Source of the DNA: a phage
DNA: 64,000 nt
Reading direction: 5' to 3' (one strand)
Assembly (NCBI GenBank): GCA_012628545.1
Contig: GCA_012628545.1_3035.1
Part shown: piece by piece, positions 1-64,000 of the stretch
How positions within the stretch are numbered: position 1 is the stretch's first letter
Layout: the number at the start of each line of letters is the position of its first letter
Notes under the pieces: generated by a model
What the model was told of the DNA's origin: nothing
Database searches by the model: none
Seen by the model: the letters and a program-made list of their open reading frames with translations, nothing else
Program-made: the position numbers and the translations under genes

Positions 1-26
1 TTTTATTCTCCGAGATGTTTAATTGC

Positions 27-66
27 GGTACAGGTATATAATATCATATCCTGTACCAAAGTAAAC
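27..66 (-). promoter_or_regulatory. early promoter, -10 region inside an inverted repeat
   Basis: GTTTAC -35 (rc of 61..66); IR ggtacagg / cctgtacc flanks tatataatatcatat. Confidence 0.4.
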
Positions 67-70
67 TATT

Positions 71-439
71 TTATGCAACTTTAATCCAATTATCTAAATT
101 TAATTCACCTTTGGCTTTCATTTTTTCAATCAAGAGGTCAGCGGTAATACGACCATTTTGATACCACGTAACATCTTCAGAGTAACCAGTTTCTTTATCT
201 TCATAAGTCTCGCAGCGAATTTTACCAAGAATCAAAGTTTTTAATTCGTATGTATCTCCAGTAAAAAAGTTAGTTAACATTATTTTCCAAGAGAAATCAT
301 CAGAAGGACCTTCAGGAGTCATACAATCTACGAATTCAAATTGTTCTTTGTATAAGTGCCACTGAAGTTCTTTAGTTTCGATAGCTTTATAGCCGTCGTG
401 ATCTTTACCTTTGATGTATGAGTTAAGATTGATTTTCAT
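71..439 (-). CDS. hypothetical protein
   Basis: 122-aa ORF in early-gene orientation; no recognisable motif. Confidence 0.5.
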   Translation of the reverse strand: MKINLNSYIKGKDHDGYKAIETKELQWHLYKEQFEFVDCMTPEGPSDDFSWKIMLTNFFTGDTYELKTLILGKIRCETYEDKETGYSEDVTWYQNGRITADLLIEKMKAKGELNLDNWIKVA

Positions 440-463
440 TTTATTCTCCTTTGTTTGTGTAAG

Positions 464-496
464 ATAATACTATCACAAAGGAACCATACTGTAAAC
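464..496 (-). promoter_or_regulatory. early promoter
   Basis: GTTTAC (rc of 491..496) and TATTAT-like -10 upstream of ORF 71..439. Confidence 0.4.
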
Positions 497-515
497 AACT
501 TTGTGCAATCTTTGG

Positions 516-544
516 AAAATAAAAAAGGACTCCCGAAGGAGTCC
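516..544 (-). terminator. rho-independent terminator
   Basis: Hairpin ggactcc-cgaa-ggagtcc (UUCG loop on minus strand) followed by U-run. Confidence 0.5.
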
Positions 545-549
545 TCAAC

Positions 550-726
550 TTATGCTTTCTGCTTACCAAAACGAGAAGCATCATCTCGAAGAACCGCACG
601 TGCTCGGCGCATGATCTTCTCAACAGTTTGATTGATACGAGAGTTCGACCCACGCTTGTAACCAGCGCGTTTAGAATCACCAACTTTCTTTTCAACTGCT
701 TTCTTTGCTTTAGCTTGTTTTGCCAT
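550..726 (-). CDS. small Lys/Arg-rich basic protein (58 aa)
   Basis: ORF track 550..768 trimmed to internal ATG (MAKQAKAKK...) preceded by GAGA Shine-Dalgarno; followed by terminator hairpin. Confidence 0.4.
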   Translation of the reverse strand: MAKQAKAKKAVEKKVGDSKRAGYKRGSNSRINQTVEKIMRRARAVLRDDASRFGKQKA

Positions 727-845
727 TATAAATTCTCTTTTAAATGAAAATGCAGGACTTATTGGCATTGCCTGCGCAAGCCCTCAAGGGGTACTTAGGT
801 TTTGAATATTTACCGACAGGATAACCATAAACCTCGTCAACATAA

Positions 846-1094
846 TTACTTCAGTGTTACCACAAAGTGACGAACTGCTTTTCGTGCAGCAGAAGCCAGA
901 GGCTTAGCATATTTAAGTTCATCTTTTTCCTGAAGCTCAGCAGCTAATGCAGTTTGAGCAGGATTCAGATGTTTGAAATAACGCAGGATTTCAAGAGCTT
1001 CGGCTTCAACATCAATAGAAGCGCCATAGTTTTCGTGACCATTATTCCATGCGTTTCGTTGCAGTTCAAGAGCGTGTTGTAATTGTTTAATCAT
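846..1094 (-). CDS. rIII: rIII lysis-inhibition accessory protein
   Basis: 82-aa ORF; length, sequence recall and position next to gene 31 match T4 rIII. Confidence 0.75.
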   Translation of the reverse strand: MIKQLQHALELQRNAWNNGHENYGASIDVEAEALEILRYFKHLNPAQTALAAELQEKDELKYAKPLASAARKAVRHFVVTLK

Positions 1095-1241
1095 TTAAAA
1101 ATTCTCGTTAGAGATTAAAACTCGGTAGTCACGTTCTTCTGAATTTCATCTTCTTTCGACAGATCTCTCAGTTGTAGACTACCACATAGAATTGTTCGGT
1201 TAACTTATTATTCCGACACCCAATTCATATTATTATTTATA

Positions 1242-1577
1242 TCACTTATAAAGACACGGAATAGCTTTATAGTGACAAGTAACGAATTTTTGTTTAATTT
1301 CTTTTGGCTGCTTAAGACCCAGAGCTACAAAAGGATGCGGAACATTTCGAATTTGACCAACTGGAAGAGAAGTCAAATCACCAACTTCGCAAAAACCTTT
1401 AGGAACATCAGGACCGACAGAGTGAACTACACACAGTTCAGGAACTTCACCTTGAACACGTTTACCGATGATAAGTCCTGATTCTGTAACTTCTTCATCA
1501 CCGGCTTGTGCAGGTTCAGAAACTAAAATAACATATTCACCGACAGCACGAATTGGTAGCTGTTGTACTTCAGACAT
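1242..1577 (-). CDS. 31: co-chaperonin for GroEL (GroES analogue)
   Basis: 111-aa ORF beginning [15 protein letters not shown], matches T4 gp31 by length and sequence recall. Confidence 0.85.
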
Positions 1578-1607
1578 CGTTTTTCCTTTTTGTTAACAGA
1601 TGAATTA

Positions 1608-1634
1608 ATAATAACAAATAATTCTTAAAGCATT
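1608..1634 (-). promoter_or_regulatory. MotA-dependent middle promoter for gene 31
   Basis: Minus strand AATGCTTTA MotA box, 12-bp spacer, TATTAT -10. Confidence 0.45.
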
Positions 1635-1942
1635 TATTTACCAATAAATTGAAGCAAATGCTCAACTTTCATGCCATTAACGGAAATCAATTTGTCAATA
1701 GAAAAACCTCGCCATGCACCGAGTTCAACATCAAATATCGGAATCATATCAGTAGATTCTTTCCGAGTAGATTCAGTCAATTTACCAGTTTGCATGGTTG
1801 GCATAAAGTCAGCATCACGGGTGCCTTTCATAGTACGAATAGTACCATCAGACTTTTCAAAAACTACATTTGAAATACCCATGGACAATTTAGTTTTCAA
1901 AATTTCACGAATTGCTACTTTTTGTTCAGTCGTCAGTTTCAT
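1634..1942 (-). CDS. hypothetical protein
   Basis: 102-aa ORF, translationally abutting neighbours. Confidence 0.5.
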   Translation of the reverse strand: MKLTTEQKVAIREILKTKLSMGISNVVFEKSDGTIRTMKGTRDADFMPTMQTGKLTESTRKESTDMIPIFDVELGAWRGFSIDKLISVNGMKVEHLLQFIGK

Positions 1943-2179
1943 TTATTTACCTATTACAGTTTTAATATGAGTTGTTCCACGTTCTTTAAGAGTGGAAAGC
2001 AATTTTTGGCATTTTTCTAAATCAGATTTCCAACTATACGGCCTATCAATACAAACCCATTCTGACTTATAATACTGTTTCCATTTAGAGAAAAAATATT
2101 TCTTATACTCTACAGCAAATGAAATGTTCTCGTTAGAATAAGAACTAATTGCTGTGAGCTGTACCAAACGAAATTTCAT
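1943..2179 (-). CDS. hypothetical protein
   Basis: 78-aa ORF. Confidence 0.45.
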   Translation of the reverse strand: MKFRLVQLTAISSYSNENISFAVEYKKYFFSKWKQYYKSEWVCIDRPYSWKSDLEKCQKLLSTLKERGTTHIKTVIGK

Positions 2180-2760
2180 TATTCACCACAGAATTCGTTG
2201 ATATTTTCCCAATTTAACTTATTTAAGTTTTTCTTAGGAACATTAAACACTTCAATACCCGCATTTCGCAGAATATCATCCCAGCCAGGTTTATTTTTAT
2301 CGTATGTTTCGCAATAAACCAGCTTTTTAATTCCAGATTGAGCTATCGCTTTTGCACAATCTGGGCAAGGAGAAAGTGTTACATACATAGTAGCACCTTC
2401 AATTGAAGAACCATTTCGCGCAGCAAACAAAATCGCATTTAGTTCAGCATGAATTTCATTTTTAGACGACCACTCAGAGTGAGCACTACGATGTTCTTTC
2501 GCCAAGACAAAACGATCAGTTGAACCAAATGATACACATTCAGGCTTATGACCTTGAATGATAGTATGTTTAGGCTTATTCAGCAACCAACCTTGCTCAG
2601 CAGCATAATCGCAGCAATTCACACCCCCGGCAGGTGAACCATTATATCCGGTAGAAATAATACGTCCATTCTTTTCAATTACCGCTCCTACCTTCCAGGA
2701 GCAACATTTTGATTCTTGTGATACTAAATATGCAATTTGAAGTACTGTACTCGCTTTCAT
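2179..2760 (-). CDS. cd: dCMP deaminase
   Basis: 193-aa ORF with cytidine/dCMP deaminase zinc motifs (HAE ... PCPDC); T4 Cd length. Confidence 0.85.
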   Translation of the reverse strand: MKASTVLQIAYLVSQESKCCSWKVGAVIEKNGRIISTGYNGSPAGGVNCCDYAAEQGWLLNKPKHTIIQGHKPECVSFGSTDRFVLAKEHRSAHSEWSSKNEIHAELNAILFAARNGSSIEGATMYVTLSPCPDCAKAIAQSGIKKLVYCETYDKNKPGWDDILRNAGIEVFNVPKKNLNKLNWENINEFCGE

Positions 2761-3095
2761 TTCATAATCACCAGATAAGCAGATTTAGCAGTTTCAACAC
2801 GATAAATTTCGTGACGAAGTTTAGTTATACTTTTAATAACAGAACTAATTATATTCTGCCCATCTTTAAAGCGGTTTTTCTTATCAATAAAAATTGCACC
2901 AGCCATCTTTTTGTGAAGCTCAACTGGATACTTCGTCACAATAATAGCATCATACACAGAAGGATGAATACTATTCACTAGAGTGTCATTCATTAAAGTT
3001 ATTCTAATGAACTGTGCTGTGTCAGAGTCAAGCGCTCTATGATCGCCAGTATCATTTTCAAGACAATTATCAATTATATCAGTTAAATTCATCAT
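2757..3095 (-). CDS. hypothetical protein
   Basis: 112-aa ORF, start overlaps upstream stop. Confidence 0.5.
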   Translation of the reverse strand: MMNLTDIIDNCLENDTGDHRALDSDTAQFIRITLMNDTLVNSIHPSVYDAIIVTKYPVELHKKMAGAIFIDKKNRFKDGQNIISSVIKSITKLRHEIYRVETAKSAYLVIMK

Positions 3096-3328
3096 AGTAC
3101 GCCATACACCCTTTGTGCTTCAACTAATCCATCAAAATCCAATTTGAGATGTGTTATTTGGTCACCATCACCTGGATTCACAATTACTAATACTGAACGA
3201 GGAGTTTCGGTAATAACACGAACCGATGTTTCTGGAAATCGTTCAGAAACCTTATTTACCAATTCCTGAGCAAATAGTTTAACTTTTTCTTGGAATTCTT
3301 TAACAGTAATTGGTTTTTCACTTAGCAT
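3092..3328 (-). CDS. hypothetical protein
   Basis: 78-aa ORF downstream of early promoter. Confidence 0.5.
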   Translation of the reverse strand: MLSEKPITVKEFQEKVKLFAQELVNKVSERFPETSVRVITETPRSVLVIVNPGDGDQITHLKLDFDGLVEAQRVYGVL

Positions 3329-3350
3329 TTTGTTTTCCTCATTTGTTTTG

Positions 3351-3388
3351 GTAGAGCTATAATATCACAACTCTACCAAAAAGTAAAC
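3351..3388 (-). promoter_or_regulatory. early promoter, -10 region inside an inverted repeat
   Basis: GTTTAC (rc of 3383..3388); IR ggtagag / ctctacc around ctataatatcacaa. Confidence 0.4.
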
Positions 3389-3390
3389 TA

Positions 3391-3672
3391 TTAAATTGCC
3401 TTGAATTCTGATGTCTGTGATTCAAAGCGAATATCGCCTTTGATGACTAGCTCAGCATCAAGACCAAATACGACAATGATATGCGCGGAACCCGGATACA
3501 GCGTAATTGCAATAGAATCCACCTGGTCTGGAAGCAAAGTGTTCAATACATGAGTCACTTGAGCATGAATTCGAAGCTCGGCTGCGTTATCAAGCTTTTC
3601 AAACATATTATTAGCGATAATTTGACTAAACACTACTTCTACGATTTTAGAATAAGTCGGAAACATATTCAC
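3391..3672 (-). CDS. hypothetical protein
   Basis: 93-aa ORF. Confidence 0.5.
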   Translation of the reverse strand: MNMFPTYSKIVEVVFSQIIANNMFEKLDNAAELRIHAQVTHVLNTLLPDQVDSIAITLYPGSAHIIVVFGLDAELVIKGDIRFESQTSEFKAI

Positions 3673-3861
3673 CTCACATAATTTTCTTCAAGCCAATTAA
3701 TAACATCCAACGCATTATCAAAAGTTGAACCATCTACTATGTCTTCTGTTTCATAATCAAGAATATCTAAGTCTACTCTTCCATCAACAATAGGCCATAA
3801 ACAAAATAGATATTTCTTTTCTTTTTCAATTTTATCACAAAGTCGATAAATCTTTTCTATG

Positions 3862-3869
<8 letters not shown>
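3669..3869 (-). CDS. hypothetical protein
   Basis: 66-aa ORF. Confidence 0.45.
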
Positions 3870-5280
<1,411 letters not shown>

Positions 5281-5284
<4 letters not shown>

Positions 5285-5517
5285 TTATTTTTCTCAACCA
5301 ATGATTGAATATAATCATGCAGGTCTTTAGATGCTTTACCCCACTTATTTTGATATTCATTTTTAAGATTAGCCCGAGATTGAGCTAATAAAACATCATT
5401 AGTTGGAGGTAAAGATTCTAATCGTTGAATCTGACGTCCATAAATCATTGCAGCCATCTCAGATTCATAAATCAATCCTTTGAGATGTTCAAATTGATGC
5501 CATGAAATCATTTGCAT
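5281..5517 (-). CDS. hypothetical protein
   Basis: 78-aa ORF. Confidence 0.5.
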
Positions 5518-5807
5518 TTATCCTCTTTTAACTCTTGACGATAATAACATATCATAGTTTTTTGGTCATGTACATATCGTTTTACATCATTAAGCCAAAT
5601 ACGAAATTCCTGAGAATCTTCAAATGGCATACCGACCCAAGCTTTACCATCAATAACTTTAACTTGCCAAGATAGTTTAGCTTCGTCATATGACTTTATT
5701 TGCACAGGCCAATTAGGATGAACTGTTTCTTTCTTTACTTCTAGAGGCTTTGTAGAACAACCAACTAGAAGACCAATAGATAATATTACTGCTGATAGTT
5801 TAATCAT
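5508..5807 (-). CDS. putative lipoprotein
   Basis: 99-aa ORF with signal peptide and lipobox-like LLVGCS. Confidence 0.5.
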   Translation of the reverse strand: MIKLSAVILSIGLLVGCSTKPLEVKKETVHPNWPVQIKSYDEAKLSWQVKVIDGKAWVGMPFEDSQEFRIWLNDVKRYVHDQKTMICYYRQELKEDKCK

Positions 5808-6157
5808 TTAGAAAGGTCCTGGATGTCTTCTGCGAACTTGTTGAAGGAATTGTTGATTTGTTTTTCAACCAATCCTGGCTTACGAGCCACCACATCCGCC
5901 TTCTTTGCGTCTTTGCGCAGCTTTTCATTTTCACGCTCAATAGCAGCAATTGCCTCACGATTTTTAGTATTCATCGCATCAATATAATTATACTGAATTC
6001 GCAAATTATTTAATGCTAAAGCGTTTTCATTGGCTGTTTTTGTAATTTCAGTAACTGATGTTTCTAATCTTTCTACCTTATTTTTTAAAATAATAGATGT
6101 TCCGCCCAATGCTATTACAATTAATAGCAAACCTGCTGTCGTATTACTTAATTGCAT
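5804..6157 (-). CDS. hypothetical membrane-anchored coiled-coil protein
   Basis: 117-aa ORF, N-terminal hydrophobic helix. Confidence 0.5.
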   Translation of the reverse strand: MQLSNTTAGLLLIVIALGGTSIILKNKVERLETSVTEITKTANENALALNNLRIQYNYIDAMNTKNREAIAAIERENEKLRKDAKKADVVARKPGLVEKQINNSFNKFAEDIQDLSK

Positions 6158-6654
6158 AAAGTTTTAATAACCTCTATAATATCGTCTTGAGAAAGACCGT
6201 TAATTAAAATATGATGTTCAGCCGGAGATTTAGAAATTTTAAAGCATGCCTCAACATCTTCTGCCATATCCGATGCGCTACGATTTGGATTACTAATTCC
6301 AAGACGATGTTTTCCCGTCAAAGGATTGACGATGATATAGCATTTGCAGCTATTGATATGAACATTAGGTTGAGTCTGATTAATGAACACTTCGCAATCA
6401 TACTTAGCGAGTTGATTTTCTAAAAAGACTTTCATCTCCTCAACCGCATCAGGAAGCATATCACGGGCTTGCTCAAGACGACGATTTCGATATTCTTTAA
6501 TGGTCGTTTTCCGCTTGACTTGCTTAGCTAAATCTTTCTTAAGATCGGTGATATATCCAACTCGACGATTTCCTTTGAATACAGAAATCCCATCTGTAGT
6601 ATCACCGTATGCTTCAACGACCATTTCAGTAGTAATAAGCTGCAAATCCATCAT
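6148..6654 (-). CDS. alc: Alc, inhibitor of host transcription on cytosine DNA
   Basis: 168-aa ORF; length, synteny and sequence recall of T4 Alc (167 aa); true start may be second Met. Confidence 0.7.
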   Translation of the reverse strand: MMDLQLITTEMVVEAYGDTTDGISVFKGNRRVGYITDLKKDLAKQVKRKTTIKEYRNRRLEQARDMLPDAVEEMKVFLENQLAKYDCEVFINQTQPNVHINSCKCYIIVNPLTGKHRLGISNPNRSASDMAEDVEACFKISKSPAEHHILINGLSQDDIIEVIKTLCN

Positions 6655-6715
6655 AAAGTCCTCATGTTATGTCAGTAAGACTACTGTAACACAACACGAG
6701 GGACTTGTAAACAGC

Positions 6716-8303
<1,588 letters not shown>

Positions 8304-8326
8304 AATAAAATGGGCCTTGCGGCCCA
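8304..8326 (-). promoter_or_regulatory. hairpin between nrdB stop and denA start
   Basis: tgggcc-ttgc-ggccca hairpin between a GGAG after the nrdB stop and the denA ATG. Confidence 0.4.
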
Positions 8327-8330
8327 CTCC

Positions 8331-9509
8331 TTAAAAATATTTTTTAAAACTCATCATAACTTTATCATCAACATCATTATCAATCTGTGCAACAAGGTAA
8401 GATGACAGTTCTACTTCTTGCGGCGCGGATTGAACATTATCAGAATTAAGGTATTCACGAATCCAAGGATATGGATGTTTAACCGGAGCATCGGTAATTG
8501 GGCATGGAAGACCGCACTGTTTCATACGAGATACAGTTAAGTAATCAATAAAGCTCCACATGCTATTTGTATTTAATCCAGGAACATCGCCATCTTTAAA
8601 TAAATGAACTGCCCAATCTTTTTCTTGGCGGTTAACTTCCATGAAAATATCAACTGCTTCTTGTTCACACTCTTTGGCAATTTTAACCCATTCATCACCA
8701 TCAGTGCCAAGTTGAAGTTGACGAATAATATATTGTGTACCTTTAAGATGAAGCTGCTCATCACGTGCAATGAACTTCATAATCTTGGCATTACCTTCCA
8801 TGATTTCCATATTCTTGTGGAAGTTAAAGGTACATGCAAAAGATACATAAAAACGAATAGCTTCCAATGCGTTGATTACGTGCAGGCAGAGGTAAAGAGA
8901 GCGCATTAGTTCACGTTTCCAATACATTTCATGCTCTATGGCATCTTCAATAACGTCTTCGTCTGCATTAATTTCTTTTTGGTATTCGATATCAGCTTTA
9001 GCGTTTTCCCAATAACGAGTTTTAATCAGAACATCATCATAATAACGACCAATAGATTCAGCGCGTTTCATAATAGCTTCATCTAATACAATCTCATCAA
9101 ATACCTTTGACGGATCAGTATAAAGATTTCGCATGATATGAGTATATGAACGACTGTGAATAGTTTCACTAAAAGTCCACGTAGCAACCCATGTATCAAG
9201 GCTTGGGTCTGAAATCAATGACATAAGTACAGCAGACGGCGCACGACCCTGAATGCTATCCAAAAGTGATTGATACTTCAGATTATTAGTAAAAATATCT
9301 TGCTGATATTGAGGAAGCTTGTTAAATTGCGCAGCATCCATCATTAAGTTTACTTCTTCAGGGCGCCAGAAAAATGACAACTGCTTTTCGGTTAAATCTT
9401 CAAAAACTTTATGACGTTGAATATCATAACGCGCAATACCAAGACCTGAACCAAAAAACATAGGTTCTTTTAAAACATCAACTGGATTTGTATTAAAAAC
9501 TGTGCTCAT
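8331..9509 (-). CDS. nrdB: ribonucleotide reductase small subunit
   Basis: 392-aa uninterrupted ORF, class Ia R2 family; no intron. Confidence 0.9.
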   Translation of the reverse strand: MSTVFNTNPVDVLKEPMFFGSGLGIARYDIQRHKVFEDLTEKQLSFFWRPEEVNLMMDAAQFNKLPQYQQDIFTNNLKYQSLLDSIQGRAPSAVLMSLISDPSLDTWVATWTFSETIHSRSYTHIMRNLYTDPSKVFDEIVLDEAIMKRAESIGRYYDDVLIKTRYWENAKADIEYQKEINADEDVIEDAIEHEMYWKRELMRSLYLCLHVINALEAIRFYVSFACTFNFHKNMEIMEGNAKIMKFIARDEQLHLKGTQYIIRQLQLGTDGDEWVKIAKECEQEAVDIFMEVNRQEKDWAVHLFKDGDVPGLNTNSMWSFIDYLTVSRMKQCGLPCPITDAPVKHPYPWIREYLNSDNVQSAPQEVELSSYLVAQIDNDVDDKVMMSFKKYF

Positions 9510-9560
9510 AAATTTTCCACTTAGTTAATAGATAGTGACTCGTCCATGAGTCAAATTATA

Positions 9561-11825
9561 TCATAATTTACAGGATGAACAATCTTCAGCTTTTGGAGTT
9601 TCTATTTCATAATCATCAGTACCAGAACCATCACGGGTATTATGATAATAGAAATTTTTTCCGCCAAAATACCAAAAATACAAAAGGTCATCAATCATTA
9701 TTGACATTGGAACCTTTCCTTTTGGAAAAATCTGTGGGTCATAATATGTATTCGCCGAAGCTGATTGACAAACCCATTTCAGCATAATAGCTACCTGCGT
9801 AAGATAAGGTTTATTACCTTTCTTAGCTAATTTCCATGTATAATCATAGAGGTCTATGTTATGCTCAATATTGGGCACGACTTGATTAAAGGAGCCCTCT
9901 TTTGATTCTTTAACAGAGACTGGTCCACGTGGAGGCTCGATACCGTTTGTACTGTTAGAAACTTGGGAAGATGACTCACATGGCATAAGTGCTGATAATG
10001 TGCTATTACGGATGCCAAAGAGCTTAAGGTCTTCCCGCAGCGACGACCAGTCACAAACGTATTTTGGAGCTGCGATTTGGTCAATCTTTTTATTGTACCA
10101 GTCGATAGGTAATTCGCCTCGAGACCAACGAGTGTCTGAATAATATTCGCAAGGTCCTTTTTCTTTGGCGAGCTTAATGGATGCTTTAATGAGTCCATAC
10201 TGTAATCTCTCAAATAGTTCATGTGTTAAATCGTTAGCATCTTCATAAGAAGCAAAGTTACTTGCCAGCCAAGCTGCATAGTTAGTAACACCTACACCGA
10301 GGTTACGACGCTTTTTAGCTTTTTCTGCTTCAGGAACTGGATATCCTTGGTAATCCAAAAGATTATCAAGAGCACGAACTTGAACTTCTGCTAATTCATT
10401 AATTTTATCTTGGTCTTGCCAATCGAAGTTATCCAGCACAAATGCAGATAACGTGCACAATCCAATTTCAGCATCGGGGCTATTCACATCATTTGTTGGA
10501 ATAGCAATTTCACAGCACAAGTTACTCTGACGAATAGGTGCCTTTTCACGAATAAATGGAGTATAGTTATTCGTATTATCAATGAACTGTACATAAATCC
10601 TTGCTGTTCCTGAGCGTTCAGTCATGAGCAATTCAAATAGTTCACGGGCTTTAATACGCTTTTTACGAATATTAGGGTCTTTTTCTGCTGCTTCGTATAA
10701 TTCACGGAAACGGTCTTGGTCTTTAAAATAAGAATAATAAAGCTCGCCACCCATTTCATGCGGACTGAACAAAGTAATGTAATCGTTCTTTCCGAATCGT
10801 TCCATCATCAAATCATTCAGCTGAACACCATAATCCATATGACGAATGCGGTTTTCTTCTACGCCTTTGTTATTTTTCAAAACGAGAAGATTTTCAACTT
10901 CCAAATGCCAAATAGGATAATAAGCAGTAGCAGCACCGCCACGAATTCCACCCTGTGAGCATGATTTAACTGCAGTCTGAAAATGTTTCCAAAAAGGAAT
11001 AACACCGGTATGGCGTACTTCACCCATGCCAATCTTAGAACCTTCGGCACGAATCATACCAACGTTAATACCAATTCCAGCGCGTTTAGAGATATATTCA
11101 ACAATTGAAGCGGAAGCCTTATTGATAGACTTCAGCGAATCACCTGCCTCAATAACAACACATGAACTAAACTGTCGAGTCGGAGTACGACAACCAGCCA
11201 TAATAGGAGTTGGCAGTGAAATCTGTCGAGTAGATACTGCTTCATAAAAACGGATAACATGTTTTAATCTATCAACAGGTTCATCTTGATGCAATGCCAT
11301 TCCAATAGTCATAAATGCAAACTGTGGAGTTTCATAAATTTGACCAGTGGTTTTATCTTTAACTAGATATTTTTCTTTTAATTGCATCGCCCCGGAATAA
11401 GTAAATTCCATATCCCGCTCGTGCTTAATTTTTGATTCTAAAAATGTAATTTCTTCTGCTGAATATTTTGACAATAATTCAGGGTCATATTTACCTGCAT
11501 TTACACAATAAGAAATATGGTCAATAAATGAACGCGGTTCATACTGCCCATAAACATGCTTACGAAGAGCAAACATTAAACAACGTGCAGCTACATATTG
11601 GTAATCAGGCTCTTCAACCGAAATAGAATTCGCAGCGGCCTTAATGACAATAGTCTGAATATCATCAGTGGTCATTCCATCACGGAGATATGATTTAATA
11701 TTTTCATATAATTCATAAGGATCTACAGATGTTCCTTCAGCTGCCCAAGATAAAACTTTAATAATTTTTTGCGGGTCAAAGCTCTGAGAAACACCACTAC
11801 TTTTGATAACATTAATTAATTGCAT
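9561..11825 (-). CDS. nrdA: ribonucleotide reductase large subunit
   Basis: 754-aa ORF, class Ia R1 family; T4 NrdA length. Confidence 0.95.
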   Translation of the reverse strand: MQLINVIKSSGVSQSFDPQKIIKVLSWAAEGTSVDPYELYENIKSYLRDGMTTDDIQTIVIKAAANSISVEEPDYQYVAARCLMFALRKHVYGQYEPRSFIDHISYCVNAGKYDPELLSKYSAEEITFLESKIKHERDMEFTYSGAMQLKEKYLVKDKTTGQIYETPQFAFMTIGMALHQDEPVDRLKHVIRFYEAVSTRQISLPTPIMAGCRTPTRQFSSCVVIEAGDSLKSINKASASIVEYISKRAGIGINVGMIRAEGSKIGMGEVRHTGVIPFWKHFQTAVKSCSQGGIRGGAATAYYPIWHLEVENLLVLKNNKGVEENRIRHMDYGVQLNDLMMERFGKNDYITLFSPHEMGGELYYSYFKDQDRFRELYEAAEKDPNIRKKRIKARELFELLMTERSGTARIYVQFIDNTNNYTPFIREKAPIRQSNLCCEIAIPTNDVNSPDAEIGLCTLSAFVLDNFDWQDQDKINELAEVQVRALDNLLDYQGYPVPEAEKAKKRRNLGVGVTNYAAWLASNFASYEDANDLTHELFERLQYGLIKASIKLAKEKGPCEYYSDTRWSRGELPIDWYNKKIDQIAAPKYVCDWSSLREDLKLFGIRNSTLSALMPCESSSQVSNSTNGIEPPRGPVSVKESKEGSFNQVVPNIEHNIDLYDYTWKLAKKGNKPYLTQVAIMLKWVCQSASANTYYDPQIFPKGKVPMSIMIDDLLYFWYFGGKNFYYHNTRDGSGTDDYEIETPKAEDCSSCKL

Positions 11826-12142
11826 AAGTCCTCAACTTGAAAATCGTCTTTAAACAATCGGTTAACTATATGAGCTATTATATCACCATGACACGGCTTT
11901 GGTTTACATGTGCATCCTAGCCTCATTCCACGTAAAGGCTCTAAATGTGCTTTAGTTATTTCTCCGGATTTAATTCGACGTATAAAATCTTTTTTGAATA
12001 ATTCAATGGCAGCCTCCCGGCTGCCAGCATCTTTACCGACGTAATTTCCCCAAAATGTACCACGGTGAATATTAACATCAAAGTCGGATTTGTATTTATT
12101 CACTACCCGGCATAGACGGCCCACGCTGGAATAATTCGTCAT
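11816..12142 (-). CDS. hypothetical protein
   Basis: 108-aa ORF. Confidence 0.5.
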
Positions 12143-12371
12143 ACTGTTTTTCCGTTAATACAGTAATATCATAGTAACAGTCAGAAGAAGTTTTAACTGT
12201 GGAAATTTTATTATCAAAATACTCACGAGTCATTTTATGAGTGTAGTATTTTTTACCATAAATGGTAATAGGCTGTTCTGGTCCTGGAACTTCTAACTCG
12301 CTTGGGTTAGGAAGTGTAAAAAGAACGGCACCAGAAGTATCTTTAAATCGTAAAATCATACATCCTCGCAA
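12096..12371 (-). CDS. hypothetical protein
   Basis: 91-aa ORF. Confidence 0.5.
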
Positions 12372-12379
12372 TAATAAAA

Positions 12380-13240
12380 TTACACCGCCATTTTTCCTTT
12401 AATTGGCAGATGAGATACATAGTTGTTAAGAACAAAATTATGAGGCTTTGCAAATTGACTCAACCAAAATACCTGCGATTCTGTGTCCCATTCATCAAAT
12501 TCATCTGGAAATTTTAATTGTAATTCGCATAAATCCATAGGTTCACGACGTAAAATTTCTTTACATTGTTCTACGTGATTCATATAGATATGAGTATTAC
12601 CACCAGAAAATATCAAATCTCCAGGAATAAGATTACACATTTTAGCTACAATATGAACTAACGTAGCATATGATGCAATATTAAATGGAAGACCGAGGAA
12701 AACATCTACCGAACGTTGATACCACTGCAAATCTAAATAGCCATTACGCACATTAAACTGATAGAACATATGACAAGGCGGTAATGCCATATATTTAAGT
12801 TCAGCTGGATTCCACGCAGAAACAATTTGACGCCTATCATTCGGCAGTTTTTTAATACGATCAATAACTTCTACAATTTGGTCTACACCGCCAAAATCAC
12901 GCCATTGTTTTCCATAAATTGGACCAAGTTCACCGCTATGATATCCTAAATCTTTTGCCTGATTTTCGTAATTTTCATCCCAGACTGTTTTGCCTTGGAT
13001 TAACGAATCGTGTTGAATTAATCGTAAATCATTGACATTTGTGCTTCCTGATAAAAACCATATTAGCTCAGCAATGCATGCATTCCAGGCGAGCTTTTTA
13101 GTTGTTACTGCAGGAAAGCCTTTAGTTAAATCCCAACGCAATTTAGTACCGAACAGAGCAATTGTTCCTGTGCCTGTGCGATCATCGGTTTCATAGCCAT
13201 TTTCAAAAATGTCTTTAATTAAATCTTGGTATTGTTTCAT
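12380..13240 (-). CDS. td: thymidylate synthase
   Basis: 286-aa uninterrupted ORF with ThyA active-site region LPPCH; no intron. Confidence 0.95.
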
Positions 13241-13285
13241 TTAGTACCTTATATAAATTATAATACATTTTATGAAGCTAAATAA

Positions 13286-13645
13286 TCAATACGGTTTAGC
13301 ATCAAATTTTCTCTCAATTTCAGGTGTGAAATATAATTCTTTACCGCGTTTGGAAAAGCGACCAATAATATGATAATTATTCTCATCAAACGTAATATTA
13401 CCAATATCCATAGCTTTCAACCAAATATCGATATTTCTATCCAGCTTTATGTCAAAATTCCAATACGGAGAACTATTACCGAAAATACTGCAAGCGGATT
13501 CAGTGAAACAACTGCTATAAATCTTGTCTTTAGGAACTACTAATTGATAGACACCTTTAATAAACTGAGGACCCTGCCACTTTGGCTGTTTCGCGTCTTT
13601 TTCTAATAGAATAGGGTAATAATTAAAATTCATATTTTCCGCCAC
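13286..13645 (-). CDS. hypothetical protein
   Basis: 119-aa ORF between td and frd; no recognisable motif. Confidence 0.5.
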   Translation of the reverse strand: MAENMNFNYYPILLEKDAKQPKWQGPQFIKGVYQLVVPKDKIYSSCFTESACSIFGNSSPYWNFDIKLDRNIDIWLKAMDIGNITFDENNYHIIGRFSKRGKELYFTPEIERKFDAKPY

Positions 13646-13653
13646 GTATTATT

Positions 13654-14480
<827 letters not shown>

Positions 14481-14491
14481 ATTATCTCCTA

Positions 14492-14824
14492 TTAAAAAGG
14501 ATCAGGAATATATCCGCTAGCTTTAATCATTTTAATTAACGTTAGCATTCCTTTATTAACCGCTAGTGAGATTTCATCAAAAACTTCATCACTAAAAAGT
14601 TCTAACACACCCTTCTGAACTTTTAATTTACAGCCAACAATTTCGTCATCGCCTATAGTAAATTCATTACCACCAATTCCTCCGAAAAACTTAATTACAC
14701 CAGTTAACTGTCTTCCACGAGAATATGGGTCGTGTGATAAAGTAATATGAGTCACCCCGGGTACAGTTTTAAATTGGCAGCGAATATTTACTTGTGAAAT
14801 TCCAGTTACATGAATATCAGACAT
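14492..14824 (-). CDS. hypothetical protein
   Basis: 110-aa ORF. Confidence 0.5.
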   Translation of the reverse strand: MSDIHVTGISQVNIRCQFKTVPGVTHITLSHDPYSRGRQLTGVIKFFGGIGGNEFTIGDDEIVGCKLKVQKGVLELFSDEVFDEISLAVNKGMLTLIKMIKASGYIPDPF

Positions 14825-14834
14825 AATATTTTCC

Positions 14835-15077
14835 TCAAATAGACTTTTTCACAATTTTCCAATCAGCTTTAAACTGATCGACGTCAGAGTGATAAATCCA
14901 AAATCCTGCGCTTTCTCCGTCTTCATAAAGAGGACATCCATCGCATTCATCTTCCCATCCCATATCACGTAAAAGATGTTCAGCTTTTTCAATAAGTTCA
15001 GAATCTTTACCAATAATATTAAAATACCATTTACCTCTAACTTCTGAATCTTTGATACTCTGACGTTGTAATCTCAT
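14835..15077 (-). CDS. hypothetical protein
   Basis: 80 aa from internal ATG; ORF-track extension reads through upstream promoter. Confidence 0.45.
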   Translation of the reverse strand: MRLQRQSIKDSEVRGKWYFNIIGKDSELIEKAEHLLRDMGWEDECDGCPLYEDGESAGFWIYHSDVDQFKADWKIVKKSI

Positions 15078-15087
15078 TTTATTCTCC

Positions 15088-15132
15088 TTAGTTGATAAGG
15101 CTATAGTATCACTACCATAGCCTGTTGTAAAC
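15088..15132 (-). promoter_or_regulatory. early promoter (conserved family)
   Basis: tagttgata...ctatagtatcac...gtaaac arrangement. Confidence 0.45.
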
Positions 15133-15134
15133 AA

Positions 15135-15428
15135 TTATTTTTGAATTTTATCGAGCCACTTACCAAGCTTAATCATTTCTTTAGTAGCCTTTTCCATACT
15201 TCTGAACTTAACCAATAGAGGATAGGTATCGACACCCATAACTAAACTGGTTACAAGACTGTGTTCACCCACAAGCCATAACGAATACGTTTGAATATCG
15301 AGCCCGTAATTTCTGTCTTTGTGGACCCGTACACCCATCACTTCAAATTTCTCACTAGCTTTTTCTACTGCATCCAGGAAATCATCTTTAGTCATATTAG
15401 GCCTTAAAAGTTTTTCGCAAAAGTTCAA
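15135..15428 (-). CDS. hypothetical protein
   Basis: 97-aa ORF. Confidence 0.45.
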   Translation of the reverse strand: MNFCEKLLRPNMTKDDFLDAVEKASEKFEVMGVRVHKDRNYGLDIQTYSLWLVGEHSLVTSLVMGVDTYPLLVKFRSMEKATKEMIKLGKWLDKIQK

Positions 15429-15774
15429 TGATTTCGTCTACATTGTTTTCATCTACAATGCAGTGAATTTTTGTTACGCCAGAAACCTTGTCTTCGACTT
15501 CATCTTCAGAAGTCGGTTCTTTATACTCACGAAAACAATGAAATTCATCTTCGCAAATTTCTAAAAGTCTATCTTTGAGGTAAAAATGCTTTCCATTTGC
15601 GCATTCAATGTGTTTTACTGCTTTATATCCATTAGCGACGGAAACTTCTTTAACTTCAAACCATCCGCCATTATCTCGAATAGCTTTAACGATTGATGAA
15701 TTAGAACGTGGGCTATAATTAATAAATGTATCAATAAGTCTTGGAACAAGTTCATACTTTTTGCCAATATACAT
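15397..15774 (-). CDS. hypothetical protein
   Basis: 125-aa ORF. Confidence 0.5.
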   Translation of the reverse strand: MYIGKKYELVPRLIDTFINYSPRSNSSIVKAIRDNGGWFEVKEVSVANGYKAVKHIECANGKHFYLKDRLLEICEDEFHCFREYKEPTSEDEVEDKVSGVTKIHCIVDENNVDEIIELLRKTFKA

Positions 15775-15817
15775 TACGTTTCCTCATTTTGATAGGGGCT
15801 TGATAGCCCCTTGATAA

Positions 15818-16045
15818 TTATTGTTCAATCAGTCCCATGTAAAATTCTGCGTCTTCGGCATCCATGCCATCACAATATTCATTAGCCATAAAGCGGGTGA
15901 GGTCTTCAAGAGGACCTTCAACAACAATTTGAATACTCCAAAATTTAGAATCTTGCACACTTGTGATACTAAGTTCAGGATAACGATTACGAATAATTTC
16001 TTCGATATATTCAAAATCAACGATGTCAATATCAACTTTAGCCAT
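15818..16045 (-). CDS. hypothetical small acidic protein
   Basis: 75 aa from internal ATG (MAKVDIDIV); ORF-track version starts at TTG inside the gene 32 terminator and reads through the promoter. Confidence 0.45.
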
Positions 16046-16079
16046 ATTATTTTCCTCTTTAATCATCAGCAGTATTGCC

Positions 16080-16118
16080 GATAGTTGTATAGTACCATGG
16101 AAGGACAAGGATGTAAAC
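16080..16118 (-). promoter_or_regulatory. early promoter (conserved family)
   Basis: GTTTAC, about 15 bp, TGGTACTATACAACTATC on minus strand; A/T UP-like tract upstream. Confidence 0.5.
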
Positions 16119-16140
16119 CATTTTGTGAAAAAAATTTTTG

Positions 16141-16170
16141 AAATAAAAAAGGGGACCCTAGAGGTCCCCA
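16141..16170 (-). terminator. rho-independent terminator after gene 32
   Basis: Hairpin ggggaccc-tag-aggtcccc with flanking A/T runs. Confidence 0.55.
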
Positions 16171-16191
16171 ATTAATTAGTAATATAATCTA

Positions 16192-17100
16192 TTAAAGGTC
16201 ATTCAAAAGGTCATCCAGGTCCGTGTCATCAGCACTAGATGAACTGCTAGAGCTTGAGCTCATAAAATCATCTTCAGTTTTTGTATTGAAGTCATCAACA
16301 TTGAATGCATCCAAATCATCAGCAACTTTATCAGCTTTCTTAGCGGCAGTTGCTGCGGCACCGCCCATCACAGCAGTTCCCATAACTTGACCGAATTTAG
16401 TGCTCAGTTCTTCAAACGATTTGAATTTATCTTTAGAAGTCATTTCAGAAAGGTCAACCATTTGTTCGAACAGTTCTTTCTGGAAAGATTCATCATCAAT
16501 GTTTGGAATCGCAGATTGATTCAGGAATTTAGATTCGTCGTAGTTACTAAAACCAGAAACTTGTTTAACTTTCAGTACAAAGTTAGCACCTTCCCACGGA
16601 CAAGTTACATCAACCGGAGTTTCACCCATTTCAACATCAACTGCAATCATTGCATTGATTTTATCCCAGATTTTCTTACCGAAACGGTATTTAAATACTT
16701 TACCTTCGTTTTCTGGAGCAGCTGGGTCTTTTACAACAAGAATGTTAGCCCAGTAAGAAGTTTTACGTTTAACAAGACTGTACTCTTTATTGTCAGTGTT
16801 GTACAGATCATTTTTACTAATGTATTGACATACTGGGCAAGAATCGTAATCACCGTGGGTAGATGAACAGTTTTCAATATACCATTTACCATTTTTCTTG
16901 AAACCGTGATTTACAAGAATTGCGAACGGTGCTTGTTCATCATTTTTAGACGGAAGAAAACGAATTACTGCTTGACCGTTACCCGCATTGTCGAGTTTCA
17001 GTTTCCACTCGCCTTTATCTTCAGAAGAAAAACCACCTTTATTTCCAGCCAGTTTAGCCATTTGTGCAGCGAGTTCAGCAGTAGATTTACGTTTAAACAT
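16192..17100 (-). CDS. 32: single-stranded DNA-binding protein
   Basis: 302-aa ORF with acidic Ser/Asp-rich C-terminal tail; matches T4 gp32. Confidence 0.95.
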
Positions 17101-17170
17101 TTTTATTTCCTTTTAATTTAATTAACAGTTGGTGCTATGACGATGTATGACCTCATAGCTGGTCAGTGAG
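17101..17170 (-). promoter_or_regulatory. gene 32 translational operator (leader with pseudoknot)
   Basis: Leader contains GCUAUGAGGUCAUACAUCGUCAUAGCACC followed by A/U-rich tract before the AUG. Confidence 0.45.
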
Positions 17171-17173
17171 ATA

Positions 17174-17202
17174 ATTATAATCTATTTATAATAAGCAATT
17201 AA
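17174..17202 (-). promoter_or_regulatory. overlapping middle and late promoters of gene 32
   Basis: Minus strand TTGCTTAT MotA box, 12 bp, TATAAT; TATAAATA within the spacer. Confidence 0.45.
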
Positions 17203-17852
17203 TACTTGCAAGATTTCACAGTTTCAATGAAAACACTTTTAGCTTTCTGTGAATCAATATTTAAAATTTTTCTATAAGCCTTTAACTTTATAGAATAATT
17301 ATTCCAGACTAAATTATCAGTCTGTTCATCATGTTTATCAATTATATTTAAAAATGAATCAAGCAAGATAAACGTCTCAAACGAAATTATGTTCGATTGC
17401 AGAAGTTTAAAAATATAACTTGACTGAACCTTTGGATTATATTCAAAGATTTCTTTAAAAGCAGAAACTTCAACTTTTTTACTAAAATAATAAATGTTGC
17501 GAATATCTTCTTCAAACTTAAATTTAATTTGCTTTAAGCGTCCGATATATTCACGATAAAACACAAGTGCATCAGCGTCAGAGATGTCACCAATCCAAGC
17601 ATCTTGGTTAGCTACAAGATTGCTAATAAAAATTAAAGTCAATTCTTTTAATTTATACTTTTCTGATAGCTTTTGGAAAAAATACTTATCCCTTCGCTTT
17701 TGATAAGCGGCATCAGACACCCGCATGCACCAATTATACTTAATAACATCATACTTTCCATTCATATGTTGTTTTATCATTAAGTATAATTTATAAACTG
17801 ATTTACCATCAATATATCTTTCACCACCAGCAGGCATGCGGAGTTTAATCAT
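17199..17852 (-). CDS. 59: helicase loader
   Basis: 217-aa ORF; T4 gp59 length and sequence recall. Confidence 0.9.
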   Translation of the reverse strand: MIKLRMPAGGERYIDGKSVYKLYLMIKQHMNGKYDVIKYNWCMRVSDAAYQKRRDKYFFQKLSEKYKLKELTLIFISNLVANQDAWIGDISDADALVFYREYIGRLKQIKFKFEEDIRNIYYFSKKVEVSAFKEIFEYNPKVQSSYIFKLLQSNIISFETFILLDSFLNIIDKHDEQTDNLVWNNYSIKLKAYRKILNIDSQKAKSVFIETVKSCKY

Positions 17853-18187
17853 AGCAGAAAATCTAATGTATTAGTTTTTTCACAACGAACAACAGAAGGA
17901 CGTAAAAGATTTTCGTCAATGGCTTCTGACTGAATTTTTTCAATTATACCCGAAGGAATAAATTTAGCAAATTGAGTTTCAGGAATAGAATTTTCTTCCA
18001 AGAATGCTGTTGTAGCTTCAAGATAACTCATTCCAAACTCTTCTACCATTTTTTCAATAATAAATCCATTTTCTTGACGATCAAGAAGCTTTGCTATTTC
18101 ATCCTTTTCTTTCTTAATTGAAAGTTCTTTTTCTGAAAGACCGGTCTCATCGACCGGACGAATATCATTTAGAGAAAACTGTGTCAT
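17849..18187 (-). CDS. 33: late transcription co-activator
   Basis: 112 aa from MTQFSL; ORF track adds 3 codons upstream. Confidence 0.8.
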   Translation of the reverse strand: MTQFSLNDIRPVDETGLSEKELSIKKEKDEIAKLLDRQENGFIIEKMVEEFGMSYLEATTAFLEENSIPETQFAKFIPSGIIEKIQSEAIDENLLRPSVVRCEKTNTLDFLL

Positions 18188-18434
18188 AAAGTTCAACTAC
18201 CTCTTCAGTTTCAGCTTCAAACACATCACGGTTATCTTTATGATACAAAGCTAATAGACGATTAAACATCTTACCATCAACGCCAAGTTCATCTTTAGCA
18301 CGAATTCGAATATCTTTAATCAGTTCATTATAACCGGAAATTTTCAGTTTATGATCAGATGCTTCTTTAATAAATTTAGCCAAATCTTCGCCGTGGATAG
18401 CTTCATCAAATTCAACCATTTCTTTTTTAGCCAT
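18165..18434 (-). CDS. dsbA: dsDNA-binding protein
   Basis: 89-aa ORF in the T4 dsbA position. Confidence 0.7.
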   Translation of the reverse strand: MAKKEMVEFDEAIHGEDLAKFIKEASDHKLKISGYNELIKDIRIRAKDELGVDGKMFNRLLALYHKDNRDVFEAETEEVVELYDTVFSK

Positions 18435-18442
18435 TATTCACC

Positions 18443-19360
18443 TCAAAATTCATTAATGCTATTAGTTAATTTAGAAAGACCCGCTTTTACAAAATATGAA
18501 TAAATTTTGCCACGCGGTGGTAATTTATATGAATTATAGTAATTCACAATGTTTGAAGCAATATTATCAGGAATATAATCAAAATCAATTAGAACTAAAT
18601 TTTCTTTATAACGATTATATTCAGATTCTGTGAGAAGCACCTTAGCTTGCTCACGGTCATTAGCAATAGCTTCAACGATTGAAGTTTTCATTGAAGGAGT
18701 TCGTTCACCTTCAACTCTGGTAAACCAAAAGTCAGATCGTACTTTAACTGAAGCAACGTTATCCTTTTTGTCGCCTTTAAGGATTTTAGTCATACAGTCA
18801 ATTTCAGCAGAACCGCTTTTAATTTTAACCCATTTCTTATGCATCGGTGACCATTGCTTAACATTTGGGTATTTGTGAAGCTGTGTAAAGTCACCATCCG
18901 ATGAAATGATTAAAATCTTGTGTCCTTCTAAAGAGAACTTTTTAACAAGAACAGCAATGTGGTCATCTGCTTCATACTTATCAATATCCATAACAATGTA
19001 TGGCATATAAGCTTTCAATTCATCTATAACTTTATGGCTGGATTCAAAATAACCTTCCCAGTCCCAAGTAGATTCTTCTCGTGCTTTTCCACGGTTTTTC
19101 TTATAATAATACGCGAAATCACGACGCCAGTATCCAGATTTCGCGTTATCAATACACAATACAATTTTAGTGTATCCAAGAGCTTTTGCTTTTTTGACAT
19201 TAAACTTAATTGAGTTCAATATCAAATGACGAACCATTGATAAATTAATTTTTTCTTTATCTGGGAAGTTTACCAAAGCAGTTGAAAGCGCAATTTGACT
19301 AAAGTCAATTAAGCAGATTCCTTCTTTGTAATCTTCATCCAGCATCATTTCTAAATCCAT
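18443..19360 (-). CDS. rnh: RNase H (5'-3' exonuclease, FEN family)
   Basis: 305 aa from MDLEMM with GAGG SD; ORF track gives 310 aa. Confidence 0.9.
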   Translation of the reverse strand: MDLEMMLDEDYKEGICLIDFSQIALSTALVNFPDKEKINLSMVRHLILNSIKFNVKKAKALGYTKIVLCIDNAKSGYWRRDFAYYYKKNRGKAREESTWDWEGYFESSHKVIDELKAYMPYIVMDIDKYEADDHIAVLVKKFSLEGHKILIISSDGDFTQLHKYPNVKQWSPMHKKWVKIKSGSAEIDCMTKILKGDKKDNVASVKVRSDFWFTRVEGERTPSMKTSIVEAIANDREQAKVLLTESEYNRYKENLVLIDFDYIPDNIASNIVNYYNSYKLPPRGKIYSYFVKAGLSKLTNSINEF

Positions 19361-19390
19361 ATGAACCTCGTTCAATTAGTGAGATTTCTA

Positions 19391-19419
19391 TTATATACCA
19401 TCCAAATCTTAAAGTAAAC
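19391..19419 (-). promoter_or_regulatory. early promoter for rnh
   Basis: GTTTAC and TGGTATATAATAG extended -10 on minus strand. Confidence 0.4.
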
Positions 19420-19422
19420 AAG

Positions 19423-19430
19423 TATAAATA
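19423..19430 (+). promoter_or_regulatory. late promoter (TATAAATA) for gene 34
   Basis: Exact TATAAATA 35 bp upstream of the gene 34 ATG. Confidence 0.6.
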
Positions 19431-19464
19431 CTTATTATTGAAAACACAATAGGAGCCCGGGAGA

Positions 19465-22400
19465 ATGGCCGAGATTAAAAGAAAGTTCAGAGCAGAAGAT
19501 GGTCTGGACGCAGGTGGTGATAAAATAATCAACGTAGCTTTAGCTGATCGTACCGTAGGAACTGACGGTGTTAACGTTGATTACTTAATTCAAGAAAACA
19601 CAGTTCAACAATATGATCCAACTCGTGGATATTTAAAAGATTTTGTAATCATTTATGATAACCGCTTTTGGGCTGCTATAAATGATATTCCAAAACCAGC
19701 AGGAGCTTTTAATAGCGGACGCTGGAGAGCATTACGTACAGATGCTAACTGGATTACGGTTTCATCTGGTTCATATCAATTAAAATCTGGTGAAGCAATT
19801 TCGGTTAACACTGCAGCTGGAAATGACATTACGTTTACTTTACCGTCTTCTCCAATTGATGGTGATACTATCATTCTCCAAGATATTGGAGGAAAACCTG
19901 GAGTTAACCAAGTTTTAATTGTAGCTCCAGTGCAAAGTATTGTAAACTTTAGAGGTGAACAGGTACGTTCAGTACTAATGACTCATCCAAAGTCACAGCT
20001 AGTTTTAATTTTTAGTAATCGTCTGTGGCAAATGTATGTTGCTGATTATAGTAGAGAAGCTGTAATTGTAACACCAGCGAATACTTATCAAGCGCAATCA
20101 AATGATTTTATCGTACGTAGATTTACTTCTGCTGCACCAATTAATGTTAAACTTCCAAGATTTGCTAATCACGGCGATATTATTAATTTCGTTGATTTAG
20201 ATAAACTGAATCCACTTTATCATACAATTGTTACTACATACGATGAAACGACTTCAGTACAAGAAGTTGGAACTCATTCCATTGAAGGCCGTACATCGAT
20301 TGACGGTTTCTTGATGTTTGATGATAATGAGAAATTGTGGAGATTGTTTGACGGGGATAGTAAAGCGCGTTTACGCATTATAACGACTAATTCTAATATT
20401 CGTCCAAACGAAGAAGTTATGGTATTTGGTGCGAATAACGGAACAACCCAAACAATTGAGCTTCAGCTTCCAACTAATATTTCTGTTGGTGATACTGTTA
20501 AAATTTCCATGAATTACATGAGAAAAGGACAAACAGTTAAAATCAAAGCTGCCGGTGAAGATAAAATTGCTTCTTCAGTTCAATTACTGCAATTCCCAAA
20601 ACGCTCAGAATATCCGCCTGAAGCTGAATGGGTTACAGTCCAAGAATTAGTTTTTAACGGTGAAACTAATTATGTTCCAGTTTTGCAACTTGCTTACATA
20701 GAAGATTCTGATGGAAAATATTGGGTTGTACAGCAAAACGTTCCAACCGTAGAAAGAGTAGACTCTTTAAATGATTCTACTAGAGCAAGATTAGGCGTAA
20801 TTGCTTTAGCTACACAAGCTCAAGCTAATGTCGATTTAGAAAATTCTCCACAAAAAGAATTAGCAATTACTCCAGAAACATTAGCTAACCGTACTGCTAC
20901 AGAAACTCGTAGAGGTATCGCAAGAATAGCAACTACTGCTCAAGTGAATCAGAACACCACATTCTCTTTTGCTGATGATATTATCATCACTCCTAAAAAG
21001 CTGAATGAAAGAACTGCTACAGAAACTCGCAGAGGTGTTGCAGAAATTGCTACTCAGCAAGAAACAAACGCAGGAACAGATGATACAACCATCATTACTC
21101 CTAAAAAGCTTCAAGCTCGTCAAGGTTCTGAATCATTATCTGGTATTGTAACTTTTGTATCTACTGCAGGTGCTACTCCAGCTTCTAGCCGTGAATTAAA
21201 TGGTACGAATGTTTATAATAAAAACACTAATAATTTAGTTGTTTCGCCAAAAGCTTTGGATCAGTATAAAGCTACGCCTACTCAACAGGGTGCAGTAATT
21301 TTAGCAGTTGAAAGTGAAGTAATTGCTGGACAAAGTCAGGAAGGATGGGCAAATGCTGTTGTAACGCCAGAAACGTTACATAAAAAGACATCAACTGATG
21401 GAAGAATTGGTTTAATTGAAATTGCTACGCAAAGTGAAGTTAATACAGGAACTGATTATACTCGTGCAGTCACTCCTAAAACTTTAAATGATCGTAGAGC
21501 AACTGAAAGTTTAAGTGGTATAGCTGAAATTGCTACGCAAGTTGAATTCGACGCAGGCGTCGACGATACTCGTATCTCTACGCCATTAAAAATTAAAACT
21601 AGATTTAATAGTACTGATCGTACTTCTGTTGTTGCTCTATCTGGATTAGTTGAATCAGGAACTCTCTGGGACCATTATACCCTTAATATTCTTGAAGCAA
21701 ATGAGACACAGCGTGGTACACTTCGTGTGGCTACACAAGTTGAAGCTGCTGCAGGAACATTAGATAATGTTTTAATAACTCCTAAAAAGCTTTTAGGTAC
21801 TAAATCTACCGAATCGCAAGAAGGTGTTATTAAAGTTGCAACTCAGTCTGAAACTGTGACTGGAGCATCAGCAAATACTGCTGTATCTCCAAAAAATTTA
21901 AAATGGATTGTGCAGAGTGAACCTACCTGGGCAGCTACTACTGCGGTAAGAGGTTTTGTTAAAACTTCATCTGGTTCAATTACGTTCGTTGGTAATGATA
22001 CAGTCGGTTCTACCCAAGATTTAGAACTGTATGAGAAAAATAGCTATGCAATATCACCATATGAATTAAACCGTGTATTAGCAAATTATTTACCGTTAAA
22101 AGCAAAAGCTGCAGATAGTAATTTATTGGATGGTCTAGATTCATCTCAGTTCATTCGTAGGGACATTGCGCAGACAGTTAATGGTTCACTAACCTTAACC
22201 CAACAAACGAATCTGAGTGCCCCTCTTGTATCATCTAGTACTGCTGCGTTTGGTGGTTCAGTTTCGGCAAATAGTACATTAACTATTTCTAATACTGGAA
22301 CGGCAACTCGTCTGATTTTTGAGAAAGGACCTCAAACTGGAACTAACCCAGCACAGACGATGACTATCAGAGTTTGGGGAAATCAGTTTAGTGGCGGATC

Positions 22401-23334
22401 AGATACAACGCGTTCTACTGTATTTGAAGTTGGTGATGAAACGTCTAATCACTTTTATTCTCAACGCAATAAAGCTGGGAATATAACGTTTAGTATCAAT
22501 GGTACTGTAATGCCAATAAATGTTAATGCTTCGGGTTCTTTGAATGCGAATGGCGTAGCAACATTTGGTAGTTCAGTTACAGCCAATGGTGAATTCATTA
22601 GCAAGTCTGCAAATGCTTTCAGAGCAATAAACGGTGATTATGGATTCTTTATCAGGAATGATGGCGGCAGCACATATTTTATGCTTACTGCATCTGGTGA
22701 TCAGACCGGTGGATTTAATGGATTACGTCCATTATCAATTAATAATCAATCCGGTCAAGTCACAATTGGTGAAAGCTTAATCATTGCCAAAGGTGCTACT
22801 ATAAATTCAGGCGGTTTAACTGTTAACTCGAGAATTCGTTCTCAGGGTACTAAAACATCTGATTTATATACCCGTGCGCCAACATCTGATACTGTAGGAT
22901 TCTGGTCAATAGATATTAACGATTCAGCCACTTATAACCAGTTCCCAGGTTATTTTAAAATGGTTGAAAAAACTAACGAAGTGACTGGACTTCCGTACTT
23001 AGAACGTGGCGAAGAAGTTAAATCTCCTGGTACACTGACACAGTTTGGTAACACACTTGATTCGCTTTACCAAGATTGGATTACTTATCCAACGACACCA
23101 GAAGCGCGTACCACTCGCTGGACACGTACATGGCAGAAAACCAAAAACTCTTGGTCAAGTTTTGTTCAGGTATTTGACGGAGGTAACCCTCCTCAACCAT
23201 CTGATATCGGTGCTTTACCATCTGATAATGCTACAATGGGGAATCTTACTATTCGTGATTTCTTGCGAATTGGTAATGTTCGCATTGTTCCTGACCCAGT
23301 GAATAAAACGGTTAAATTTGAATGGGTTGAATAA
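19465..23334 (+). CDS. 34: long tail fibre proximal subunit
   Basis: 1289-aa ORF after a TATAAATA late promoter; T4 gp34 length; internal repeated motifs. Confidence 0.95.
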   Translation: MAEIKRKFRAEDGLDAGGDKIINVALADRTVGTDGVNVDYLIQENTVQQYDPTRGYLKDFVIIYDNRFWAAINDIPKPAGAFNSGRWRALRTDANWITVSSGSYQLKSGEAISVNTAAGNDITFTLPSSPIDGDTIILQDIGGKPGVNQVLIVAPVQSIVNFRGEQVRSVLMTHPKSQLVLIFSNRLWQMYVADYSREAVIVTPANTYQAQSNDFIVRRFTSAAPINVKLPRFANHGDIINFVDLDKLNPLYHTIVTTYDETTSVQEVGTHSIEGRTSIDGFLMFDDNEKLWRLFDGDSKARLRIITTNSNIRPNEEVMVFGANNGTTQTIELQLPTNISVGDTVKISMNYMRKGQTVKIKAAGEDKIASSVQLLQFPKRSEYPPEAEWVTVQELVFNGETNYVPVLQLAYIEDSDGKYWVVQQNVPTVERVDSLNDSTRARLGVIALATQAQANVDLENSPQKELAITPETLANRTATETRRGIARIATTAQVNQNTTFSFADDIIITPKKLNERTATETRRGVAEIATQQETNAGTDDTTIITPKKLQARQGSESLSGIVTFVSTAGATPASSRELNGTNVYNKNTNNLVVSPKALDQYKATPTQQGAVILAVESEVIAGQSQEGWANAVVTPETLHKKTSTDGRIGLIEIATQSEVNTGTDYTRAVTPKTLNDRRATESLSGIAEIATQVEFDAGVDDTRISTPLKIKTRFNSTDRTSVVALSGLVESGTLWDHYTLNILEANETQRGTLRVATQVEAAAGTLDNVLITPKKLLGTKSTESQEGVIKVATQSETVTGASANTAVSPKNLKWIVQSEPTWAATTAVRGFVKTSSGSITFVGNDTVGSTQDLELYEKNSYAISPYELNRVLANYLPLKAKAADSNLLDGLDSSQFIRRDIAQTVNGSLTLTQQTNLSAPLVSSSTAAFGGSVSANSTLTISNTGTATRLIFEKGPQTGTNPAQTMTIRVWGNQFSGGSDTTRSTVFEVGDETSNHFYSQRNKAGNITFSINGTVMPINVNASGSLNANGVATFGSSVTANGEFISKSANAFRAINGDYGFFIRNDGGSTYFMLTASGDQTGGFNGLRPLSINNQSGQVTIGESLIIAKGATINSGGLTVNSRIRSQGTKTSDLYTRAPTSDTVGFWSIDINDSATYNQFPGYFKMVEKTNEVTGLPYLERGEEVKSPGTLTQFGNTLDSLYQDWITYPTTPEARTTRWTRTWQKTKNSWSSFVQVFDGGNPPQPSDIGALPSDNATMGNLTIRDFLRIGNVRIVPDPVNKTVKFEWVE

Positions 23335-23342
23335 GAGGTATT

Positions 23343-24458
23343 ATGGAAAAATTTATGGCAGAGTTTGGACAAGGATATGTCCAAACGCCATTTTTATCGG
23401 AAAGCAATTCAGTAAGATATAAAATAAGCATAGCGGGTTCTTGCCCGCTTTCTACAGCAGGACCATACGTTAAATTTCAGGATAATCCTGTCGGAAGTCA
23501 AACATTTAGCGCAGGACTTCATTTAAGAGTTTTTGACCCTTCCACCGGAGCATTAGTTGATAGTAAGTCATATGCTTTTTCGACTTCAAATGATACAACA
23601 TCTGCTGCTTTTGTTAGTTTCATGAATTCTTTGACGAATAATCGAATTGTTGCTATATTAACTAACGGAAAGGTTAATTTTCCTCCTGAAGTAGTATCTT
23701 GGTTAAGAACCGCCGGAACGTCTGCTTTTCCATCTGACTCTATATTGTCAAGATTCGACGTATCATATGCTGCTTTTTATACTTCTTCTAAAAGAGCTAT
23801 TGCATTAGAGCATGTTAAACTGAGTAATAGAAAAAGCACAGATGATTATCAAACTATTTTAGATGTTGTATTTGACAGTTTAGAAGACGTCGGAGCTACC
23901 GGGTTTCCAAGAAGAACGTATGAAAGCGTTGAGCAATTCATGTCAGCGGTTGGTGGAACTAATAACGAAATTGCGCGTCTACCAACTTCAGCTGCTATAA
24001 GTAAACTCTCTGATTATAATTTAATTCCTGGTGACGTTCTTTATCTTAAAGCCCAGTTATATGCTGATGCCGATTTACTTGCTCTTGGAACAACAAATAT
24101 ATCTATCCGTTTTTATAATGCATCTAACGGATATATTTCCTCGACACAAGCTGAATTTACCGGACAAGCTGGGTCTTGGGAATTAAAGGAAGATTATGTA
24201 GTTGTTCCAGAAAATGCAGTTGGATTTACGATATATGCACAAAGAACTGCTCAAGCTGGACAAGGCGGTATGCGAAATTTAAGCTTTTCTGAAGTATCAA
24301 GAAACGGCGGCATTTCAAAACCTGCTGAATTTGGCGTCAATGGTATTCGTGTTAATTATATCTGTGAATCTGCTTCACCTCCGGATATAATGGTACTTCC
24401 TACACAAGCATCGTCTAAAACTGGTAAAGTGTTTGGGCAAGAATTTAGAGAAGTATAA
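23343..24458 (+). CDS. 35: long tail fibre hinge (knee) protein
   Basis: 371-aa ORF directly after gene 34. Confidence 0.9.
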   Translation: MEKFMAEFGQGYVQTPFLSESNSVRYKISIAGSCPLSTAGPYVKFQDNPVGSQTFSAGLHLRVFDPSTGALVDSKSYAFSTSNDTTSAAFVSFMNSLTNNRIVAILTNGKVNFPPEVVSWLRTAGTSAFPSDSILSRFDVSYAAFYTSSKRAIALEHVKLSNRKSTDDYQTILDVVFDSLEDVGATGFPRRTYESVEQFMSAVGGTNNEIARLPTSAAISKLSDYNLIPGDVLYLKAQLYADADLLALGTTNISIRFYNASNGYISSTQAEFTGQAGSWELKEDYVVVPENAVGFTIYAQRTAQAGQGGMRNLSFSEVSRNGGISKPAEFGVNGIRVNYICESASPPDIMVLPTQASSKTGKVFGQEFREV

Positions 24459-24463
24459 ATTGA

Positions 24464-24489
24464 GGGAGCCTTCGGGTTCCCTTTTTCTT
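24464..24489 (+). terminator. rho-independent terminator after gene 35
   Basis: GGGAGCC-UUCG-GGUUCCC hairpin followed by UUUUU. Confidence 0.6.
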
Positions 24490-24497
24490 TATAAATA
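24490..24497 (+). promoter_or_regulatory. late promoter (TATAAATA) for gene 36
   Basis: Exact TATAAATA 24 bp upstream of the gene 36 ATG. Confidence 0.6.
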
Positions 24498-24520
24498 CTA
24501 TTAAAATAAAGGGGCATACA

Positions 24521-25183
24521 ATGGCTGATTTAAAAGTAGGTTCAACAACCGGAGGCTCTGTCATTTGGCATCAAGGAAATTTTCCATTGAATCCAGCCGG
24601 TGACGATGTACTCTATAAATCATTTAAAATATATTCAGAATATAATAAACCGCAAGCTGCTGATAACGATTTCGTTTCTAAAGCTAATGGTGGTACTTAC
24701 GCCGCGACTGTTCGATTTAATGGAGGAGTACATGTTCCTACTATAGGTAGTAGTCAACAGTGCGGTGTTTATCCAGGTAACGGTGATGCAGCTACCTTTG
24801 CTATGGCAAATATTGACATCGTTTCGTGGAATGGTATTGGTTTTAAATCATCACAAGGTTCAGCAGACCGAACTGTTGTAATTAATGCACGTAATGGTGA
24901 TATTAGTACAAAAGGCGTTATGACAGCAGTAGGTCAAATAAGAAGTAATGCAGTTGCTCCTGTAGCAGCAAATGACCTTACTAGAAAGGACTATGTCGAT
25001 GGAGCAATAAATACTGTTACGGCAAATGCGAACTCTAGAGTGTTACGATCTGGTGACACTATGACGGGTAACTTAACCGCACCAAACTTTTTCTCGCAGA
25101 ATCCTGCGTCTCAACCTTCACATGTTCCACGATTTGACCAAATCGTAATTAAGGATTCTGTTCAAGATTTCGGCTATTATTAA
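24521..25183 (+). CDS. 36: long tail fibre distal connector
   Basis: 220-aa ORF after terminator and late promoter. Confidence 0.9.
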
Positions 25184-25191
25184 GAGGACTT

Positions 25192-28100
25192 ATGGCTACT
25201 TTAAAACAAATACAATTTAAAAGAAGCAAAACCGCAGGTGCACGTCCTGCTGCTTCAGTATTAGCCGAAGGTGAATTGGCTATAAACTTAAAAGATAGAA
25301 CAATTTTTACTAAAGATGATTCAGGAAATATCATCGATTTAAGCATTTCTGCTGGTGGTAATATCAGTGGTAATATTACTCAAACTGGTGATTATACACA
25401 GACTGGAAAATTTAATTTAATTGGTCCGCAAATTGTAGAAAGCGGTGGATATATTGAGTTTAATTATCGTACTATTGGAAGTGGGGCTTGGTCTGGTCAA
25501 CACACTGCAAAAGCTCCAATTTTTGTAGATTTAAGCTCAGCTACTTCCACATCTGAATATAATCCTATAATTAAACAGCGCTTTAAAGATGGAACTTTTT
25601 CATTAGGTACTTTAGTTTCTGAAGGTTCGTTGAAGATTCATTATATCAATGAATCTGGCGATTCGAAATATTGGACGTTTCGACGTGACGGCGGATTTGT
25701 TGTTGACGGTGGAGGTTTAGCAGTATCAGGAGGTAGTATAACTACATCTGGAAATATTGCAGCTCTCGGAAATATTACTTCGCCTCAGATTAATACTAAA
25801 AATATTATTTTAGATACAAAAGCATTTGGACAATACGATTCGCAATCATTAGTTCAATATGTTTATCCTGGAACAGGTGAAGAAAATGGTATAAACTATC
25901 TTCGTAAAGTTCGAGCTAAATCAGGCGGAACCATTTACCATGAAATCGCTTCAGCTCAAACCGGTAAAAATGATGAAATTTCTTGGTGGACCGGAAATAC
26001 ACTTACTACTAAATTAATGGGTCTTCGTAATGATGGCGCAATGGTATTACGTCGTTCACTTGCTATTGGCACAATTACCACTGACGAAAATACTAACAAC
26101 TATGGTTCTCCTACTCCAATGGGAGAAAGATATATTGCTTTGGGCGATGCTGCCACTGGTTTAAAATACATTAAGCAGGGTGTTTATGATTTAGTAGGTA
26201 ATTGGAATTCTGTTGCTTCTATTACTCCTGATAGTTTCCGTAGTACTCGTAAAGCGTTATTTGGACGTTCAGAAGACCAAGGCGGAACCTGGACAATGCC
26301 TGGAACGAACGCTGCCTTTTTATCAGTTCAAACACAGGCTGATGAAAACACTGCTGGAGACGGCCAGACGCATATTGGCTATAACTCAGGCGGAAAAATG
26401 AACCACTATTTCCGTGGTAAAGGCAAAACTAATATTAATACTCAGGAAGGTATGGAAGTTAATCCGGGTATTTTGAAATTGGTAACTGGCTCTAATAATG
26501 TAATGTTTTATGCTGATGGCGGTATTACATCTGTTAAGCAGCTTTCAATATATAATGGCATATATTTAGCAGCTAATAATTCTACTGCTGGGCTAACATT
26601 CGCTCCAACTACTACAATTGATGGCACTAAGCAAATTTTGTGGGAAGGCGGTACTCGTGCTGGTCAGAATAAAAGCTATGTAACTGTTAAAGCATGGGGT
26701 AATTCATTTAACGCATCTGGCGATCGTAATCGTGAAACGGTTTTTGAAGTAGCTGATGGACAAGGATATTATTTTTATTCACAGCGTGTGGCTCCAAGTG
26801 GCTCTGAAACTACTGGGCCTGTTGTAACCCAGTTCAATGGACAAGTTAATGCTAGAGGAAGTATTATTACTGACGGAAGTTTTAAAGTTAATGGATTAAG
26901 CACTTTAGTCGGTAATGTTACCATGTCTAATGGTTTGTTTGTCCAAGGTGGTTCTTCTATTACTGGACAAGTAAAAATTGGTGGAACTGCTGATGCATTA
27001 AGAATTTGGAATGCCGAATACGGTGCTATTTTCCGTCGCTCAGAAACAGCATTACATATTATCCCGACTCCTAAAGATGCCGGTGAAAGTGGTGGAATAA
27101 GTAATCTCCGCCCACTTAGTATTAGTCTTAATAATGGTATGGTACAAATGCGCCATTCTGTTACGTTAGGCGATGATGGCGCTGGCGGTAATATGATTAC
27201 TGTGGACAACGATACCAAACTTGTTGTTGTTACTAGTCATAGTCGTATTTCTCCTAATTACCGTATGCAGGTAGGACAAGCAGCTTATATTGATGCTGAA
27301 TGTACTGACACCGTTCGCCCGGCTGGTGCAGGGTCTTTTGCTTCACAAAATAATGAAAACGTTCGTGCTCCGTTCTATATGAATATTAATCGCACAGATA
27401 CAAGTACTTACGTTCCTATTTTAAAACAACGTTATGTTCAAGGAAATAGCTGTTATTCTTTAGGTACTTTAATAAATGGCGGTAACTTCAGAGTTCATTA
27501 TCATGAAGGTGGAGACGGAAGTTCAACAGGCGCAATTATAAAAGATTTAGGCTGGGAATTTACACGTTCTGGTGATTTTATATCTCCTAAGCGCATTTCT
27601 GCTGGGGGTTCAGTTTATTTAGGTACAGACGGTAACATTACTGGTGGTTCTGGTAATTTTGCCAACTTAAATAGTACAATTGAATCACTTAAAACTGATA
27701 TTGTTTCAAGTTATCCTATTGGAGCTCCGATTCCTTGGCCTACTGATACACCTCCTGAAGGTTATGCCATAATGGAAGGTCAAACATTTGATGTTGGCTT
27801 GTATCCTAAGTTAGCTGCGGTGTATCCTTCCGGCTCTCTGCCTGATATGCGCGGGCAAACTATCAAGGGTAAACCATCTGGGCGTGCTGTATTAAGTACA
27901 GAAGCAGACGGTGTTAAGTCACATAGTCATAGTGCAAGTGCATCAAGCACGGATTTGGGTACTAAGACCACATCAAGCTTTGACTATGGTACTAAGACGA
28001 CAAGTAGTTTCGACTATGGTACTAAGACCAGTAATAATACTGGTGCTCATACGCATAGTTTGAGCGGTTCCACAAACACCGCCGGTGCGCACAGCCACAC

Positions 28101-28413
28101 AAGCGCTCTTTATGCGGGAAGTAACAACTCTCCTGGTACTGGTTCTATAAGAGGATCCGCCGGTGGTGGTAATACGCTTGGAACTTCTTCTTCTGGGGCA
28201 CATTCGCACTCTATATCTGGTACTGCTGCAAGCGCAGGCGCTCACGCGCATACTGTTGGTATTGGTGCTCATACCCATACTGTAGGTATCGGTGCTCATA
28301 CCCACACGGTAGCAATTGGCTCGCATGGTCATACTATCACTGTAAATAGTACAGGTAATACAGAAAACACGGTTAAAAACATTGCTTTTAACTATATTGT
28401 TCGTTTAGCATAA
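25192..28413 (+). CDS. 37: long tail fibre distal subunit (receptor-binding tip)
   Basis: 1073-aa ORF; His-X-His repeats and conserved C-terminus [11 protein letters not shown] as in T4-type gp37. Confidence 0.9.
27958..28030 (+). repeat. tandem 30-nt coding repeat in gene 37 ([10 protein letters not shown] x2.3)
   Basis: Two full and one partial copies with identical peptide but different serine codon families. Confidence 0.6.
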
Positions 28414-28417
28414 GGAG

Positions 28418-28433
28418 AGGGGCTTCGGCCCCT
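28418..28433 (+). promoter_or_regulatory. hairpin between Shine-Dalgarno and AUG of gene 38
   Basis: AAGGAGAGG then GGGGC-UUCG-GCCCC then UUCUAAAU AUG. Confidence 0.45.
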
Positions 28434-28440
28434 TCTAAAT

Positions 28441-28992
28441 ATGAAAATCTATCATTATTATTTTGACACTAAAGAATTTTACAAAGAAGAAAATTACAAA
28501 CCTGTTAAAGGTCTCGGTCTTCCTGCTCATTCAACAATTAAAAAACCTTTAGAACCTAAAGAAGGATACGCAGTTGTATTTGATGAACGTACTCAAGATT
28601 GGATTTATGAAGAAGACCATCGCGGCAAACGAGCATGGACTTTTAATAAAGAAGAAATTTTTATAAGTGACATTGGAAGCCCGGTTGGTATAACCTTTGA
28701 TGAGCCCGGCGAATTTGATATATGGACTGATGACGGTTGGAAAGAAGACGAAACATATAAACGCGTTTTAATTCGCAATAGAAAAATTGAAGAATTATAC
28801 AAAGAATTTCAAGTTTTAAATAATATGATTGAAGCTTCTGTCGCGAATAAAAAGGAAAAATTCTATTATAAAAACCTTAAGCGATTCTTTGCTCTTTTAG
28901 AAAAGCATGAGCATTTAGGTGGTGAATTTCCCGCATGGCCTGAAAAAGAACGGAAACCTTGGTATAAGCGTTTATTCAAGCATTACGTATAA
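28441..28992 (+). CDS. 38: tail fibre assembly chaperone
   Basis: 183-aa ORF; matches T4-type gp38 by length and sequence recall. Confidence 0.85.
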   Translation: MKIYHYYFDTKEFYKEENYKPVKGLGLPAHSTIKKPLEPKEGYAVVFDERTQDWIYEEDHRGKRAWTFNKEEIFISDIGSPVGITFDEPGEFDIWTDDGWKEDETYKRVLIRNRKIEELYKEFQVLNNMIEASVANKKEKFYYKNLKRFFALLEKHEHLGGEFPAWPEKERKPWYKRLFKHYV

Positions 28993-28995
28993 ATA
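28988..28995 (+). promoter_or_regulatory. late promoter (TATAAATA) for holin t
   Basis: Exact TATAAATA overlapping the gene 38 stop, 18 bp upstream of the t ATG. Confidence 0.55.
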
Positions 28996-29012
28996 TCTTA
29001 AAAGGAGGGTCT

Positions 29013-29669
29013 ATGGCAGCACCTAGAATATCATTTTCGCCCTCTGATATTCTGTTTGGTGTTCTAGATCGCTTGTTCAAAGATAACGCTACCGGGAAAG
29101 TTCTTGCTTCCCGGGTAGCTGTCGTAATTCTTTTATTTATGATGGCGATTGTTTGGTATAGGGGAGATAGTTTCTTTGAGTACTATAAGCAATCAAAGTA
29201 TGAAACATACAGTGAAATTATTGAAAAGGAAAGAAATGCACGCTTTGAATCTGTCGCCCTGGAACAACTCCAGATAGTTCATATATCATCTGAGGCAGAC
29301 TTTAGTGCGGTGTATTCTTTCCGCCCTAAAAACTTAAACTATTTTGTTGATATTATAGCATACGAAGGAAGATTACCTTCAACAATAACTGAAAAATCAC
29401 TTGGAGGATATCCTGTTGATAAAACTATGGATGAATATACAGTTCATTTAAATGGACGTCATTATTATTCCAACTCAAAATTTGCTTTTTTACCAACTAA
29501 AAAGCCTACTCCCGAAATAAACTACATGTACAGTTGTCCATATTTTAATTTGGATAATATCTATGCTGGAACGATAACCATGTACTGGTATAGAAATGAT
29601 CATATAAGTAATGACCGCCTTGAATCAATATGTGCTCAGGCGGCCAGAATATTAGGAAGGGCTAAATAA
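29013..29669 (+). CDS. t: holin
   Basis: 218-aa ORF with a single N-terminal transmembrane segment after a late promoter; T4 T holin. Confidence 0.9.
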   Translation: MAAPRISFSPSDILFGVLDRLFKDNATGKVLASRVAVVILLFMMAIVWYRGDSFFEYYKQSKYETYSEIIEKERNARFESVALEQLQIVHISSEADFSAVYSFRPKNLNYFVDIIAYEGRLPSTITEKSLGGYPVDKTMDEYTVHLNGRHYYSNSKFAFLPTKKPTPEINYMYSCPYFNLDNIYAGTITMYWYRNDHISNDRLESICAQAARILGRAK

Positions 29670-29942
29670 TTATTTGTTCGTATACATCTCTAGATATCGA
29701 TATACACCCTCAAAACCCTCGTTGAATTCGTCGATGAGGGTTTTCTTATCTTCTTGAGTTAATTCAGAAACAATTTTACGGAATGAATTCTGATTTAATT
29801 TTCTACCTTCATGCGTTACTCCAATCTCATTCAGAAATGCAATAAAATTAGCACGATTCTCAACAATATCTTCTCGGGAAAATTTAATCAAAATAGACGC
29901 AACAGTAATAATTTCACGAACTGTATCAATGTTTTTATTCAT
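29670..29942 (-). CDS. asiA: anti-sigma70 factor
   Basis: 90-aa ORF beginning MNKNIDTVREIITVASIL; matches T4 AsiA. Confidence 0.85.
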   Translation of the reverse strand: MNKNIDTVREIITVASILIKFSREDIVENRANFIAFLNEIGVTHEGRKLNQNSFRKIVSELTQEDKKTLIDEFNEGFEGVYRYLEMYTNK

Positions 29943-29970
29943 TAACTATACCACTCAATTAGTTGACTTT

Positions 29971-30003
29971 ATTATAATATCATCAGACACTTGATTTGTA
30001 AAC
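29971..30003 (-). promoter_or_regulatory. early promoter for asiA
   Basis: GTTTAC (rc of 29998..30003) and ATATTATAAT -10 on minus strand. Confidence 0.45.
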
Positions 30004-30103
30004 TGATCTGTGTTATTTTCTTTAAAAATTTTTTCTACGAATTCCTTGAACGACTCACGTTCCTGAGCTACATTATGCTCGATTACCTTTTCAAGATTAT
30101 GAC

Positions 30104-30382
30104 TCATTCGAAATAATCTTCAATTTCATAATCATGGACATAAATCATTATAGTTTTTAATACATCATCAATACTTTTTCCTGGAGCTGGAATTACGTAA
30201 AAATATCCTGCTTTTGAGAGGTCTTTGTAAGTTCCAATCAAGAAATCATTATTCTCAAGATGTAGTTCTTCAACTAATTCATTAACAATTGAGTGGTATA
30301 AATTTGGTAGAAACTTATATAGCTTTTCTAGAATATCAATTTTGATTGTATATTGAACCACGGACTGAGAATCAATAATCAT
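30104..30382 (-). CDS. arn: anti-restriction protein Arn (McrBC inhibitor)
   Basis: 92-aa acidic ORF; length and synteny match T4 Arn. Confidence 0.7.
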   Translation of the reverse strand: MIIDSQSVVQYTIKIDILEKLYKFLPNLYHSIVNELVEELHLENNDFLIGTYKDLSKAGYFYVIPAPGKSIDDVLKTIMIYVHDYEIEDYFE

Positions 30383-30465
30383 AGACCTTCCCCTTATGTT
30401 TCTGTTTGCGATTAGATTCTTTAAACGCTTTCTTCTTATCTTTATGAACAGAAGCTTTATTAAAA

Positions 30466-30684
30466 TTATGTTTTGCGACTAAATTGTTCATAGTGCTGAA
30501 TTACCTCTCTTAAACATTTGCATGTGAATGAAAACTTTTTAGCTACACCACATTCAAATATATGTTCTCTTAAATCGCGTGTATCGGTATATCCCATCTC
30601 AACAATAAAGTGCCTTATCAGATTTTTATCTTTATCATTCAGAGAGTTAAAATAGTCAGATTTTGAATTAATTTCCCTGGCCAA
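30466..30684 (-). CDS. hypothetical protein
   Basis: 72-aa ORF. Confidence 0.45.
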   Translation of the reverse strand: MAREINSKSDYFNSLNDKDKNLIRHFIVEMGYTDTRDLREHIFECGVAKKFSFTCKCLREVIQHYEQFSRKT

Positions 30685-30964
30685 ATTGAATCACCTTCAG
30701 TTGACGTTTTAGCTCTTTTATCATCTCTTCGTTCATCGCAATATAAAGATCGCGTAAAGCAGGTTTTAGCATGTCATTTATTATAGAACTAAATGGACAT
30801 ACATAATCTTTTCCTACAAGCTTTTTGGTGAATTCCATATCGCAGAACTTAAATCCCGGCTCATTGGTATAAATTCCCCAATTAGTTGACATCATTTTAT
30901 TAGCATATTCCAGTGCCTGGATTTGATTCATAATTCCATCGATTTGAAACTTTTTAATATTCAT
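30668..30964 (-). CDS. hypothetical protein
   Basis: 98-aa ORF. Confidence 0.5.
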   Translation of the reverse strand: MNIKKFQIDGIMNQIQALEYANKMMSTNWGIYTNEPGFKFCDMEFTKKLVGKDYVCPFSSIINDMLKPALRDLYIAMNEEMIKELKRQLKVIQFGQGN

Positions 30965-31425
30965 TAGTAAAGGTCCTCAGAGTAAAGTTCTTTTTCACTA
31001 CCACCGCGTTCAATACGTACTTGTCCGGCGTAAGTTGCAATAATCATTGCTTCTTCACGTGTCCAATAATTACTATATTGGTCAATAAACCCTTGGTCAT
31101 CATCACAAACTTGCTGAGTAACTAATTGAGGTTTAACTACATCTAAAACTTCTGCCATATCTTTAGAATAATGACGAGCACCTGGAATAATAAGAGTTCG
31201 TCCATCTTTTAATTTAAAACGGTTGGCTGCGCAAACAATTCGTCGTTGATATTTTTGATTTTCGTCCCAATATGCAGACTGCCAACAGATTTCAGGAACT
31301 TCTTTCAGAATATCTTCTTCTGTGCATTTATAACCATGCGCTTTAAATTTTTCAACAAGACTTTCTGGAGTCTCACGAGATAAAGGAACATTCAACATTT
31401 TTAAACGATTAATAAATGGGTTCAT
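30964..31425 (-). CDS. hypothetical protein
   Basis: 153-aa ORF, start overlaps upstream stop. Confidence 0.5.
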
Positions 31426-31751
31426 TTAAACCATCCTTTAATACGCTGCCACAAAGTTTTCTGTTGAGCTTTGTTAACACCAATTGAGCGAATAACTGGT
31501 TGAGATTCCTGGAATTCTTTATAATCAGCAAGGTAAATTTCATAAGCCGCTTGAACAAAAGTACTGATCGCTGCCATAAAGTTCTTGCGAATTCCCATAG
31601 AGGCTTCAGAACCGCCACGGATGATTAAATATTTACCAGTCTTAATCTTTACGATACTTCCAAGATAAGCTCCATGGTACCAGATATCCCAACCCTCTTG
31701 AGTAGGTTCTGCACAACGACGAAGTTCATTGATAATTTCTAACTTGTTCAT
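31422..31751 (-). CDS. hypothetical protein
   Basis: 109-aa ORF. Confidence 0.5.
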
Positions 31752-31761
31752 TATTTATTCC

Positions 31762-32397
31762 TCACAGTTCAGATGCTACAGTGATTACAGCTTCAATGTT
31801 TTCTGCTGAACGTTTAATGTCAAGATACACATTACCGTTTTTAGCGATTTTACATGACATTCCGATATCAGTAAATTTCTGAATATGATGTTCCATCATT
31901 TTGTATCCAAAAATTCGCATGTTTCCATTGTTGTTAATTTCAAAATTACGAATTCCGTGAGTGCGTTTTTCTAAAATAGCGAGATAGTTACTGCGATAAG
32001 TTTCGACCTTTTTAAGAACAAATCCATTTTCATCTAAAAGTTTTAACATGAAGTCTTTATCTTCTTCCATATCAGAAGTAATCTCACGAGATTTACGAGT
32101 TGCTCGTTTTTTCAGCAGTTCCGGAGCATTTTCCTGTGCGTATAAAGTTGCTGCGTTTGAAATAATATCCTGAGCTTCACCAGTAATGATTAATCCATCA
32201 CCAGATTTCTCTACCAGGCCCTTTTTAATCAATACACCAATATTACTATTAACTACTGCGTTACCTAAATCTGGATGCACCTCACGAACTTCTGCAGCTG
32301 TAATGAAATCTTTCTTAGCAATAGTAATTAAAATCGCAGCAGTTTTTTCATTCAGAACATCGTTAGAAGCTTTGATGATGTAAGTTACTTTAGACAT
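31762..32397 (-). CDS. motA: middle-promoter transcription activator MotA
   Basis: 211-aa ORF; matches T4 MotA by length and sequence recall. Confidence 0.9.
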   Translation of the reverse strand: MSKVTYIIKASNDVLNEKTAAILITIAKKDFITAAEVREVHPDLGNAVVNSNIGVLIKKGLVEKSGDGLIITGEAQDIISNAATLYAQENAPELLKKRATRKSREITSDMEEDKDFMLKLLDENGFVLKKVETYRSNYLAILEKRTHGIRNFEINNNGNMRIFGYKMMEHHIQKFTDIGMSCKIAKNGNVYLDIKRSAENIEAVITVASEL

Positions 32398-32424
32398 TTT
32401 CTAATCTCCGTAATTCTGTATCAG

Positions 32425-32468
32425 TAGTTGATAGTTGTATAGTACCACAGTATGCTTTGGTTGTAAAC
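32425..32468 (-). promoter_or_regulatory. early promoter for motA (conserved family)
   Basis: GTTTAC, 15 bp, TGGTACTATACAACTATCAACTACTGA. Confidence 0.5.
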
Positions 32469-32489
32469 CGTTTTGTGAAAAAATTTTTG

Positions 32490-32522
32490 AAATAAAAAAA
32501 AGGGAGAGCCTCGGCTCTCCCT
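32490..32522 (-). terminator. rho-independent terminator
   Basis: GGGAGAGCC-UCGG-CUCUCCC hairpin with A/T runs. Confidence 0.55.
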
Positions 32523-32526
32523 AAAA

Positions 32527-32676
32527 TTACTGCATGACTGTGATAACTGTCATGATAACACGTTGAATTCCGAACGCAAGAAGACCTCCTGCTACGGCTG
32601 GAACAACACCTAAACCCGCCAGTAAAATGCTACCAGATACTAATGCAGCGCTTGTAATACCAATGAATGGACTCAT
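32527..32676 (-). CDS. small hydrophobic protein (49 aa)
   Basis: Hand-translated MSPFIGITSAALVSGSILLAGLGVV...; ATG overlaps gene 52 stop (ATGA); below ORF-track cutoff. Confidence 0.4.
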   Translation of the reverse strand: MSPFIGITSAALVSGSILLAGLGVVPAVAGGLLAFGIQRVIMTVITVMQ

Positions 32677-34001
32677 TTGATTTCCTCTAAATCTTTGGTG
32701 TATTCGGTAACTACATCAGTAGTTTTCCAATATTCGTTTTCTTCTTTTTTAGCTTTAGCTTCTTCAGCAAGTTTCTTTGCTTCATCGGAAGTCATATGAA
32801 AAATATTCATTCCAACTAGTTTATCAACATAAGAAGAATACATATCGATTTTCGAAAGTTCTTCGGTCAGTTCTTTACGAGTTTTACCCTGTACAACAAT
32901 TTCACCTGAAATTACTTTCTTAATGAAATGTGCCTTGGCAAAGGCTAAACGAAAAGCTGACTCAGTTTCTTTGATTTTGTTATCAATTCGTTTTTGGACA
33001 TAAGTTTTACGAACTTCAACAAAGTCTTTGATTAAATCAACTACGTTATCGTAAACTTGTAGTTTTCCTTTCTCATTAATAACCGTAATATTCTGAGAAC
33101 GACGCTCAATCAACCCGAAGTCTTTCATAATTTTTGCATGGCGTTCTTCTTCGTTATCGCTCAAAGAATATTCTTTGCGGAATTTAACTTTGAATCCAAA
33201 ACCGTGCTCACCACAAGCATCATCCCATGTAATGAAGCCTTTATCTTCAAGTGGGTCTAAGATTTTACTCACATAAGTTTCACGATCATACTTATACGGA
33301 ATCTCAGTGATATGCATTTGAGTTCGTGAAGTAAACTTGTACGTTCCACGAATTTCATATTGACCGTCAATCTCAACGACTTCACCACGAAATTCTGGGA
33401 ATTCTACCTTCGGTTTAGTTACTTTCTTTCCTTGAAGAGCTTGCAGTACAGCTTTCTTGACAGAAGAAACACTATGAGGAAGAATGTAAGTTGCATAACC
33501 AGTTGCAATACCGGAAACACCATTAAGAAGAACAGTAGGAATAATAGGCAAATAGAAAGCAGGCGGAATGTGTTCTTTATCTTGATGTACCGGAGCATAT
33601 TCAGTATCTTTATATACGTTATAGAAATTTTTACTTACACGAGCAAAAATATAACGACTTGCTGCTGCTTTTTGGACGGTACGAGAACCAAAGTTTCCTT
33701 GACCATCTAACAGAGGAAAGTTATTATTCCAAGTGTTAGCCATCAAAGCACCTGCATCTTGTGCAGAGTTTTCACCATGATGATATCCAAGGTCCGCTAC
33801 ACCACCTGCAATAGAAGCGAGTTTATGAAATTTATCTTTATTTCCTCGTGCCAAATCAAGAGCTCGAGCAATAACAAATCGTTGAACTGGCTTAAATCCG
33901 TCAATCATATTTGGGATAGCACGATTTTCAACCGTGTACATAGCATAAGCCAGTGCTTCATTATCAATGATACTTTTTAAATCGCGATTATTCAGTTGCA
34001 T
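32673..34001 (-). CDS. 52: DNA topoisomerase II medium subunit
   Basis: 442-aa ORF, GyrA-like N-terminal domain; T4 gp52 length. Confidence 0.9.
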   Translation of the reverse strand: MQLNNRDLKSIIDNEALAYAMYTVENRAIPNMIDGFKPVQRFVIARALDLARGNKDKFHKLASIAGGVADLGYHHGENSAQDAGALMANTWNNNFPLLDGQGNFGSRTVQKAAASRYIFARVSKNFYNVYKDTEYAPVHQDKEHIPPAFYLPIIPTVLLNGVSGIATGYATYILPHSVSSVKKAVLQALQGKKVTKPKVEFPEFRGEVVEIDGQYEIRGTYKFTSRTQMHITEIPYKYDRETYVSKILDPLEDKGFITWDDACGEHGFGFKVKFRKEYSLSDNEEERHAKIMKDFGLIERRSQNITVINEKGKLQVYDNVVDLIKDFVEVRKTYVQKRIDNKIKETESAFRLAFAKAHFIKKVISGEIVVQGKTRKELTEELSKIDMYSSYVDKLVGMNIFHMTSDEAKKLAEEAKAKKEENEYWKTTDVVTEYTKDLEEIK

Positions 34002-34005
34002 AAAT

Positions 34006-34146
34006 TTACCATACTAGTGAATGTAGTGCCATAATAACATCAGAAATGAAAAGCACGACTTGAATTAATCCGAACATTATTCCGTAATATAACGCTACCA
34101 ATAAAGTAGCAAGGGCTAGTGAATAGCCCAAGATTTTCTTAATCAT
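34006..34146 (-). CDS. small hydrophobic protein (46 aa)
   Basis: Hand-translated MIKKILGYSLALATLLVALYYG...; below ORF-track cutoff. Confidence 0.35.
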   Translation of the reverse strand: MIKKILGYSLALATLLVALYYGIMFGLIQVVLFISDVIMALHSLVW

Positions 34147-34297
34147 TAGTAGATAACAACACAAATGTTAAATATGCACACATACCCTGGGCTAAAGCTT
34201 GTGAAAACACACTGCTGGCATCAATACAGATAGTTAAAACACATGCTACTATCCAACAAATAAATGAAATAACTCCTAATAATTTTGCGATATTCAT
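34139..34297 (-). CDS. small membrane protein (52 aa), possible Ac
   Basis: Hand-translated MNIAKLLGVISFICWIVACVL...; size and position between 52 and stp fit T4 ac. Confidence 0.35.
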   Translation of the reverse strand: MNIAKLLGVISFICWIVACVLTICIDASSVFSQALAQGMCAYLTFVLLSTND

Positions 34298-34304
34298 ATT
34301 TTCC

Positions 34305-34385
34305 TCACTGGCGTCCGAAGACGCCTTTAGTTTTAAGATTGTTACGATAAAACTGCATCACATGTTCGTTGTGGAAATTACTCAT
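34305..34385 (-). CDS. stp: Stp peptide (26 aa)
   Basis: Hand-translated [26 protein letters not shown]; ATG overlaps ndd stop (TAATG). Confidence 0.7.
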
Positions 34386-34828
34386 TAATATGCCTGCAAA
34401 ACGAATTTAAAGTTATCAGCCAACATACGGTTCATTTCTTCAAGTGTTTGATACTCAGAATGATGATTACGAGTAAACGCCAAAGCTAACTGACCTTTAC
34501 CAAATCCTGTCGTCAGAGGTTTCATCTTAGAAGCAGGCAGATAAAATACTGTGTATGGAACATTGTTATTTGCAATAGTACGCGCAAGTTGAGACCGGCG
34601 TTGACGAATATGACTTAGAACTGCGCTGAATCCTTGCTTAGAACGCTGATTACCCACATAAAATCGTGCGGATACGCATGAACCATCGAATTCATTTACT
34701 AAAAAGTAAAATCCAGGTTTAGATAAAATATCTTTATGCGGAGTTCCCAAAAACCACTCACCACCCTTGATTGTACCAATAACAGTAGCGCCTGCATTAT
34801 TCAGATCAGTAACAGTCATATATTTCAT
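34385..34828 (-). CDS. ndd: nucleoid disruption protein
   Basis: About 147 aa from internal ATG ([13 protein letters not shown]); sequence recall of T4 Ndd. Confidence 0.85.
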
Positions 34829-34886
34829 GTTAATTTCCTCTAAATTATTTTCTACTCCAAGGCCGCATGAATACGCGGCCATTAAA

Positions 34887-35102
34887 TTAATCGTCGCAGT
34901 CGACGCTCAATTCCCAGAATTCTTCTACGGTGTAAGTTTCAGTATCATTTTCAATACAGAAACGTTCATTACTATTATTTGCTAAAGTAGCATTAACTGT
35001 CGGTTTCTCGCTAGTGCTCTTAAGAGGTGAAATACGAATTAACTGATCACCGTTATCTAAACAGAAAATTTCACCAACTTTTACATCTTTAAAACTTTTC
35101 AT
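34887..35102 (-). CDS. hypothetical protein
   Basis: 71-aa ORF. Confidence 0.45.
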
Positions 35103-35217
35103 AATTCACCTCAAGGAGTATAAAATCCAAATGCAGTTGTTGACCATCCCATCCAATATGGGAAATTTGCACCAATGTAAAACATAAGAATATAAAACCA
35201 ACCGCTCAACAAATTCA

Positions 35218-35436
35218 TCATTTTACACCATTCCAAATTGTTTCAACTACGGATTTTAAACCATTTTGATGAATGTCCATTCCGACTACCGCCATCAAAT
35301 AGATTCCAACTACAACTGAACCTAAGGCAAAAATCAGCATGAAAATGAATAAAGCCGGAAAAATATTATCGAAAAACCATTCAATAAATGTAAAAGCATT
35401 GCGTTTACGCTTCATATTTTCCTCACATAAATCCAA
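35218..35436 (-). CDS. small membrane protein
   Basis: 72-aa ORF with two hydrophobic segments. Confidence 0.45.
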   Translation of the reverse strand: MDLCEENMKRKRNAFTFIEWFFDNIFPALFIFMLIFALGSVVVGIYLMAVVGMDIHQNGLKSVVETIWNGVK

Positions 35437-35536
35437 AGTAAACGTTTAATACATCAATCATTAAAACGATTGGGAATATACTCAAAACTATTAGTATTAT
35501 AACTACATTCCATATAGCTTTAATAATCTTTTTCAT
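35423..35536 (-). CDS. small membrane protein (37 aa)
   Basis: Internal ATG (MKKIIKAIWNVVIIL...) of ORF-track 35423..35671; the remainder reads through a promoter. Confidence 0.3.
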   Translation of the reverse strand: MKKIIKAIWNVVIILIVLSIFPIVLMIDVLNVYFGFM

Positions 35537-35550
35537 TTTCTGTTCCTCCG

Positions 35551-35594
35551 TAGTTGATAGGGTAATAGTACCACGGAAGAACAGTCTTGTAAAC
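35551..35594 (-). promoter_or_regulatory. early promoter (conserved family)
   Basis: GTTTAC, 15 bp, TGGTACTATTACCCTATCAACTAC. Confidence 0.45.
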
Positions 35595-35779
35595 AACTTT
35601 TTTAAAAATATTCGTAATAAATGTGAATACCAACTACTACCGCTGAAACCTGTGCAACCCACCATGCACAAGCAATAAGTACAGAATTTAAAATTTTCAT
35701 AATAACCTCATTACAAAAGTAAATGTTAAACAAATTACTGGAATACTAATTAACCAAACAAAACACCACCATAGTGAAC

Positions 35780-36043
35780 TCATAGCTCAATCTCAATGAT
35801 TTCAAGATTATTTTCTTTAATAGCTTTCTTTAAATCATCGTAAATAAGAACTTCCCAAGAATTGTTTAAATCACCATTCAACAAACGCTCTTGTTGCAAT
35901 TTATCAGTAAGATACGGTTGATCTGATTCATATTTAGACAATCCCAATGAAATAAATGATGTTGCATCGTCAATTTCAGAATATTGTACATGAACAAATT
36001 CACCTGTGATTTTATGTTTAACATAAAAGAATTTAAATTTCAT
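35780..36043 (-). CDS. hypothetical protein
   Basis: 87-aa ORF just downstream of an early promoter copy. Confidence 0.45.
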   Translation of the reverse strand: MKFKFFYVKHKITGEFVHVQYSEIDDATSFISLGLSKYESDQPYLTDKLQQERLLNGDLNNSWEVLIYDDLKKAIKENNLEIIEIEL

Positions 36044-36057
36044 TTTCCGCTCCTCCG

Positions 36058-36101
36058 TAGTTGATAGTTGTATAGTACCACGGTCCTTGTGGTATGTAAA
36101 C
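36058..36101 (-). promoter_or_regulatory. early promoter (conserved family)
   Basis: GTTTAC, 15 bp, TGGTACTATACAACTATCAACTAC. Confidence 0.45.
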
Positions 36102-36119
36102 TGTTTTGTGAAAAAATTT

Positions 36120-36677
36120 TTAAATGGAAAGATACCATCCGTTGTAGTTGCTTTTTCTTACAACCTTACGAAGGTCTTCTCTGTCACCGATGAACTTCGG
36201 AGTGTACTGGATGACACCTGGATGAATTTCTTTAGTGTTGAATATAATTATACAGTCAGCGACTTGATGATTTAGAATGGGCCCTAGATTTATTCCAGAA
36301 CCATATGGATACTCTCCGCTGCATCCTGTTGTTACCGAAATCCAACGTGAGTCAGTTTGATGTGTCTTAACTTCTACGCGAAGCCCACAGTATTTTGGAT
36401 GCGCCAATACATCCCATGCATACGTGTACGGATCATCGACATCTTCTTGACCTTTATTAACATACCCGCTTAACCAATCTGCTACAAAAAACTCTGCGTA
36501 CACAGCGATACGACATCTTTCGATAACTTCTGCCTTATCCTGGTTCGGGTTTTGTTTTAAAGAGTATCTTGCTGTATCAGCAATTTTGACCTTCATTTCA
36601 TTGGTTAAATCGCTGTTCGATAGAGTAAATGTCGGAATCTGAAATAGTCTCTGCAAACCCGGATTCGTTTTCTGCAT
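36120..36677 (-). CDS. denB: endonuclease IV
   Basis: 185-aa ORF; T4 DenB length and position next to rIIB. Confidence 0.7.
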   Translation of the reverse strand: MQKTNPGLQRLFQIPTFTLSNSDLTNEMKVKIADTARYSLKQNPNQDKAEVIERCRIAVYAEFFVADWLSGYVNKGQEDVDDPYTYAWDVLAHPKYCGLRVEVKTHQTDSRWISVTTGCSGEYPYGSGINLGPILNHQVADCIIIFNTKEIHPGVIQYTPKFIGDREDLRKVVRKSNYNGWYLSI

Positions 36678-36720
36678 TTAAACTTTCCTTTATGTCGGAA
36701 TCATAATTTCTCTTAAAACA

Positions 36721-36740
36721 AAAGGGCCGAAGCCCTTATT
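36721..36740 (-). terminator. UUCG-loop hairpin after ORF 36741..36935
   Basis: aagggc-cgaa-gccctt followed on minus strand by U-rich tract. Confidence 0.4.
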
Positions 36741-36935
36741 TTATTTGAATTGTGCGATTCTTTTCTCTAAACATTCAGCATAAGATTTCATTGAGATGAA
36801 CTGTGAAAGCAGTAATTCTTGCTCAACTTCATTAATCGTTAGAAACTTTGTGCTTTCTAAAAATTTGCTCAGTGCATTAATTTTGAGCATTAATTGATCG
36901 TATTCTTCTTTTACTCGTGCTTGATAACCTAACAT
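36741..36935 (-). CDS. hypothetical protein
   Basis: 64-aa ORF flanked by two identical hairpins. Confidence 0.45.
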   Translation of the reverse strand: MLGYQARVKEEYDQLMLKINALSKFLESTKFLTINEVEQELLLSQFISMKSYAECLEKRIAQFK

Positions 36936-36951
36936 AATTTTCCTTAATATG

Positions 36952-36970
36952 ATAAGGGCCGAAGCCCTTA
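36952..36970 (-). promoter_or_regulatory. intercistronic UUCG-loop hairpin at rIIB stop
   Basis: Same 17-mer aagggccgaagccctta as at 36722..36738. Confidence 0.35.
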
Positions 36971-37906
36971 TTTAAATTGTTCAGTAACGTCTTCAACTAC
37001 TTCGTATTGGCAGGTACGCATTTTAGCATCGTTGTAATCAATCGGAATTGATACTACATCACGTGGATGTACTTTAACTTTTACAACTCGGCTGGTTGAA
37101 CTGCCAAAGTGACGAATATAAGATTTAGAACACACATGCAGACCACGAGAACAAGTTTGTGTATCATCGTCATTCACACGAGTACGTGGCATTTTAACTA
37201 CTTTACCAGGACTGTTATCAAAGGTGTTTGAGTGACAGTCAAAGTAGTTGTCACGAACTACTTTCCAAGCATAGAAGTAACCATCTTCTGTAATTTCAAT
37301 ATCGTTTGCTACCAAGAAATCAAAGAGTCGAGATACCGCTTTCTGGCTTGGGTTTTCCAGCAGATTTTCCAAGAACGGAAAATAAAATTCAAAGTTTTCA
37401 CCTTTTTCCATCGAGTCAAGAATACGATCAACTAAACCAGATCGCAATTCAATATTTTGATAGAACAAGCTTCCACCTTCAATTCGAACATCACCGGAAA
37501 TATATTTTTCAACAGCGCGGCGAACATTAATTTTTTGTGCCGCTTCTTCCAATTTATCTGCAACAAGCAGATTAAGAATTTCCTGGAAGTTTGAATGAGT
37601 ATTAGGAGTTGCGTTATAAGTTACACCATCAACAGTAATTGAAATGAATTTTTTAGATGCATTCCAAATAATGTCAGATTTAGCAACTGGAGCAATAGCT
37701 ACATCACTCTTAACTTCAACTGTAATGTCACCGCTAATGGTAACTTTAGGACGTTTAGCTTCTTCAGCATTTTTCAAAACACGACGGATTGTGTCAACCG
37801 ATACACCTTGCCAATCAGCCAATTCCTGTTGGGTGTAATTACCACTTGAATACAGTTTGACAATTTCAGCTTGTTCGTTTTTGGTCAGGCATTTAATATT
37901 GTACAT
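36968..37906 (-). CDS. rIIB: rIIB protein
   Basis: 312-aa ORF; T4 rIIB length and synteny. Confidence 0.9.
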   Translation of the reverse strand: MYNIKCLTKNEQAEIVKLYSSGNYTQQELADWQGVSVDTIRRVLKNAEEAKRPKVTISGDITVEVKSDVAIAPVAKSDIIWNASKKFISITVDGVTYNATPNTHSNFQEILNLLVADKLEEAAQKINVRRAVEKYISGDVRIEGGSLFYQNIELRSGLVDRILDSMEKGENFEFYFPFLENLLENPSQKAVSRLFDFLVANDIEITEDGYFYAWKVVRDNYFDCHSNTFDNSPGKVVKMPRTRVNDDDTQTCSRGLHVCSKSYIRHFGSSTSRVVKVKVHPRDVVSIPIDYNDAKMRTCQYEVVEDVTEQFK

Positions 37907-37917
37907 AATTTTCCTTA

Positions 37918-40095
37918 TTAGGCCGCAAGGGCCTTCATAGTTTTAGCGATTTGGGAAACTTCATCATCACTTAAAGAGTTGCGATAACCGATGAAGTCGG
38001 AAACAATACGGAATTTCTTGGTAAACTCAGCAACCATTTTATCACTATTTTTTGAAGCATTACGTGATAATTCATCAAAGAGATTAGTTACTGTCCAGAT
38101 ATCATGACCGATGGTATCTTTTCCACCATTGAAATACACACCGCGTAATGAACTAACCATATTACCAAGTCGTGTATATTCTTCAGAAACTTCATCTGTA
38201 CTGAAGTACTTCATCATAAAATCTAGTTCAGGATACTTGATAATTTTATCAATATATCGTTGAGCTGAACTTGAATAACCTACATACTTATCATAATCTA
38301 CATCATCAAAAGCATCTACATATAAATCACGCAAAGCTTCAAAAATACATTGGCACTGACCGAGTTCTTTTACCTTTTTCTGTAAAAGCGGACGAATAAC
38401 ATAAAATTCATTAATGCCAATAAGATTAGCCATACGAATCAAAATATTCATAGATGGATGACAAAGTGATGTAGTACCATCCATAGAGAAAATATCAGAA
38501 CGATGCATATACGCTACATAACCAGTAATTTCATCTGCTTCTGACGTAAGTGTAAATAATTCCTCTTTTTCCCAACGCCCGTCTTTAATTTCAAACTTAA
38601 ATGCTGTAGCAGCTTTAGGACGAGGAGCTTTACTTTTAACTACCTTTGGAATATAGCTTTTAACTAAAGCTTCAATTTCTGACAAATAATGAATGTTAAC
38701 TTCATCACTTTCAAACATTGCCATAATATCAGGTAGTAAATCAATCTGCGATTCTACTTCCGGATTAATAAACAGAAGACGCTCATTGTGATGAATATTT
38801 AAAGTGTTATTAAATTCACTATCATCTAGCGCATGTGCTAATCCACGGACAATATTAACACGATTTTTAATATTATCAATAACGATATTAATTTTTGTTG
38901 TATTAATACCAAACAGACGATAACTTGACGCAACGGCTGATGTTTCATGACTTTGCTTAATGCGTTTCAGTCGAGGGTCAAGATTTACTTCATACACAAC
39001 TCCTGCATTGCATAACTTACTGTCAGGTTCAAACATGCTCTGCATCTTTTTATATGACAGATTTTTAGTCGTGAATTTGACTGAATTACTAATCATATAA
39101 TCTCGAGCAGAATACCCCATCTTCATCAATTCACGATATGTGTGACGAGGAGATGTAGATTCTTTAAATCGTTTTACATCTTCATTAAATGCTTTCTCAC
39201 TGAGTTCTTTAACTCGTTCAATAATATTTTTACGAGTACGATCATCCAGTGAAAGAGCCTCGCGAGATGGAGCAATATCCAGTGAACCCATTGGAAACTT
39301 AATGTAATTCACTTCATTGCGAATGCTTAGCCAGTTACGGTCTCTAATAACACCATCGATAGGATAAACAATACCGCCATAGATAGCATATAATCCACCA
39401 CGATCAGGCCAGTATCTTTCTGGATTTACACCATAATAATCATCAAAATCAGGAAAATAATCAATTTCGCGGTCAAGACCATTAATGATAGCCAAATCTT
39501 TGAACGGTCGCATGATATAAGAAACTTCATAAGCAAAGTTTCTAAAGTCTTTTTCTTCAACTGGAACTACGATTTCAATACCAGTTTTATCATCTGGACC
39601 CATTTCTTTTACGAATGTAGGTTTAATCTGTGGGCCATCACCATCCATGTAAGCTACATAACCACGAATTTCACCTTTATGATACGAAGTAATACTAAAC
39701 GTATCAGTATAACTAAACGGAGATTTAGAACCTAAACCAAATCCGCCAATAAAGTCATTAGATTCAGCCTTAGATGAACTGAAGTATGAATTATACAGCC
39801 CAGGAGAATTATCATCACCCTGAATATCAAAATCACTCATACCCGGACCAAAATCTCGACAAACAAATCGTGGATCTAATCGTCCTGGAACTTGAATGAT
39901 AAATTTTTCAGGATTTCCATTAAGTGCATGAGCATCAATCATGTTAGTAATCAATTCACGGACTACTGCGCGAATCTTGTTTGTATACAAATCAGATGAC
40001 AGAATTTTAAATACTTTAGGATTTGCTGCGATGCTAAATGCTTTTGATTTAGAACCATTGCCAAGAATTGTTTCTTTTTCAGTGGTGATAATCAT
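37918..40095 (-). CDS. rIIA: rIIA protein
   Basis: 725-aa ORF; T4 rIIA length and synteny. Confidence 0.9.
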
Positions 40096-40105
40096 AATTT
40101 CCTCA

Positions 40106-40378
40106 TTAATTCATATTACGTTTAATAACTTCAGCAACTTCTAGTAGTTCATCTTTAGTTGCGGTGTCGGATTGAATTTTATCTCTAATATCTTTAAAGC
40201 GGTTTTTAAATTCTTCGGCTTCTCCCATATCGAAAAAGCGTTGAATGATTCTATATTCTCGATGAACTGCTTTATCAAAAAGTTCTAAATTTACTCTATA
40301 TGATTTCATTTCAATATCCTCATTTGCCCAATTAATTATACCACATCCTTGTGTAAAGTAAACTACTGGCTCATCCAT
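40106..40378 (-). CDS. hypothetical protein
   Basis: 90-aa ORF. Confidence 0.5.
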
Positions 40379-42183
40379 TCTTTACGAAGGTCAGCATTAT
40401 CTCCCATGAGCATTTCAAAAAGCTCTTTCCAATTCTCAGGAAGTTTAACAACATCATATACTGGATTTTGAATCATCTCACGATATTCAGATTTTTCCAA
40501 AGAGCCAAGTCCCTTAATATAACGGATGCTATGTTTAGGTAGAGCATCTTTGGCACTCTCATATTCAGCGACTGTATAAAACCATTCTTGTTTTTTACCG
40601 ACCTGAGCGATGATTACAGGAGTTTTGACAAAGCGAATTCGTCCTTGCTCAAACAATTCTGGCCAATTACTAAAAAATCCGAGCAGAGAAGGATAAATGC
40701 TTCCTAGACCATCATGGTCAGCATCAGTCATAATAGCAATATTGCGATAATTCAAGTTTTCAGCTTTTTCACCAAGAACTAGACCAGTGATTGCGCAAAT
40801 ATCAAATAGTTCTTTGTTTTTAAGCATATCGGCATATGACATACCCCAGCTATTAAGAACTTTACCGCGCAATGGATAACCACCATGAAGTTCTTTATCG
40901 CGAACATCAATAAGATATCCGATAGCTGAATCACCCTCAGTCAAGAACAATGTAGTGTCAGCATCTTTACCGCAAAGATTCGCTTTAATATGTTTATGAA
41001 CCTTAGCTTTAGAAGCCTTTTTAGCTGCTTTAGTTTCTGCTGCTTTTTCTGCCGCCAATTTACGAGCCAAAGCAGCTTCAATAATCGGCATCAGAATTGC
41101 TTCATTATTTAGAATAGCGCGTGAAATCTTTTTAGCGTCAAGTTGAATATGACTACGAATTTCGCCAAATGGAGAAGTCAAACGCTCTTTAGTTTGAGAA
41201 TCAAATCGCATGTTTTTCATATCACGAACAAACATAACGATAGTCAAACATTCTTTGACACGTGCTTTAGTTACATCAATTTTGAACTTACGTTTGATTT
41301 GTGGAATAAGGTCTTCACAAATATCATCCATAACACAGTCAATGTGATGGCCACCATTCTTAGTGTGAATGTTATTCACGTAAGTTAATTGACGAAATCC
41401 ATCCGGCGAACGACCAACCGCAATAGAACAATTTTCTTGTTCTTGAACAATAGCATGTTCATCATACTGTCGTGCATATTTCTTAAAATTACCCTGAACC
41501 TTTTTACCATTAAAGGTAAATTGAATATCAGGATAAACAACAGCAAGTGTCTGGAGACGATCTAGTGTAATGTCAAGATAAACTTGGGACAGCTCATTAG
41601 TTTCAAATGACATAAAATCAGGAATGAAAGTAACACGGGTTCCTTTCCATTTTCCAGGAATATCTTCCCATGATTTATTTTCCATGCCGTTTGAACAACG
41701 AACTACAATATTATTTTGACCATCGCCAGTTTCACCAACAAACATCACAGAAAAAATGTTTGTCAAACTAGAACCAACGCCATTCATACCACCGGTGACA
41801 CGTTCTTTATCATCACCGAAGTTACCACCTGCTTTTGGAATAGTCCACGCAGCAACAGGACCAGGAATTTCTTCACCGGTAGGTGTTTTAACCATCGCCT
41901 GTGGAATACCACGACCGTTATCTTCAACTGTTACTTGATTATTTTTAATAGTAACATTAATTTTATTTGCGAATTTAAACTTAGTACGAATACCTTCATC
42001 TACTGAGTTATCGATAATTTCATCAATAAGCTTAACAAGACCAGGTACATACTGAACACTTTCCCATTTACCAAACAGAAATCGCTCATGCATTTCATTA
42101 GCTGAAGAGCCAATGTACATGCCGCTACGCTTTTTGATATGTTCAATATCGCTCAGAATTTTAATTTCATTCTTAATCATCAC
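40363..42183 (-). CDS. 39: DNA topoisomerase II large subunit (GyrB-like), gene 39 and gene 60 parts in one ORF
   Basis: 606-aa uninterrupted ORF; GHKL ATPase N-terminus; C-terminus carries the T4 gp60 sequence (NVAIMTDADHDGLGSIYPSLLGFF...). Confidence 0.9.
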   Translation of the reverse strand: MMIKNEIKILSDIEHIKKRSGMYIGSSANEMHERFLFGKWESVQYVPGLVKLIDEIIDNSVDEGIRTKFKFANKINVTIKNNQVTVEDNGRGIPQAMVKTPTGEEIPGPVAAWTIPKAGGNFGDDKERVTGGMNGVGSSLTNIFSVMFVGETGDGQNNIVVRCSNGMENKSWEDIPGKWKGTRVTFIPDFMSFETNELSQVYLDITLDRLQTLAVVYPDIQFTFNGKKVQGNFKKYARQYDEHAIVQEQENCSIAVGRSPDGFRQLTYVNNIHTKNGGHHIDCVMDDICEDLIPQIKRKFKIDVTKARVKECLTIVMFVRDMKNMRFDSQTKERLTSPFGEIRSHIQLDAKKISRAILNNEAILMPIIEAALARKLAAEKAAETKAAKKASKAKVHKHIKANLCGKDADTTLFLTEGDSAIGYLIDVRDKELHGGYPLRGKVLNSWGMSYADMLKNKELFDICAITGLVLGEKAENLNYRNIAIMTDADHDGLGSIYPSLLGFFSNWPELFEQGRIRFVKTPVIIAQVGKKQEWFYTVAEYESAKDALPKHSIRYIKGLGSLEKSEYREMIQNPVYDVVKLPENWKELFEMLMGDNADLRKEWMSQ

Positions 42184-42232
42184 TTATCCTCGTTTGGTTT
42201 CGGGAATATTATACTCCGGTAATCATAAAGCT

Positions 42233-42250
42233 AAAGGCCCGAAGGCCTTT
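42233..42250 (-). promoter_or_regulatory. intercistronic UUCG-loop hairpin
   Basis: aaaggcc-cgaa-ggccttt between ORF 42250..42519 and gene 39. Confidence 0.35.
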
Positions 42251-42519
42251 TATTTAAAACGAATAGTTGAATCCTTAAAGAACAGCCCAGAACATACTGT
42301 TCCTTCTACTTTCTGCCCGGTAGGTCCAATAGCACGAAATCCAGTATGTTGGAAATCATTTTCAGAACAACCGAACCAGTTATATCCAGTGATTTCAATA
42401 TTAGTAAAACCGCTTGAAGATAAAACTTTGGTTGCATTATCAGCATCAGTACATCCTACTAAAGACACTGTTAATACTAATGCTGCAATAGAACGATTAA
42501 TATATTTCATAATTTTCAC
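42250..42519 (-). CDS. putative lipoprotein
   Basis: 89-aa ORF with signal peptide and lipobox LVGCT. Confidence 0.5.
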   Translation of the reverse strand: MKIMKYINRSIAALVLTVSLVGCTDADNATKVLSSSGFTNIEITGYNWFGCSENDFQHTGFRAIGPTGQKVEGTVCSGLFFKDSTIRFK

Positions 42520-42887
42520 TTAAATTTAATGGCTTGAAGAAGACTAATAATTCTCAAGCGACTTCTTTCATCTTTAACTGTAAAAGAAAGAGGGTCACCA
42601 GATTTCATAGTAATAGTACATTCAAAATCAAAATCTTCGGAAACTTCTTTGAAGAAGTCAAATTCTTCATCATAAATTAGAACATTACTCTGACAACTAT
42701 GAAGAATTTTTCCATCATTTCCAGATGCTGTACTAATCATTGTAACATTATGACCTTTCATACCTTCAATGATAAATTCACTAGTCAATATTACAGCATT
42801 AATAGAACTATTCCTATTACTAGCAGAAAGTAGATATTTCTGTTCTTCACCTTCACGAATGCAATATTTCTTACCGATTTTAAACAT
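42516..42887 (-). CDS. hypothetical protein
   Basis: 123-aa ORF. Confidence 0.5.
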   Translation of the reverse strand: MFKIGKKYCIREGEEQKYLLSASNRNSSINAVILTSEFIIEGMKGHNVTMISTASGNDGKILHSCQSNVLIYDEEFDFFKEVSEDFDFECTITMKSGDPLSFTVKDERSRLRIISLLQAIKFK

Positions 42888-42889
42888 AA

Positions 42890-43066
42890 TTATCCTTTAA
42901 GTAAGTCGTAAAATCCGCCATTCACATGCTTAGGAGCAGAAGGCCGACGAGTAGACAAACGATGACATTTAGGGCAAACATCATTTTCTCGTTCAGAAAT
43001 CTTTTTAATTTTTTCATATTCATGCCCGCAATCTTCGGATTGGCATTTATAATCATACATTGGCAT
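42890..43066 (-). CDS. small zinc-ribbon protein (58 aa)
   Basis: Hand-translated MPMYDYKCQSEDCGHEYEKIKKISERENDVCPKCH...; two CxxC-type pairs; below ORF-track cutoff. Confidence 0.4.
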   Translation of the reverse strand: MPMYDYKCQSEDCGHEYEKIKKISERENDVCPKCHRLSTRRPSAPKHVNGGFYDLLKG

Positions 43067-43068
43067 AA

Positions 43069-43494
43069 TTATTCCTTAAAGTGTGCTTTCAGCATTTGAT
43101 ACAAGGACCATGCCTGTTCATTATTTTCAATAGTAACTTTCATGACAGGAAATTCTGTGAAATCTTCTATTTGTTCTTGCTCTTTCTCTTCCTGCTCTTG
43201 CTCTTCAGCTGCCTGATATGGATTTTCCACTTCATCAAAGAACCCAGCTTCGTTAGTAGAAAGCCAAATAAAGTTTTCGTCAAGGATATCACCATGTGTT
43301 GCATATCCAACTGTGCCAGTAGATGTCACAATTTTAGTAGGACGACCAAGATGGTCAACATCTAAAATTTTAAAAGGATGCATACCTAAACGGCGTGCAT
43401 AGATTCCGTTATCAGTATGATCTTTAATAAAATTTTCTTGAGCTTGTTTATTTTTAAATTGATACCATTTATTAACTTCAAATCTAATAGCCAT
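43069..43494 (-). CDS. goF: hypothetical acidic protein, possibly GoF
   Basis: 141-aa ORF with Glu/Gln-rich tract; assignment from length and synteny only. Confidence 0.4.
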
Positions 43495-43709
43495 TAATAA
43501 ATTTCCTTCCAGTAAGTTGTGCCATCTTCAGTAATTTCACGAAATACACCGTAAATTGGTTGTTTATCACCAACCTTTTCATACACATAAACCGAAGTCA
43601 AGTGAGTAAACTTAACGGTATGTTCCTTTTGAACCACTACCAAATCTGGATCAAATAATACATCTTCAAATTCGTCATTAGTGCAATTCTGAACAATTTT
43701 GCGTTTCAT
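43494..43709 (-). CDS. cef: hypothetical protein, possibly Cef
   Basis: 71-aa ORF; assignment from length and synteny only. Confidence 0.4.
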
Positions 43710-43722
43710 TACAATTTCCTCA

Positions 43723-43992
43723 TTAATTGAACAGTGGAGCGATACGTTTCAGAAGAGTAGCAGCACCTTTAGCGAATTTTACATCATGAAAAACAGTTTC
43801 TTCTTCTGTAACAACACGAGCTTTAATGTTTTCACAATCCCAATTTTTGCGAACAATCTTCAAAAGCTGCAGTAAATCTTTACATTCAGCAATATCGATA
43901 ACACATCCACGAGAATCTTCCATTATCGCACGATAACCGTAAGCCATACCATAATCATTGAAAGATTGCTCGATGATAATTAAGTTTTCCAT
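43723..43992 (-). CDS. hypothetical protein
   Basis: About 89 aa from ATG with GGAGA SD; ORF track starts at upstream TTG. Confidence 0.45.
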   Translation of the reverse strand: MENLIIIEQSFNDYGMAYGYRAIMEDSRGCVIDIAECKDLLQLLKIVRKNWDCENIKARVVTEEETVFHDVKFAKGAATLLKRIAPLFN

Positions 43993-44020
43993 TTTATTCT
44001 CCAAGTTGTTTTCTGTATCA

Positions 44021-44085
44021 GTAGTTGATATTGATATAGTACCATAATCAACTACTGATGTATATAGTTTTATGAAAAAATTTAA
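44021..44085 (-). promoter_or_regulatory. promoter-like element with 11-bp inverted repeat
   Basis: cagtagttgat ... atcaactactg flanking a TGGTACTATAT core. Confidence 0.3.
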
Positions 44086-44088
44086 ACT

Positions 44089-44580
44089 TTATGCATAGCG
44101 AGCTTTGCTGTAGTGTTTAATCCAACTTTCAGGAATGACTTTGTATGTTCCTAAAAATACCGCGTTGTACAGCTTAACACCGTCTTCTACCCATTGATCA
44201 GTAATGTATGCACACATAGCGCGAGTACGGTTAACAACACCTTCCTCACCTTCAGTAAATTCAAACTCATAAGGAGCAACGAACTTGATAGCTTGACCGA
44301 GTTTCCACTTAAAGTCTACACCTACATGCGAAGTATCAATCGTTTCAATTCCTTTAGCGGGAACAGCTTTCAAAAACGCAGGCTCAAGAAATTTCCATCG
44401 AACATAACCAAACTGAGGTTTAGACATTCCATCTTTAGGAATGATACGCACTTTTACTTCAGAATCTTCATCTTTAACACCATGTTTAAGCTGAATGCTT
44501 ACGACTTCAACCAATTTTCCTGCTGCCTTAGAACGGGATTTATCAGATACACGAGCAATTTCACCGATATTAATATTCAT
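44089..44580 (-). CDS. motB: putative MotB
   Basis: 163-aa ORF; assignment from length and synteny only. Confidence 0.5.
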   Translation of the reverse strand: MNINIGEIARVSDKSRSKAAGKLVEVVSIQLKHGVKDEDSEVKVRIIPKDGMSKPQFGYVRWKFLEPAFLKAVPAKGIETIDTSHVGVDFKWKLGQAIKFVAPYEFEFTEGEEGVVNRTRAMCAYITDQWVEDGVKLYNAVFLGTYKVIPESWIKHYSKARYA

Positions 44581-44653
44581 AATTATCTCTCACTTGTTAA
44601 AAAGATTTTATACTCCACAGGACCATTATACTCTGGTCCCAAGAGTTTGTAAA

Positions 44654-45091
44654 CTAGCTTACACGAACATTAATCACTGCGCTACGAGGAACTACAGAGT
44701 ATTCTCCAGCATGAACTACGTTCAGAAGTTCAACACCATCTTCAATCCACTGATCAGTCACCCATCCACCCACAGGATTCGCGAATGGACGACGAATATA
44801 AACTGCCTTACACAGCAGATCAGTTGGATCTTCAGGTTTTTCAATTTCTGTCAATAGACTAAAATCTTTTTCATAAATAATAAGCGGTGATACCATTCCA
44901 TAATAGTTTCTAATTTCAATATACATCATACCGATAAGAATTCCGCTATTAACACTAATAACAGTAAAAGGATATCCGCCAGTTAAACCAAGAAGTTCAC
45001 AAAACTTATTATGAGCTGTATTAGACAGTACCGAAAAATTCTTAATTTCATCAAATTTTTTCAATTGATAAACAGCATTATTTTTAATCAT
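44654..45091 (-). CDS. hypothetical protein, C-terminal module paralogous to upstream ORF
   Basis: 145-aa ORF; shares motif TDQW(I/V)EDGV(E/K)L.N.V..G.Y.V(V/I)P with ORF 44089..44580. Confidence 0.5.
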   Translation of the reverse strand: MIKNNAVYQLKKFDEIKNFSVLSNTAHNKFCELLGLTGGYPFTVISVNSGILIGMMYIEIRNYYGMVSPLIIYEKDFSLLTEIEKPEDPTDLLCKAVYIRRPFANPVGGWVTDQWIEDGVELLNVVHAGEYSVVPRSAVINVRVS

Positions 45092-45101
45092 AATTTTCTC
45101 T

Positions 45102-45653
45102 TTAATCTAAGGTAATAAAGCCTTTTAATTCGGCATGGGATTTACGGAACATTACTTGGTGCCCGCCAATGATAACTTGGTCATCTGGCACTTCATAAAT
45201 CGCAATGTACATTCCACGTTCTTTTAAGTCTTCACGCTCTTCTCGAGTGAACCATCTCATCATATCATATTCACTAGCGAAAGCAAAATGATATAATGCA
45301 ATAAACCACAATGGAATATAATTTTCAATTCGTGAATAATCTTTATTCCATTTAGTTTTAATAACATCATTAGCATTTTCAACTAATAACTTATCATCGT
45401 GTGGAATAGGAATACTTTCATGGCTTTCATAATTATCGCTATGATGATGAAATGACGATGAATTAATACCACAAAATTTTAGCCAAGTTCGAGTTTTCAT
45501 AGAATCAAATCCACGATAAGGAGTTGATTGAACGCATAACTCTTGCCTAATTTTGACTATACCACTATCATCATTTAATGCGCTAAACGATGATTCAACA
45601 CGATAAATTTTCATTTTATTATCCTCAGTAGCTATGGTGTTATAATACCACAA
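45102..45653 (-). CDS. hypothetical protein
   Basis: 183-aa ORF. Confidence 0.5.
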   Translation of the reverse strand: MWYYNTIATEDNKMKIYRVESSFSALNDDSGIVKIRQELCVQSTPYRGFDSMKTRTWLKFCGINSSSFHHHSDNYESHESIPIPHDDKLLVENANDVIKTKWNKDYSRIENYIPLWFIALYHFAFASEYDMMRWFTREEREDLKERGMYIAIYEVPDDQVIIGGHQVMFRKSHAELKGFITLD

Positions 45654-45677
45654 CTAACCGAGGAAGTAAACAACTTT

Positions 45678-46361
45678 TTATCGTTTTGTTGGAAGAGACA
45701 GAGGATCGCACTCTTCCTCTGACGGAGCATCTTCAAGACCCATAGCGTATCGCAAAGCATACTTCATCATCAGGATGTCTTTCGCACAGTCATGAATAGA
45801 ATCATGTGCAACGAATCCATCTAAAGTTCCCTTTGGAAGAGGACATGTGGTCATATCACGAACAAGTAGAAGTGCTTCAATTCTGGTACGAATATCACGC
45901 TGATTCCAGAATTTACACGGTTCTAACTTAAATGTGTCAAGCTCATTCTCAGATACACCATTAAGGCGTTGAATATCACGAATGAGATCGACTAAAATTG
46001 GAAAATCAAACGACATTCCACGGCACCAGCCTTGAGATTTCCAAGGATCGATATTATGCGCATTGATGTAATCATTAAATTTTACAATACCATCGATAGT
46101 GCTTACATCTTCATCTGATGGTGCAATATTTTTTCGAGCTTCAGGGGATTGATTCTTCCACCATTCGATAGTGCTTTTAGTAAAAAGACGATGTCCTTTT
46201 TGGCTTTTTAAATCAAATTTGATTTTAATGCCACGTGAAACTAATTCATCAAATGTTTCAACGACTTCTGGATTAGGGTCAAAAGCAATTACAGCCAAAT
46301 CAATAACAGCTGCTTTTTCACCACTTCCCATTGTTTCAAAATCTATAATAAAATCAAACAT
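45678..46361 (-). CDS. dexA: exonuclease A (DnaQ-like 3'-5' exonuclease)
   Basis: 227-aa ORF; T4 DexA length and synteny. Confidence 0.85.
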   Translation of the reverse strand: MFDFIIDFETMGSGEKAAVIDLAVIAFDPNPEVVETFDELVSRGIKIKFDLKSQKGHRLFTKSTIEWWKNQSPEARKNIAPSDEDVSTIDGIVKFNDYINAHNIDPWKSQGWCRGMSFDFPILVDLIRDIQRLNGVSENELDTFKLEPCKFWNQRDIRTRIEALLLVRDMTTCPLPKGTLDGFVAHDSIHDCAKDILMMKYALRYAMGLEDAPSEEECDPLSLPTKR

Positions 46362-46618
46362 TAAACTTTCCTCGCTAAATCGCGAATTTGGCCTACAGTA
46401 TAGTCTTGAATATAAACTTTATTAATAGGCTCATCAATAAATTTTGCCATAGATTCAATGTCTTTTTGTATCTCTTCAAGACTGTATACTATCTTTGAAG
46501 CTTTTTCGCGAATAGTAACATTATCAGGTCCTGGATTTTCTTGAATGACAGCTTTAACATTTGTCATAAGAGATTTAAACTGGTACCAACTTAATTCAAT
46601 CATTAATAATCGCCTCAT
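46361..46618 (-). CDS. hypothetical protein (tandem paralogue 1)
   Basis: 85-aa ORF similar to ORF 46596..46856. Confidence 0.5.
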   Translation of the reverse strand: MRRLLMIELSWYQFKSLMTNVKAVIQENPGPDNVTIREKASKIVYSLEEIQKDIESMAKFIDEPINKVYIQDYTVGQIRDLARKV

Positions 46619-46856
46619 AAAGATAGCTAATTTCGCCTAAAACGTAATCATTGATTGTAACAGTTTTCACTTCACCACAAAAGAATTCTAACGCAATTAA
46701 ATCTCGTTCAATTTCTTCTAATTGAAGCATCAACTTACTAGATTCAATTTTTACAGTTTCACGATTTTTACCATGAGCAATTTCATAAATTTCGCTAACT
46801 TTATCCTGAAGAAGATAAAACTGATCTTTAGTTATTTCCACGAATAGCTTCCTCAA
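46596..46856 (-). CDS. hypothetical protein (tandem paralogue 2)
   Basis: 86-aa ORF similar to ORF 46361..46618. Confidence 0.5.
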   Translation of the reverse strand: MRKLFVEITKDQFYLLQDKVSEIYEIAHGKNRETVKIESSKLMLQLEEIERDLIALEFFCGEVKTVTINDYVLGEISYLYEAIIND

Positions 46857-47088
46857 ATTTAATTAGTAATTTACAGACACTTTCATCTAGTGTAATTACC
46901 GTATCTGTATTACTGTGATATGATTGTTTTTCAATTCGTTTAATTGCTAATATAGTATCACTTATAAGATAAAGCTTATGAAGGAGCTCAGCTCCTGTTA
47001 CCATAACATTAAGATTATCTTGCTTATTAGTATGCTTCCTTATACCATCTATTAGACGATTTAAATATTTTGAATTGATGTTAATCAT
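46828..47088 (-). CDS. hypothetical protein
   Basis: 86-aa ORF. Confidence 0.45.
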   Translation of the reverse strand: MININSKYLNRLIDGIRKHTNKQDNLNVMVTGAELLHKLYLISDTILAIKRIEKQSYHSNTDTVITLDESVCKLLIKFEEAIRGNN

Positions 47089-47094
47089 ATAACC

Positions 47095-48414
47095 TCACAC
47101 ATAAAATACGTCATAACGACCACGGGTAACACCAACATAAAGAAGTTGTTGAGCCAATTCAGCATCTGCATAATGAATACAAGGCGTATAAATGAAAGCA
47201 CGGTCTACAGACATACCCTGAGCTTTATGGAATGTTGATGCAGGAAGTGCTTTCACTTTACTAAACTGTGATTTAGCATCCCAAAAATCACTCCACGGAG
47301 CTTTTCCGCCTTTGTTCCAATTTTTATAAGTTTCTGCCGTTTTACCTAAAAATAGGTTAAACTTATATAGCTCTTCATCAGATGAAATTATTTTAATCTT
47401 TTCACGATAATATTCATCATCGCCATAAGTTTCTACTGTTAAATCCCAATGACGAATTAAGTATTCTCCAGGAACACCACGAGCTTTAACAAAGGTTGAT
47501 GTATACTCTGCTTCTATAATACGAACTAATTGTCCATTATTAAAAATAATTTCTGACACAGGCTTTCCATCAATTTTATATGTTTTAATTAATGGTTCCT
47601 GCATTACAATAATTTCACCGACAATAAAATCTTTATCAGTTTCAAAAATCTTTTTACGAATAATGCTATTTAACTTGTCAACAGATTTATTCGTAAATGC
47701 CATTACGCGATTTTCAAACAAATCATCTAAAGATTTGACGATTGAAAAATAATTTACCATAAAATCGCGTAAAGCGGTATCACCAGTAAATCCACGTACT
47801 CCATGCCCGTCAACAACTTTATCATAAATCCACTTACCGTTACGAACGTCAGTAGCTACATCAATAATAGGAGCATTACTGCGTTTAACTTCAGTGAGTT
47901 CACACTGATAAAAATCTTTATGCGTAAAGAATGGACTGATATAAGCAGTATTTTCTCCTGGGTCAACAGGTCTAATTTGCTTATTATCACCTATTCCAAT
48001 TATAGTACACCACGGCGGGATAGTTGAAAGCAGAATTTTAAATAGCTTTCTATCATACATTGACACTTCATCGCAGATTAATACTCTGCATTTAGCTAAA
48101 TCTGGTACTTCCTTCTGCTCAAAGAGGACATTTTCTTCATATGTTACCGGGTTAATTTTGAGAATACTGTGAATAGTACTCGCTTCTTTCCCTGATAGTT
48201 TTGAAAGAATCTTTTTAGCTGCATGAGTAGGAGCTGCTAAAATAATGCCAGTTTCGCCCGTAGATATTAAGGCTTCAATGATGAACTTAGTAAGAGTAGT
48301 CTTACCAGTACCAGCAGGTCCATTAATAGTTACATGATGTTTCTTTTCTTTAATAGCCCTCATAACAATGTTAAAGGCATTTTTCTGGCCTTCAGTCAAA
48401 TCATCAAATGTCAT
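47095..48414 (-). CDS. dda: Dda DNA helicase (SF1)
   Basis: 439-aa ORF with Walker A GPAGTGKTT; T4 Dda length. Confidence 0.9.
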   Translation of the reverse strand: MTFDDLTEGQKNAFNIVMRAIKEKKHHVTINGPAGTGKTTLTKFIIEALISTGETGIILAAPTHAAKKILSKLSGKEASTIHSILKINPVTYEENVLFEQKEVPDLAKCRVLICDEVSMYDRKLFKILLSTIPPWCTIIGIGDNKQIRPVDPGENTAYISPFFTHKDFYQCELTEVKRSNAPIIDVATDVRNGKWIYDKVVDGHGVRGFTGDTALRDFMVNYFSIVKSLDDLFENRVMAFTNKSVDKLNSIIRKKIFETDKDFIVGEIIVMQEPLIKTYKIDGKPVSEIIFNNGQLVRIIEAEYTSTFVKARGVPGEYLIRHWDLTVETYGDDEYYREKIKIISSDEELYKFNLFLGKTAETYKNWNKGGKAPWSDFWDAKSQFSKVKALPASTFHKAQGMSVDRAFIYTPCIHYADAELAQQLLYVGVTRGRYDVFYV

Positions 48415-48722
48415 CGTAAATTCCCTGCAATTGGTATACTAACAATACGCCCAGTATCTAAAATTCGCCGATATAATCTTTGTGTGTCTACATCAGGCTT
48501 AACATGTTTAACTTCTATTTTATTAAACCAAAACTTGCGTGGAGTCTCAACTAATCTTGGAATTCCCTTACCTAAAGCTAATCGATACTGCTCTTTAAGA
48601 GTAGTAAATACTTTATCAGCAATATTCCATTCAAAAAATACAGCAGGACGATGTTCATCAAGCGGAACTGGCGCCGTAAATCCGTCTTTGTCTCGGTAAA
48701 CTATCGCATATACATAAACCAT
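48411..48722 (-). CDS. hypothetical protein
   Basis: 103-aa ORF. Confidence 0.5.
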   Translation of the reverse strand: MVYVYAIVYRDKDGFTAPVPLDEHRPAVFFEWNIADKVFTTLKEQYRLALGKGIPRLVETPRKFWFNKIEVKHVKPDVDTQRLYRRILDTGRIVSIPIAGNLR

Positions 48723-48723
48723 A

Positions 48724-49470
48724 TTATCCTCGGATAAGTTTAAAAATTGAACAATTTAGCGGGTATCCTCTTTTCAGTTTAAGTTTATCAATAAAAGACA
48801 AGTTTTGATACCGCTTTACACCTTGAATAATTTTATCACACATATCATATTGCATTTCTGCTTCTGACAACTTTTTCACAATTTTCCAATCCGAGCCTTT
48901 AAGAAGAACGTTCAGTTTAACAACTTCAGCGCCTTCTGCTATGCGAGAACCATCAATACGAGCTTTAAGTGCTATAATCGTTAGCTTAACGTCAGAAGTT
49001 TGTTTTGATTTAGAAAGCTGAGAAATGTGTTCAATTCGATTTTCACGTTTTTTCTGTATAGCTTTAATTTGATTATAAGTCTTTTTGATTTTAGCCCATT
49101 TCTTTTCATCTAAATTTAGTTTATGAACTTTTTTCGCAGATGAACGACCAATTCGCAAAGCAAATAAATCACGCTTTTCAATCAACTCTTCTAAAGTATA
49201 ATCAGAACGAAATGTATTATACTTTTTCTTTACTGCAATAACATTCCCTTTAATGTATCCAACGTTATTATCAAAACGTTCTAATGATAATTTCTCTCCT
49301 TCAATACGATTATCAAAAGGTTCTCCCGAGTAAGCGCAAACTTTCTGATCTAAAATGTTCTTAATGTAATTGAAGTCTAAGTTAAAATCTTTAGAACGTC
49401 TTTTAGCAGATGCCTGAGTGTGCTCTAAACGACGTTTAATTTTACGAATTTGATTATTAGACAGTTTCAT
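48724..49470 (-). CDS. srd: hypothetical basic protein, possibly Srd
   Basis: 248-aa ORF; assignment from length and synteny only. Confidence 0.5.
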   Translation of the reverse strand: MKLSNNQIRKIKRRLEHTQASAKRRSKDFNLDFNYIKNILDQKVCAYSGEPFDNRIEGEKLSLERFDNNVGYIKGNVIAVKKKYNTFRSDYTLEELIEKRDLFALRIGRSSAKKVHKLNLDEKKWAKIKKTYNQIKAIQKKRENRIEHISQLSKSKQTSDVKLTIIALKARIDGSRIAEGAEVVKLNVLLKGSDWKIVKKLSEAEMQYDMCDKIIQGVKRYQNLSFIDKLKLKRGYPLNCSIFKLIRG

Positions 49471-49590
49471 ATTTTTCTCACATCTTACGGACGATTTAAT
49501 ACTTACTATAACATTTTTACCTTAACTTGTAAACAACTTTATGTAAAATGCTTTAAAAATTTCATGGTATAATGAATCTAAGTCCTTCCA

Positions 49591-50193
49591 TTATAGATTA
49601 AATCCTTCAAAATCAAGAGTATAGATAGTGTATGTTGAATACTTTTTATACTCATATCTATCTGCAATTCTAAATACACTTCCAGCTGGTATCATTACTT
49701 CTTGTTCATCTGAAACTAATTCCATATTACGATAGCGATGGCTATCCGGAAACTTAAAGTTTGGATTATATTCTTTGCAGCGTAGAGCTTTTATAGCATA
49801 CTCCTGGAAATTGAATACCATAGGAGCTTTGAATTCAAAAATAACTTGTGTGTTATACTCTAAACCGGAAGCAAAATGTAGAGCTATATTTTTATCATAT
49901 GAAGCTGATACGACTTTATCAAATGTAATAATATCAATTCCTTGATTTAATACTTGCTTAGTCTCAGCTGGAACACCTCTCCAAAGAGGTTTATCGTTTG
50001 GAACCAAACGAGATTTGATTATTTCATTTAACCAAGTATGGTCATCTGGCTTATTAGTAATACAATGAATTAAAAGTTCAATTTCAGATAAATTAAACCC
50101 TTCAGAAAGTAATTCTTCACGAATAGAAGCACGCACCGATGCATCCATTGATTTTATTTTAAAATCTTTTAGTTGCATTATTGAGTATTTCAT
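49591..50193 (-). CDS. modA: ADP-ribosyltransferase ModA
   Basis: 200-aa ORF, paralogous to the adjacent 207-aa ORF; T4 ModA/ModB lengths and order. Confidence 0.75.
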   Translation of the reverse strand: MKYSIMQLKDFKIKSMDASVRASIREELLSEGFNLSEIELLIHCITNKPDDHTWLNEIIKSRLVPNDKPLWRGVPAETKQVLNQGIDIITFDKVVSASYDKNIALHFASGLEYNTQVIFEFKAPMVFNFQEYAIKALRCKEYNPNFKFPDSHRYRNMELVSDEQEVMIPAGSVFRIADRYEYKKYSTYTIYTLDFEGFNL

Positions 50194-50813
50194 TCAACTA
50201 CCTCAATATCATAAACTTTAAATGTTCCAAATGAATCGTGTAATTTTTCTTTTGAAATAGAAGTTATTCTATACTTTCCAATTGGAATCATCCATTCTTG
50301 TTCATGCACAATCATCATTAAGTTATCAGTACGCTCTGAATCTAACCCATCAGTATCTTCATATGTATACTTAAACTCAGTATTAGGAGAAGAAAGTATA
50401 ATATCGCTGATATGGTCAGAGTAATTAAAAGCTTTATCAGTTTTTAAACGAAGTATTGTTTCAGTGAAATATTCAGCATAAGAAAAAGAACACGCTGTAT
50501 GCAAACTAGTAGTAAATGAATCTACCCTGTTCGTTGAAAACACTTCTCCAACTTGCAAATCTTTAATAAGTTCTTTTGTCGATTTTGATATACCACGATA
50601 TAATTGATAAGGCGATTTAGTTAAATGCTTTTTAATGATTTTATTCAACTGTCTGTGAAGAGCTTCATTCTTTTTTGCTTCCATACATTGCCAAAGAACA
50701 GACTGCTCAAAATCAGTAAATTTTTCACAGACCTTTTTATACATATCATATTGAAAATCAACGCTTTCAGCTTTTATAGATAACTGTTCAACATCTGCAG
50801 GATTAATAATCAT
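50190..50813 (-). CDS. modB: ADP-ribosyltransferase ModB
   Basis: 207-aa ORF, paralogue of ModA. Confidence 0.75.
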   Translation of the reverse strand: MIINPADVEQLSIKAESVDFQYDMYKKVCEKFTDFEQSVLWQCMEAKKNEALHRQLNKIIKKHLTKSPYQLYRGISKSTKELIKDLQVGEVFSTNRVDSFTTSLHTACSFSYAEYFTETILRLKTDKAFNYSDHISDIILSSPNTEFKYTYEDTDGLDSERTDNLMMIVHEQEWMIPIGKYRITSISKEKLHDSFGTFKVYDIEVVE

Positions 50814-50880
50814 GATAGCCTCCGTATACTTCAGAAGCTATCATATCATCGTTAGAAAGGAAAGTAAACAACTTTTTGAA

Positions 50881-51063
50881 TTATTTTGCCCAGGGAGCCC
50901 AAGGCGGAGGGTCAAGATGGTATGAAGCTAGTTCTTCTAGAAGAGCATCTGGGGCTTCAATTCCATAATTCTGTAATACTATACGGTACTCTTTCTTATA
51001 ATCACTAGAATCATTCTGGATATTCGTAGAATGATTATCTTCTAACATCTCAAATAAATCCAT
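50881..51063 (-). CDS. hypothetical protein
   Basis: 60-aa acidic ORF. Confidence 0.45.
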   Translation of the reverse strand: MDLFEMLEDNHSTNIQNDSSDYKKEYRIVLQNYGIEAPDALLEELASYHLDPPPWAPWAK

Positions 51064-51071
51064 ATTAATTC

Positions 51072-51542
51072 CTAGCGATAAAAACCAAAGTGACGATTAG
51101 CTTCAACAATCTTTCTTTCTTCTTCAGACATTCTCCAGCGTAGTCCAACATCAAAATGAGCCCAGACCATCCTAACAAATGCATTTATATCTTTAATATC
51201 TTCAATAATGAATGTTTTACTTTTAGAAGGTTGACTCGCTAATTTAACTTTATCGTCTTCAAACATGTCAAAAAGACCATATTCATGAGCTCTTTTATAG
51301 CCTTTAATAGTTAAAGCTTCAGAAGAAGAAAATGGTGAATCTGTATTCTGCAAAATATCTTCAGTATGCTTTATAATTAGAATAACATTTTCTGGATATT
51401 TTCTTTCTTTTATATCTTTAATTAAAATGTCCGGATTTTCTGCTAAAGGAATAATTAATGAGCACTTTTTATCAAGTGTATTTACTGATTTACCTTCTTT
51501 AGACATAAATTCTATTGAATATAATTTTGCTACTTCAATCAT
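51072..51542 (-). CDS. hypothetical protein
   Basis: 156-aa ORF. Confidence 0.5.
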
Positions 51543-51699
51543 GTGATTTCCTTTTGCCTACTAATGGACCGTCAGGAATTTTGTTTTCCTGAATGTATTT
51601 CTCATTTTCTTCCATCATTTTACTACCGATTTTAAGAAGCAAATCCAATGCTTCATTTGCTTTAGCCTTTGCCTCTTCTAACGTCATATCTTTGGTCAT
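51535..51699 (-). CDS. small hypothetical protein (about 54 aa)
   Basis: Hand-translated [21 protein letters not shown]...; ATGA overlaps at both ends; below ORF-track cutoff. Confidence 0.35.
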
Positions 51700-51899
51700 G
51701 ATTTATCACCATAGATGTCTCTCATCAATTTAAGCGCTGAGCGTTCTAATTTCTTTTCTTTCTCAGCACTAATCATTGATTTCATCCATTCTTCTGACTC
51801 GTTCTGTATTTCTTTATTTGCCTGTTCAACCCAACCATCATCAATATACATTGAGTTTGGTCTATTGAACCATTCAAGCATTTTCTTCAGAACTTTCAT
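51696..51899 (-). CDS. hypothetical protein
   Basis: 67-aa ORF. Confidence 0.45.
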
Positions 51900-52371
51900 T
51901 TGTTTTACCTAAAACGATAGTATGGACACCGTCAAATTCATGAATTTTTAGCAAATTTGGATTTAAATTATTCCATAAAGAGATAATAAAATATGATAGC
52001 GCACTTTCGTCCGTAATTATAAATTTATTTCCCTTATCAATTTTCCAGTCATATATTGAATCATATGAATAGAAGGATAACGGTTTATTATTATAGTATG
52101 CTTCAGCAACATCAATATAGTTAGATTTAGTAAATGCTTGAATTGCCATAAATGGAGAATTTTGTACAGTTTCAATAATTCCGATCTTTTTAAGTTTTAT
52201 TTCAACATCTTCTGGAACTGGCATTGAAATAAAATCTTCTACTAGATACATGTCATTGTCATATCTTTTATCAATCATTACTGCTACTGTAATTGGAACA
52301 TCCTTGACAAACGCCATACTAATACTATTGATAGACATTTCAAACAAAATCGCTTCCATAATTTTCCTCAA
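51874..52371 (-). CDS. hypothetical protein
   Basis: 165-aa ORF. Confidence 0.5.
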
Positions 52372-52709
52372 TCACAAGATGTAGATGAACAACTAGAATC
52401 ACAAGAACTTCCACATGAATCGCCCGTCCATACATGAACAGGAACATTGGTGTCATATGAATCAGAACTAGACTGTGCATTCTGTGCATTAGATGATGTA
52501 GTAGGTACTGACCAGCGCCAAGGATTTTTATAATATTCTTGGGCTTCTTCATAAGTCATAGTAACTGCTTCTACTGTTCCATCTCCCATATAAACATATT
52601 CAACTACAGTTAAAGGAAGGTAGTCATTTGAAATAGGAACTACACCTTCCCCGGGAGTCGTAGAGAAAAAATCCGTAAAGAAACTTTTAAACCAATTAAA
52701 GATAAACAT
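52368..52709 (-). CDS. hypothetical protein with Cys-rich C-terminal tail
   Basis: 113-aa ORF ending [18 protein letters not shown]. Confidence 0.5.
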
Positions 52710-52915
52710 TACAAAAAGCCTCTTTTGAATTCGACTTGCTTCTCACCATAATCATACCTAATCTCTGCATTAAATTCAACAGAACCATCTGCGTACATCA
52801 TAAATGAATGCACAACAACTTCTGTAGACCATGGCTGTAGTTCATATTTCTTCATTACATGTCGTGAAATGATAATATCTAAATCTTCATTTGGTTTAAT
52901 CCAACGATTTAACAT
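52709..52915 (-). CDS. hypothetical protein
   Basis: 68-aa ORF. Confidence 0.45.
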   Translation of the reverse strand: MLNRWIKPNEDLDIIISRHVMKKYELQPWSTEVVVHSFMMYADGSVEFNAEIRYDYGEKQVEFKRGFL

Positions 52916-52940
52916 AGTGCTCTCCTCTATAAGATAATTC

Positions 52941-52972
52941 TATTATACCATACTCATTTTGATATGTAAACC
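52941..52972 (-). promoter_or_regulatory. early promoter
   Basis: GTTTAC (rc of 52967..52972) and TGGTATAATAG-like -10. Confidence 0.4.
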
Positions 52973-52981
52973 GGTAAAATG

Positions 52982-53008
52982 AAAAAAGGAACCCCGAAGG
53001 ATTCCTTA
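52982..53008 (-). terminator. rho-independent terminator after soc
   Basis: aaggaa-ccccgaagg-attcctt hairpin (UUCG loop on minus strand) plus U-run. Confidence 0.5.
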
Positions 53009-53012
53009 AATT

Positions 53013-53270
53013 TTAACCACCAATACCTGGAGTTGGCGTAACAGTCCAAAGACCTTCATTAGCAGTGATCCATTCAGTACGCTGATTTTCTTCATATACT
53101 GTAGAATATGCTGCTTTTTCAGAAGGGAATGTCTGATAATGAGCACCAGAAATTTTGTGAACATCAGAATAAAGAGGGAAAGCTACAGAAATTTCTTTAC
53201 CCTGAATTGTACCACCATCAACTGCTTGGTCAAATGTTTTGATATTAACATAACCGCGAGTACTAGCCAT
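53013..53270 (-). CDS. soc: small outer capsid protein
   Basis: 85-aa ORF beginning MASTRGYVNIKTF; sequence recall of T4 Soc. Confidence 0.8.
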   Translation of the reverse strand: MASTRGYVNIKTFDQAVDGGTIQGKEISVAFPLYSDVHKISGAHYQTFPSEKAAYSTVYEENQRTEWITANEGLWTVTPTPGIGG

Positions 53271-53286
53271 GTAATTCTCCTTTTAT

Positions 53287-53496
53287 TTAAATTACATGAT
53301 TATTTATAATAAATTCTCGCGGAACGTTAAAATACCCGATTTTAGTTAATATAACAACATCACCGTTAATAATTACCGGAGAATAATCTTCTGGAGCATT
53401 AAATTTCCAATGGGCTCTAATATTATATCCATCAGAACCAAATGCTCGACTAGCCGGTCTCCCGGCTTTTTGCCATACATAAAAATCAAATTTCAT
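53287..53496 (-). CDS. hypothetical protein
   Basis: 69-aa ORF. Confidence 0.45.
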   Translation of the reverse strand: MKFDFYVWQKAGRPASRAFGSDGYNIRAHWKFNAPEDYSPVIINGDVVILTKIGYFNVPREFIINNHVI

Positions 53497-53517
53497 TTTG
53501 AATGCTCTATAATTAAT

Positions 53518-53691
53518 TTTAAAGCTTCTTCACTGACAAAATTTCGTCAGGACCTTCTTCTATAACCCAATCAACCATACGAAGTTGATTAGTTAAGAGC
53601 TCACATACGAGCTCCTTGTTATAATCTTTAAATAGCTGGTCAATACGTTTCTTATGGGCTTTCTTAAGCTGACGCTTATTTAAACGAGCCA
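53518..53691 (-). CDS. small basic hypothetical protein (57 aa)
   Basis: Hand-translated MARLNKRQLKKAHKKRIDQ...; below ORF-track cutoff. Confidence 0.35.
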
Positions 53692-54210
53692 TTAATAACC
53701 TCGGTCTTGACGAGCGAAGTTTTCAGCATTTTTCAGGTAATAAAGTTTAAAGATTTCTTCAGCTGACATTCCAAGAGCAATAAATTTATTCATGAAAAAA
53801 TGAAATTGGTCAATAAGTTCAAATTTAATTTCAAGCTGATCTTCGGGAGATAAATCTTGAATTTTCTTGGATTGCATTTCAGAATAACGTTTCTTCCAAG
53901 GTTTCCATACAGCAGAAGCTTCTTTTTCGCCATTACTCATACCACCGAGAGAAGTATATAGCTCGCGAGTTTCGTCTGCGATATAATCGTCTTGGTTTCG
54001 CAGCCAAGCAAGAACTTCTCCTGCAGTTTCAAGTGAATCAGGATGACGATTTGTTTCTGGTTTATCATTAGCCAAACGAATCTGTAAATGCCGCTGCATG
54101 TCAAGCATAACCTGCAGTGGGTCAATATTGTGCATAATATTCTCAGCATATGCACGATTTGCTTTATCAACACCTTCGATCAAATGAGCGCATTCATTAA
54201 AGTAAGCCAT
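53692..54210 (-). CDS. 56: dCTPase/dUTPase (dCTP pyrophosphatase)
   Basis: 172 aa from internal ATG (MAYFNECAHL); ORF-track extension is upstream hydrophobic read-through. Confidence 0.85.
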   Translation of the reverse strand: MAYFNECAHLIEGVDKANRAYAENIMHNIDPLQVMLDMQRHLQIRLANDKPETNRHPDSLETAGEVLAWLRNQDDYIADETRELYTSLGGMSNGEKEASAVWKPWKKRYSEMQSKKIQDLSPEDQLEIKFELIDQFHFFMNKFIALGMSAEEIFKLYYLKNAENFARQDRGY

Positions 54211-54244
54211 TATTTTTCCTTTCAATTCATGGGTTAGTAGATTA

Positions 54245-54270
54245 ATTATACAATAAATATATAAAGCAAT
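54245..54270 (-). promoter_or_regulatory. MotA-dependent middle promoter for gene 56
   Basis: Minus strand ATTGCTTTA MotA box, 11-12 bp, TATAAT. Confidence 0.5.
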
Positions 54271-54281
54271 AAGGATGACAT

Positions 54282-54482
54282 ATGGTACAAAAATTAATGG
54301 CACTTGTTAATGCCATAAAAGGTAATAAAAAACGTATAGCTTTTACTATTTCTGCTATGGTAGGAATTTTACTCTGGAACTTTATTCTATCACCTGTTGC
54401 AATTGCACATGGTATTAATATTCCAGTAGTTACTCTTGATACATTTGTAGATTTAGCATTTGCTTTAGTTGGGTTAATTTAA
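54282..54482 (+). CDS. hypothetical small membrane protein
   Basis: 66-aa plus-strand ORF with AAGGA SD 6 nt upstream of ATG; two hydrophobic segments. Confidence 0.4.
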   Translation: MVQKLMALVNAIKGNKKRIAFTISAMVGILLWNFILSPVAIAHGINIPVVTLDTFVDLAFALVGLI

Positions 54483-55507
54483 ATCTTAGCATATTTAGAT
54501 AACCGCATTTTAGCCATTAACCCCTGGGCAATATTATTTTTCATATATTCCATAATTTGTTCAGGGGTTGCACCTTCCTTTCTAATCATATCATTGACGT
54601 CTTTTGATTTCCAGGGAGATTTATCCCAAAACATAACCCTTTCTCCTGCATCAACTAATTTAGTCATTCGTTTGATAGTGTCAGGGTGACGAGGTTCATT
54701 ATCTAAGACCCACACTCGTCTATCTTTAAATGGAACAACTTCTAGGTCTAATTGACCGCCCGTAATAGCTATACCATTTTCAATAAAAAGTGAATCTATA
54801 GGTCCTTCTAGAACATATACATCGCCATCTTTAACTCGTTCGACTCCATATATTTTTGTTGCCTCAGGATAAGCTTTAATGGTGATATATTTTTGAGGAG
54901 CATCTTTCTTTAATGCACGTCCTTGAAAAGACTCAGCTTTTCCATTAGCATTATAAATTGGAATAACAAGACGAGGCTCAGAAATTTCCTTTTTGTATGT
55001 TCCCGGTGCTATGCTATTAACTAATTTAGGCCATTCAGTTGTAAACCAAAGATATTTCCATTTATCCTTTGGAATACAACGAGCTTTTACATATTTTATA
55101 ATTGCATGGTCTTCCGCCAGTTTATCTAATCTAACACATGACGGAAGAGATTTAATTATTTTCTTCTCAGGTTGTTTAGGAAGTTCTTTAGGTTTTTCTA
55201 CTGGACGACTTTTACCTCTTTCTTTTCTTATTTCAAAGATATACTCACGATATAAATCAGGTTCAAACTCCTTTAAATATATTCCGATTGGTGCATGATA
55301 GTTACAGTTATAACAATGAATATTTCCTTCATTATTATCACCATAATACCATCCACGAGCTTTATTCTGATCGGTTTTTGAATCTCCACAAACAGGACAT
55401 CTAAACCGTAATTTAAAAGTTGAACTATTATTTACTTGTGTGAATTTAGGTAAATGAGCTAATGCACGGTATGCAAACTCATTATCAATCCAAGGTATTG
55501 ATGACAT
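54479..55507 (-). CDS. 61: DNA primase
   Basis: 342-aa ORF with N-terminal zinc-ribbon CxxC...CxxC and TOPRIM-like region; T4 gp61 length. Confidence 0.9.
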   Translation of the reverse strand: MSSIPWIDNEFAYRALAHLPKFTQVNNSSTFKLRFRCPVCGDSKTDQNKARGWYYGDNNEGNIHCYNCNYHAPIGIYLKEFEPDLYREYIFEIRKERGKSRPVEKPKELPKQPEKKIIKSLPSCVRLDKLAEDHAIIKYVKARCIPKDKWKYLWFTTEWPKLVNSIAPGTYKKEISEPRLVIPIYNANGKAESFQGRALKKDAPQKYITIKAYPEATKIYGVERVKDGDVYVLEGPIDSLFIENGIAITGGQLDLEVVPFKDRRVWVLDNEPRHPDTIKRMTKLVDAGERVMFWDKSPWKSKDVNDMIRKEGATPEQIMEYMKNNIAQGLMAKMRLSKYAKI

Positions 55508-55672
55508 TTTTACTCTTCTTTTTCTTTAGATTCCTCTTTTTTCTTTTTAGGAATCTGTTCAGGGCCTTTATTTACTACAGCGCCCGACGTTGTTCCAGTA
55601 GAGATATTTTCAGGATTACCACCTGAATCTCCAGCTACCATATCTTCTTTAATAAATTCTTTATATGTTTTC
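55508..55672 (-). CDS. small hypothetical protein (about 54 aa)
   Basis: Hand-translated MKTYKEFIKEDMVAGDSGGNPENISTG...; below ORF-track cutoff. Confidence 0.35.
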
Positions 55673-55675
55673 ATA

Positions 55676-56032
55676 TTAACCTTTATTCATAAAAGCATTA
55701 AAAATTTGGTCATCAATAGAAGGTGCAGCAATATTTTCTGCATCATTTAGCAAATCATTAATTTCATCAGATAGCATAACACATGTACCTTTATTTCCCG
55801 TAATTGTTACTGCGCAATTACGAACGTTTTCTTTATTAAATTTTAGGTTAATATTTTCGTAATGAAAATCCTTTAATGCTGAATATATTTTTAAAATAAA
55901 ATTGTCTTTTACTACAATAAACCCAACCTCACTATTAAAACGTGGTTCATGGAAACTGTAATAAACCTTTTCATCTATAAAATCGTATGAAATTTTTTCC
56001 ATTTTTAAATATGAAAATTCAGAACTATACAT
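55676..56032 (-). CDS. hypothetical protein
   Basis: 118-aa ORF. Confidence 0.5.
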   Translation of the reverse strand: MYSSEFSYLKMEKISYDFIDEKVYYSFHEPRFNSEVGFIVVKDNFILKIYSALKDFHYENINLKFNKENVRNCAVTITGNKGTCVMLSDEINDLLNDAENIAAPSIDDQIFNAFMNKG

Positions 56033-56044
56033 ATTAACCTCTAA

Positions 56045-56338
56045 TTACTCACCTACCACTTCAGCGATGATATTTTTGTTATTAAAGTTTTTATCGCAAT
56101 ACAGAACATAATTATACTGCATTACACCACCAGACTTAAGTTGTTTTTGCACTTCAGCTTTCATTTCAGGACGATCGCGCTCAACGATATTCATAATATC
56201 CGCTTCAATTTGAGTTTCAACTTCAGTCTGATCTGCAGTCATAGACCATTCACACAAATCTTTATCATATCCTGCCATAGCAGGCTGAGCAGCACAAGAA
56301 GCCAAAGTAAAAATTGTAGCAAAAATAAATTTTTTCAT
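56045..56338 (-). CDS. sp: Spackle periplasmic protein
   Basis: 97-aa ORF with signal peptide; length and synteny match T4 Sp. Confidence 0.7.
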   Translation of the reverse strand: MKKFIFATIFTLASCAAQPAMAGYDKDLCEWSMTADQTEVETQIEADIMNIVERDRPEMKAEVQKQLKSGGVMQYNYVLYCDKNFNNKNIIAEVVGE

Positions 56339-56398
56339 GATAATCTCCTCAGTAGTTTATGTTTATATAGTATCTCAATTTCCAACAAAAGTAAACAG

Positions 56399-56698
56399 CT
56401 ATTTTAAAACTTCTGCGTAATCACATGTTACAAACTGTTTCTCTAGCTTAACGATCTTACGAAAATACCTTTTATACTGACGAATCTGTCGCTTCGTAGG
56501 ACGTACAGCAAACTTAATAAATTCCACTCGACCAAATGGAGGACTTTCTTCTGCTGGAATATCTAACACCAATTCCCACGTATCTGCAATAAGTGCTTTG
56601 AATTGAGTATTTTTCCTGACGTTATACGGAGTAGGTTTAAATAAAACAATATGCATATTATCCTCGGCAATCCACTTCACATACTTTCTTGTCATCAA
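56399..56698 (-). CDS. hypothetical protein
   Basis: 99-aa ORF. Confidence 0.5.
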   Translation of the reverse strand: MMTRKYVKWIAEDNMHIVLFKPTPYNVRKNTQFKALIADTWELVLDIPAEESPPFGRVEFIKFAVRPTKRQIRQYKRYFRKIVKLEKQFVTCDYAEVLK

Positions 56699-56840
56699 TG
56701 AAAGCTTTAACTAATGCTTTATTAACTTCAGCATATTGAGTAGTAGCCCATTGAACGTCATCTTTCATCATTGTGATTTCTTTAGTAAACATGCTTTCAT
56801 TCTTAAACCACCCCATAAAAACTACCTTTACCAATTCCAT
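56658..56840 (-). CDS. dmd: Dmd antitoxin (discriminator of mRNA degradation)
   Basis: 60-aa ORF immediately upstream of the 61/41 block; length and synteny match T4 Dmd. Confidence 0.65.
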   Translation of the reverse strand: MELVKVVFMGWFKNESMFTKEITMMKDDVQWATTQYAEVNKALVKAFIDDKKVCEVDCRG

Positions 56841-56898
56841 AACAATCTCCTCATTTAACCAACAAGACTACTATACCATAGTCTTGTCAGCTTGTAAA

Positions 56899-58326
56899 CT
56901 AAAATTTTAATTCATTTGCCAAAGCATCTAACTGTGCTCGAGTGGATTCATTTCTTTGATAGCGATTCTGTTCAGCCTGAATCTGTTGTGAACCTGCTAC
57001 TTCACTCACTTCAGTTGGAGTAGAATCTTGTTCAATTTCTACCCATTTCTGATTTCCCTTTTGAACACCCATCAAAAACTTATTCCACTTATTCTTATCG
57101 CCATATCGTGATTTGATTTGCTTAATGAGTTGTTGTTCAGCAGCTGCTAGCTCCTCGGTTTCAATGACCGCAAGCATAAAATCAGCTGTTGCTGGAAGAC
57201 CAGCAGATTCTGCGATATCACTCATGTTAACATCGGAAGAGTCCCAAGCTTGTTTACCAACCTGTGCTGCAGTCCAAAGAACAGTTTCGGTTTCAACAGC
57301 AAGAGCACGCAATTCCTCTGCAATAGCTTTAACAGTTGTGTAACTATTTTCTGAGTAAACTCTGATGCGGCAAGATTTACAAATACCTAGATAGTCGACA
57401 ATAATGATTGTTGGAACAAAATTCTTTTTGAGCTTCAATTCATTCAAGAGAGACCTGAATGTGTTAGCATCTGCCCCACCAGTAGGGTACTGTTTAACAA
57501 TTAAACGACCGAGAGTAGATTTCTCACGCCATTTTTCCATTTTTCCTTTATACTCAGCGTAAGAAATATGCCCATCATCAATGTCATCAAGAGAAACATC
57601 GAGCATATTAGCGTCAATACGTTTAGCACAGACTTCTTCTGCCATTTCCATGGAGATATAAAGAACGTTATGTCCAAGCTGTAAATAATCTGCTGCTAAT
57701 GAACACAATCCTAATGATTTACCAACGTTAACGCCAGCCATTAAAACGTTCAGTGTTCCAGTTTCAGCTCCGCCTTTAGTAATTTTGTTTAGAATTCTGA
57801 GTTTAAATGGAACCTTACGAGCTTTATTCATATAAGATAGCCAACGTGCTTCGTAGTCATCCATCCAATCATGACCAACGTAACTATCAAATGAAATTGA
57901 TAATGCTTGGCGCATGATGTCAGGAATAGCACCAACATCCGGCATTTTCTTATTTCGTTTTTCCGGAGGAAGCTCAGCATTAGTTTGAATTTCGATTATT
58001 TTAGACGTAGCATTAAACATCGCCCTCTGCTGAACATATTTTTCAGTTTCTTTTACTAACCAGCTGTGGTCTTCCGGAGAATCAGCTAGTTTTGAAATAA
58101 GTGTTTTTACACCAGAATATTCTGTTTCCGTAAATGAACTATTTTCTAATGCAACATTTAACGCATTAATAGATGGAACGCTATGATACTCATTGACATG
58201 AGATTTAATTAATTTGAATGTATTTTTAGCTGGACCACTTTCAAAATATTCTGAATCCATATATGGCCAAACTTTTGAAAAATAAGCTTGATCAAATATG
58301 AGATGAGAAAGAATAATTTCTACCAC
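56899..58326 (-). CDS. 41: replicative DNA helicase (DnaB-like)
   Basis: 475-aa ORF with Walker A GVNVGKS; apparent GTG start. Confidence 0.95.
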   Translation of the reverse strand: MVEIILSHLIFDQAYFSKVWPYMDSEYFESGPAKNTFKLIKSHVNEYHSVPSINALNVALENSSFTETEYSGVKTLISKLADSPEDHSWLVKETEKYVQQRAMFNATSKIIEIQTNAELPPEKRNKKMPDVGAIPDIMRQALSISFDSYVGHDWMDDYEARWLSYMNKARKVPFKLRILNKITKGGAETGTLNVLMAGVNVGKSLGLCSLAADYLQLGHNVLYISMEMAEEVCAKRIDANMLDVSLDDIDDGHISYAEYKGKMEKWREKSTLGRLIVKQYPTGGADANTFRSLLNELKLKKNFVPTIIIVDYLGICKSCRIRVYSENSYTTVKAIAEELRALAVETETVLWTAAQVGKQAWDSSDVNMSDIAESAGLPATADFMLAVIETEELAAAEQQLIKQIKSRYGDKNKWNKFLMGVQKGNQKWVEIEQDSTPTEVSEVAGSQQIQAEQNRYQRNESTRAQLDALANELKF

Positions 58327-58335
58327 ACTTACTCC

Positions 58336-58698
58336 TTAAAAGAATTTAAACTTTTTCTTTGACCTTTTATTAAATGCATCTTGTAGTTGCATTGTAATAC
58401 ATTTTTCTACATGAGGAGCTAACTCAGCTTTTCTTTCTTGGTCAAGAACAGCAAAGTCCATTACGACTTTTCCATTAACCCAATCTAATTTTGTCACATA
58501 CACAATGTGTGTAGAACCATCTTCTAGTTTAATGACAATCTCCTGGATAACATTTTCCATGGCAGATTTAATTATCTTAAGAGACTCATTAAAAAGACGT
58601 TCTTTTCTTTCTTCTTCCCCCTCCGAAGAGGGGGATTCATCGATAATTTCTAGATCTAAATCTAAATCATCTTTATTCATTAAATTCTTCCATATCAC
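58336..58698 (-). CDS. 40: gp40 head-assembly accessory protein
   Basis: 120-aa ORF between uvsX and 41. Confidence 0.6.
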   Translation of the reverse strand: MIWKNLMNKDDLDLDLEIIDESPSSEGEEERKERLFNESLKIIKSAMENVIQEIVIKLEDGSTHIVYVTKLDWVNGKVVMDFAVLDQERKAELAPHVEKCITMQLQDAFNKRSKKKFKFF

Positions 58699-59854
58699 TT
58701 AACTGTTCGAGGTCAGTTTCTAAATCAGCTGCCGATTTACTTTTACTTTCTGGGGATTTAAATTTTTCAACTTTTGAGTTAATTAATTCATCAACTTCAG
58801 CTTCAACAATTTCATTACTATCAATAGCACCTAACTGATAAGCACGTTTAATAGCATCTCGGAATGGTTGATGCTTAAATAAAGGACCCCAGAATGTAGT
58901 GCAGTTAGTATCTTTTGCACGCCAAGATTTTTCTTCGCGAATCATCTCGCCGGTTTCTTCATCAAGAAATTCACGAGCATACCAACCATTTTTAGGTTTT
59001 ACTACAAATCCTAATTCTAGAGCCATATCTAACAATCCAGAATAAGGATCGATACCACCATCAAATTTAACATCAATAAAGAATTTACTTTTTTCTTTAA
59101 CGGTACGAGATTTTTCTACATTTAGAACAAATTGATACCCCTGAAGATCAGAACCATCTTTAATCTGGCGCTTACCGATAATGAATACAGTATCAGCCGA
59201 ATACATTACGCCTGTACCACCTGTCATCACGGTTTTACTAAACATTTCAATTGTTTCAATTGTATGGTTAACCGCAACACATGGAATATTTTTAATGCTA
59301 AAATAAGGAGTAACAATACGGAATAATGACTTCAGTGATTTAGCACGAGTCATATCTGCCACAGATTTTTCATTCAAGGCATCTTCCGTTTCTTTCTTAG
59401 AAGCCATATTACCAATTGAGTCGATGAATACTATAACCTTTTCACCACGCTCAATAGCTTCAAGCTGATTCACCATATCAATTTTCAGCTGTTCAACTGA
59501 TTGAATTGGCGTATGAATTACACGTTCCGGGTCAACTCCCATGGATCGCAAATAAGCTGGAGTAATACCAAATTCGCTATCATAAAATAGACAAACCGCG
59601 TCAGGATATTTGTTCAAATATGCCGCAACCATAGTCAAAGACATATTTGATTTAAAGTGTTTAGAAGGCCCTGCGAAAATAGTTAAACCAGACTGCATAC
59701 CGCCATCAATCGCACCAGAAATAGCAATATTAAGCATTGGAATTTTTGTACGAATTACATCCTTTTCATTAAAGAATTTAGATGTAGTCAGTTCAGCAGT
59801 CATTTTAGAAGTGGAAGCTTTAATCAAACGGGATTTTAAATCTGCAATAGACAT
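58673..59854 (-). CDS. uvsX: UvsX recombinase (RecA-like)
   Basis: 393-aa ORF with Walker A GPSKHFKS; T4 UvsX. Confidence 0.95.
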   Translation of the reverse strand: MSIADLKSRLIKASTSKMTAELTTSKFFNEKDVIRTKIPMLNIAISGAIDGGMQSGLTIFAGPSKHFKSNMSLTMVAAYLNKYPDAVCLFYDSEFGITPAYLRSMGVDPERVIHTPIQSVEQLKIDMVNQLEAIERGEKVIVFIDSIGNMASKKETEDALNEKSVADMTRAKSLKSLFRIVTPYFSIKNIPCVAVNHTIETIEMFSKTVMTGGTGVMYSADTVFIIGKRQIKDGSDLQGYQFVLNVEKSRTVKEKSKFFIDVKFDGGIDPYSGLLDMALELGFVVKPKNGWYAREFLDEETGEMIREEKSWRAKDTNCTTFWGPLFKHQPFRDAIKRAYQLGAIDSNEIVEAEVDELINSKVEKFKSPESKSKSAADLETDLEQLSDMEEFNE

Positions 59855-59931
59855 TCATTTTTTCCATAGGCATCATTATATTTTCCTCACTGGTTAAAGA
59901 TAGAGTAATTATAACACAATAAATTTAGGCA

Positions 59932-60780
59932 TTAATCAACTGCTATTGGATGAATAGCATTAAACTTATGAAATGCTTCTGATTTTTCTTTACGCGAAAC
60001 ACACATGCGAAGAACCTTTAATGGCTCGTCTTCTTCACCCAACGATTTTCGTTTTTCAATATTCGACGTTTTCCAACGAGCTTGCTCTGGAAACTCTCTA
60101 TTGATTTGCTCAAGCGCTCTATTATGTTTAGAATTACTACGAATTGAACTACACCCACCAGGAGCTTGCGCTTTACCTGATACAACCAGATATTTGAACA
60201 AGGCCAAATGCGGATAACCTTGATTAATTAAATTGAGAAATGCATACATATCTTCGCACAAATCAATTTTTCCATACCCAATTTGTTCTGTCGTAAGTTT
60301 TCCAAGGTCATACCATGTATTCGTGAATCCATATGAATTTTCACGATAATTACCCCAAGATGAAGTAATTTTAAAAATTGGTAGGCGAGCATGACCGTGA
60401 TAATACCCACAATCCATGGCATCTTCGACGTATTGAATCAATTCATAGAACTGTTCATGAGTCAATTGATTGACTTTATCCACACAACGACGGTCATCTC
60501 TTTTTCGCATTGAACTCATACGAATAGTAGTATCATCGTCAATCATCCAGATTCGTTGGCCTGCATACATATCAGTAATTGCTTTACGAGTACCGGCAAT
60601 TCCGTTTACATCATCAGGAATAGTTATAATTTTAGCTCTAGACCCATAGGCATCATAATAAGCTTTTTCTTCATGTTCACGCACTACAATATGGGGTTCA
60701 TAATCAGTCGGAAACATATCAAGGGCAGAAACTGCCCCGACCCGCTGATAACTTGGAATTACGAATTGAATCATTTCCAC
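59932..60780 (-). CDS. putative DNA hydroxymethylcytosine glycosyltransferase (non-T4-type)
   Basis: 282-aa ORF with DxD-like motif WMIDDDTTI; occupies the beta-gt position between uvsX and gene 42 but does not resemble T4 beta-gt as I recall it. Confidence 0.45.
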   Translation of the reverse strand: MEMIQFVIPSYQRVGAVSALDMFPTDYEPHIVVREHEEKAYYDAYGSRAKIITIPDDVNGIAGTRKAITDMYAGQRIWMIDDDTTIRMSSMRKRDDRRCVDKVNQLTHEQFYELIQYVEDAMDCGYYHGHARLPIFKITSSWGNYRENSYGFTNTWYDLGKLTTEQIGYGKIDLCEDMYAFLNLINQGYPHLALFKYLVVSGKAQAPGGCSSIRSNSKHNRALEQINREFPEQARWKTSNIEKRKSLGEEDEPLKVLRMCVSRKEKSEAFHKFNAIHPIAVD

Positions 60781-61511
60781 TCACCGTTATAATCTTTTTT
60801 CACAATATGAGTTTCGCCAGTATTCCACCAATGATCAACCAAGTAAAAATGACGAGAATATACATGAAGACTTCCAACATTCCATATAATAGAACCTGCT
60901 TTATACTGACGAGTTGAATCGCCTGCATTCAAATCAGATACTAATTTATCTAATACGTATTTTTGCCATGCATAATCATTACGGAATCCGAAGACCACGT
61001 CATTTGAGCGCATGCTTACTACTGCATTGACTTTCTTATCACGAATCAGGTACTGTACTGTATTCGTACACATGAAATCTGACATACCATCTTTATTGTA
61101 GTCAAATTGCATGGATGGACGAGTATAAATCATGATACCACGTCGAGAATCAGGATTTTGACCAAGTTCAGCTAAACACATATCATATTGAGCATAGTTA
61201 TCTTCTGACCAGATAGCCCAACCATAATTCGAGTTAATTTCACCTTTAGAAGATGCTACTTGTTGCCAAATCTTCGGTGTTTCACCTGGAATATCTTTAA
61301 CAAACAGACTTTGAGACTTGTACCATTCAAGTTCACGCTGAATGTATTCATCATTAAGAGCGCCAAAAATAAAGGGTTCATCTGCTACAAATGATGCGCC
61401 AATAATTTCAATAGTTTTAACACCAGTTTTATCAACTACGAAATCTTTTTCCTTTAATGCAAGCCCCAAATGAAGACGGATTTCTTCAACTGTCATAGAG
61501 TCACTAATCAT
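60771..61511 (-). CDS. 42: dCMP hydroxymethylase
   Basis: 246-aa ORF beginning MISDSMTVEEIRLHLG; thymidylate-synthase fold; T4 gp42. Confidence 0.95.
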   Translation of the reverse strand: MISDSMTVEEIRLHLGLALKEKDFVVDKTGVKTIEIIGASFVADEPFIFGALNDEYIQRELEWYKSQSLFVKDIPGETPKIWQQVASSKGEINSNYGWAIWSEDNYAQYDMCLAELGQNPDSRRGIMIYTRPSMQFDYNKDGMSDFMCTNTVQYLIRDKKVNAVVSMRSNDVVFGFRNDYAWQKYVLDKLVSDLNAGDSTRQYKAGSIIWNVGSLHVYSRHFYLVDHWWNTGETHIVKKDYNGEWK

Positions 61512-61514
61512 TTA

Positions 61515-61664
61515 AACCTCAATTGATGCATTCATATTTAAATTGTAACAGTAATAAACCCCACCCTATGATAAGAGTTGGAATCATAGCAGGAACTGTT
61601 ACGCTATAGTATATACTTATTATAACCATCAAGATTAAAAGCAACACTGTTATAATTTTGCTTT
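61515..61664 (-). CDS. small membrane protein (49 aa)
   Basis: Hand-translated MKSKIITVLLLILMVIISIYYSV...; below ORF-track cutoff. Confidence 0.35.
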
Positions 61665-61916
61665 TCATTCTTTCTCTCTGATGATAATTACCTGATTTGG
61701 CTGTGCAGACTTTTTAGTTTCACCAGCAATTGACCAAATAAGTGTAATAAACCAACCAATAATTGACCAGTTAAACAGTAAAGATGTGAAAAAGATTCCT
61801 ACTGTCGATTTTGACCCACGCATCAAAGCAATAAACCATGGAAGCATGTATATAATAATAGCCAACACACCTGAAACTAAAACCATAAAAATTGAACCTG
61901 CTACTAAAGTTTCCAT
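61665..61916 (-). CDS. imm: superinfection immunity protein
   Basis: 83-aa two-transmembrane ORF; T4 Imm. Confidence 0.8.
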   Translation of the reverse strand: METLVAGSIFMVLVSGVLAIIIYMLPWFIALMRGSKSTVGIFFTSLLFNWSIIGWFITLIWSIAGETKKSAQPNQVIIIREKE

Positions 61917-61923
61917 ATTTTCC

Positions 61924-62304
61924 TCACTTAGTCAAATTTTTTACGCATGAATTATAAGAATTCACTACATACTCCATCGGAGCATTTTTACCAGTACGCC
62001 ATTGGTAATTATTGGCCCAATTAGCCCAAAGCTCGGCGCAGTAGTTTTCAATTTTTTCTTCGCGTGTAATTACATCCGAATTACGATATGCTTGAGCAGA
62101 TTCATCTGGACGAATAGCTTCGTCAAAATTCGCCTGCATTTGTTCGACTGTTTGCTTTGGAGCTTCTTTATAACACTTGACATTAGGATTATAAAATTTG
62201 CTTGAACAGTTTACAATTTTTCCTGCATCAGACTGATTTACTACCGGTCCTTGAGCTACACAACCAGTAAGACCTAATGCAATAACCAAAATAGCGATTT
62301 TCAT
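61924..62304 (-). CDS. putative lipoprotein
   Basis: 126-aa ORF with signal peptide and lipobox LTGCV. Confidence 0.5.
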   Translation of the reverse strand: MKIAILVIALGLTGCVAQGPVVNQSDAGKIVNCSSKFYNPNVKCYKEAPKQTVEQMQANFDEAIRPDESAQAYRNSDVITREEKIENYCAELWANWANNYQWRTGKNAPMEYVVNSYNSCVKNLTK

Positions 62305-62314
62305 AATAATTTCC

Positions 62315-62551
62315 TCAAATGCAAGTAGTAATTACTCCAGTAGTGCTTATGCAGGTATTACCCATTTGCACACCTAAAGATCCATTTGTATTCACATGAA
62401 GATTATCATCAATTTTAACTGATATTTTACCATTAGTGTGAATAACAGTGCTAGATTCAATCACAGGTTGAGTATCATTTTCAACACTAACAAATGGAAC
62501 TGCTGCTAATGCAACTAAACAAACTGCTAAGCATCCCATAACAATTTTCAT
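62315..62551 (-). CDS. hypothetical secreted protein
   Basis: 78 aa from internal ATG (MKIVMGCLAVCL signal peptide); ORF-track extension reads through a promoter. Confidence 0.45.
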   Translation of the reverse strand: MKIVMGCLAVCLVALAAVPFVSVENDTQPVIESSTVIHTNGKISVKIDDNLHVNTNGSLGVQMGNTCISTTGVITTCI

Positions 62552-62569
62552 TTTATTCTCCAAATCCGT

Positions 62570-62618
62570 ATCAGTAGTTGATAGTTGTATAGTACCATGG
62601 AAGAACATTCTTGTAAAC
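62570..62618 (-). promoter_or_regulatory. early promoter (conserved family)
   Basis: GTTTAC, 15 bp, TGGTACTATACAACTATCAACTACTGATACG. Confidence 0.5.
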
Positions 62619-62695
62619 AGTTTTGTGAAAATTTTTTTAGGGAATTCTAAAGGTCCAGAATCATCTGTTTTTCATAAGTATAGATTTATATTACT

Positions 62696-62722
62696 TGTAT
62701 GAAAAAGGGACCCGGAGGTCCC
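62696..62722 (-). terminator. rho-independent terminator after gene 43
   Basis: GGGACC-UCCG-GGUCCC hairpin followed by UUUUUC on minus strand. Confidence 0.5.
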
Positions 62723-62735
62723 TAGATTTATTCTA

Positions 62736-64000
62736 TCAGCCAAACAGGAAGTCTAACGAAGCTTTTTCTTCATAGTCCATACCAGCCGATTCACACATGC
62801 CTGCAAGCGGTTTAACAAACGATTTTTGGAACAAAGTTGAGTAGTCAATCCAAGACAGTACGTCAGAACGAATTTCTTTTGGAAGTTCTGTACCCGACGG
62901 CCAAGCAATGCACTTGTCACCAAATGGATTTCCTTCACGCAATGGAAGAACCATTACTTTATTTCCATCCAAAATTGGAGCTACACCCAGACCACTAACA
63001 GCTCGACGATAAGTTAGCACCCCACGAATATGGAACGGGCATTTAAATCCTGGCCAACCTTTATCATCATATTTCGCTATATCGTTCGCAGTTTTTACTT
63101 CAGCAATAACTTTATAGTCAAGTTGACGATATTCTTTCTCGAAGTTTTTGTAATATTCTTGGACAGACTCTTCACCTTCCTGAAGAATACGACGAATACT
63201 TTCTTCGAGAGCTTCTTGAACCGCTTTAGGCGTTGAACTTTGCTGAGTTTCCATACCCATGATTTTTAGATGCGGTTCAGCAAATCGCTTATCTTCCATA
63301 TCATAAACGTTCAGAGCATAACGCTTTTTCGCTTTCCAAAATCCACCGACACCCTTTGAACCAAGCGGAGGGCAAGAAATAGCTTCACGGTCCATATGCA
63401 TCAGATGCTCGCGGTTATTCATATAATCACATAACTCACGATATGCAACATCAATCATCGGTTCCATCTTTTTCTTACCAAACTGATTCATGAATTCAAC
63501 TAAATCATTTTGTTCTTTAAAGCGGTCAAGACCTACTTTTTCAATTACTTTATCTACGCAAACATATACCGAATCAGTATCACCTGCTGCGATGAAATCT
63601 TCACCATTAGTTCCACACACTTTATTCAGATACTCATTAATTTTACGAGCAATCCACTGAATACCGACTTGACCGAAAATTGTGATAGCAGTAGCATTTC
63701 GCAAATCATAGTAGCGGAAATGAATATTACCAAGAGCACCATAAAGACTGTTGATAAGAATTTTACGGTTCAGCTGATTTGTGTTAGCAAGTGTAGCTGC
63801 TTTTTCACATTCTTCAATCAAACTATTGAGAACAGATTCAGTATAATTCGATAGTTCATTTAAGAAATCATCACTGAACTTAACATATCGTTCAACTTCA
63901 GGTTTAGTTGAACAAGACCCTGCGCCTTTCATAATAATCTTTTTAATAGCTTCGGCATTCATTTCTTCAGCGAACATTTTCTTTTTCCAATCTTTACGCT
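62736..64000 (-). CDS. 43: DNA polymerase (family B), C-terminal part; 5' end beyond window
   Basis: ORF open to the window end; contains polymerase motif C (GDTDSVYV). Confidence 0.9.
   Translation of the reverse strand, partial: RKDWKKKMFAEEMNAEAIKKIIMKGAGSCSTKPEVERYVKFSDDFLNELSNYTESVLNSLIEECEKAATLANTNQLNRKILINSLYGALGNIHFRYYDLRNATAITIFGQVGIQWIARKINEYLNKVCGTNGEDFIAAGDTDSVYVCVDKVIEKVGLDRFKEQNDLVEFMNQFGKKKMEPMIDVAYRELCDYMNNREHLMHMDREAISCPPLGSKGVGGFWKAKKRYALNVYDMEDKRFAEPHLKIMGMETQQSSTPKAVQEALEESIRRILQEGEESVQEYYKNFEKEYRQLDYKVIAEVKTANDIAKYDDKGWPGFKCPFHIRGVLTYRRAVSGLGVAPILDGNKVMVLPLREGNPFGDKCIAWPSGTELPKEIRSDVLSWIDYSTLFQKSFVKPLAGMCESAGMDYEEKASLDFLFG

Follow-up and report, generated by a model that had tools for sequence, protein, structure and literature searches.

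Phage T4 is the best-studied lytic phage, and about half of its genes are without a function. The genes between arn and motA are a typical case, and they raise the question of what they encode and whether they act against host defences as the neighbouring arn does. We analysed a 64-kb stretch of phage DNA (contig GCA_012628545.1_3035.1, referred to as the window) in which this block is complete. A preliminary description of the window, based on guilt by association with asiA, arn and motA, had put the block forward as a source of candidates for further anti-defence factors. The best explanation of the whole, with a probability of about 0.55, was that the block is a segment of an early transcription unit, translated in a coupled manner and encoding accessory early proteins.

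Gene content between arn and motA

The window came from a Tequatrovirus and its DNA was 98.5% identical to PhiZZ6, Sf22 and Kha5h; the block therefore corresponds to the known T4 genes arn.1 to arn.4 together with the Pfam family DUF7230. Exactly the four ORFs of 72, 98, 153 and 109 aa that had been described between arn and motA were recovered, all on the minus strand, and the flanking genes arn (identified by Pfam DM_Arn), motA and asiA were where they had been placed (Table 1). The Lys-rich 39-aa ORF said to overlap the arn start was likewise present, but it had been given the coordinates 30364..30491, which do not hold. The T4 annotation matched the window gene for gene, and arn.1 to arn.4 had the same order, strand and position from arn to motA in both. 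Full-length identity to the T4 proteins (tblastn) was 97% for arn.1, 96% for arn.2, 98% for arn.3 and 87% for arn.4; the counterparts are T4p258-T4p261 (UniProt P22920, P22919, P22917 and P22916). The arn.4 start differed, being ATG in the window (109 aa) and ATA in T4, where a 68-aa product is annotated.

Table 1. Features of the arn-motA region in the window.
Feature	Position	Strand	Description
Terminator	32501..32522		Strong; precedes the promoter-like site of motA
Early-promoter-like site (sigma-70)	32439..32467	minus	TTTACA-17-TACTAT with TG; upstream of motA; consensus scan
motA (flank)	31762..32397	minus	First gene of the transcription unit; 10 nt from arn.4
arn.4	31422..31751	minus	109 aa; basic alpha/beta protein; precomputed Pfam PF26821
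arn.3	30964..31425	minus	153 aa; helical N-terminal part and C-terminal T4_Y16D domain (about residues 58-153)
arn.2	30668..30964	minus	98 aa; only in T4-like phages; precomputed Pfam PF26819
Shine-Dalgarno-like GAAGGTGA	30691..30698	minus	6 nt upstream of the arn.1 TTG; read from the sequence
arn.1	30466..30684	minus	72 aa (probable) from TTG 30684..30682
CCAGGGAAAT	30671..30680	minus	Perfect complement of the ArcZ seed AUUUCCCUGG; last arn.2 codons and arn.1 codons 2-5
GCACU	30609..30613	minus	At the proposed RNase E motif position; inside arn.1 codons 24-26
39-aa microprotein gene	30372..30491	minus	Lys-rich; Pfam DUF7230; net charge +9
arn (flank)	30104..30382	minus	DNA-mimic inhibitor of McrBC; Pfam DM_Arn, E=4e-54
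asiA (flank)	29670..29942		

The consecutive overlaps along arn.4, arn.3, arn.2, arn.1, the 39-aa ORF and arn were 4, 1, 17, 26 and 11 nt, the last two covering the end of arn.1 and the beginning of arn, respectively, and the five genes were not separated by any non-coding DNA. In each of the 40 T4-like loci examined, motA and asiA bracketed the block. Each of the five ORFs had homologues in 808-1583 of 50,697 phage records and their variation was almost wholly synonymous; arn.1 or arn.2 was missing from some phages. Such absences, and the loss of the arn.4 ATG in T4, could be taken as signs of chance open frames or decaying pseudogenes. That reading has practically no chance of being right and is already refuted by the evidence: homologues number hundreds to thousands, purifying selection is evident, AF2 folds are confident and the proteins have been detected in T4. 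The five genes are real, the set arn.4-arn.3-arn.2-arn.1 is already catalogued in T4-type phages, and we consider the gene identities and the gene structure described here close to certain. Correct gene models are needed before genes of the block are deleted, knocked down or expressed.

Gene model of arn.1 and the ArcZ pairing site

In the T4 RefSeq annotation, arn.1 consists of the last 43 codons only, from an ATG at 30597..30595 in window numbering, whereas the window supported a protein of 72 aa. The Shine-Dalgarno-like element before the TTG was identical across all T4-clade loci. In other genera, the ORF had an ATG or GTG start at the corresponding position, the N-terminal sequence DYFNSLN..K..I..FI.E.GY was conserved and the internal Met was mostly replaced by Leu. 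All nine variable codons among arn.1 codons 1-29 in the T4 clade were synonymous, against 9-10 non-synonymous changes in each of the other two frames. These observations indicate that arn.1 probably encodes 72 aa from the TTG start rather than the 43 aa of T4, in which case the published "70-nt intergenic region" is coding. Predicted tryptic peptides of the extension include SDYFNSLNDK and HFIVEMGYTDTR. Arn.1 may be a small helical protein. Four of its residues (H41, C45, C57 and H64) were invariant in nine diverse sequences and are potential zinc ligands; no Pfam zinc-finger model matched their spacing.

The ArcZ target CCAGGGAAAT occurred once in the 64-kb window and formed the best ArcZ duplex of the whole motA-asiA RNA (-20 to -24.5 kcal/mol), calculated with an ArcZ sequence verified in 5417 of 5426 E. 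coli genomes. The strong site was restricted to the Tequatrovirus clade. A study of T2 reported the same 10-nt target in the same place as in the window, at arn.2 +285..+294 (bioRxiv 10.64898/2026.06.19.733364). By RIL-seq and reporters, ArcZ was found to bind at the arn.2/arn.1 junction of T2 and to shield the transcript from RNase E, and loss of mcrC suppressed the arcZ defect (bioRxiv 10.64898/2026.06.19.733364). The 70-nt region that the preprint calls intergenic was probably coding in the window, and the pairing site lay on arn.1 codons 2-5. In Tequatroviruses the weak TTG of the 72-aa Arn.1 would be followed at once by a 10-nt perfect ArcZ target and, because pairing covers codons 2-5, ArcZ should affect arn.1 initiation too. 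If the 70-nt region is coding, the mechanism proposed for the first host sRNA reported as phage-co-opted must include arn.1 translation.

The published view of T2 and T4 treats these 70 nt as a non-coding region with an RNase E site, Arn.1 as a 43-aa protein and the 39-aa ORF as a spacer. The T4 RefSeq annotation agrees with it, TTG is a weak start codon, and the preprint both handles the 70 nt as intergenic and presents reporters that act as if the region governs stability (bioRxiv 10.64898/2026.06.19.733364). One stretch can serve as an RNA element and still be translated, so control of stability is no argument against coding. The nine synonymous codons in the 72-aa frame, the upstream ATG or GTG of other genera, the conserved N-terminal sequence and the Leu at the internal Met all speak against a non-coding region. 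So does the sequence at the place proposed for the RNase E motif, 11 nt upstream of the T4-annotated ATG: T2 and T4 have GcAUU there and the window has GCACU, a synonymous CAC/CAT change at His25. The 39-aa ORF did not resemble a spacer either: it belonged to a curated Pfam family, had 11 residues invariant in 17 variants and, in the T4 clade, varied only synonymously. We therefore regard the published view as very unlikely and retain the 72-aa model of arn.1 as the probable one.

The 39-aa microprotein

DUF7230 matched the 39-aa ORF over nearly the whole model with 44.9 bits against a cutoff of 27 (E=1.2e-11), and phrog_1359 matched it end to end (E=5e-23), placing it in the family of RB32ORF249c-type small ORFs that these two models represent. 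It was found in 1197 phage records. The 17 aligned variants came from several genera and the motif RKQKHKG was nearly invariant among them; in the T4 clade, four of four variable codons were synonymous. The ORF was intact and unannotated in the T4 RefSeq genome (NC_000866), and annotated in Kha5h and RB32. Of the 23 loci with arn or an arn-like gene, 22 had the stop of the ORF overlapping the start of that gene. This stop overlap and the unannotated presence in T4 are additions to what was recorded for DUF7230. The microprotein was kept without any arn-like gene in 17 of 40 T4-like loci, showing that it cannot be a partner of Arn only. With a net charge of +9, it may bind a polyanion, either a nucleic acid or Arn, which is acidic and translated together with it.

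A resemblance in Lys-rich motifs had suggested that the ORF encodes an ArfA-type ribosome rescue peptide; this idea was rejected at an hhalign probability of 0.3%. Its profile gave no match against PDB sequences.

Arn.3 and homology searches over the block

The C-terminal part of Arn.3 belongs to Pfam T4_Y16D (PF26092), a family named after Arn.3; PF26092 was precomputed on all 120 homologues listed, one of them 99% identical to Arn.3. The family comprised 3238 clusters at 50% identity, was restricted to phages and occupied a C-terminal position among the matches listed. The predicted fold of Arn.3 was confident and no solved structural relative of the T4_Y16D domain was found. An invariant set of Arg, His, Gln, Asp and Tyr may form a catalytic site or a pocket that receives a ligand carrying phosphate; Arn.3 may be an effector whose variable N-terminal part serves as a targeting module. 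New for T4_Y16D are the size of the family, its C-terminal position, the set of conserved residues and the finding that no solved structure is related to it. With its large, phage-restricted domain family, a fold predicted with confidence and no structural relative, Arn.3 is a reasonable target for structural and functional work.

Foldseek against BFVD gave weak matches of Arn.3 in three large polyvalent proteins (A0A6J5LI71, A0A6J5LG11 and A0A6J5SNR6; E 7e-3 to 0.1); Arn was absent from the paper on polyvalent proteins (Iyer et al. 2017). Relatives of Arn.3 were found in accessory islands, with neighbours that included NADAR, NMNAT-Nudix, MazG, DUF4406, DUF4326, PTH2 and an RNA ligase/kinase set, none of which recurred across lineages. 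The N-terminal extensions of long relatives carried no Pfam domain. A scan of bacterial genomes by two peptide patterns detected relatives in three MAG contigs only. A Kuttervirus ORF upstream of the Arn.3-like gene was considered as a relative of Arn.4 and rejected, its sequence not being Arn.4-like.

Pfam, NCBIfam, PHROGs and PADLOC gave no functional match to arn.1-arn.4, in agreement with the earlier statement that the four ORFs had no assignable function. Across the same four libraries, the block showed no homology to described defence or anti-defence families, the PADLOC matches being fragments at E>=0.003 only. Scanned singly against family libraries, nine diverse Arn.1 and 12 diverse Arn.2 sequences produced scattered noise only. 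Sequence and profile searches of Arn.1-Arn.4 and the microprotein against the PDB returned nothing significant, fold searches with Arn.3 and Arn.4 were uninformative, and no homology to housekeeping proteins was found in the block. Rfam gave sub-threshold noise only over positions 29000-33000. The literature search found nothing on DUF7230, PF26092 or PF26821; arn.1-arn.4 were rarely discussed in the text of the literature searched.

Transcription, expression and dispensability

Between motA and asiA.1 there was no minus-strand terminator and, by a strict pattern, no MotA box; a MotA-box middle promoter within the block was rejected on the same pattern. T4 early transcripts run on into downstream genes (PMC2988021). 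In T4, arn.2, arn.3 and arn.4 have early RNA and early protein, and arn.1 has early RNA and middle protein (PMC9697503 supplements). The block arn.4-arn.3-arn.2-arn.1-(39-aa ORF) would thus be part of a conserved early unit of T4-type phages running from motA to asiA.1, transcribed by read-through from the early promoter before motA, and stop/start coupling may carry ribosomes from ORF to ORF.

Knock-down by CRISPRi-ART scored arn and arn.1-arn.4 of T4 as "Not Fit", indicating that all are dispensable in laboratory E. coli (PMC11879866 supplement 15), and motA was likewise "Not Fit" in that screen (PMC11879866). The guides for arn.1 and arn.4 sat on probably wrong starts and the 39-aa gene was never targeted.

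What the proteins may do

All five may be accessory early proteins acting on host nucleic-acid-associated machinery or defences. This assignment of a functional class is tentative and has less than an even chance of being correct. No homology, fold or defence-library match gives a function, and the anti-defence reading is therefore speculation. It is also already in print, since the T2 ArcZ preprint proposes such a role (bioRxiv 10.64898/2026.06.19.733364).

In its strict form, that reading makes each protein a dedicated factor neutralising one host immune system, as Arn does McrBC. Besides the proposal of the T2 authors, it draws on a conserved, translationally coupled operon shared with arn and divergent arn homologues, the early expression of the T4 orthologues and their dispensability in the laboratory host. 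The weak detection of an Arn.3-like domain in polyvalent proteins and the accessory islands with NADAR, MazG and RNA-repair genes are also consistent with it. However, PADLOC and the known anti-defence families were unmatched and no block protein had the acidity of a DNA mimic. Across genera in which Arn escaped detection by tblastn and Pfam, Arn.3, Arn.4 and the microprotein kept 60-90% identity; slowly evolving block proteins beside a fast Arn are the reverse of the usual arms-race pattern. The block was linked just as tightly to motA and asiA, which serve the take-over of transcription. Loss of mcrC suppresses the arcZ defect of T2, so Arn alone could explain that operon phenotype. Dedicated anti-defence proteins are, on this evidence, rather unlikely.

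The same linkage could instead mean that the proteins are host take-over or gene-expression factors working with the MotA/AsiA switch or with topoisomerase or nucleoid functions, not in immune evasion. The 10-nt spacing from motA to arn.4 and the position between motA and asiA at 40 of 40 loci fit this proposal, as do the slow evolution expected with a conserved host target and the basic charge of Arn.4, Arn.1 and the microprotein. In T4, gene 52 is just upstream of motA; a Kuttervirus, in which the stretch examined had no motA, carries its Arn.3-like gene immediately downstream of the genes for topoisomerase II subunits. Nevertheless, no DNA-, RNA- or RNA-polymerase-binding domain was detected, many phages without MotA/AsiA carry relatives of Arn.3, and knock-down caused no fitness defect (though motA itself was "Not Fit"). 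A purely take-over function thus appears doubtful, and the broader class of accessory early proteins is retained.

In a more specific pair of linked proposals, the T4_Y16D domain would be an enzyme of new fold or a sponge for small molecules, and ArcZ would directly gate Arn.1 translation, with the microprotein as partner of Arn. Thousands of mainly virulent phages would then use T4_Y16D against a host immune or signalling pathway. In Tequatroviruses, ArcZ would pair over the TTG initiation region of the 72-aa Arn.1, and the +9 microprotein would be translated together with the DNA mimic Arn as its obligate partner. We hold this combination to be improbable. What the analysis adds to the accessory early segment is the probable 72-aa arn.1, the ArcZ site on arn.1 codons 2-5, the 39-aa ORF intact in T4 and the description of the Arn.3 domain.

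Comparison with Arn

By tblastn, arn was found in 485 phage records versus 808-1583 for the block genes, counts that had suggested arn to be a recent insertion beside older genes. This was wrong, as divergent Arn homologues are present elsewhere: acidic ORFs of about 90 aa following the microprotein in other genera matched Arn with an hhalign probability of 95.8% (E 7e-9), while shuffled controls reached at most 1.1%. Net charges were +6 for arn.4, -4 for arn.3, +2 for arn.2, +2 for arn.1 and +9 for the 39-aa ORF, compared with -9 for Arn; the strong negative charge of DNA mimics of the Arn/Ocr type was seen in none of the block proteins. Arn is fast-evolving, whereas the block proteins, neutral to basic in charge, change slowly and have no likeness to Arn in sequence or predicted fold. 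What Arn and the block share is the operon, the early timing and the small size, together with an Arn start codon that overlaps the 39-aa ORF.

Layout and coding status of the block

The window belongs to the genus Tequatrovirus; the 3 kb around the block were 98.5% identical to PhiZZ6, Sf22 and Kha5h and were matched by 846 phage records. Genes were assigned by comparison with the Kha5h and T4 annotations. The preliminary description had reported four uncharacterised ORFs of 72, 98, 153 and 109 aa between arn and motA, and the ORF listing agreed; these four are the long-catalogued T4 arn.1-arn.4 set, to which a small Lys-rich ORF is added. This fifth ORF, a 39-aa microprotein gene, was also present, although it ended at 30372 and not at 30364 as first described. 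Kha5h and RB32 carry an annotation for it; the T4 RefSeq record does not, although the sequence is intact there. With corrected arn.1 and arn.4 models, the junctions from arn.4 through asiA.1 overlapped by 4, 1, 17, 26, 11 and 4 nt, leaving no non-coding DNA between arn.4 and asiA.1.

Features of the motA-asiA region (window coordinates)
Feature	Position	Strand	Size or character
Intrinsic-terminator-like hairpin (strong)	32501-32522	minus	9 bp + T-run, upstream of motA
Early-promoter-like site	32439-32467	minus	after the terminator, just upstream of motA
motA	31762-32397	minus	211 aa
arn.4	31422-31751	minus	109 aa
arn.3	30964-31425	minus	153 aa
arn.2	30668-30964	minus	98 aa
arn.1	30466-30684	minus	72 aa
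39-aa ORF	30372-30491	minus	39 aa
arn	30104-30382	minus	92 aa
asiA.1	29955-30107	minus	50 aa
asiA	29670-29942	minus	90 aa

The block ORFs are real genes. Among 50,697 phage records, tblastn found arn.1 in 808, arn.2 in 950, arn.4 in 1004, the 39-aa ORF in 1197 and arn.3 in 1583. In the T4 clade the 39-aa ORF varied at four codons, each time synonymously; across genera 11 of its residues were invariant and RKQKHKG nearly so, and its score exceeded the curated cutoff of Pfam DUF7230. AlphaFold models were confident for Arn.3 (pLDDT 89.6) and Arn.4 (pLDDT 83.4). During T4 infection, RNA and protein of arn.2, arn.3 and arn.4 are both classed as early; for arn.1 the RNA is early and the protein middle (PMC9697503 supplements).

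Gene models of arn.1 and arn.4

T4 RefSeq arn.1 has 43 aa and follows arn.2 after a 70-nt gap. In the window, its frame extended upstream without a stop as far as a TTG at 30684, with a Shine-Dalgarno-like GAAGGTGA 6 nt upstream, and the equivalent position is ATG or GTG in other T4-like genera. Roughly half of the invariant positions of the family fall in the N-terminal extension (DYFNSLN..K..I..FI.E.GY), and the Met serving as the T4 start is Leu in most other T4-like genera. Within the T4 clade, 9 of 9 variable codons among codons 1-29 were synonymous, whereas the same changes would give 9-10 non-synonymous codons in the other two frames; the chance of this is about 4e-6, a rough estimate that assumes about a quarter of random changes to be synonymous. 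Given the upstream starts, the conserved N-terminus, the Leu at the internal Met and the synonymous-only variation, we conclude from these alignments that arn.1 is predicted to encode 72 aa and that the T4/T2 "intergenic region" would be coding.

The T4 reference (NC_000866) reads ATA at about 3455-3457 of its locus (window 31749-31751), the position at which the arn.4 ATG is found in the window and in the other T4-like loci. Apart from this codon the T4 frame is intact; its annotation begins at an internal Met and gives 68 aa. As the frame is unbroken and the family hardly varies in residues 1-41, the 68-aa model is a truncation. Arn.4 was detected by T4 proteomics despite the ATA (PMC9697503 supplements).

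In the T4 knock-down screen CRISPRi-ART, arn and arn.1-arn.4 were all "Not Fit", that is, dispensable in the laboratory host (PMC11879866 supplement 15). The guides for arn.1 and arn.4 (T4 161775-161835 and 162803-162858) were designed around the RefSeq starts, which are probably not the true ones, so the calls for these two genes are weak evidence. The screen did not include the 39-aa ORF among its target genes.

Transcription unit and ArcZ site

The hairpin and the promoter-like site would mark the 5' boundary of a motA-to-asiA.1 unit, inside which no minus-strand terminator and, with a strict pattern, no MotA box was found. Early T4 transcripts reading into downstream genes are an established pattern (PMC2988021). 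In T2, arn.4-arn.3-arn.2-arn.1-arn lie on a single transcript, and the host sRNA ArcZ pairs at arn.2 +285..+294, shielding the RNA from RNase E (bioRxiv 10.64898/2026.06.19.733364).

The ArcZ 3' sequence was confirmed in 5417 of 5426 E. coli genomes. The 64-kb window had a single copy of its complement CCAGGGAAAT (30671-30680, minus), and the duplex there was the best on the entire motA-asiA RNA (-20 to -24.5 kcal/mol). Because this site covers codons 2-5 of the 72-aa arn.1 model, right behind the TTG, we infer that ArcZ binding should also affect arn.1 initiation. The proposed RNase E motif GCAUU reads GCACU in the window, a synonymous His codon change. As the arn.2/arn.1 junction codes in two frames, conservation alone is no evidence for an RNA element. 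Compared with homologous loci L003-L041, the strong site was limited to Tequatroviruses, the clade with TTG-started arn.1: the junction ranked 1st of 918 windows in the T4 clade, and of about 1270 windows it ranked 17th in L031 (GTG-started arn.1) and 133rd-781st in ATG-started genera, which had an ordinary AAGGAAA Shine-Dalgarno and unremarkable ArcZ complementarity there.

The microprotein and divergent Arn homologues

By tblastn, arn was confined to Tequatroviruses (485 records), a range that would make it a newcomer; this was ruled out by divergent Arn homologues at the same position in other genera. At most other T4-like loci, the microprotein gene was followed by an ORF for an acidic protein (86-99 aa, net charge -9 to -16); such ORFs came immediately after the 39-aa ORF homologue in L007, L010, L016, L017, L020, L022, L026, L029, L031-L033, L037-L041 and L059. 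They were detected neither by DM_Arn, the Pfam model of the DNA-mimic McrBC inhibitor Arn, nor by tblastn. However, hhalign aligned them with Arn over 85 columns at a probability of 95.8% (E 7e-9), compared with at most 1.1% in 20 shuffles, and on this profile comparison they are divergent Arn homologues. Arn-type DNA mimics are thus far commoner in T4-like phages than annotation implies.

By a combined-set HMM, 23 of 40 loci had an arn-like gene, and in 22 of these 23 its start overlapped the microprotein stop. With the divergent homologues, these overlaps indicate that arn is positionally conserved and fast-evolving, and that its translation is coupled to that of the +9 microprotein. The microprotein was kept in 17 loci lacking an arn-like gene, so its role is not solely that of an Arn partner. 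A possible resemblance to the ribosome-rescue peptide ArfA failed on comparison.

The AsiA.1 N-terminus, MSHNLE(N/K/S), was shared by proteins of 50-112 aa in different genera, encoded between the 39-aa ORF and asiA in L010, L013, L017, L022, L023 and L031. The first ~25 residues of the 39-aa ORF matched several longer PHROG families. Both N-termini look like shared modules on variable bodies.

Features and possible function of Arn.1-Arn.4

Searches of Pfam, NCBIfam, PHROGs and PADLOC matched Arn.1-Arn.4 to no functionally characterised family, and no PDB sequence matched them. Their homologues are widely labelled "anti-restriction nuclease" in public records, which appears to be inherited from the gene-name prefix rather than from evidence. 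Arn.2 was found in T4-like phages only. Arn.1 has invariant potential metal ligands (H41, C45, C57, H64), through which metal binding is only a lead.

Arn.3 is the founding member of Pfam T4_Y16D, its C-terminal domain. A profile search of 1.84 billion cluster representatives returned 3238 clusters, 1339 with E < 1e-10. The minimal unit was 83-95 residues, C-terminal among the matches listed and ending in L-[FY]-S-E-x-L-[YH]; longer proteins reached 434 aa, with N-terminal extensions free of Pfam domains. Across 147 diverse representatives, conservation was at least 91% at R84, H85, Q111, G112, F113, D115, R123, Q135, S149, E150 and Y153. Relatives were seen in Ackermannviridae, Vequintavirus-like phages and jumbo phages, and a scan limited to two peptide patterns yielded only three MAG contigs from 185,579 genomes of bacteria and archaea. 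Weak structural matches were to three large polyvalent proteins. No recurrent neighbours were found in other phages; neighbours included NADAR, NMNAT-Nudix, MazG, DUF4406, DUF4326, PTH2 and a phosphatase/RNA ligase/kinase set. These features suggest a ligand-binding or catalytic effector module, with no target indicated. Kuttervirus Arn.3-like genes, encoding 137-aa proteins, bear the label "C-N hydrolase superfamily protein", although Pfam gave no match of that kind.

The preliminary description had proposed the block as candidate anti-defence genes, a reading supported by association alone, to which we give a probability of about 0.3. It is favoured by the conserved operon with arn, whose anti-restriction role is proven, by early expression, by dispensability in the laboratory host and by the genes accompanying Arn.3 relatives. 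Nevertheless, the proteins match no known defence or anti-defence family and are not DNA mimics, and conservation of Arn.3, Arn.4 and the microprotein persists in genera in which Arn itself diverged past detection. Arn alone may also explain the operon's known phenotype, as loss of mcrC suppressed the arcZ defect in T2 (bioRxiv 10.64898/2026.06.19.733364). The block is linked just as tightly to motA and asiA, and a Kuttervirus has its Arn.3-like gene downstream of topoisomerase II genes, which fits host take-over factors equally well, a tentative reading that we weight about the same; the rest goes to other accessory roles. In Salmonella phage barely (Ackermannviridae; L086, 1-3282), topoisomerase II large and medium genes and two small ORFs precede an Arn.3-like gene, resembling the T4 order 52 - motA.1 - motA - arn.4 - arn.3. 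The arrangement may be deep synteny with the topoisomerase genes.

Comparison with known systems

The arn.1-arn.4 block was already known as genes without assigned function, and anti-defence speculation is in print: the T2 preprint calls their functions unknown and "conceivably" counter-defence (bioRxiv 10.64898/2026.06.19.733364). No new kind of system was discovered. Added here, for specialists, are the arn.1 and arn.4 corrections, a microprotein gene that T4 carries unannotated and that is coupled to arn, the divergent Arn homologues, an ArcZ site overlapping the predicted arn.1 initiation region, and a description of the T4_Y16D domain family.

Follow-up and report, generated by a model that had tools for sequence, protein, structure and literature searches.

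That phage T4 has early promoters (Pe), and that these act as recombination cassettes, has been in the literature for decades. They were reportedly described by Liebig and Rueger in 1989, by Wilkens and Rueger in 1994 and 1996, and by Miller et al. in 2003. In the review by Hinton (2010), T4 Pe are presented as promoters with UP, -35, TGn and -10 elements plus further consensus regions (PMC2988021), and a primer-extension study has given start coordinates for T4 Pe40.4, Pe35.3 and Pe148.6 (PMC6024815). Both the RNA and the protein of motA are detectable at 1 min (PMC9697503). The shuffling of cassettes of this kind, termed PeSL, was described by Arbiol et al. in 2010 (PMC2839356) and Comeau et al. 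in 2014 (PMC4122927), whose comparisons include the T4/PST pair and an ndd.4/.5 exchange in the same region as that studied here; PeSL mini-circles were shown by inverse PCR only for RB49/phi1, and the authors demonstrated an attenuator effect for one RB49/phi1 stem-loop (PMC2839356, PMC4122927). The T4 late genes e, soc, 49, I-TevI and segB are under translational control by a promoter located in a hairpin: long transcripts fold over the SD and AUG, and the hairpin-internal promoter gives rise to a shorter, translatable RNA without the 5' arm (PMC3014915, PMC2988022). T4 early mRNAs also carry a RegB/S1 site, GGAGRAYARAA (PMC3014915; Durand et al. 2006, PMC1702504); sequence 5' of GGAG is dispensable for RegB, and motA is reported to be a good RegB substrate in T4 (PMC1702504).

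The window analysed here, a stretch of 64,000 nucleotides of phage DNA, is that of a Tequatrovirus (T4-like phage). A 6-kb stretch of it is 95-97% identical to many Tequatrovirus genomes, on which motA, denB, ndd and topoisomerase II are annotated. We conclude, with a probability of about 0.87, that the repeats dispersed through this window are T4-type Pe in the form of a promoter-plus-leader cassette copied by recombination. The family is real but ordinary: it is the strong early promoter of T4-like phages, which is already well known. The initial annotation had described a dispersed family of near-identical early promoters, and this description was correct, given the T4-like phage, the match to the T4 consensus, the position upstream of early genes and the orthologous loci in T4.

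The repeats were found where the initial annotation had placed them, every one on the minus strand. A search of the window for GTTTAC-N13-17-TGGTACTAT yielded five matches, compared with 0.00 expected from shuffles, with -35 hexamers at 16118, 32468, 35594, 36101 and 62618; all five fit GTTTAC-N15-TGGTACTAT exactly on the minus strand (0 expected). The sequence TGGTACTATACAACTATC was present without mismatch at 16080, 32430, 36063 and 62580 and with three mismatches at 44027 (0.06 expected), and a further motif count gave 8 matches in the window versus 0.09 expected. Exact occurrences of GTTTAC-N17/18-TAnnnT numbered 20 on the minus strand versus 2 on the plus strand, an excess that agrees with the direction of the early genes. 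The consensus as originally written, TGGTACTAT(A/T)(C/A)C(A/C)(A/C)CTATC, contains one base too many and matched no site in the window even at three mismatches; the corrected string is TGGTACTAT-ACAA/TACC-CTATC. All six copies listed at the outset are present, but the one at 15088-15132 is divergent (GTGATACTAT then AGCCTTATCAACTA), not near-identical. A seventh copy, at 44022-44065, in which ATATAC replaces GTTTAC, was absent from that list. The proposed conservation past the -10 hexamer was borne out and extends beyond the limit first given to it, up to ATCAACTAC. The sequence TATCAACTA occurred 8 times versus 1.0 expected, with six of the eight occurrences at a constant distance from a -10 hexamer. 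A/T-rich UP-like tracts were likewise present upstream as described, with AAAWWTWTTTTNNNAAANNN abutting GTTTAC at 0-1 mismatch in four copies (0.05 expected). The peptide HGTIQLS, said to recur in spurious N-terminal extensions, is encoded in full at only two copies, and GTIQLS at four. Such extensions do exist: the ORF list runs two genes through a promoter, at 62315-62608 and 15818-16171 (...FHGTIQLS...), the true start codons of which, each preceded by an SD, lie at 62551 and 16045.

A GenBank annotation quotes the T4 early-promoter consensus of Miller et al. 2003 as GTTTAC(N14)gtggTAttaT, and the elements match it. The -35 GTTTAC(A/T) is exact in six of the seven family copies, the remaining one (44065) having ATATAC, and an extended -10 that fits gTGgTA(t/c)(a/t)AT follows 14-15 bp past the -35, reading TGGTACTAT in six copies and GTGATACTAT in the other. 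Counted as for a sigma-70 promoter, the spacer has 17 bp, and TG precedes the -10 hexamer. UP-like tracts lie around -42 and -52, with AAAAATTTTTTCACAAAAC upstream of four copies and a weaker version in the rest, and on the early-gene side an SD and ATG are located 22-38 nt after the predicted start in all family copies. T4 Pe have the same -35 GTTTAC(A/T), gTGgTA(t/c)(a/t)AT extended -10, UP-like tracts, orientation and early-gene position. There is no essential difference between the two, with this phage having some spacers and downstream genes that T4 lacks (the frd.3 spacer and an 87-aa ORF at 35780-36043).

No promoter features are annotated in the T4 GenBank and RefSeq records, in which a single note names Pe133295. 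Start sites for the family copies were carried over from T4 by a positional rule, according to which transcription would start at the A located seven bases past the -10 hexamer. This rule reproduces the start of Pe133295 named in the T4 record note as well as those of Pe40.4 (41,225), Pe35.3 (35,662) and Pe148.6 (150,727) (PMC6024815). The resulting mRNAs would begin with AUCAACUAC. A start context favouring NAD capping was rejected, given that its consensus for -3 to +4 does not fit ACT/ATCA. We infer promoter activity, start site and RegB cleavage from the T4 literature. Each copy combines elements every one of which the host E. coli sigma-70 RNA polymerase should be able to read: the UP-like A/T tracts, at about -57 to -39, would be bound by the alpha C-terminal domains, and the remaining elements would be the -35 GTTTACA, the 17/18-bp spacer, the extended -10 TG(G) and the -10 hexamer TACTAT. 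Unmodified host polymerase would then fire these promoters in the first minutes of infection, without phage protein. Strong UP-element promoters such as rrnB P1, T7 A1 and lambda PL also have A-tract and T-tract UP-like sequence before the -35, and such promoters of E. coli and coliphages likewise compete for host polymerase through strength; their -35 is TTGACA, in contrast to GTTTAC here, where the -10 is TACTAT. The A/T tracts in the window are 1-2 nt out of register with what is reportedly the UP consensus of Estrem et al. 1998.

The focal copy is the early promoter cassette of motA (32395..32492), which, like all promoters and the terminator described below, is on the minus strand. Its UP-like tract AAAAATTTTTTCACAAAACG (32469-32492) is followed by the -35 GTTTAC (32463-32468), the variable spacer, the extended -10 TGGTACTAT (32439-32447), the predicted start A (32432), the leader block ATCAACTAC (32424-32432), the SD GGAG (32406-32409) and the motA ATG (32395-32397). 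The SD/RegB-type sequence of motA is GGAGATTAGAA, and the -10 hexamer of the T4 ortholog is at 163649. Directly 5' of the promoter, an intrinsic terminator, AGGGAGAGCC GAGG CTCTCCCT then T8 (32501..32522), ends the transcript of the upstream gene 52/motA.1; in a PeSL-type cassette, this terminator corresponds to the stem-loop. The copy upstream of imm.1 (62549..62642; -35 62613-62618, predicted start 62582, ATG 62551) has the leader ATCAACTACTGATACGG and the RegB-type SD GGAGAATAAAA. The start given for its gene in the ORF list, 62608, is wrong and lies inside the promoter, and the -10 of its T4 ortholog is at 27056. The seventh copy (43990..44089) precedes an 89-aa ORF between motB and cef and has the -35 ATATAC (44060-44065), the -10 TGGTACTAT, a predicted start at 44029, the SD GGAGAATAAAA and an ATG at 43992. 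Its spacer ATCAGTAGTTGAT and leader ATCAACTACTGAT are perfectly complementary in reverse, with a 13-bp stem around the -10 hexamer (predicted dG -20.2, z -5.2); the T4 ortholog has its -10 at 6606.

Downstream of denB, the copy at 36041..36125 (-35 36096-36101, predicted start 36065) has a leader ATCAACTAC that directly abuts the SD GGAGG. The 87-aa ORF behind it, with its ATG at 36043, is absent from T4, and T4 homology breaks at 36054, within the leader. Upstream of ndd.4 (35534..35618; -35 35589-35594, predicted start 35558, ATG 35536), TGGTACTAT is followed by TACCCTATCAACTAC, and base pairing is predicted between the spacer CTGTTCTTCCGT and the leader/SD ACGGAGGAACAG (dG -22.7, z -4.1); the T4 ortholog has its -10 at 166783. 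The region of the frd.3 copy (16043..16169; -35 16113-16118, predicted start 16082, ATG 16045) includes the terminator hairpin of gene 32, GGGGACCTCTAGGGTCCCC plus a T-run, at about 16145-16169. Its leader departs from the family after ATC and reads ATCGGCAATACTGCTGAT, a 5'-terminal hairpin, and its gene is extended to 16171 in the ORF list. In the divergent copy upstream of frd.1 (15075..15156; -35 15127-15132, predicted start 15096), GTGATACTAT is followed by AGCCTTATCAACTAAGGAGAATAAAATG, the -10 hexamer is spanned by the stem AGGCTAT/ATAGCCT, and T4 homology breaks in the leader, at 15091.

Thirteen further Pe in the window do not share the extended identity, which makes the leader block a trait of the subfamily. 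The Pe at 56863..56899 is the ortholog of the T4 Pe upstream of dmd and has a stem of ~15 bp (core ACAAGACTA/TAGTCTTGT) around the -10 hexamer (z -3.5). Others are located upstream of sp (56360..56396), of mrh.2 (52935..52971), where a terminator-like hairpin precedes the promoter, of srd (49498..49534), of asiA (29967..30003) and of rIIA.1 (40328..40363, with a 17-bp spacer). At modB (50833..50869), a predicted hairpin has the -10 TATGAT in its 5' arm and the SD GGAGG and AUG in its 3' arm (dG -21.7, z -3.3). Pairing of the spacer was predicted upstream of motB.2 (45635..45671), with the leader and SD (dG -24.3, z -5.1), of alc (6676..6712), with the SD region (dG -25.7, z -4.2), and of 30.8 (460..496), with the SD, which is of the RegB type GGAGAATAAAA. 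The Pe upstream of motB (44618..44654) has the stem GGGACCA/TGGTCC around its -10 hexamer (z -3.5), and that upstream of cd.2 (3352..3388), the ortholog of T4 Pe133295, has an 11-bp stem at the same position (z -4.5). The Pe upstream of rnh (19383..19419) is the ortholog of T4 Pe148.6 (primer-extension start, map unit 150,727).

Comparison with other genomes showed that T4 has the same sequences at motA, frd.3, ndd.6, ndd.4, imm.1 and the motB-cef interval. A BLAST query with 103 nt of the motA promoter matched 570 phage records, typically at 8 places per genome, and copies were also found in Mosigvirus and Moonvirus, before other genes. Four of the seven cassettes contain, or are immediately followed by, a breakpoint of T4 homology (15091, 36054, 43985 and 62538). 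The enrichment of breakpoints is notable for the seven family copies only, a post hoc comparison, and is not significant for all 20 promoters (4 observed versus 1.6 expected, p = 0.07). The ndd.6 promoter of T4 carries the imm.1 leader and its first four codons, spacers are swapped among copies between T4 and this phage, and in a metagenomic phage whose MotA is 99% identical, motA is preceded by a different promoter. The near-identical subset is probably one paralogous promoter-plus-leader cassette in seven copies in the window, whose likeness would be maintained by two forces, namely selection at polymerase-contact positions and homologous recombination between dispersed copies (PeSL modular shuffling). 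Recombination would account for identity that continues past the -10 into the leader and that, in the case of T4, reaches as far as the first codons. The spacer differs in every family copy; given that gene conversion alone would homogenise the spacer too, selection or spacer replacement is also needed.

The cassettes share with PeSL the composite of AT-rich tract, early promoter, SD and start codon in intergenic space, the repetition in hyperplastic early regions, and the siting at gene-replacement junctions between close relatives. Where stem-loops are predicted, they lie, as in PeSL, upstream of, within or overlapping the -10 box. They were seen at five copies, as upstream terminators at 32468 and 16118 and as stems straddling the -10 at 44065, 35594 and 15132 (z from -2.4 to -5.2), whereas copies 36101 and 62618 have no convincing stem-loop (z about 0). 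The published role of the PeSL stem-loop is that of a terminator or attenuator, whereas most -10-straddling stems here have no U-run and several cover the SD. An interpretation of the -10-straddling hairpins as intrinsic terminators was rejected for most of them, given that no U-run follows the stem.

These comparisons bear on two other accounts of the elements. That they are mainly recombination or mobility modules, spreading like a small mobile element with incidental promoter activity, is very unlikely. Such an account would fit the four of seven copies at T4 homology breakpoints, the swapping of the motA promoter cassette between near-identical phages and the mini-circles demonstrated experimentally in RB49/phi1. 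Against this, every copy has a complete and correctly spaced set of UP, -35, TGn and -10 elements with an SD and ATG gene 22-38 nt past the predicted start, and motA, an essential regulator, relies on one copy. Moreover, the copies show neither terminal inverted repeats nor target duplications, no transposase accompanies them, and in the view of the PeSL authors the elements are functional promoters that supply homology to general recombination. It is still less credible, to the point of being negligible, that the elements are MotA-dependent middle promoters or late promoters, and not early ones. The combination of -10 hexamer and TGn is indeed common to many T4 middle promoters, but in these the MotA box, (a/t)(a/t)(a/t)TGCTTtA centred at -30, replaces the -35 element (PMC2988021). 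The present elements have GTTTAC at -36 to -31 and no MotA box, and TGCTT is found in none of the family spacers; a candidate MotA box, GCTTTA, in the spacer of an ancestral-type motA promoter was dropped for its wrong spacing to the -10 hexamer. The late motif TATAAATA is also missing, and one of the copies drives motA, which is needed before MotA exists and whose RNA is present at 1 min.

The ATCAACTAC block is best explained as part of the recombining promoter cassette. Its register is fixed to the -10 hexamer, the distance to the ATG varying from 22 to 38 nt, and the information content of positions +1 to +9 is 10.3 bits in the seven copies versus 1.9 bits in the other 12 Pe scored. Known sequence-specific polymerase contacts stop short of +9. 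Promoter function is an incomplete explanation for the conservation of ATCAACTAC across genera, of which recent shared ancestry is a possible source. A rival possibility, which we consider unlikely, is that the block from -6 to +9 (ACAACT/ATCAACTAC) is itself a functional signal beyond inherited sequence. It could be an initial-transcribed sequence tuned to fast promoter escape, a G-poor 5' end free of structure and with an effect on mRNA stability, for instance as a poor substrate for 5'-end-dependent decay, or a platform for ribosome or S1 loading. The constant register to the -10 with a variable distance to the ATG is consistent with such a signal, as is the retention of the block in Mosigvirus and Moonvirus copies before unrelated genes, including one Mosigvirus copy in which -6 to -1 are changed and CTATCAACTAC is retained. 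The spacer has diverged fully although the blocks on either side of it are conserved, which speaks for constraint on those flanks; an alternative motA cassette also begins with ATCAA(A/T)A, and transcripts from +1 are predicted to be near structure-free (dG 0 to -5 kcal/mol). However, the block is absent from the 12 other early promoters scored, including the ortholog of the mapped T4 Pe148.6, and T4 promoters that share the TGGTACTAT core show a stepwise decay of the leader (ATCGGCAAT, ATCGGATAA, ATAGCTACT), unlike a discrete unit. In addition, RegB/S1 requires nothing 5' of GGAG, the block has no Rfam match (a covariance-model scan of the whole window on both strands gave 0 matches at gathering score), and free DNA exchange among T-even phages makes cross-genus identity possible by transfer.

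A second signal in the leader, such as an RNA processing or translational element, had been proposed in the initial annotation, and this proposal was confirmed only in part. An SD GGAG and a RegB/S1 site are present, but both are downstream of ATCAACTAC and not in the conserved block. Further down the leader, the SD GGAG, often as GGAGAAUAAAA, would serve as the site where RegB/S1 cleavage inactivates early mRNAs. The RegB consensus is exact (GGAGAATAAAA) at the promoters with -35 hexamers at 62618, 44065, 15132 and 496, and folding predicted that RegB sites are largely unpaired in the promoter-proximal transcript. These sites conform to the same GGAGRAYARAA as in T4; they lie 10-25 nt downstream of the ATCAACTAC block and would not require it.

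In predicted folds, the variable spacer is frequently complementary to its own leader or SD. The spacer and -10 form the 5' arm of a predicted hairpin in roughly half of the T4-type early promoters, including family copies 35594, 44065 and 15132 and, in part, 62618 and 16118, and the leader, SD or start codon of the same promoter supplies the 3' arm. Read-through RNA that originates further upstream would fold into this hairpin, which would mask the ribosome-binding site and the RegB site, whereas promoter-born RNA would start within the hairpin and stay open. Each early promoter may therefore double as a translational (and RegB) insulator, with the spacer as the informative part, a model suggested by the folds that we put forward as tentative and somewhat doubtful. 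At modB, motB.2, ndd.4, alc and 30.8, the arrangement has the geometry of the promoter-in-hairpin of T4 late genes, with the differences that the embedded promoter here is early and that the folds here are predicted ones. We found no statement of such insulation for early genes in the literature consulted, in which the device is published for late genes. The modB hairpin is conserved in five genera when each is folded separately. RNAalifold applied to a MAFFT alignment of six modB promoters gave only 1 compensatory pair. The -10 hexamer and the AUG leave the core stem no freedom to vary, and the copy from the Serratia phage is displaced in the alignment, so that the evidence for conservation of the hairpin comes from the separate folds. 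Searches for related loci with ModB and Alc returned only near-identical phages and were uninformative for covariation.

The family adds little to the biology of T4-like phages. Its value is for annotation, in that the cassettes mark the starts of early transcription units, and ORF callers over-extend at least two genes in the window at these sites. The +1 to +9 block, conserved past the known polymerase contacts, deserves specialist attention, as does the complementarity of spacer and leader, which at modB is maintained in five genera. If the insulator model were true, expression of proteins such as the toxic ADP-ribosyltransferase ModB would be tied to the brief life of their own promoters, and a modB hairpin that gates translation would be a simple mechanism for confining such toxic products to the opening minutes of an infection.

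The repeated elements are T4 early promoters in the form of PeSL-type (promoter-early stem-loop) cassettes, which are already known. In the focal copy, upstream of motA (32420-32522, minus strand), a terminator hairpin and T-run are followed by AAAAATTTTTTCACAAAACG, GTTTAC, an 18-nt spacer ending in TGG, TACTAT, and then ACAACTATCAACTAC...GGAG...ATG. The pattern GTTTAC-N13-17-TGGTACTAT matched five sites (0.00 expected), all on the minus strand and where the initial annotation had placed copies, and TGGTACTATACAACTATC was present in four exact copies and, with 3 mismatches, at 44027 (0.06 expected). Near-identical early promoters are thus dispersed as had been claimed, and six or more copies do exist; however, the one at 15088-15132 has diverged (GTGATACTAT, then leader AGCCTTATCAACTA), and a seventh, which lies at 44022-44065 and has ATATAC for its -35 hexamer, had been missed. 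The literal consensus of that annotation contained one base too many and matched no site. Its claim of conservation beyond the -10 hexamer was borne out, and the shared identity runs further into the leader than it had stated, as far as ATCAACTAC. Upstream, AAAAATTTTTTCACAAAAC, a distal T-tract plus a proximal A-tract, recurs with 0-1 mismatch in four copies. The sequence TATCAACTA occurs eight times (1.0 expected), six of them at one constant distance from a -10 hexamer. Read as a sigma-70 promoter, the family has TTTACA, 17 bp and then TG-n-TACTAT. Spurious extension of ORFs through the promoters affected two genes in a mechanical ORF list (62315-62608 and 15818-16171), whose SD-preceded starts lie at 62551 and 16045; the recurring peptide reported there holds as GTIQLS at four copies, but as the full HGTIQLS at two only.

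A loose scan of the window for exact GTTTAC-N17/18-TAnnnT returned 20 sites on the minus strand and 2 on the plus strand. The minus-strand sites, less one inside gene 34 and plus the ATATAC copy, form a set of 20 promoters, all 20 directly upstream of a gene. The same sequences stand at orthologous T4 loci, with -10 hexamers starting at T4 163649 (motA), 146851 (frd.3), 167062 (ndd.6), 166783 (ndd.4), 27056 (imm.1) and 6606 (motB-cef), and all 13 non-family promoters have T4 counterparts too. A Mosigvirus GenBank annotation cites the early-promoter consensus of Miller et al. 2003 as GTTTAC(N14)gtggTAttaT, and a review by Hinton (PMC2988021) describes T4 early promoters as UP/-35/TGn/-10 plus "additional regions of consensus". 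We also observed a second, separate duplicated cassette: the T4 alc promoter and that upstream of alt.-2 are near-identical throughout, spacer and leader included (AAGTCCCTCGTGTTGTGT...AGTCTTACTGACATAACATGAGGA; window 6676-6712, minus strand; T4 -10 hexamers at 136312 and 123069).

Identity extending past the -10 hexamer is a trait of the subfamily: positions +1 to +9 hold 10.3 bits of information in the seven family copies versus 1.9 bits in the twelve further promoters that were scored. Recombination alone is insufficient, given that each copy has a spacer of its own between flanks that are identical. The UP, -35, TGn and -10 blocks are accounted for by selection where the polymerase makes contact. 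The +1 to +9 block may have an independent function, though this is the less likely reading. The block is fixed relative to the -10 hexamer, whereas between 22 and 38 nt separate it from the ATG, which argues against a ribosome-positioned element. A second signal in the leader had been proposed, and SD/RegB-type sites are indeed present. RegB targets GGAG in early translation initiation regions (PMC3014915, PMC1702504), with a strong-site consensus of GGAGRAYARAA and a T4 form of GGAGAAUAAAA (PMC1702504); the SD is exactly GGAGAAUAAAA at four promoters (-35 hexamers at 62618, 44065, 15132 and 496) and GGAGATTAGAA at motA. Given that sequence 5' of GGAG is dispensable for RegB/S1 (PMC1702504), however, the ATCAACTAC block lies outside the RegB site. 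An Rfam scan of the window gave no match.

Start sites were assigned to the seventh base after the -10 hexamer. This rule gives back Pe133295, a name in the T4 record, and, applied to the T4 promoter scan, yields the starts of Pe40.4 (41,225), Pe35.3 (35,662) and Pe148.6 (150,727) published in a primer-extension study (PMC6024815). By this positional rule from T4, family transcripts would start at the A of ATCAACTAC, at 62582, 44029, 36065, 35558, 32432, 16082 and 15096 (minus strand). T4 motA RNA and protein are detectable at 1 min (PMC9697503). The frd.3 transcript (16082-16065, minus strand) has a predicted 7-bp 5'-terminal hairpin, AUCGGCA AUAC UGCUGAU, with a dG of -7.6 kcal/mol in its own transcript; the T4 stem has one mismatched pair. 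This hairpin could be a 5' stabiliser, its conservation being too low to say.

The 6 kb around the focal element are 95-97% identical to many Tequatrovirus (T4-like) genomes, under annotations for topoisomerase II (gene 52), motA, denB and ndd, and motA is the ORF at 31762-32397 (211 aa) directly 3' of that element. The window (G+C ~35%) is collinear with T4 from ~130,200 through the record end to ~28,460, and therefore covers two long minus-strand early regions and plus-strand tail-fibre genes. The T4 td intron with I-TevI (12691/12692), nrdB intron with I-TevIII (8833/8836), segG and dam (17162-17198 and 54250-54272) and mobA/60.1 insertion (40698-40763) are all missing here, and given the last of these absences gene 39 is a single 606-aa ORF (40363-42183) without the gene-60 translational bypass. 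Distal tail-fibre gene 37 (25805-27996, plus strand) is just 75-78% identical to that of T4, and ~0.95 kb of unrelated sequence at 59842-60789 replaces the ~1.9-kb segA/beta-glucosyltransferase interval; these two differences suggest a host range and DNA glucosylation other than those of T4.

A 103-nt motA promoter query matched 570 phage records, usually at 8 places per genome, and Mosigvirus and Moonvirus carry copies with the same TTTTCACAAAAC-GTTTACA...TACTATACAACTATCAACT upstream of other genes. Several lines point to recombination of the cassettes with one another. Spacers are reshuffled among copies between T4 and the window phage. Homology to T4 breaks at 15091, 36054, 43985 and 62538, all within or just past family cassettes; the 13 non-family promoters have none. 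Taken over every promoter, this is 4 breakpoints versus 1.6 expected (p = 0.07), the family-only comparison being post hoc. An 87-aa ORF at the denB-ndd junction (35780-36043, minus strand) is absent from T4, which has in its place (166997-167050; comparison locus L001:11990-12060) the imm.1 leader and first four imm.1 codons (ATGAAAATCGCT) joined to the last codons of the 87-aa ORF. Judged from sequence, we take this fusion to be the footprint of ectopic recombination via the shared promoter. In a metagenomic IMG/VR phage with a 99% identical MotA (L013:270-410, compared with window 32390-32530, minus strand), the motA promoter and leader are different (GTTTACTTCTGCTTTAAACATGATACTATAGACCTATCAAATAAA) and resemble those of distant genera, in phages whose MotA is 51-69% identical, which makes the T4-type cassette at motA look like a replacement. 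This pattern matches the PeSL model (Arbiol et al. 2010, PMC2839356; Comeau et al. 2014, PMC4122927), and those papers cover the T4/PST pair as well as an ndd.4/.5 exchange that falls in the region studied here.

In listing the promoters, we noted that the spacer is frequently complementary to sequence 3' of the -10 hexamer. In the window, the longest perfect stem that a spacer forms with its own downstream sequence averaged 5.9 nt, whereas swapped pairs averaged 4.9 nt (permutation p < 0.0005); over 41 T4 sites, duplex energies were likewise stronger for own than for swapped pairs (p < 0.0002). Family copies are among these promoters: the spacer at 44065 is the exact complement of ATCAACTACTGAT, and that at 35594 pairs with ACGGAGGAACAG. 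Inverted repeats across the -10 hexamer, whose 5' arm falls in the spacer and whose 3' arm falls in the leader, SD or AUG, were seen in about half of the early promoters (-35 hexamers at 56899, 50869, 45671, 44654, 44065, 35594, 15132, 6712, 3388 and 496, minus strand) and also T4 genome-wide (L001, L003-L006). RNA from -36 to +40 had a fold z below -2 at 9 of the 20 window promoters (dG -15 to -26 kcal/mol), versus a dG of 0 to -8 kcal/mol for RNA from +1; at the 41 T4 sites the mean fold z was -1.9, versus -0.24 in offset control windows (Mann-Whitney p = 1e-5). At motB.2, the T4 and RB69 arms differ in sequence and the fold is the same.

The modB hairpin (50795-50875, minus strand), whose 5' arm contains the -10 hexamer and whose 3' arm contains the SD GGAG and AUG, was found in five Tevenvirinae genera, Tequatrovirus, Mosigvirus, Winklervirus, Gelderlandvirus and Jiaodavirus (other loci L038:13380-13460, minus strand; L039:140-235; L040:130-226; L041:90-190). 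Its outer stems differ in sequence among genera (z -1.7 to -4.0 in separate folds), and covariation in a MAFFT alignment was weak (1 compensatory pair). The hairpin may limit translation of the toxic ADP-ribosyltransferase to transcripts from its own early promoter.

These stem-loops are themselves already known and overlap with published PeSL stem-loops, and several cover the ribosome-binding site, unlike terminators. A promoter-in-hairpin translational device has been published for late genes only (PMC3014915, PMC2988022), with late promoters, whereas the stems in the window lie at early promoters. Read-through RNA would fold over the -10-straddling repeats and RNA starting at +1 would not. 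The SD and AUG had a mean predicted pairing of 0.52 in read-through RNA versus 0.32 in RNA from the promoter itself (Wilcoxon p = 0.004), and 5 of the 20 promoters showed a clear switch. We infer from the predicted folds that the early-promoter stems might act as translational or RegB insulators.

What the first reader, a model, noticed from the sequence alone, without database searches (positions are those of the whole stretch)
34305..34385. stp peptide gene present but absent from the ORF track
A 26-codon ORF encodes [26 protein letters not shown], which I recognise as T4 Stp, the peptide that inhibits host EcoprrI restriction and thereby activates the PrrC anticodon nuclease. Its ATG overlaps the ndd stop (TAATG). 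The phage is therefore predicted to interact with prr-type anticodon-nuclease defence.
Basis: partly seen in the sequence, partly recalled or inferred. Interest (0 to 1): 0.4.

Follow-up and report, generated by a model that had tools for sequence, protein, structure and literature searches.

The report
T4 stp gene, correctly spotted
The 26-codon reading frame is the well-known phage T4 gene stp, identical in protein sequence to the T4 original, so this is a routine annotation gap filled rather than a discovery.

Summary
Confirmed, and ordinary. Window 34305-34385 on the minus strand is a 26-codon ORF plus TGA encoding [26 protein letters not shown]. It matches T4 Stp (NP_049878) at 26 of 26 residues, and its three nucleotide differences from T4 are all synonymous. 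It hits Pfam PF08133 (anticodon nuclease activator) over its full length, at 75 bits against a cut-off of 25. It sits where T4 has stp, between ndd and ac, and its ATG shares one base with the ndd TAA stop.

The window is a T4-like phage (Tequatrovirus) but not T4 itself. It is collinear with T4 from about 130.2 kb round to 28.5 kb. It also carries intact pseT (polynucleotide kinase/phosphatase) and rnlA (RNA ligase 1), the enzymes that repair PrrC-cut tRNA-Lys.

The peptide is under purifying selection. Against a siphovirus homologue (K1ind2), the first 18 codons show 10 synonymous changes and no amino-acid changes.

Published T4 work shows that Stp inhibits type IC restriction (EcoprrI, EcoR124I) and so unmasks PrrC. 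Applying that to this phage is inference from sequence identity.

Many public records of related phages leave stp unannotated because it is so short. Nothing here is novel; the side observations are listed separately.

The parts
34305..34385 (-). stp: 26 codons plus TGA, encoding [26 protein letters not shown]
   Evidence: Translation. 26/26 identical to T4 NP_049878. Three nucleotide differences from T4, all synonymous. PF08133 at 75.3 bits against a cut-off of 25, full length. PHROG 6763. Exact-sequence look-up names it Stp.
34332..34385 (-). Codons 1-18 of stp, the N-proximal region that published T4 genetics ties to both activities
   Evidence: Loss-of-function suppressors cluster at residues 4-14, and deleting the C-terminal 8 codons has only a moderate effect (PMC3014915). 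In my alignment, T2, TOPO13 and K1ind2 are identical to the window over residues 1-18. K1ind2 differs at 10 of these 18 codons, all synonymously. Pfam matches of the most distant variants cover exactly residues 1-18.
34310..34325 (-). C(UUCG)G hairpin GGCGUC-UUCG-GACGCC inside the last stp codons, followed by the GAGGAAAA Shine-Dalgarno sequence and ATG of ac
   Evidence: MFE -11.5 kcal/mol, z = -2.9. No U-run follows on the sense strand. On the + strand it scores as terminator-like. Retained in T4 and 101117BS1, and in VR7 with a UUUG loop, but absent in T2 and K1ind2. It is therefore not required for the peptide.
34385..34828 (-). ndd (nucleoid disruption protein, 147 aa); its TAA stop overlaps the stp ATG by one base
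   Evidence: PF06591 at 293 bits. 93.4% identical to T4 Ndd. The T4 record has the same 1-nt ndd/stp overlap, and so does T2.
34139..34297 (-). ac (acridine resistance membrane protein), the gene immediately downstream of stp
   Evidence: 96% identical to T4 Ac. Annotated as ac in KMB22.
4062..4964 (-). pseT: polynucleotide 5'-kinase/3'-phosphatase, the 'healing' enzyme that counters PrrC
   Evidence: Full length, 95.7% identical to T4 PseT. PF13671 plus PF25109. The GCPGSGKS P-loop, D35, R38, R126 and the DVDGT motif are unchanged. Which residues are catalytic comes from my own knowledge of the T4 Pnk literature.
6719..7840 (-). rnlA (gene 63): RNA ligase 1, the 'sealing' enzyme that counters PrrC
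   Evidence: Full length, 98.4% identical to T4 RnlA. PF09511 plus PF20819. The KEDG motif with K99 is unchanged.

Best explanation
This is the stp gene of a T4-like (Tequatrovirus) phage. It is probably translated by coupling to the upstream ndd gene: the stop and start codons overlap (TAATG) and a weak AGG lies 7 nt upstream. The product is a 26-residue peptide identical to T4 Stp.

By inference from T4 biochemistry and genetics, the peptide binds the host type IC restriction-modification complex (EcoprrI, EcoR124I). It blocks restriction but not modification. In hosts whose type IC locus carries prrC, this changes the EcoprrI-PrrC complex so that the latent PrrC anticodon nuclease is unmasked and cuts tRNA-Lys 5' of the wobble base. 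The activation needs GTP hydrolysis and DNA carrying unmodified EcoprrI sites, with dTTP proposed as a co-activator.

[quoted passage not shown] Both genes are intact in the same window.

Shown here: the ORF, its identity to T4 Stp, its synteny, purifying selection on it, and the presence and integrity of pseT and rnlA.

Inferred: expression, binding to the type IC enzyme, PrrC activation and tRNA repair in this particular phage.
For: Sequence and identity:
- The ORF and its translation.
- 26/26 identity to the annotated T4 stp, with three synonymous nucleotide differences.
- PF08133 full-length, 75.3 bits against a cut-off of 25, and PHROG 6763 'activator of host PrrC lysyl-tRNA endonuclease'.
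- The exact sequence is on record as Stp / STP_BPT4 on 147 contigs.

Context:
- Gene order matches T4: 52, 52.1, ac, stp, ndd, ndd.1 ... denB, rIIB. The whole window is collinear with T4.
- 423 phage records carry a peptide at least 99% identical.

Selection:
- K1ind2 against the window, first 18 codons: 10 synonymous, 0 non-synonymous changes. T2 and TOPO13 differ only after residue 18.

Repair genes:
- pseT and rnlA are full-length with catalytic motifs intact.

Mechanism from the literature:
- PMC3014915, PMC1484252, PMC12707154, PMC12409349.
Against: - Nothing in the sequence argues against it.
- There is no strong Shine-Dalgarno sequence before the ATG, only AGG at -10 to -8, so translation probably depends on coupling to ndd.
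- No experiment was done on this phage.
- How Stp inhibits EcoprrI was still described as unknown in a 2025 review (PMC12707154), and no solved structure contains the peptide.
- From my own knowledge, T-even DNA with glucosylated hydroxymethylcytosine is already largely immune to type I restriction. The selective benefit of the anti-restriction activity in this kind of phage is therefore not obvious.
Confidence: 0.96

Rival explanations
1. The region is conserved because of RNA or DNA signals rather than a peptide. These signals would be the stable C(UUCG)G hairpin and the ribosome-binding site of ac. On this view the 26-codon frame is incidental.
For: A stable hairpin (-11.5 kcal/mol, z = -2.9) fills the last six codons and is followed directly by the ac Shine-Dalgarno sequence and ATG. 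It also scores as a terminator-like site on the opposite strand. CTTCGG is over-represented in the window, 33 against 12.8 expected.
Against: - Substitutions follow a coding pattern. The differences from T4 and 101117BS1 are all synonymous.
- K1ind2 sits in an unrelated siphovirus context with 13 synonymous-codon changes. It keeps residues 1-18 exactly and has lost the hairpin.
- T2 also lacks the hairpin but keeps residues 1-18.
- The hairpin covers only the C-terminal part, which T4 genetics reports as largely dispensable.
- According to a published review, Stp expressed from a plasmid is sufficient to elicit the anticodon nuclease.
Confidence: 0.02
2. The gene is Stp, but in this phage its relevant activity is not the EcoprrI/PrrC interplay. 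It is kept for another target, or only as an inhibitor of type IC restriction acting on unmodified or under-modified DNA. PrrC activation would then be a rare cost that does not matter in the natural hosts.
For: - Stp-family peptides passing the Pfam threshold occur in siphoviruses of Drexlerviridae, Kagunavirus and Caminolopintovirus. Anti-restriction would be directly useful there if, as I assume, their DNA is unmodified.
- prr is an optional locus.
- The window encodes dCMP hydroxymethylase (gp42) and a TAGT-family glycosyltransferase. Its DNA is therefore probably hypermodified and, from my own knowledge, already resistant to type I enzymes.
Against: - This refines the main explanation rather than contradicting it.
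- The peptide is identical to one shown to do both things in T4.
- The phage keeps both tRNA-repair genes intact, which fits continued exposure to anticodon nucleases.
- No other target of Stp came up in the papers read.
Confidence: 0.15
3. Chance ORF or decayed remnant with no function.
For: Short ORFs are abundant by chance: 58 of at least 20 aa in 4 kb. Most public annotations omit this one.
Against: Intact start and stop, 26/26 identity to a characterised peptide, E-values from 1e-10 to 2e-21, and only synonymous drift.
Confidence: 0.01

Closest known systems
Phage T4 Stp (gene stp, NP_049878, UniProt STP_BPT4; Pfam PF08133 Nuclease_act)
   Same: All 26 residues, the length, the position between ndd and ac, the 1-nt overlap with the ndd stop, and the 3' C(UUCG)G hairpin.
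   Different: Three synonymous nucleotide changes: CAC/CAT, CAT/CAC and TTT/TTC. The surrounding phage is a different Tequatrovirus. Its best listed relatives over 24 kb are about 94-97% identical in nucleotides, and the neighbouring Ndd is 93% identical to T4's and 4 residues shorter.
T2-type Stp allele (T2, TOPO13)
   Same: Residues 1-18 are identical, with the same position after ndd.
   Different: The C-terminus is replaced (NFGILGFKK / NFGILGSKNS instead of TKGVFGRQ), and there is no hairpin.
Stp-family peptides of siphoviruses (K1ind2 Kagunavirus; ZL19, U136B, XT34 Drexlerviridae; STGO-35-1 Caminolopintovirus)
   Same: A shared core running roughly S-x-[FWH]-H-N-[EG]-H-[VI]-M-Q-[FWL]-[YH]-R-x-x-[LI]-K. 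All seven divergent variants scanned (these five plus T2 and VR7) pass the PF08133 gathering score.
   Different: Unrelated genome context with no ndd or ac. C-termini diverge, and one has an N-terminal extension. U136B and STGO-35-1 match only over residues 1-18. Their activity has not been tested as far as the papers read show.
Other anti-restriction proteins that trip a back-up abortive-infection system (T7 Ocr with PARIS; Ronin)
   Same: The same logic: an inhibitor of restriction is sensed and a toxic effector is released. For PARIS the effector is also a tRNA-Lys nuclease (PMC12409349; bioRxiv 10.1101/2023.04.06.535777).
   Different: No sequence relationship. Ocr is a DNA mimic, whereas Stp is a 26-residue peptide specific for type IC enzymes.

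Membership tests
Stp / Pfam PF08133 (anticodon nuclease activator) | Full-length match to the family profile above the curated threshold | tested here: met
   75.3 bits against a cut-off of 25, residues 1-26 on profile positions 1-26, E=2e-21. PHROG 6763 at E=4e-21.
Stp / Pfam PF08133 (anticodon nuclease activator) | Sequence identity to the experimentally characterised T4 peptide | tested here: met
   26/26 residues. The exact-sequence look-up returns Stp / STP_BPT4.
Stp / Pfam PF08133 (anticodon nuclease activator) | Intact N-proximal 18 residues, including positions 4-14 where loss-of-function mutations cluster | tested here: met
   Identical to T4. The functional map comes from PMC3014915. 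The same 18 residues are conserved across T2, TOPO13 and K1ind2.
Stp / Pfam PF08133 (anticodon nuclease activator) | Tevenvirinae synteny: directly after ndd, before ac, on the early-gene strand | tested here: met
   The window order 52 / 52.1 / ac / stp / ndd / ndd.1 matches the T4 record.
Stp / Pfam PF08133 (anticodon nuclease activator) | Evidence that the frame is under selection as a protein | tested here: met
   Only synonymous differences from T4 and 101117BS1. Against K1ind2, 10 synonymous and 0 non-synonymous changes in codons 1-18.
Stp / Pfam PF08133 (anticodon nuclease activator) | Inhibits type IC restriction (EcoprrI, EcoR124I) but not type IA | not testable with these tools
   Known for the identical T4 peptide (Penner et al. 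1995, as summarised in PMC3014915). Needs a plating assay.
Stp / Pfam PF08133 (anticodon nuclease activator) | Activates latent PrrC anticodon nuclease in prr+ cells | not testable with these tools
   Known for the identical T4 peptide. Needs a tRNA-Lys cleavage assay.
T4-type prr counter-defence set (stp + pseT + rnlA) | Phage encodes both the polynucleotide kinase/phosphatase and RNA ligase 1 with catalytic motifs | tested here: met
   pseT at 4062-4964 (-), 95.7% identical. rnlA at 6719-7840 (-), 98.4% identical. The P-loop, DVDGT and KEDG motifs are unchanged.

The most novel reading that the evidence does not exclude
Stp would not be a T-even peculiarity but a mobile anti-type-IC-restriction peptide shared among unrelated enterobacterial phages: Straboviridae, Drexlerviridae, Kagunavirus and Caminolopintovirus. 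An 18-residue core would have been held nearly constant over long divergence. In siphoviruses, whose DNA is presumably unmodified, it would be a genuine anti-restriction factor. There it sometimes lies near a PNKP-phosphatase-like gene, as in U136B. In hypermodified T-even phages it may be kept for a reason not yet identified. If so, prr-like guarding of type IC systems would act on a much wider range of phages than the T4 literature implies.
Probability: 0.3. Interest if true: 0.35.

Novelty: already known. Interest (0 to 1): 0.1.

Why it matters
The practical value is in annotation. stp is a real, functionally characterised gene that length thresholds and many deposited annotations of T4-like phages miss. 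In a spread sample of 28 records carrying the identical peptide, 21 list only ndd under the match and only one names Stp. NCBIfam has no model for it.

For anyone predicting host range or defence interactions of this phage, for instance in therapy cocktails, the trio stp + pseT + rnlA has a clear reading. The phage should trigger PrrC in hosts with prr-type loci and survive it. A pseT or rnlA mutant would be excluded from those hosts. None of this adds to what is known from T4.

Tried and rejected
- Solved structures: no PDB chain matches the peptide even at E<=10, so there is no structural basis for the mechanism.
- NCBIfam: no model.
- Rfam at gathering thresholds over the whole window: no hits. 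The hairpin is not a curated RNA family, and no group I introns are present.
- Folding the 151-nt region around stp: not more stable than shuffles (z = -1.2). Only the local 16-nt hairpin stands out.
- Promoter and terminator scans: consensus-level matches only. I did not use them to assign a transcription unit. The 'delayed early' expression class is taken from PMC3014915.
- The + strand over the same coordinates translates to [27 protein letters not shown], which has no start codon. The overlapping 21-aa TTG ORF at 34285-34350 (+) was treated as chance.
- How common prrC/EcoprrI is in E. coli genomes: not determined, because I had no prrC sequence to use as a query.
- The large protein database searches, structure prediction and metagenome scans were not run. 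The identification was already unambiguous.

Full report
**Observation.** The plus strand at 34305-34385 has no start codon and does not give the peptide. The minus strand translates to [26 protein letters not shown] followed by TGA, and the six-frame ORF list with a 20-aa floor includes it. On the minus strand the sequence reads GCA TAT TAA TG AGT. A 26-codon ORF is not significant in itself: 58 ORFs of at least 20 aa overlap the surrounding 4 kb. The case rests on comparison with other sequences.

**Formal comparison.** The T4 reference record (NC_000866) annotates stp at 165505-165585 as 'activator of host PrrC lysyl-tRNA endonuclease'. It lies directly after ndd (165585-166040) with the same one-base overlap, and before ac. 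Its translation matches the window peptide at 26 of 26 residues. At the DNA level the two coding sequences differ at three positions, all synonymous.
- Pfam PF08133 (anticodon nuclease activator family) matches end to end at 75.3 bits against a curated cut-off of 25.
- PHROG 6763 gives the same result.
- An exact-sequence look-up finds the peptide on 147 contigs under the names 'anticodon nuclease activator Stp', 'T4 Suppressor of prr ... STP_BPT4' and 'activator of host PrrC lysyl-tRNA endonuclease'.

**What the window is.** The window is a Tequatrovirus but not T4.
- The stp locus is 99.1% identical to phages Ozark and KMB22.
- The best listed relatives over 24 kb are about 94-97% identical.
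- The whole window is collinear with T4 from about 130.2 kb through the end of the T4 record to about 28.5 kb.
- The gene order around stp is 52, 52.1, ac, stp, ndd, ndd.1 ... denB, rIIB, as in T4.

**Is it a real gene?** The substitution pattern says yes.
- T4 and phage 101117BS1 differ from the window only synonymously.
- T2 and TOPO13 match over residues 1-18 and carry a different C-terminus.
- K1ind2 is a 43-kb Kagunavirus siphovirus with an unrelated gene neighbourhood. It differs from the window at 10 of the first 18 codons without a single amino-acid change.

This fits the published functional map. Loss-of-function stp mutations cluster at residues 4-14, removing the last 8 codons only moderately reduces activity, and the N-terminal part is almost invariant among T4 relatives (PMC3014915). 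The tight junction with ndd recurs in T2 (one-base overlap) and VR7 (one-base spacer). Only a weak AGG lies 7 nt upstream. I therefore infer that stp is translated by coupling to ndd. That step is inference.

**Mechanism.** The mechanism comes from the literature on the identical peptide, not from any test here.
- It relieves restriction, but not modification, by the type IC enzymes EcoprrI and EcoR124I. [quoted passage not shown]
- PrrC is held latent by association with EcoprrI.
- Activation needs Stp, GTP hydrolysis and DNA carrying unmodified EcoprrI sites, and dTTP is proposed as a co-activator.
- The cut tRNA is healed by polynucleotide kinase/phosphatase and resealed by RNA ligase 1.

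These points are from PMC3014915 and PMC1484252. A 2025 review still calls the inhibition mechanism unknown (PMC12707154), and no solved structure contains the peptide.

**Extension of the finding.** The same window carries the two repair genes.
- pseT lies at 4062-4964 (-). It is full length and 95.7% identical to T4. The kinase P-loop GCPGSGKS, D35, R38, R126 and the phosphatase motif DVDGT are unchanged.
- rnlA lies at 6719-7840 (-). It is 98.4% identical to T4, and the KEDG lysine motif is unchanged.

The list of catalytic residues is from my own knowledge of the T4 Pnk and Rnl1 literature. The phage therefore has the complete T4-type set: the trigger plus both repair enzymes.

**Rivals.** Could the conservation reflect RNA signals rather than a peptide? 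The last six codons form a C(UUCG)G hairpin (GGCGUC-UUCG-GACGCC, 34310-34325, -11.5 kcal/mol, z = -2.9). It is followed at once by the ribosome-binding site and ATG of ac. On the opposite strand it looks like a terminator. However, T2 and K1ind2 lack the hairpin and still conserve the peptide core. It also covers only the C-terminal part reported as largely dispensable. It is an added feature of the T4-type allele, not the reason the ORF exists. Chance and pseudogene readings are excluded by the identity and the synonymous-only drift.

**Annotation gap.** The peptide is at least 99% identical in 423 phage records. In the spread sample of 28 records carrying the identical 26-residue peptide, 21 show only ndd under the match and only one names it Stp or PrrC activator. 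KMB22, whose DNA is identical in the aligned stretch around stp, has no CDS between ndd and ac. NCBIfam has no Stp model.

**Verdict.** The feature is already known and biologically unsurprising in a T4-like phage, so interest is low (0.1).

The only mildly interesting lead is the spread of Stp-family peptides outside T-even phages. Those in Drexlerviridae, Kagunavirus and Caminolopintovirus all pass the Pfam threshold. In U136B a phosphatase-only PNKP-like ORF lies about 570 nt downstream of the peptide gene. Some depositors have already annotated these peptides as putative Stp.

Noticed in passing
L008:1501-1578 (K1ind2); L009:1483-1575 (ZL19); L010:1501-1581 (U136B); L011:1501-1581 (STGO-35-1); L012:1501-1578 (XT34): Stp-family peptides occur in siphoviruses unrelated to T4: Kagunavirus, Drexlerviridae and Caminolopintovirus. 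All pass the PF08133 gathering score. The two most distant match only residues 1-18, the part T4 genetics identifies as functional. K1ind2 is 92% identical in protein but diverged at 13 codons synonymously, so this is not a recent transfer.
   Followed up: partly
L010:2151-2714 (+), phage U136B: About 570 nt downstream of the U136B Stp-like ORF lies a 187-aa protein matching only the phosphatase domain of polynucleotide kinase/phosphatase (PF25109 HAD_PNKP, 70 bits), with no kinase domain. This may be a partial tRNA-end-healing function linked to Stp in a T1-like phage.
   Followed up: partly
window 34310-34325 (-), and window-wide: A C(UUCG)G tetraloop hairpin lies inside the 3' end of stp, just before the ac ribosome-binding site. 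It scores as terminator-like on the + strand. The hexamer CTTCGG occurs 33 times in the window against 12.8 +/- 3.3 expected, and none of 100 shuffles reached 33. From my own knowledge, T4 is known for an abundance of such hairpins.
   Followed up: partly
window 8833-8836, 12691-12692, 40698-40763: Compared with T4, the phage lacks both group I introns in this region (nrdB and td) with I-TevIII and I-TevI. Rfam finds no intron anywhere in the window. The gene 60 / 60.1 / mobA segment is also missing, so the gene 39/60 topoisomerase subunit is probably continuous, without the gene 60 translational bypass segment. mobE, segA, segF and segG also give no tblastn hit.
   Followed up: partly
window 54250-54272: T4 dam (DNA adenine methyltransferase, T4 16846-17625) has no counterpart. 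tblastn with T4 Dam finds nothing in the window, and the flanking T4 sequence joins across about 20 nt.
   Followed up: partly
window 59932-60780 (-): T4 has segA and the beta-glucosyltransferase b-gt between uvsX and gene 42. This phage instead has a 282-aa ORF matching PF20691 (TET-associated glycosyltransferase, 39 bits), with no hit to T4 b-gt. dCMP hydroxymethylase (gp42) is present at 96.7% identity. The sugar decoration of its hydroxymethylcytosine DNA is therefore probably not T4-like.
   Followed up: partly
window 4964-5284 (-) and 35780-36043 (-): Two ORFs have no T4 nucleotide counterpart and no Pfam match. One is a 106-aa ORF inserted between pseT.1 and pseT. The other is an 87-aa ORF between ndd.6 and denB, annotated as hypothetical in KMB22.
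   Followed up: partly
window 25192-28410 (+) and 28441-28989 (+): The distal long-tail-fibre protein gp37 is only 63% identical to T4 gp37, and some stretches have no nucleotide match. The adjacent gp38 is 99% identical to T4. The receptor-binding region is mosaic, which bears on host range.
   Followed up: no
window 34385-34828 (-): Ndd is 147 aa here, against 151 aa in T4, and 93% identical. That makes it the least conserved of the well-conserved genes right around stp. The mechanical ORF call extends it 18 codons upstream to an ATG at 34882. That start is probably not used: T4 starts at MKYMTV, and KMB22 annotates its ndd at the same 147-aa length.
   Followed up: no

Follow-up and report, generated by a model that had tools for sequence, protein, structure and literature searches.

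A block of seven very short genes between ndd and denB of a T4-like phage corresponds to the annotated ndd.1–ndd.6 genes of T4

Results and Discussion

The interval from 34,887 to 36,043 of the window, the 64,000-nucleotide stretch of phage DNA analyzed here, corresponds by sequence to the block annotated in phage T4 as ndd.1 to ndd.6, and in the window it is made up of seven protein-coding genes, all very short and all on the minus strand (Table 1). The window itself is, to judge from its nucleotide sequence, the genome of a T4-like phage of the genus Tequatrovirus. The best explanation of the interval as a whole, which is very probably correct, is that it is the ndd.1–ndd.6 block of a T4-type phage, a set of early accessory genes encoding mostly membrane peptides. 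Because this block is already annotated in T4 the cluster is not new, and the initial annotation, which reported a cluster of tiny hydrophobic ORFs between ndd and denB, is a correct observation but an ordinary rediscovery of annotated genes. There is strong support for the seven small ORFs being genuine genes, and likewise for their being accessory, that is, conserved in nature and dispensable on laboratory E. coli. The ndd.x genes belong to the approximately one half of the T4 genome still lacking a function, and as a class the small membrane peptides of phages have received little study.

Table 1. Features of the ndd–denB region, with positions in the window; identities are to the T4 products.
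Feature	Coordinates	Strand	Description	Identity to T4; family
52.1 (gp52.1)	34006-34146
ac (Ac)	34139-34297
ndd	34385..34828	-	nucleoid disruption gene; downstream flank; annotated in relatives	93% to Ndd
Hairpin	34862..34881	-	GC-rich, GGCCGC-N8-GCGGCC, between ndd.1 and ndd; without U-tract
ndd.1	34887..35102	-	71 aa; acidic, soluble	97% to Ndd.1; phrog_2183
ndd.2	35111..35221	-	36 aa; predicted aromatic interface peptide	97% to Ndd.2; phrog_4135
ndd.2a/3	35218..35415	-	65 aa; predicted membrane protein	96%; phrog_2401; Pfam DUF7248
ndd.4	35423..35536	-	37 aa; predicted single-pass membrane peptide	100%; phrog_3098
Leader type 1, second copy	35531-35560		after P2, upstream of ndd.4
Early promoter P2	35565..35594	-	GTTTACAAGACTGTTCTTCCGTGGTACTAT; promoter scan and pattern match
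ndd.5	35602..35700	-	32 aa; predicted single-pass membrane peptide	100% to Ndd.5; phrog_5011
ndd.6	35697..35783	-	28 aa; predicted single-pass membrane peptide	100% to Ndd.6; phrog_8851
orf87	35780..36043	-	87 aa; acidic, soluble; minority 'A' allele	phrog_2390
Leader type 1	36038..36067	-	CTATCAACTACGGAGGAGCGGAAAATGAAA; 5' UTR, GGAGGA Shine-Dalgarno, orf87 start codon
Early promoter P1	36072..36101	-	GTTTACA-N13-GTGGTACTAT; -35 TTTACA, 17-nt spacer, extended -10 TGgTACTAT
denB	36120..36677	-	endonuclease IV; upstream flank; annotated in T4	99% to DenB
Second hairpin of the scan	36722-36737

Identity and gene models

The region is 94–97% identical to hundreds of Tequatrovirus genomes, and alignment and a tblastn map indicate that it is collinear with the ndd to denB segments of T4 and Bas43, location, order and strand all matching. 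As in T4, the block lies between ndd and denB and is served by two early promoters; the T4 genes ndd.1, ndd.2, ndd.2a, ndd.3, ndd.4, ndd.5 and ndd.6 are T4p269–T4p275, and their older names include denB.-1 and denB.-2. The six products common to both phages are nearly or fully identical (Table 1), and all seven ORFs match PHROG families with E values of 1e-17 to 1e-39. Homologues of ndd.1 carry the precomputed Pfam assignment PF26909, and Ndd.2a/3, with 71.5 bits where the cutoff is 27 (E = 5.5e-20), falls within DUF7248 (PF23906). No paralogues were found in the cluster or the window, and no homology to proteins of known function was detected in Pfam, NCBIfam or PADLOC or by an exhaustive HMMER search with Ndd.2a/3, which returned T4-like relatives only, plus low-complexity noise. 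The structure prediction for Ndd.1 has a pLDDT of 58, and the model is therefore too poor for a structure search.

The window differs from T4 in carrying an extra gene, orf87, between P1 and ndd.6, and it differs from the T4 reference record in that ndd.2a and ndd.3 form a single ORF of 65 aa, the start of which is the ATG downstream of a GAGGAAAA Shine-Dalgarno sequence. In the window, in Bas43 and in a resequenced T4 the ORF is continuous; the split is confined to the T4 reference record, where it results from the deletion of 1 nt. A further difference from that record is that ndd.4 of the window begins at the ATG giving 37 aa, whereas T4 is annotated with 42 aa; the start of the 42-aa form is an ATG made by a C-to-T change within the Shine-Dalgarno sequence. 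The small ORFs listed in the initial annotation are present where it placed them, all on the minus strand, and are genuine genes by selection and PHROG matches, with the amendments that its 72-aa ORF is a real gene whose upstream TTG start gives way to the ATG of the 65-aa model, and that the 36-aa ndd.2 was missing from the list. Clean gene models are thus gained for the single 65-aa Ndd.2a/3 and the 37-aa Ndd.4, together with an 8-codon coupling remnant in T4, described below.

Promoters, leaders and expression

P1 is an exact match to the early-promoter pattern and fits the T4/PST consensus TTTACW-N17-TAYWAT (PMC4122927). Scanning the window with the pattern, allowing up to three mismatches, yields 15 matches, all on the minus strand, where 0.1 would be expected. 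Both of the early promoters that the initial annotation placed inside the cluster are real pattern matches, but only P2 lies within the interval, P1 being situated just beyond its upper boundary. Late or MotA-type (middle) promoter motifs were not found in the region. The arrangement strongly supports the assignment of orf87, ndd.6 and ndd.5 to P1 and of ndd.4, ndd.2a/3, ndd.2 and ndd.1 to P2, and transcription from P2 probably reads on into ndd.

Gene junctions within the cluster are either 4-nt ATGA overlaps or gaps of 7–8 nt, and each has a Shine-Dalgarno sequence or ATGA coupling. The start of ndd.6 overlaps the stop codon of orf87 by 4 nt in this way, ndd.5 is ATGA-coupled to ndd.6, and ndd.2 is ATGA-coupled to ndd.2a/3. 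There is strong support for a scheme in which host sigma-70 RNA polymerase transcribes the block from the two T4-type early promoters as two compact polycistronic messages, the lead gene of each having a strong GGAGGA Shine-Dalgarno sequence, and in which downstream genes are translated by way of the stop/start overlaps or the short gaps. RNA-seq of T4 places all ndd.x RNAs in the early class, and mass spectrometry of T4 detected, among the ndd.x proteins, only Ndd.1, which appeared early (PMC9697503 supplement). Absence from mass spectrometry is as expected for tiny hydrophobic peptides.

The leader that follows P1 recurs after P2 (Table 1); the duplication is a 46-nt direct repeat of 87% identity, and the 30-mer of leader type 1 occurs twice in the window. 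Leader type 1 also precedes nrdC.8 in T4. A pattern scan of IMG/VR for promoter-leader copies yielded only 7 stretches, and relatives were taken from GenBank phage records instead. The P1 and P2 cassettes were compared with the promoter(-terminator) cassettes known as PeSLs in T4-like phages (Arbiol 2010; Comeau 2014, PMC4122927). They resemble these in combining an AT-rich region upstream, the motif TTTACW-N17-TAYWAT and a start codon with its Shine-Dalgarno sequence, in recurring before different early genes, and in adjoining indels and gene replacements. No terminator-like hairpin was found immediately upstream of P1 or P2, the hairpins of the scan lying elsewhere (Table 1), and the cassettes are therefore at best 'half' PeSLs. 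The hairpin between ndd.1 and ndd (MFE -19.2 kcal/mol, z = -3.3) is retained, slightly altered, in both T4 and Bas43, and it probably serves in RNA stability or processing and not in termination.

Membrane character of the products

The initial annotation considered most of the peptides to have one or two transmembrane segments. Hydropathy analysis bears this out for four to five of the seven products, which appear to be membrane peptides, while the 71-aa and 87-aa products are soluble and acidic rather than hydrophobic and none of the seven is convincingly a two-segment protein. A hydrophobic segment of at least about 19 residues with a basic flank is present in Ndd.2a/3, Ndd.4, Ndd.5 and Ndd.6, the maximum 19-residue Kyte-Doolittle values being 2.7, 3.1, 2.2 and 2.3, respectively, and these four look like single-pass inner-membrane peptides, with topology predicted from hydropathy only. 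The N-termini of Ndd.2a/3 (MKRKRN) and Ndd.4 (MKKIIK) are basic; Ndd.2a/3 has a single long hydrophobic segment at approximately residues 18–46 followed by a C-terminal amphipathic tail, and the Ndd.4 peptide reads MKKIIKAIWN...SIFPIVLMID. Ndd.2 has a borderline hydropathy of 1.2, is 33% aromatic (F/W/Y) and has a Wimley-White interface sum of -15.4 kcal/mol, and it looks like an aromatic interfacial peptide. A small acidic cytoplasmic protein is strongly supported for both Ndd.1 (GRAVY -0.54, net charge -8) and Orf87 (GRAVY -0.42, net charge -6).

Possible functions of the block

All of ndd.1 to ndd.6 were scored 'Not Fit' by CRISPRi-ART (PMC11879866 supplement). The T4 deletion sa-delta-9, which extends from 52.1 to denB, is viable with a burst of ∼50% and abolishes phage-induced phospholipid synthesis, and the stimulation of phosphatidylglycerol is lost in the partly overlapping deletion rII-delta-DD2 (PMC6071114). 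Because these deletions take out 52.1, ac, stp, ndd and denB as well, the lipid phenotype is not assignable to any ndd.x gene, and the literature phenotypes mapped to the region amount to dispensability and the loss of phage-induced phospholipid synthesis in sa-delta-9.

We tentatively propose that the peptides would enter the host inner membrane within the first minutes of infection and that, by attaching to membrane proteins of the host in the way AcrZ and MgrB do, they would adjust the permeability of the envelope and the synthesis of phospholipid (phosphatidylglycerol). AcrZ, MgrB, MgtS and SgrT are single-pass bacterial inner-membrane regulators of 30–50 aa that bind larger membrane proteins; they have no sequence relation to the cluster peptides and serve by analogy only as a model for the suggested mechanism. 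The action of the cluster peptides would complement that of the rII proteins, which are membrane-associated, and of the small membrane genes nearby, ac and 52.1. Ac and gp52.1 of T4, encoded just downstream in the shared deletable 'D region', are likewise early, non-essential peptides, of 46–52 aa with strong transmembrane segments, but they have no detectable sequence similarity to the ndd.x products, and Ac has a genetic phenotype (acridine) whereas the ndd.x genes have none. If it is true that the peptides control host phospholipid synthesis or permeability, a decades-old T4 phenotype would be explained.

Somewhat less probable is that the block, and above all Orf87 and Ndd.1, constitutes a counter-defense or host-range cassette in which an arms race diversifies the slot after P1. 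Diversity is concentrated in the orf87 slot, where pi is 0.25 compared with 0.02–0.06 in the flanks. Two alleles of ∼52% identity occur without intermediates (38 versus 574 records), the gene varies in presence and absence, and an alternative 68-aa gene occupies the slot in 129 records. This variability favors such a role, as do the small size and acidity of Orf87 and Ndd.1, which are shared by many phage inhibitors, the interaction of neighbors such as stp with host defense, and the lack of a fitness role for the genes on the laboratory strain. However, searches turned up no resemblance to known anti-defense proteins or folds, pN/pS between the orf87 alleles is 0.47 and thus not above 1, and T4, T2 and RB5 manage without orf87, T4 retaining only an 8-codon remnant, MKIAEIEL. 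A joint reading, to which we give still less credence, combines a P1 slot acting as a swappable host-adaptation cassette with either a nucleotide-level function of ndd.4 or a recent genus-wide sweep of that gene; the slot alleles (orf87-A, orf87-B, the 68-aa gene and the 8-codon stub) would be swapped by way of the promoter-leader repeats, and their products would inhibit host immunity in a strain-specific manner.

The initial annotation also raised superinfection exclusion or action on host envelope defenses, and it is unlikely that the membrane peptides act in exclusion or immunity by keeping the DNA of a secondary phage out of the cell, in the manner of T4 Imm and Sp. Like Imm and Sp, which are small early membrane or periplasmic proteins, the peptides are small, expressed early and predicted to reside in the inner membrane, and their dispensability was recorded in single-infection assays, in which an exclusion role would not show. 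Nevertheless, the Pfam search at E ≤ 1 returned DUF7248 and weak sub-threshold unrelated matches only, none of them to a family of immunity or exclusion proteins, and the cluster products had no match in NCBIfam or PADLOC, so that the suggested role is not supported. T4 exclusion is already explained genetically by imm and sp, which are located elsewhere in the genome and with whose products no homology was found. The literature consulted on the sa deletions reports no exclusion phenotype, and none has been mapped to the region.

Conservation of ndd.4

Within the cluster, conservation is widest for ndd.4, homologues of which are 58–61% identical in several other T4-like genera. At an identity of at least 95% it is found in 492 of ∼495 Tequatrovirus records, compared with 307 of 494 for ndd.2, and its third-position diversity is 0.003 versus ∼0.10 in the neighboring genes. 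Within the genus it has almost no synonymous change and a pN/pS above 1, a pattern that is not a simple purifying-selection signature. It is quite improbable that ndd.4 and its leader also act at the RNA or DNA level, as a structured element or recombination cassette: the near-invariance of its third positions, a predicted hairpin and the repetition of the promoter-leader cassette elsewhere in the genome are consistent with such a role, but a recent recombinational sweep would just as well produce low diversity together with a pN/pS near 1. An RNA element in ndd.4 is not supported, the predicted hairpin being a modestly stable single-sequence fold (z = -2.6), the consensus fold of 10 homologues from several genera being weak (-5 kcal/mol, covariation -0.3), and no Rfam match being obtained at E ≤ 1. 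The most informative targets in the block are Ndd.4, which is universally conserved, and the orf87 slot, which is hypervariable.

Coding evidence and selection

Across 18 Tequatrovirus loci, purifying selection is evident in six of the seven genes, all but ndd.4, with pN/pS from 0.08 to 0.47, compared with 0.06 for denB. The values within the genus are 0.08 for ndd.1, 0.13 for ndd.2, 0.09 for ndd.2a/3, 0.08 for ndd.5 and 0.24 for ndd.6, and shifted frames of the same five genes give 0.7–16. Both ndd.4 and ndd.6 stay intact as ORFs in other T4-like genera, where, at saturated pS, pN/pS is 0.39–0.42 for ndd.4, with 0.9–2.4 in its control frames, and 0.40 for ndd.6, the controls for the two genes spanning 0.9–2.5, and the denB–ndd interval holds small transmembrane-type ORFs in nearly all T4-like genera sampled. 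By these comparisons all seven ORFs are under selection. On the minus strand of the interval there are eight ATG-initiated ORFs of at least 25 aa, four of them transmembrane-like, versus 3.3 ± 1.6 and 0.6 ± 0.7 in dinucleotide shuffles; none of 500 shuffles yields four transmembrane-like ORFs, and the density of ORFs is likewise above that of all 500. The plus strand contains one ORF only. Although the peptides are absent from T4 mass spectrometry, hydrophobic ORFs arise readily from T-rich sequence, and some of the ORFs are omitted in several GenBank records, it is scarcely credible that these are chance, untranslated frames in an AT-rich early leader or spacer, given that strong purifying selection is confined to the annotated frames, that the ORFs persist across genera despite saturated synonymous change, that every junction carries ribosome-binding or coupling signals, and that ORF number and hydrophobicity together exceed those of every shuffle.

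Identity of the ndd–denB gene block

Several hundred Tequatrovirus genomes share 94–97% identity with the 2.4 kb around the feature (80% or more of its length is covered in 490 records), the ndd–denB stretch is collinear with T4 in alignment, and every gene of the block lies on the minus strand. The Ndd.1 through Ndd.6 products are 96–100% identical to the T4 proteins, each product matches its own PHROG family (E 1e-17 to 1e-39), and Ndd.2a/3 matches Pfam DUF7248 (71.5 bits), a family found in T4-like phages only. Because of these matches, the cluster of tiny ORFs singled out in the initial annotation is recognized as the annotated ndd.1–ndd.6 block, already known, which was thus correctly rediscovered. 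No block protein has a match in NCBIfam or PADLOC, and none has a paralogue within the window. Homologues of Ndd.1 and Ndd.4 are often labelled "naphthalene 1,2-dioxygenase", "outer membrane protein" or "periplasmic protein" in GenBank; these look like propagated misannotations, since sequence and size fit none of the names.

Features of the ndd–denB interval (window coordinates unless a locus is named; L001 is T4 NC_000866 and L057 another retrieved locus)
Feature	Position	Strand	Remark
denB	36120-36677	-	upstream flank
P1 early promoter	36101-36072	-	
orf87, 87 aa	35780-36043	-	not in T4
ndd.6, 28 aa	35697-35783	-	
ndd.5, 32 aa	35602-35700	-	
P2 early promoter	35594-35565	-	
ndd.4, 37 aa	35423-35536	-	
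ndd.2a/3, 65 aa	35218-35415	-	intact ORF; also L057 691-888
ndd.2a/3 pieces, T4 reference	L001 4049-4129 and 3933-4055		
ndd.2, 36 aa	35111-35221	-	
ndd.1, 71 aa	34887-35102	-	
hairpin	34862-34881	-	GC-rich, without U-tract
ndd	34385-34828	-	downstream flank

Coding potential and character of the products

The ORF cluster exceeds chance on four counts: ORF density, pN/pS, conservation of ndd.4 and ndd.6 across genera, and recurrence of small transmembrane (TM) ORFs across genera. The minus strand of 34887-36043 holds eight ATG-initiated ORFs of at least 25 aa, four with a TM-grade hydrophobic segment, against 3.3±1.6 ORFs and 0.6±0.7 TM-type ORFs in dinucleotide shuffles, none of 500 of which reached four TM-type ORFs; the plus strand holds one ORF. 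In an analysis of 18 Tequatrovirus loci, the annotated frames have pN/pS values of 0.08 for ndd.1, 0.13 for ndd.2, 0.09 for ndd.2a/3, 0.08 for ndd.5, 0.24 for ndd.6 and 0.06 for denB, compared with 0.7–16 in shifted frames of the same alignments. Homologues of ndd.4 (58–61% amino acid identity) and ndd.6 (about 40–48%) are intact ORFs in other T4-like genera, with pN/pS of about 0.4 at saturated synonymous change (controls, 0.9–2.5), and in nearly all T4-like genera sampled the denB–ndd interval carries from one to five small ORFs of TM type.

Ndd.2a/3, Ndd.4, Ndd.5 and Ndd.6 each contain one strong hydrophobic segment (19-residue hydropathy 2.2–3.1), two of these four have basic N-termini (MKRKRN and MKKIIK), and aromatic residues make up 33% of Ndd.2, a strongly interface-seeking peptide. 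The earlier description of most products as TM peptides therefore fits four or five of the seven, but not Ndd.1 and Orf87, which are acidic and soluble as judged by sequence; no convincing two-TM protein is found among the seven. The structure model of Ndd.1 was of too poor quality for use.

Possible functions

The ndd.1–ndd.6 genes are dispensable: T4 carrying the deletion sa-delta-9, which runs from 52.1 through denB, retains a burst of about 50% (PMC6071114), and each of ndd.1 to ndd.6 scored "Not Fit" in a transcriptome-wide dCas13d knock-down (PMC11879866, supplement 15). The sole physiological phenotype mapped to the region concerns lipids: sa-delta-9 abolishes phage-induced stimulation of phospholipid synthesis, and the partly overlapping rII-delta-DD2 loses phosphatidylglycerol stimulation (PMC6071114). 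Because the two deletions have denB and its neighbourhood in common and DenB is a nuclease, the small membrane peptides beside denB are the most plausible agents, on a low-confidence reading in which they would bind host proteins of the inner membrane in the manner of small membrane proteins in bacteria. For Orf87 and Ndd.1, a role in counter-defence or host range is attractive, at a rather low probability; superinfection exclusion, proposed in the initial annotation, is unsupported and improbable. That annotation stands in part, as to gene reality, membrane character and promoters, and lacks support as to function.

Gene models and invariance of ndd.4

In the T4 reference, ndd.3 and ndd.2a are one gene split by a single absent base (ATGAA-CGT versus ATGAAGCGT). 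The undivided 198-nt ORF is present in the window, Bas43 and resequenced T4 (OZ209057), and is intact in all relatives examined besides the T4 reference except T2, whose disruption is independent and different. A 16-nt sequence, GTGAGGAAAATATGAA on the minus strand, occurs identically at 34293-34308 and 35411-35426 and supplies both ac and ndd.2a/3 with their Shine-Dalgarno sequence and start.

T4 ndd.4 is annotated as 42 aa (L001 4137-4265), whereas the conserved start gives 37 aa; the extra ATG arose where the GGAGGA Shine-Dalgarno sequence underwent a C-to-T change (ACTACGGAGG to ACTATGGAGG). Third-position pi of ndd.4 in Tequatrovirus is 0.003, compared with about 0.10 in its neighbours, and the low diversity reaches to about 35331. 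Identity of at least 95% is retained over ndd.4 in 492 of about 495 Tequatrovirus records and over ndd.2 in 307 of 494. The variable sites of ndd.4 comprise five nonsynonymous and one synonymous, and within the genus pN exceeds pS. This unusual invariance, a modest lead, could reflect a recent recombinational sweep or nucleotide-level constraint. A 72-nt hairpin is predicted inside ndd.4 (z=-2.6) and is not kept across genera, leaving conserved RNA structure there unsupported.

Expression signals

The two early promoters proposed for the cluster are borne out. P1 and P2 read GTTTACA-N13-GTGGTACTAT, a pattern found 15 times in the window with at most three mismatches (0.1 expected), always on the minus strand, and fitting the T4/PST early consensus TTTACW-N17-TAYWAT (PMC4122927); the region has neither a late motif (TATAAATA) nor a MotA-box motif. 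Behind both P1 and P2, the leading gene carries the Shine-Dalgarno sequence GGAGGA. Further along, orf87/ndd.6, ndd.6/ndd.5 and ndd.2a3/ndd.2 overlap by 4 nt (ATGA), and the remaining junctions are 7–8 nt gaps with GAGG-type Shine-Dalgarno sequences. All T4 ndd.x transcripts are of the early class by RNA-seq, and Ndd.1 is the only product detected as protein (PMC9697503, supplement 4); because tiny hydrophobic peptides would be nearly invisible to the tryptic method, mass-spectrometry silence is no verdict on translation. The hairpin between ndd.1 and ndd is GGCCGC-N8-GCGGCC (z=-3.3). A mechanical 165-aa ndd ORF takes its ATG from inside this hairpin (stretch 34829-34882); conservation places the ndd start at 34828 (MKYMTV).

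The orf87 slot and shared promoter-leader cassettes

The slot behind P1, with equivalents in T4 and the retrieved loci L003, L046 and L049, is hypervariable, a diversity island with pi of 0.25 compared with 0.02–0.06 in the flanks, and constitutes a second modest lead. orf87 exists as two alleles, about 52% identical and with no intermediates between them, that of the window in 38 of 612 records, and an unrelated 68-aa gene occupies the slot, alone or alongside orf87, in 129 records. The absence of orf87 from T4, T2 and RB5 apparently traces to one shared deletion that runs in frame from one short AAATGAAA repeat to another. The remaining 8-codon ORF, MKI(A/V)EIEL, still overlaps the ndd.6 start (ATGA), which suggests that ndd.6 depends on translational coupling.

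The orf87 leader in the window repeats that of ndd.4 (46 nt, 87% identity) and is also common to T4 nrdC.8. In allele-B phages orf87 lies behind another leader, CTATCAACTACTGATACGGATTTGGAGAATAAAATGAAA, which in other phages precedes orf87-B and T4 ndd.6 and in the window occurs at 62618-62549 (minus strand), with a third copy of the early promoter whose spacer is nearly identical to that of P2. The cassette there drives a gene unrelated to orf87 (ORF 62315-62551), for a putative secreted protein of 78 aa whose N-terminus resembles a signal peptide; promoter-leader cassettes are thus common to unrelated early genes. These repeats resemble PeSL elements, proposed module shufflers (PMC4122927), but lack their upstream stem-loop. 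A separate 41-nt element including a terminator-like hairpin, AAGGGCCGAAGCCCTT, is present in two copies (78% identical) at 36707-36747 and 36939-36979, flanking denB.1 in the rIIB/denB.1 and denB.1/denB intergenic spaces.
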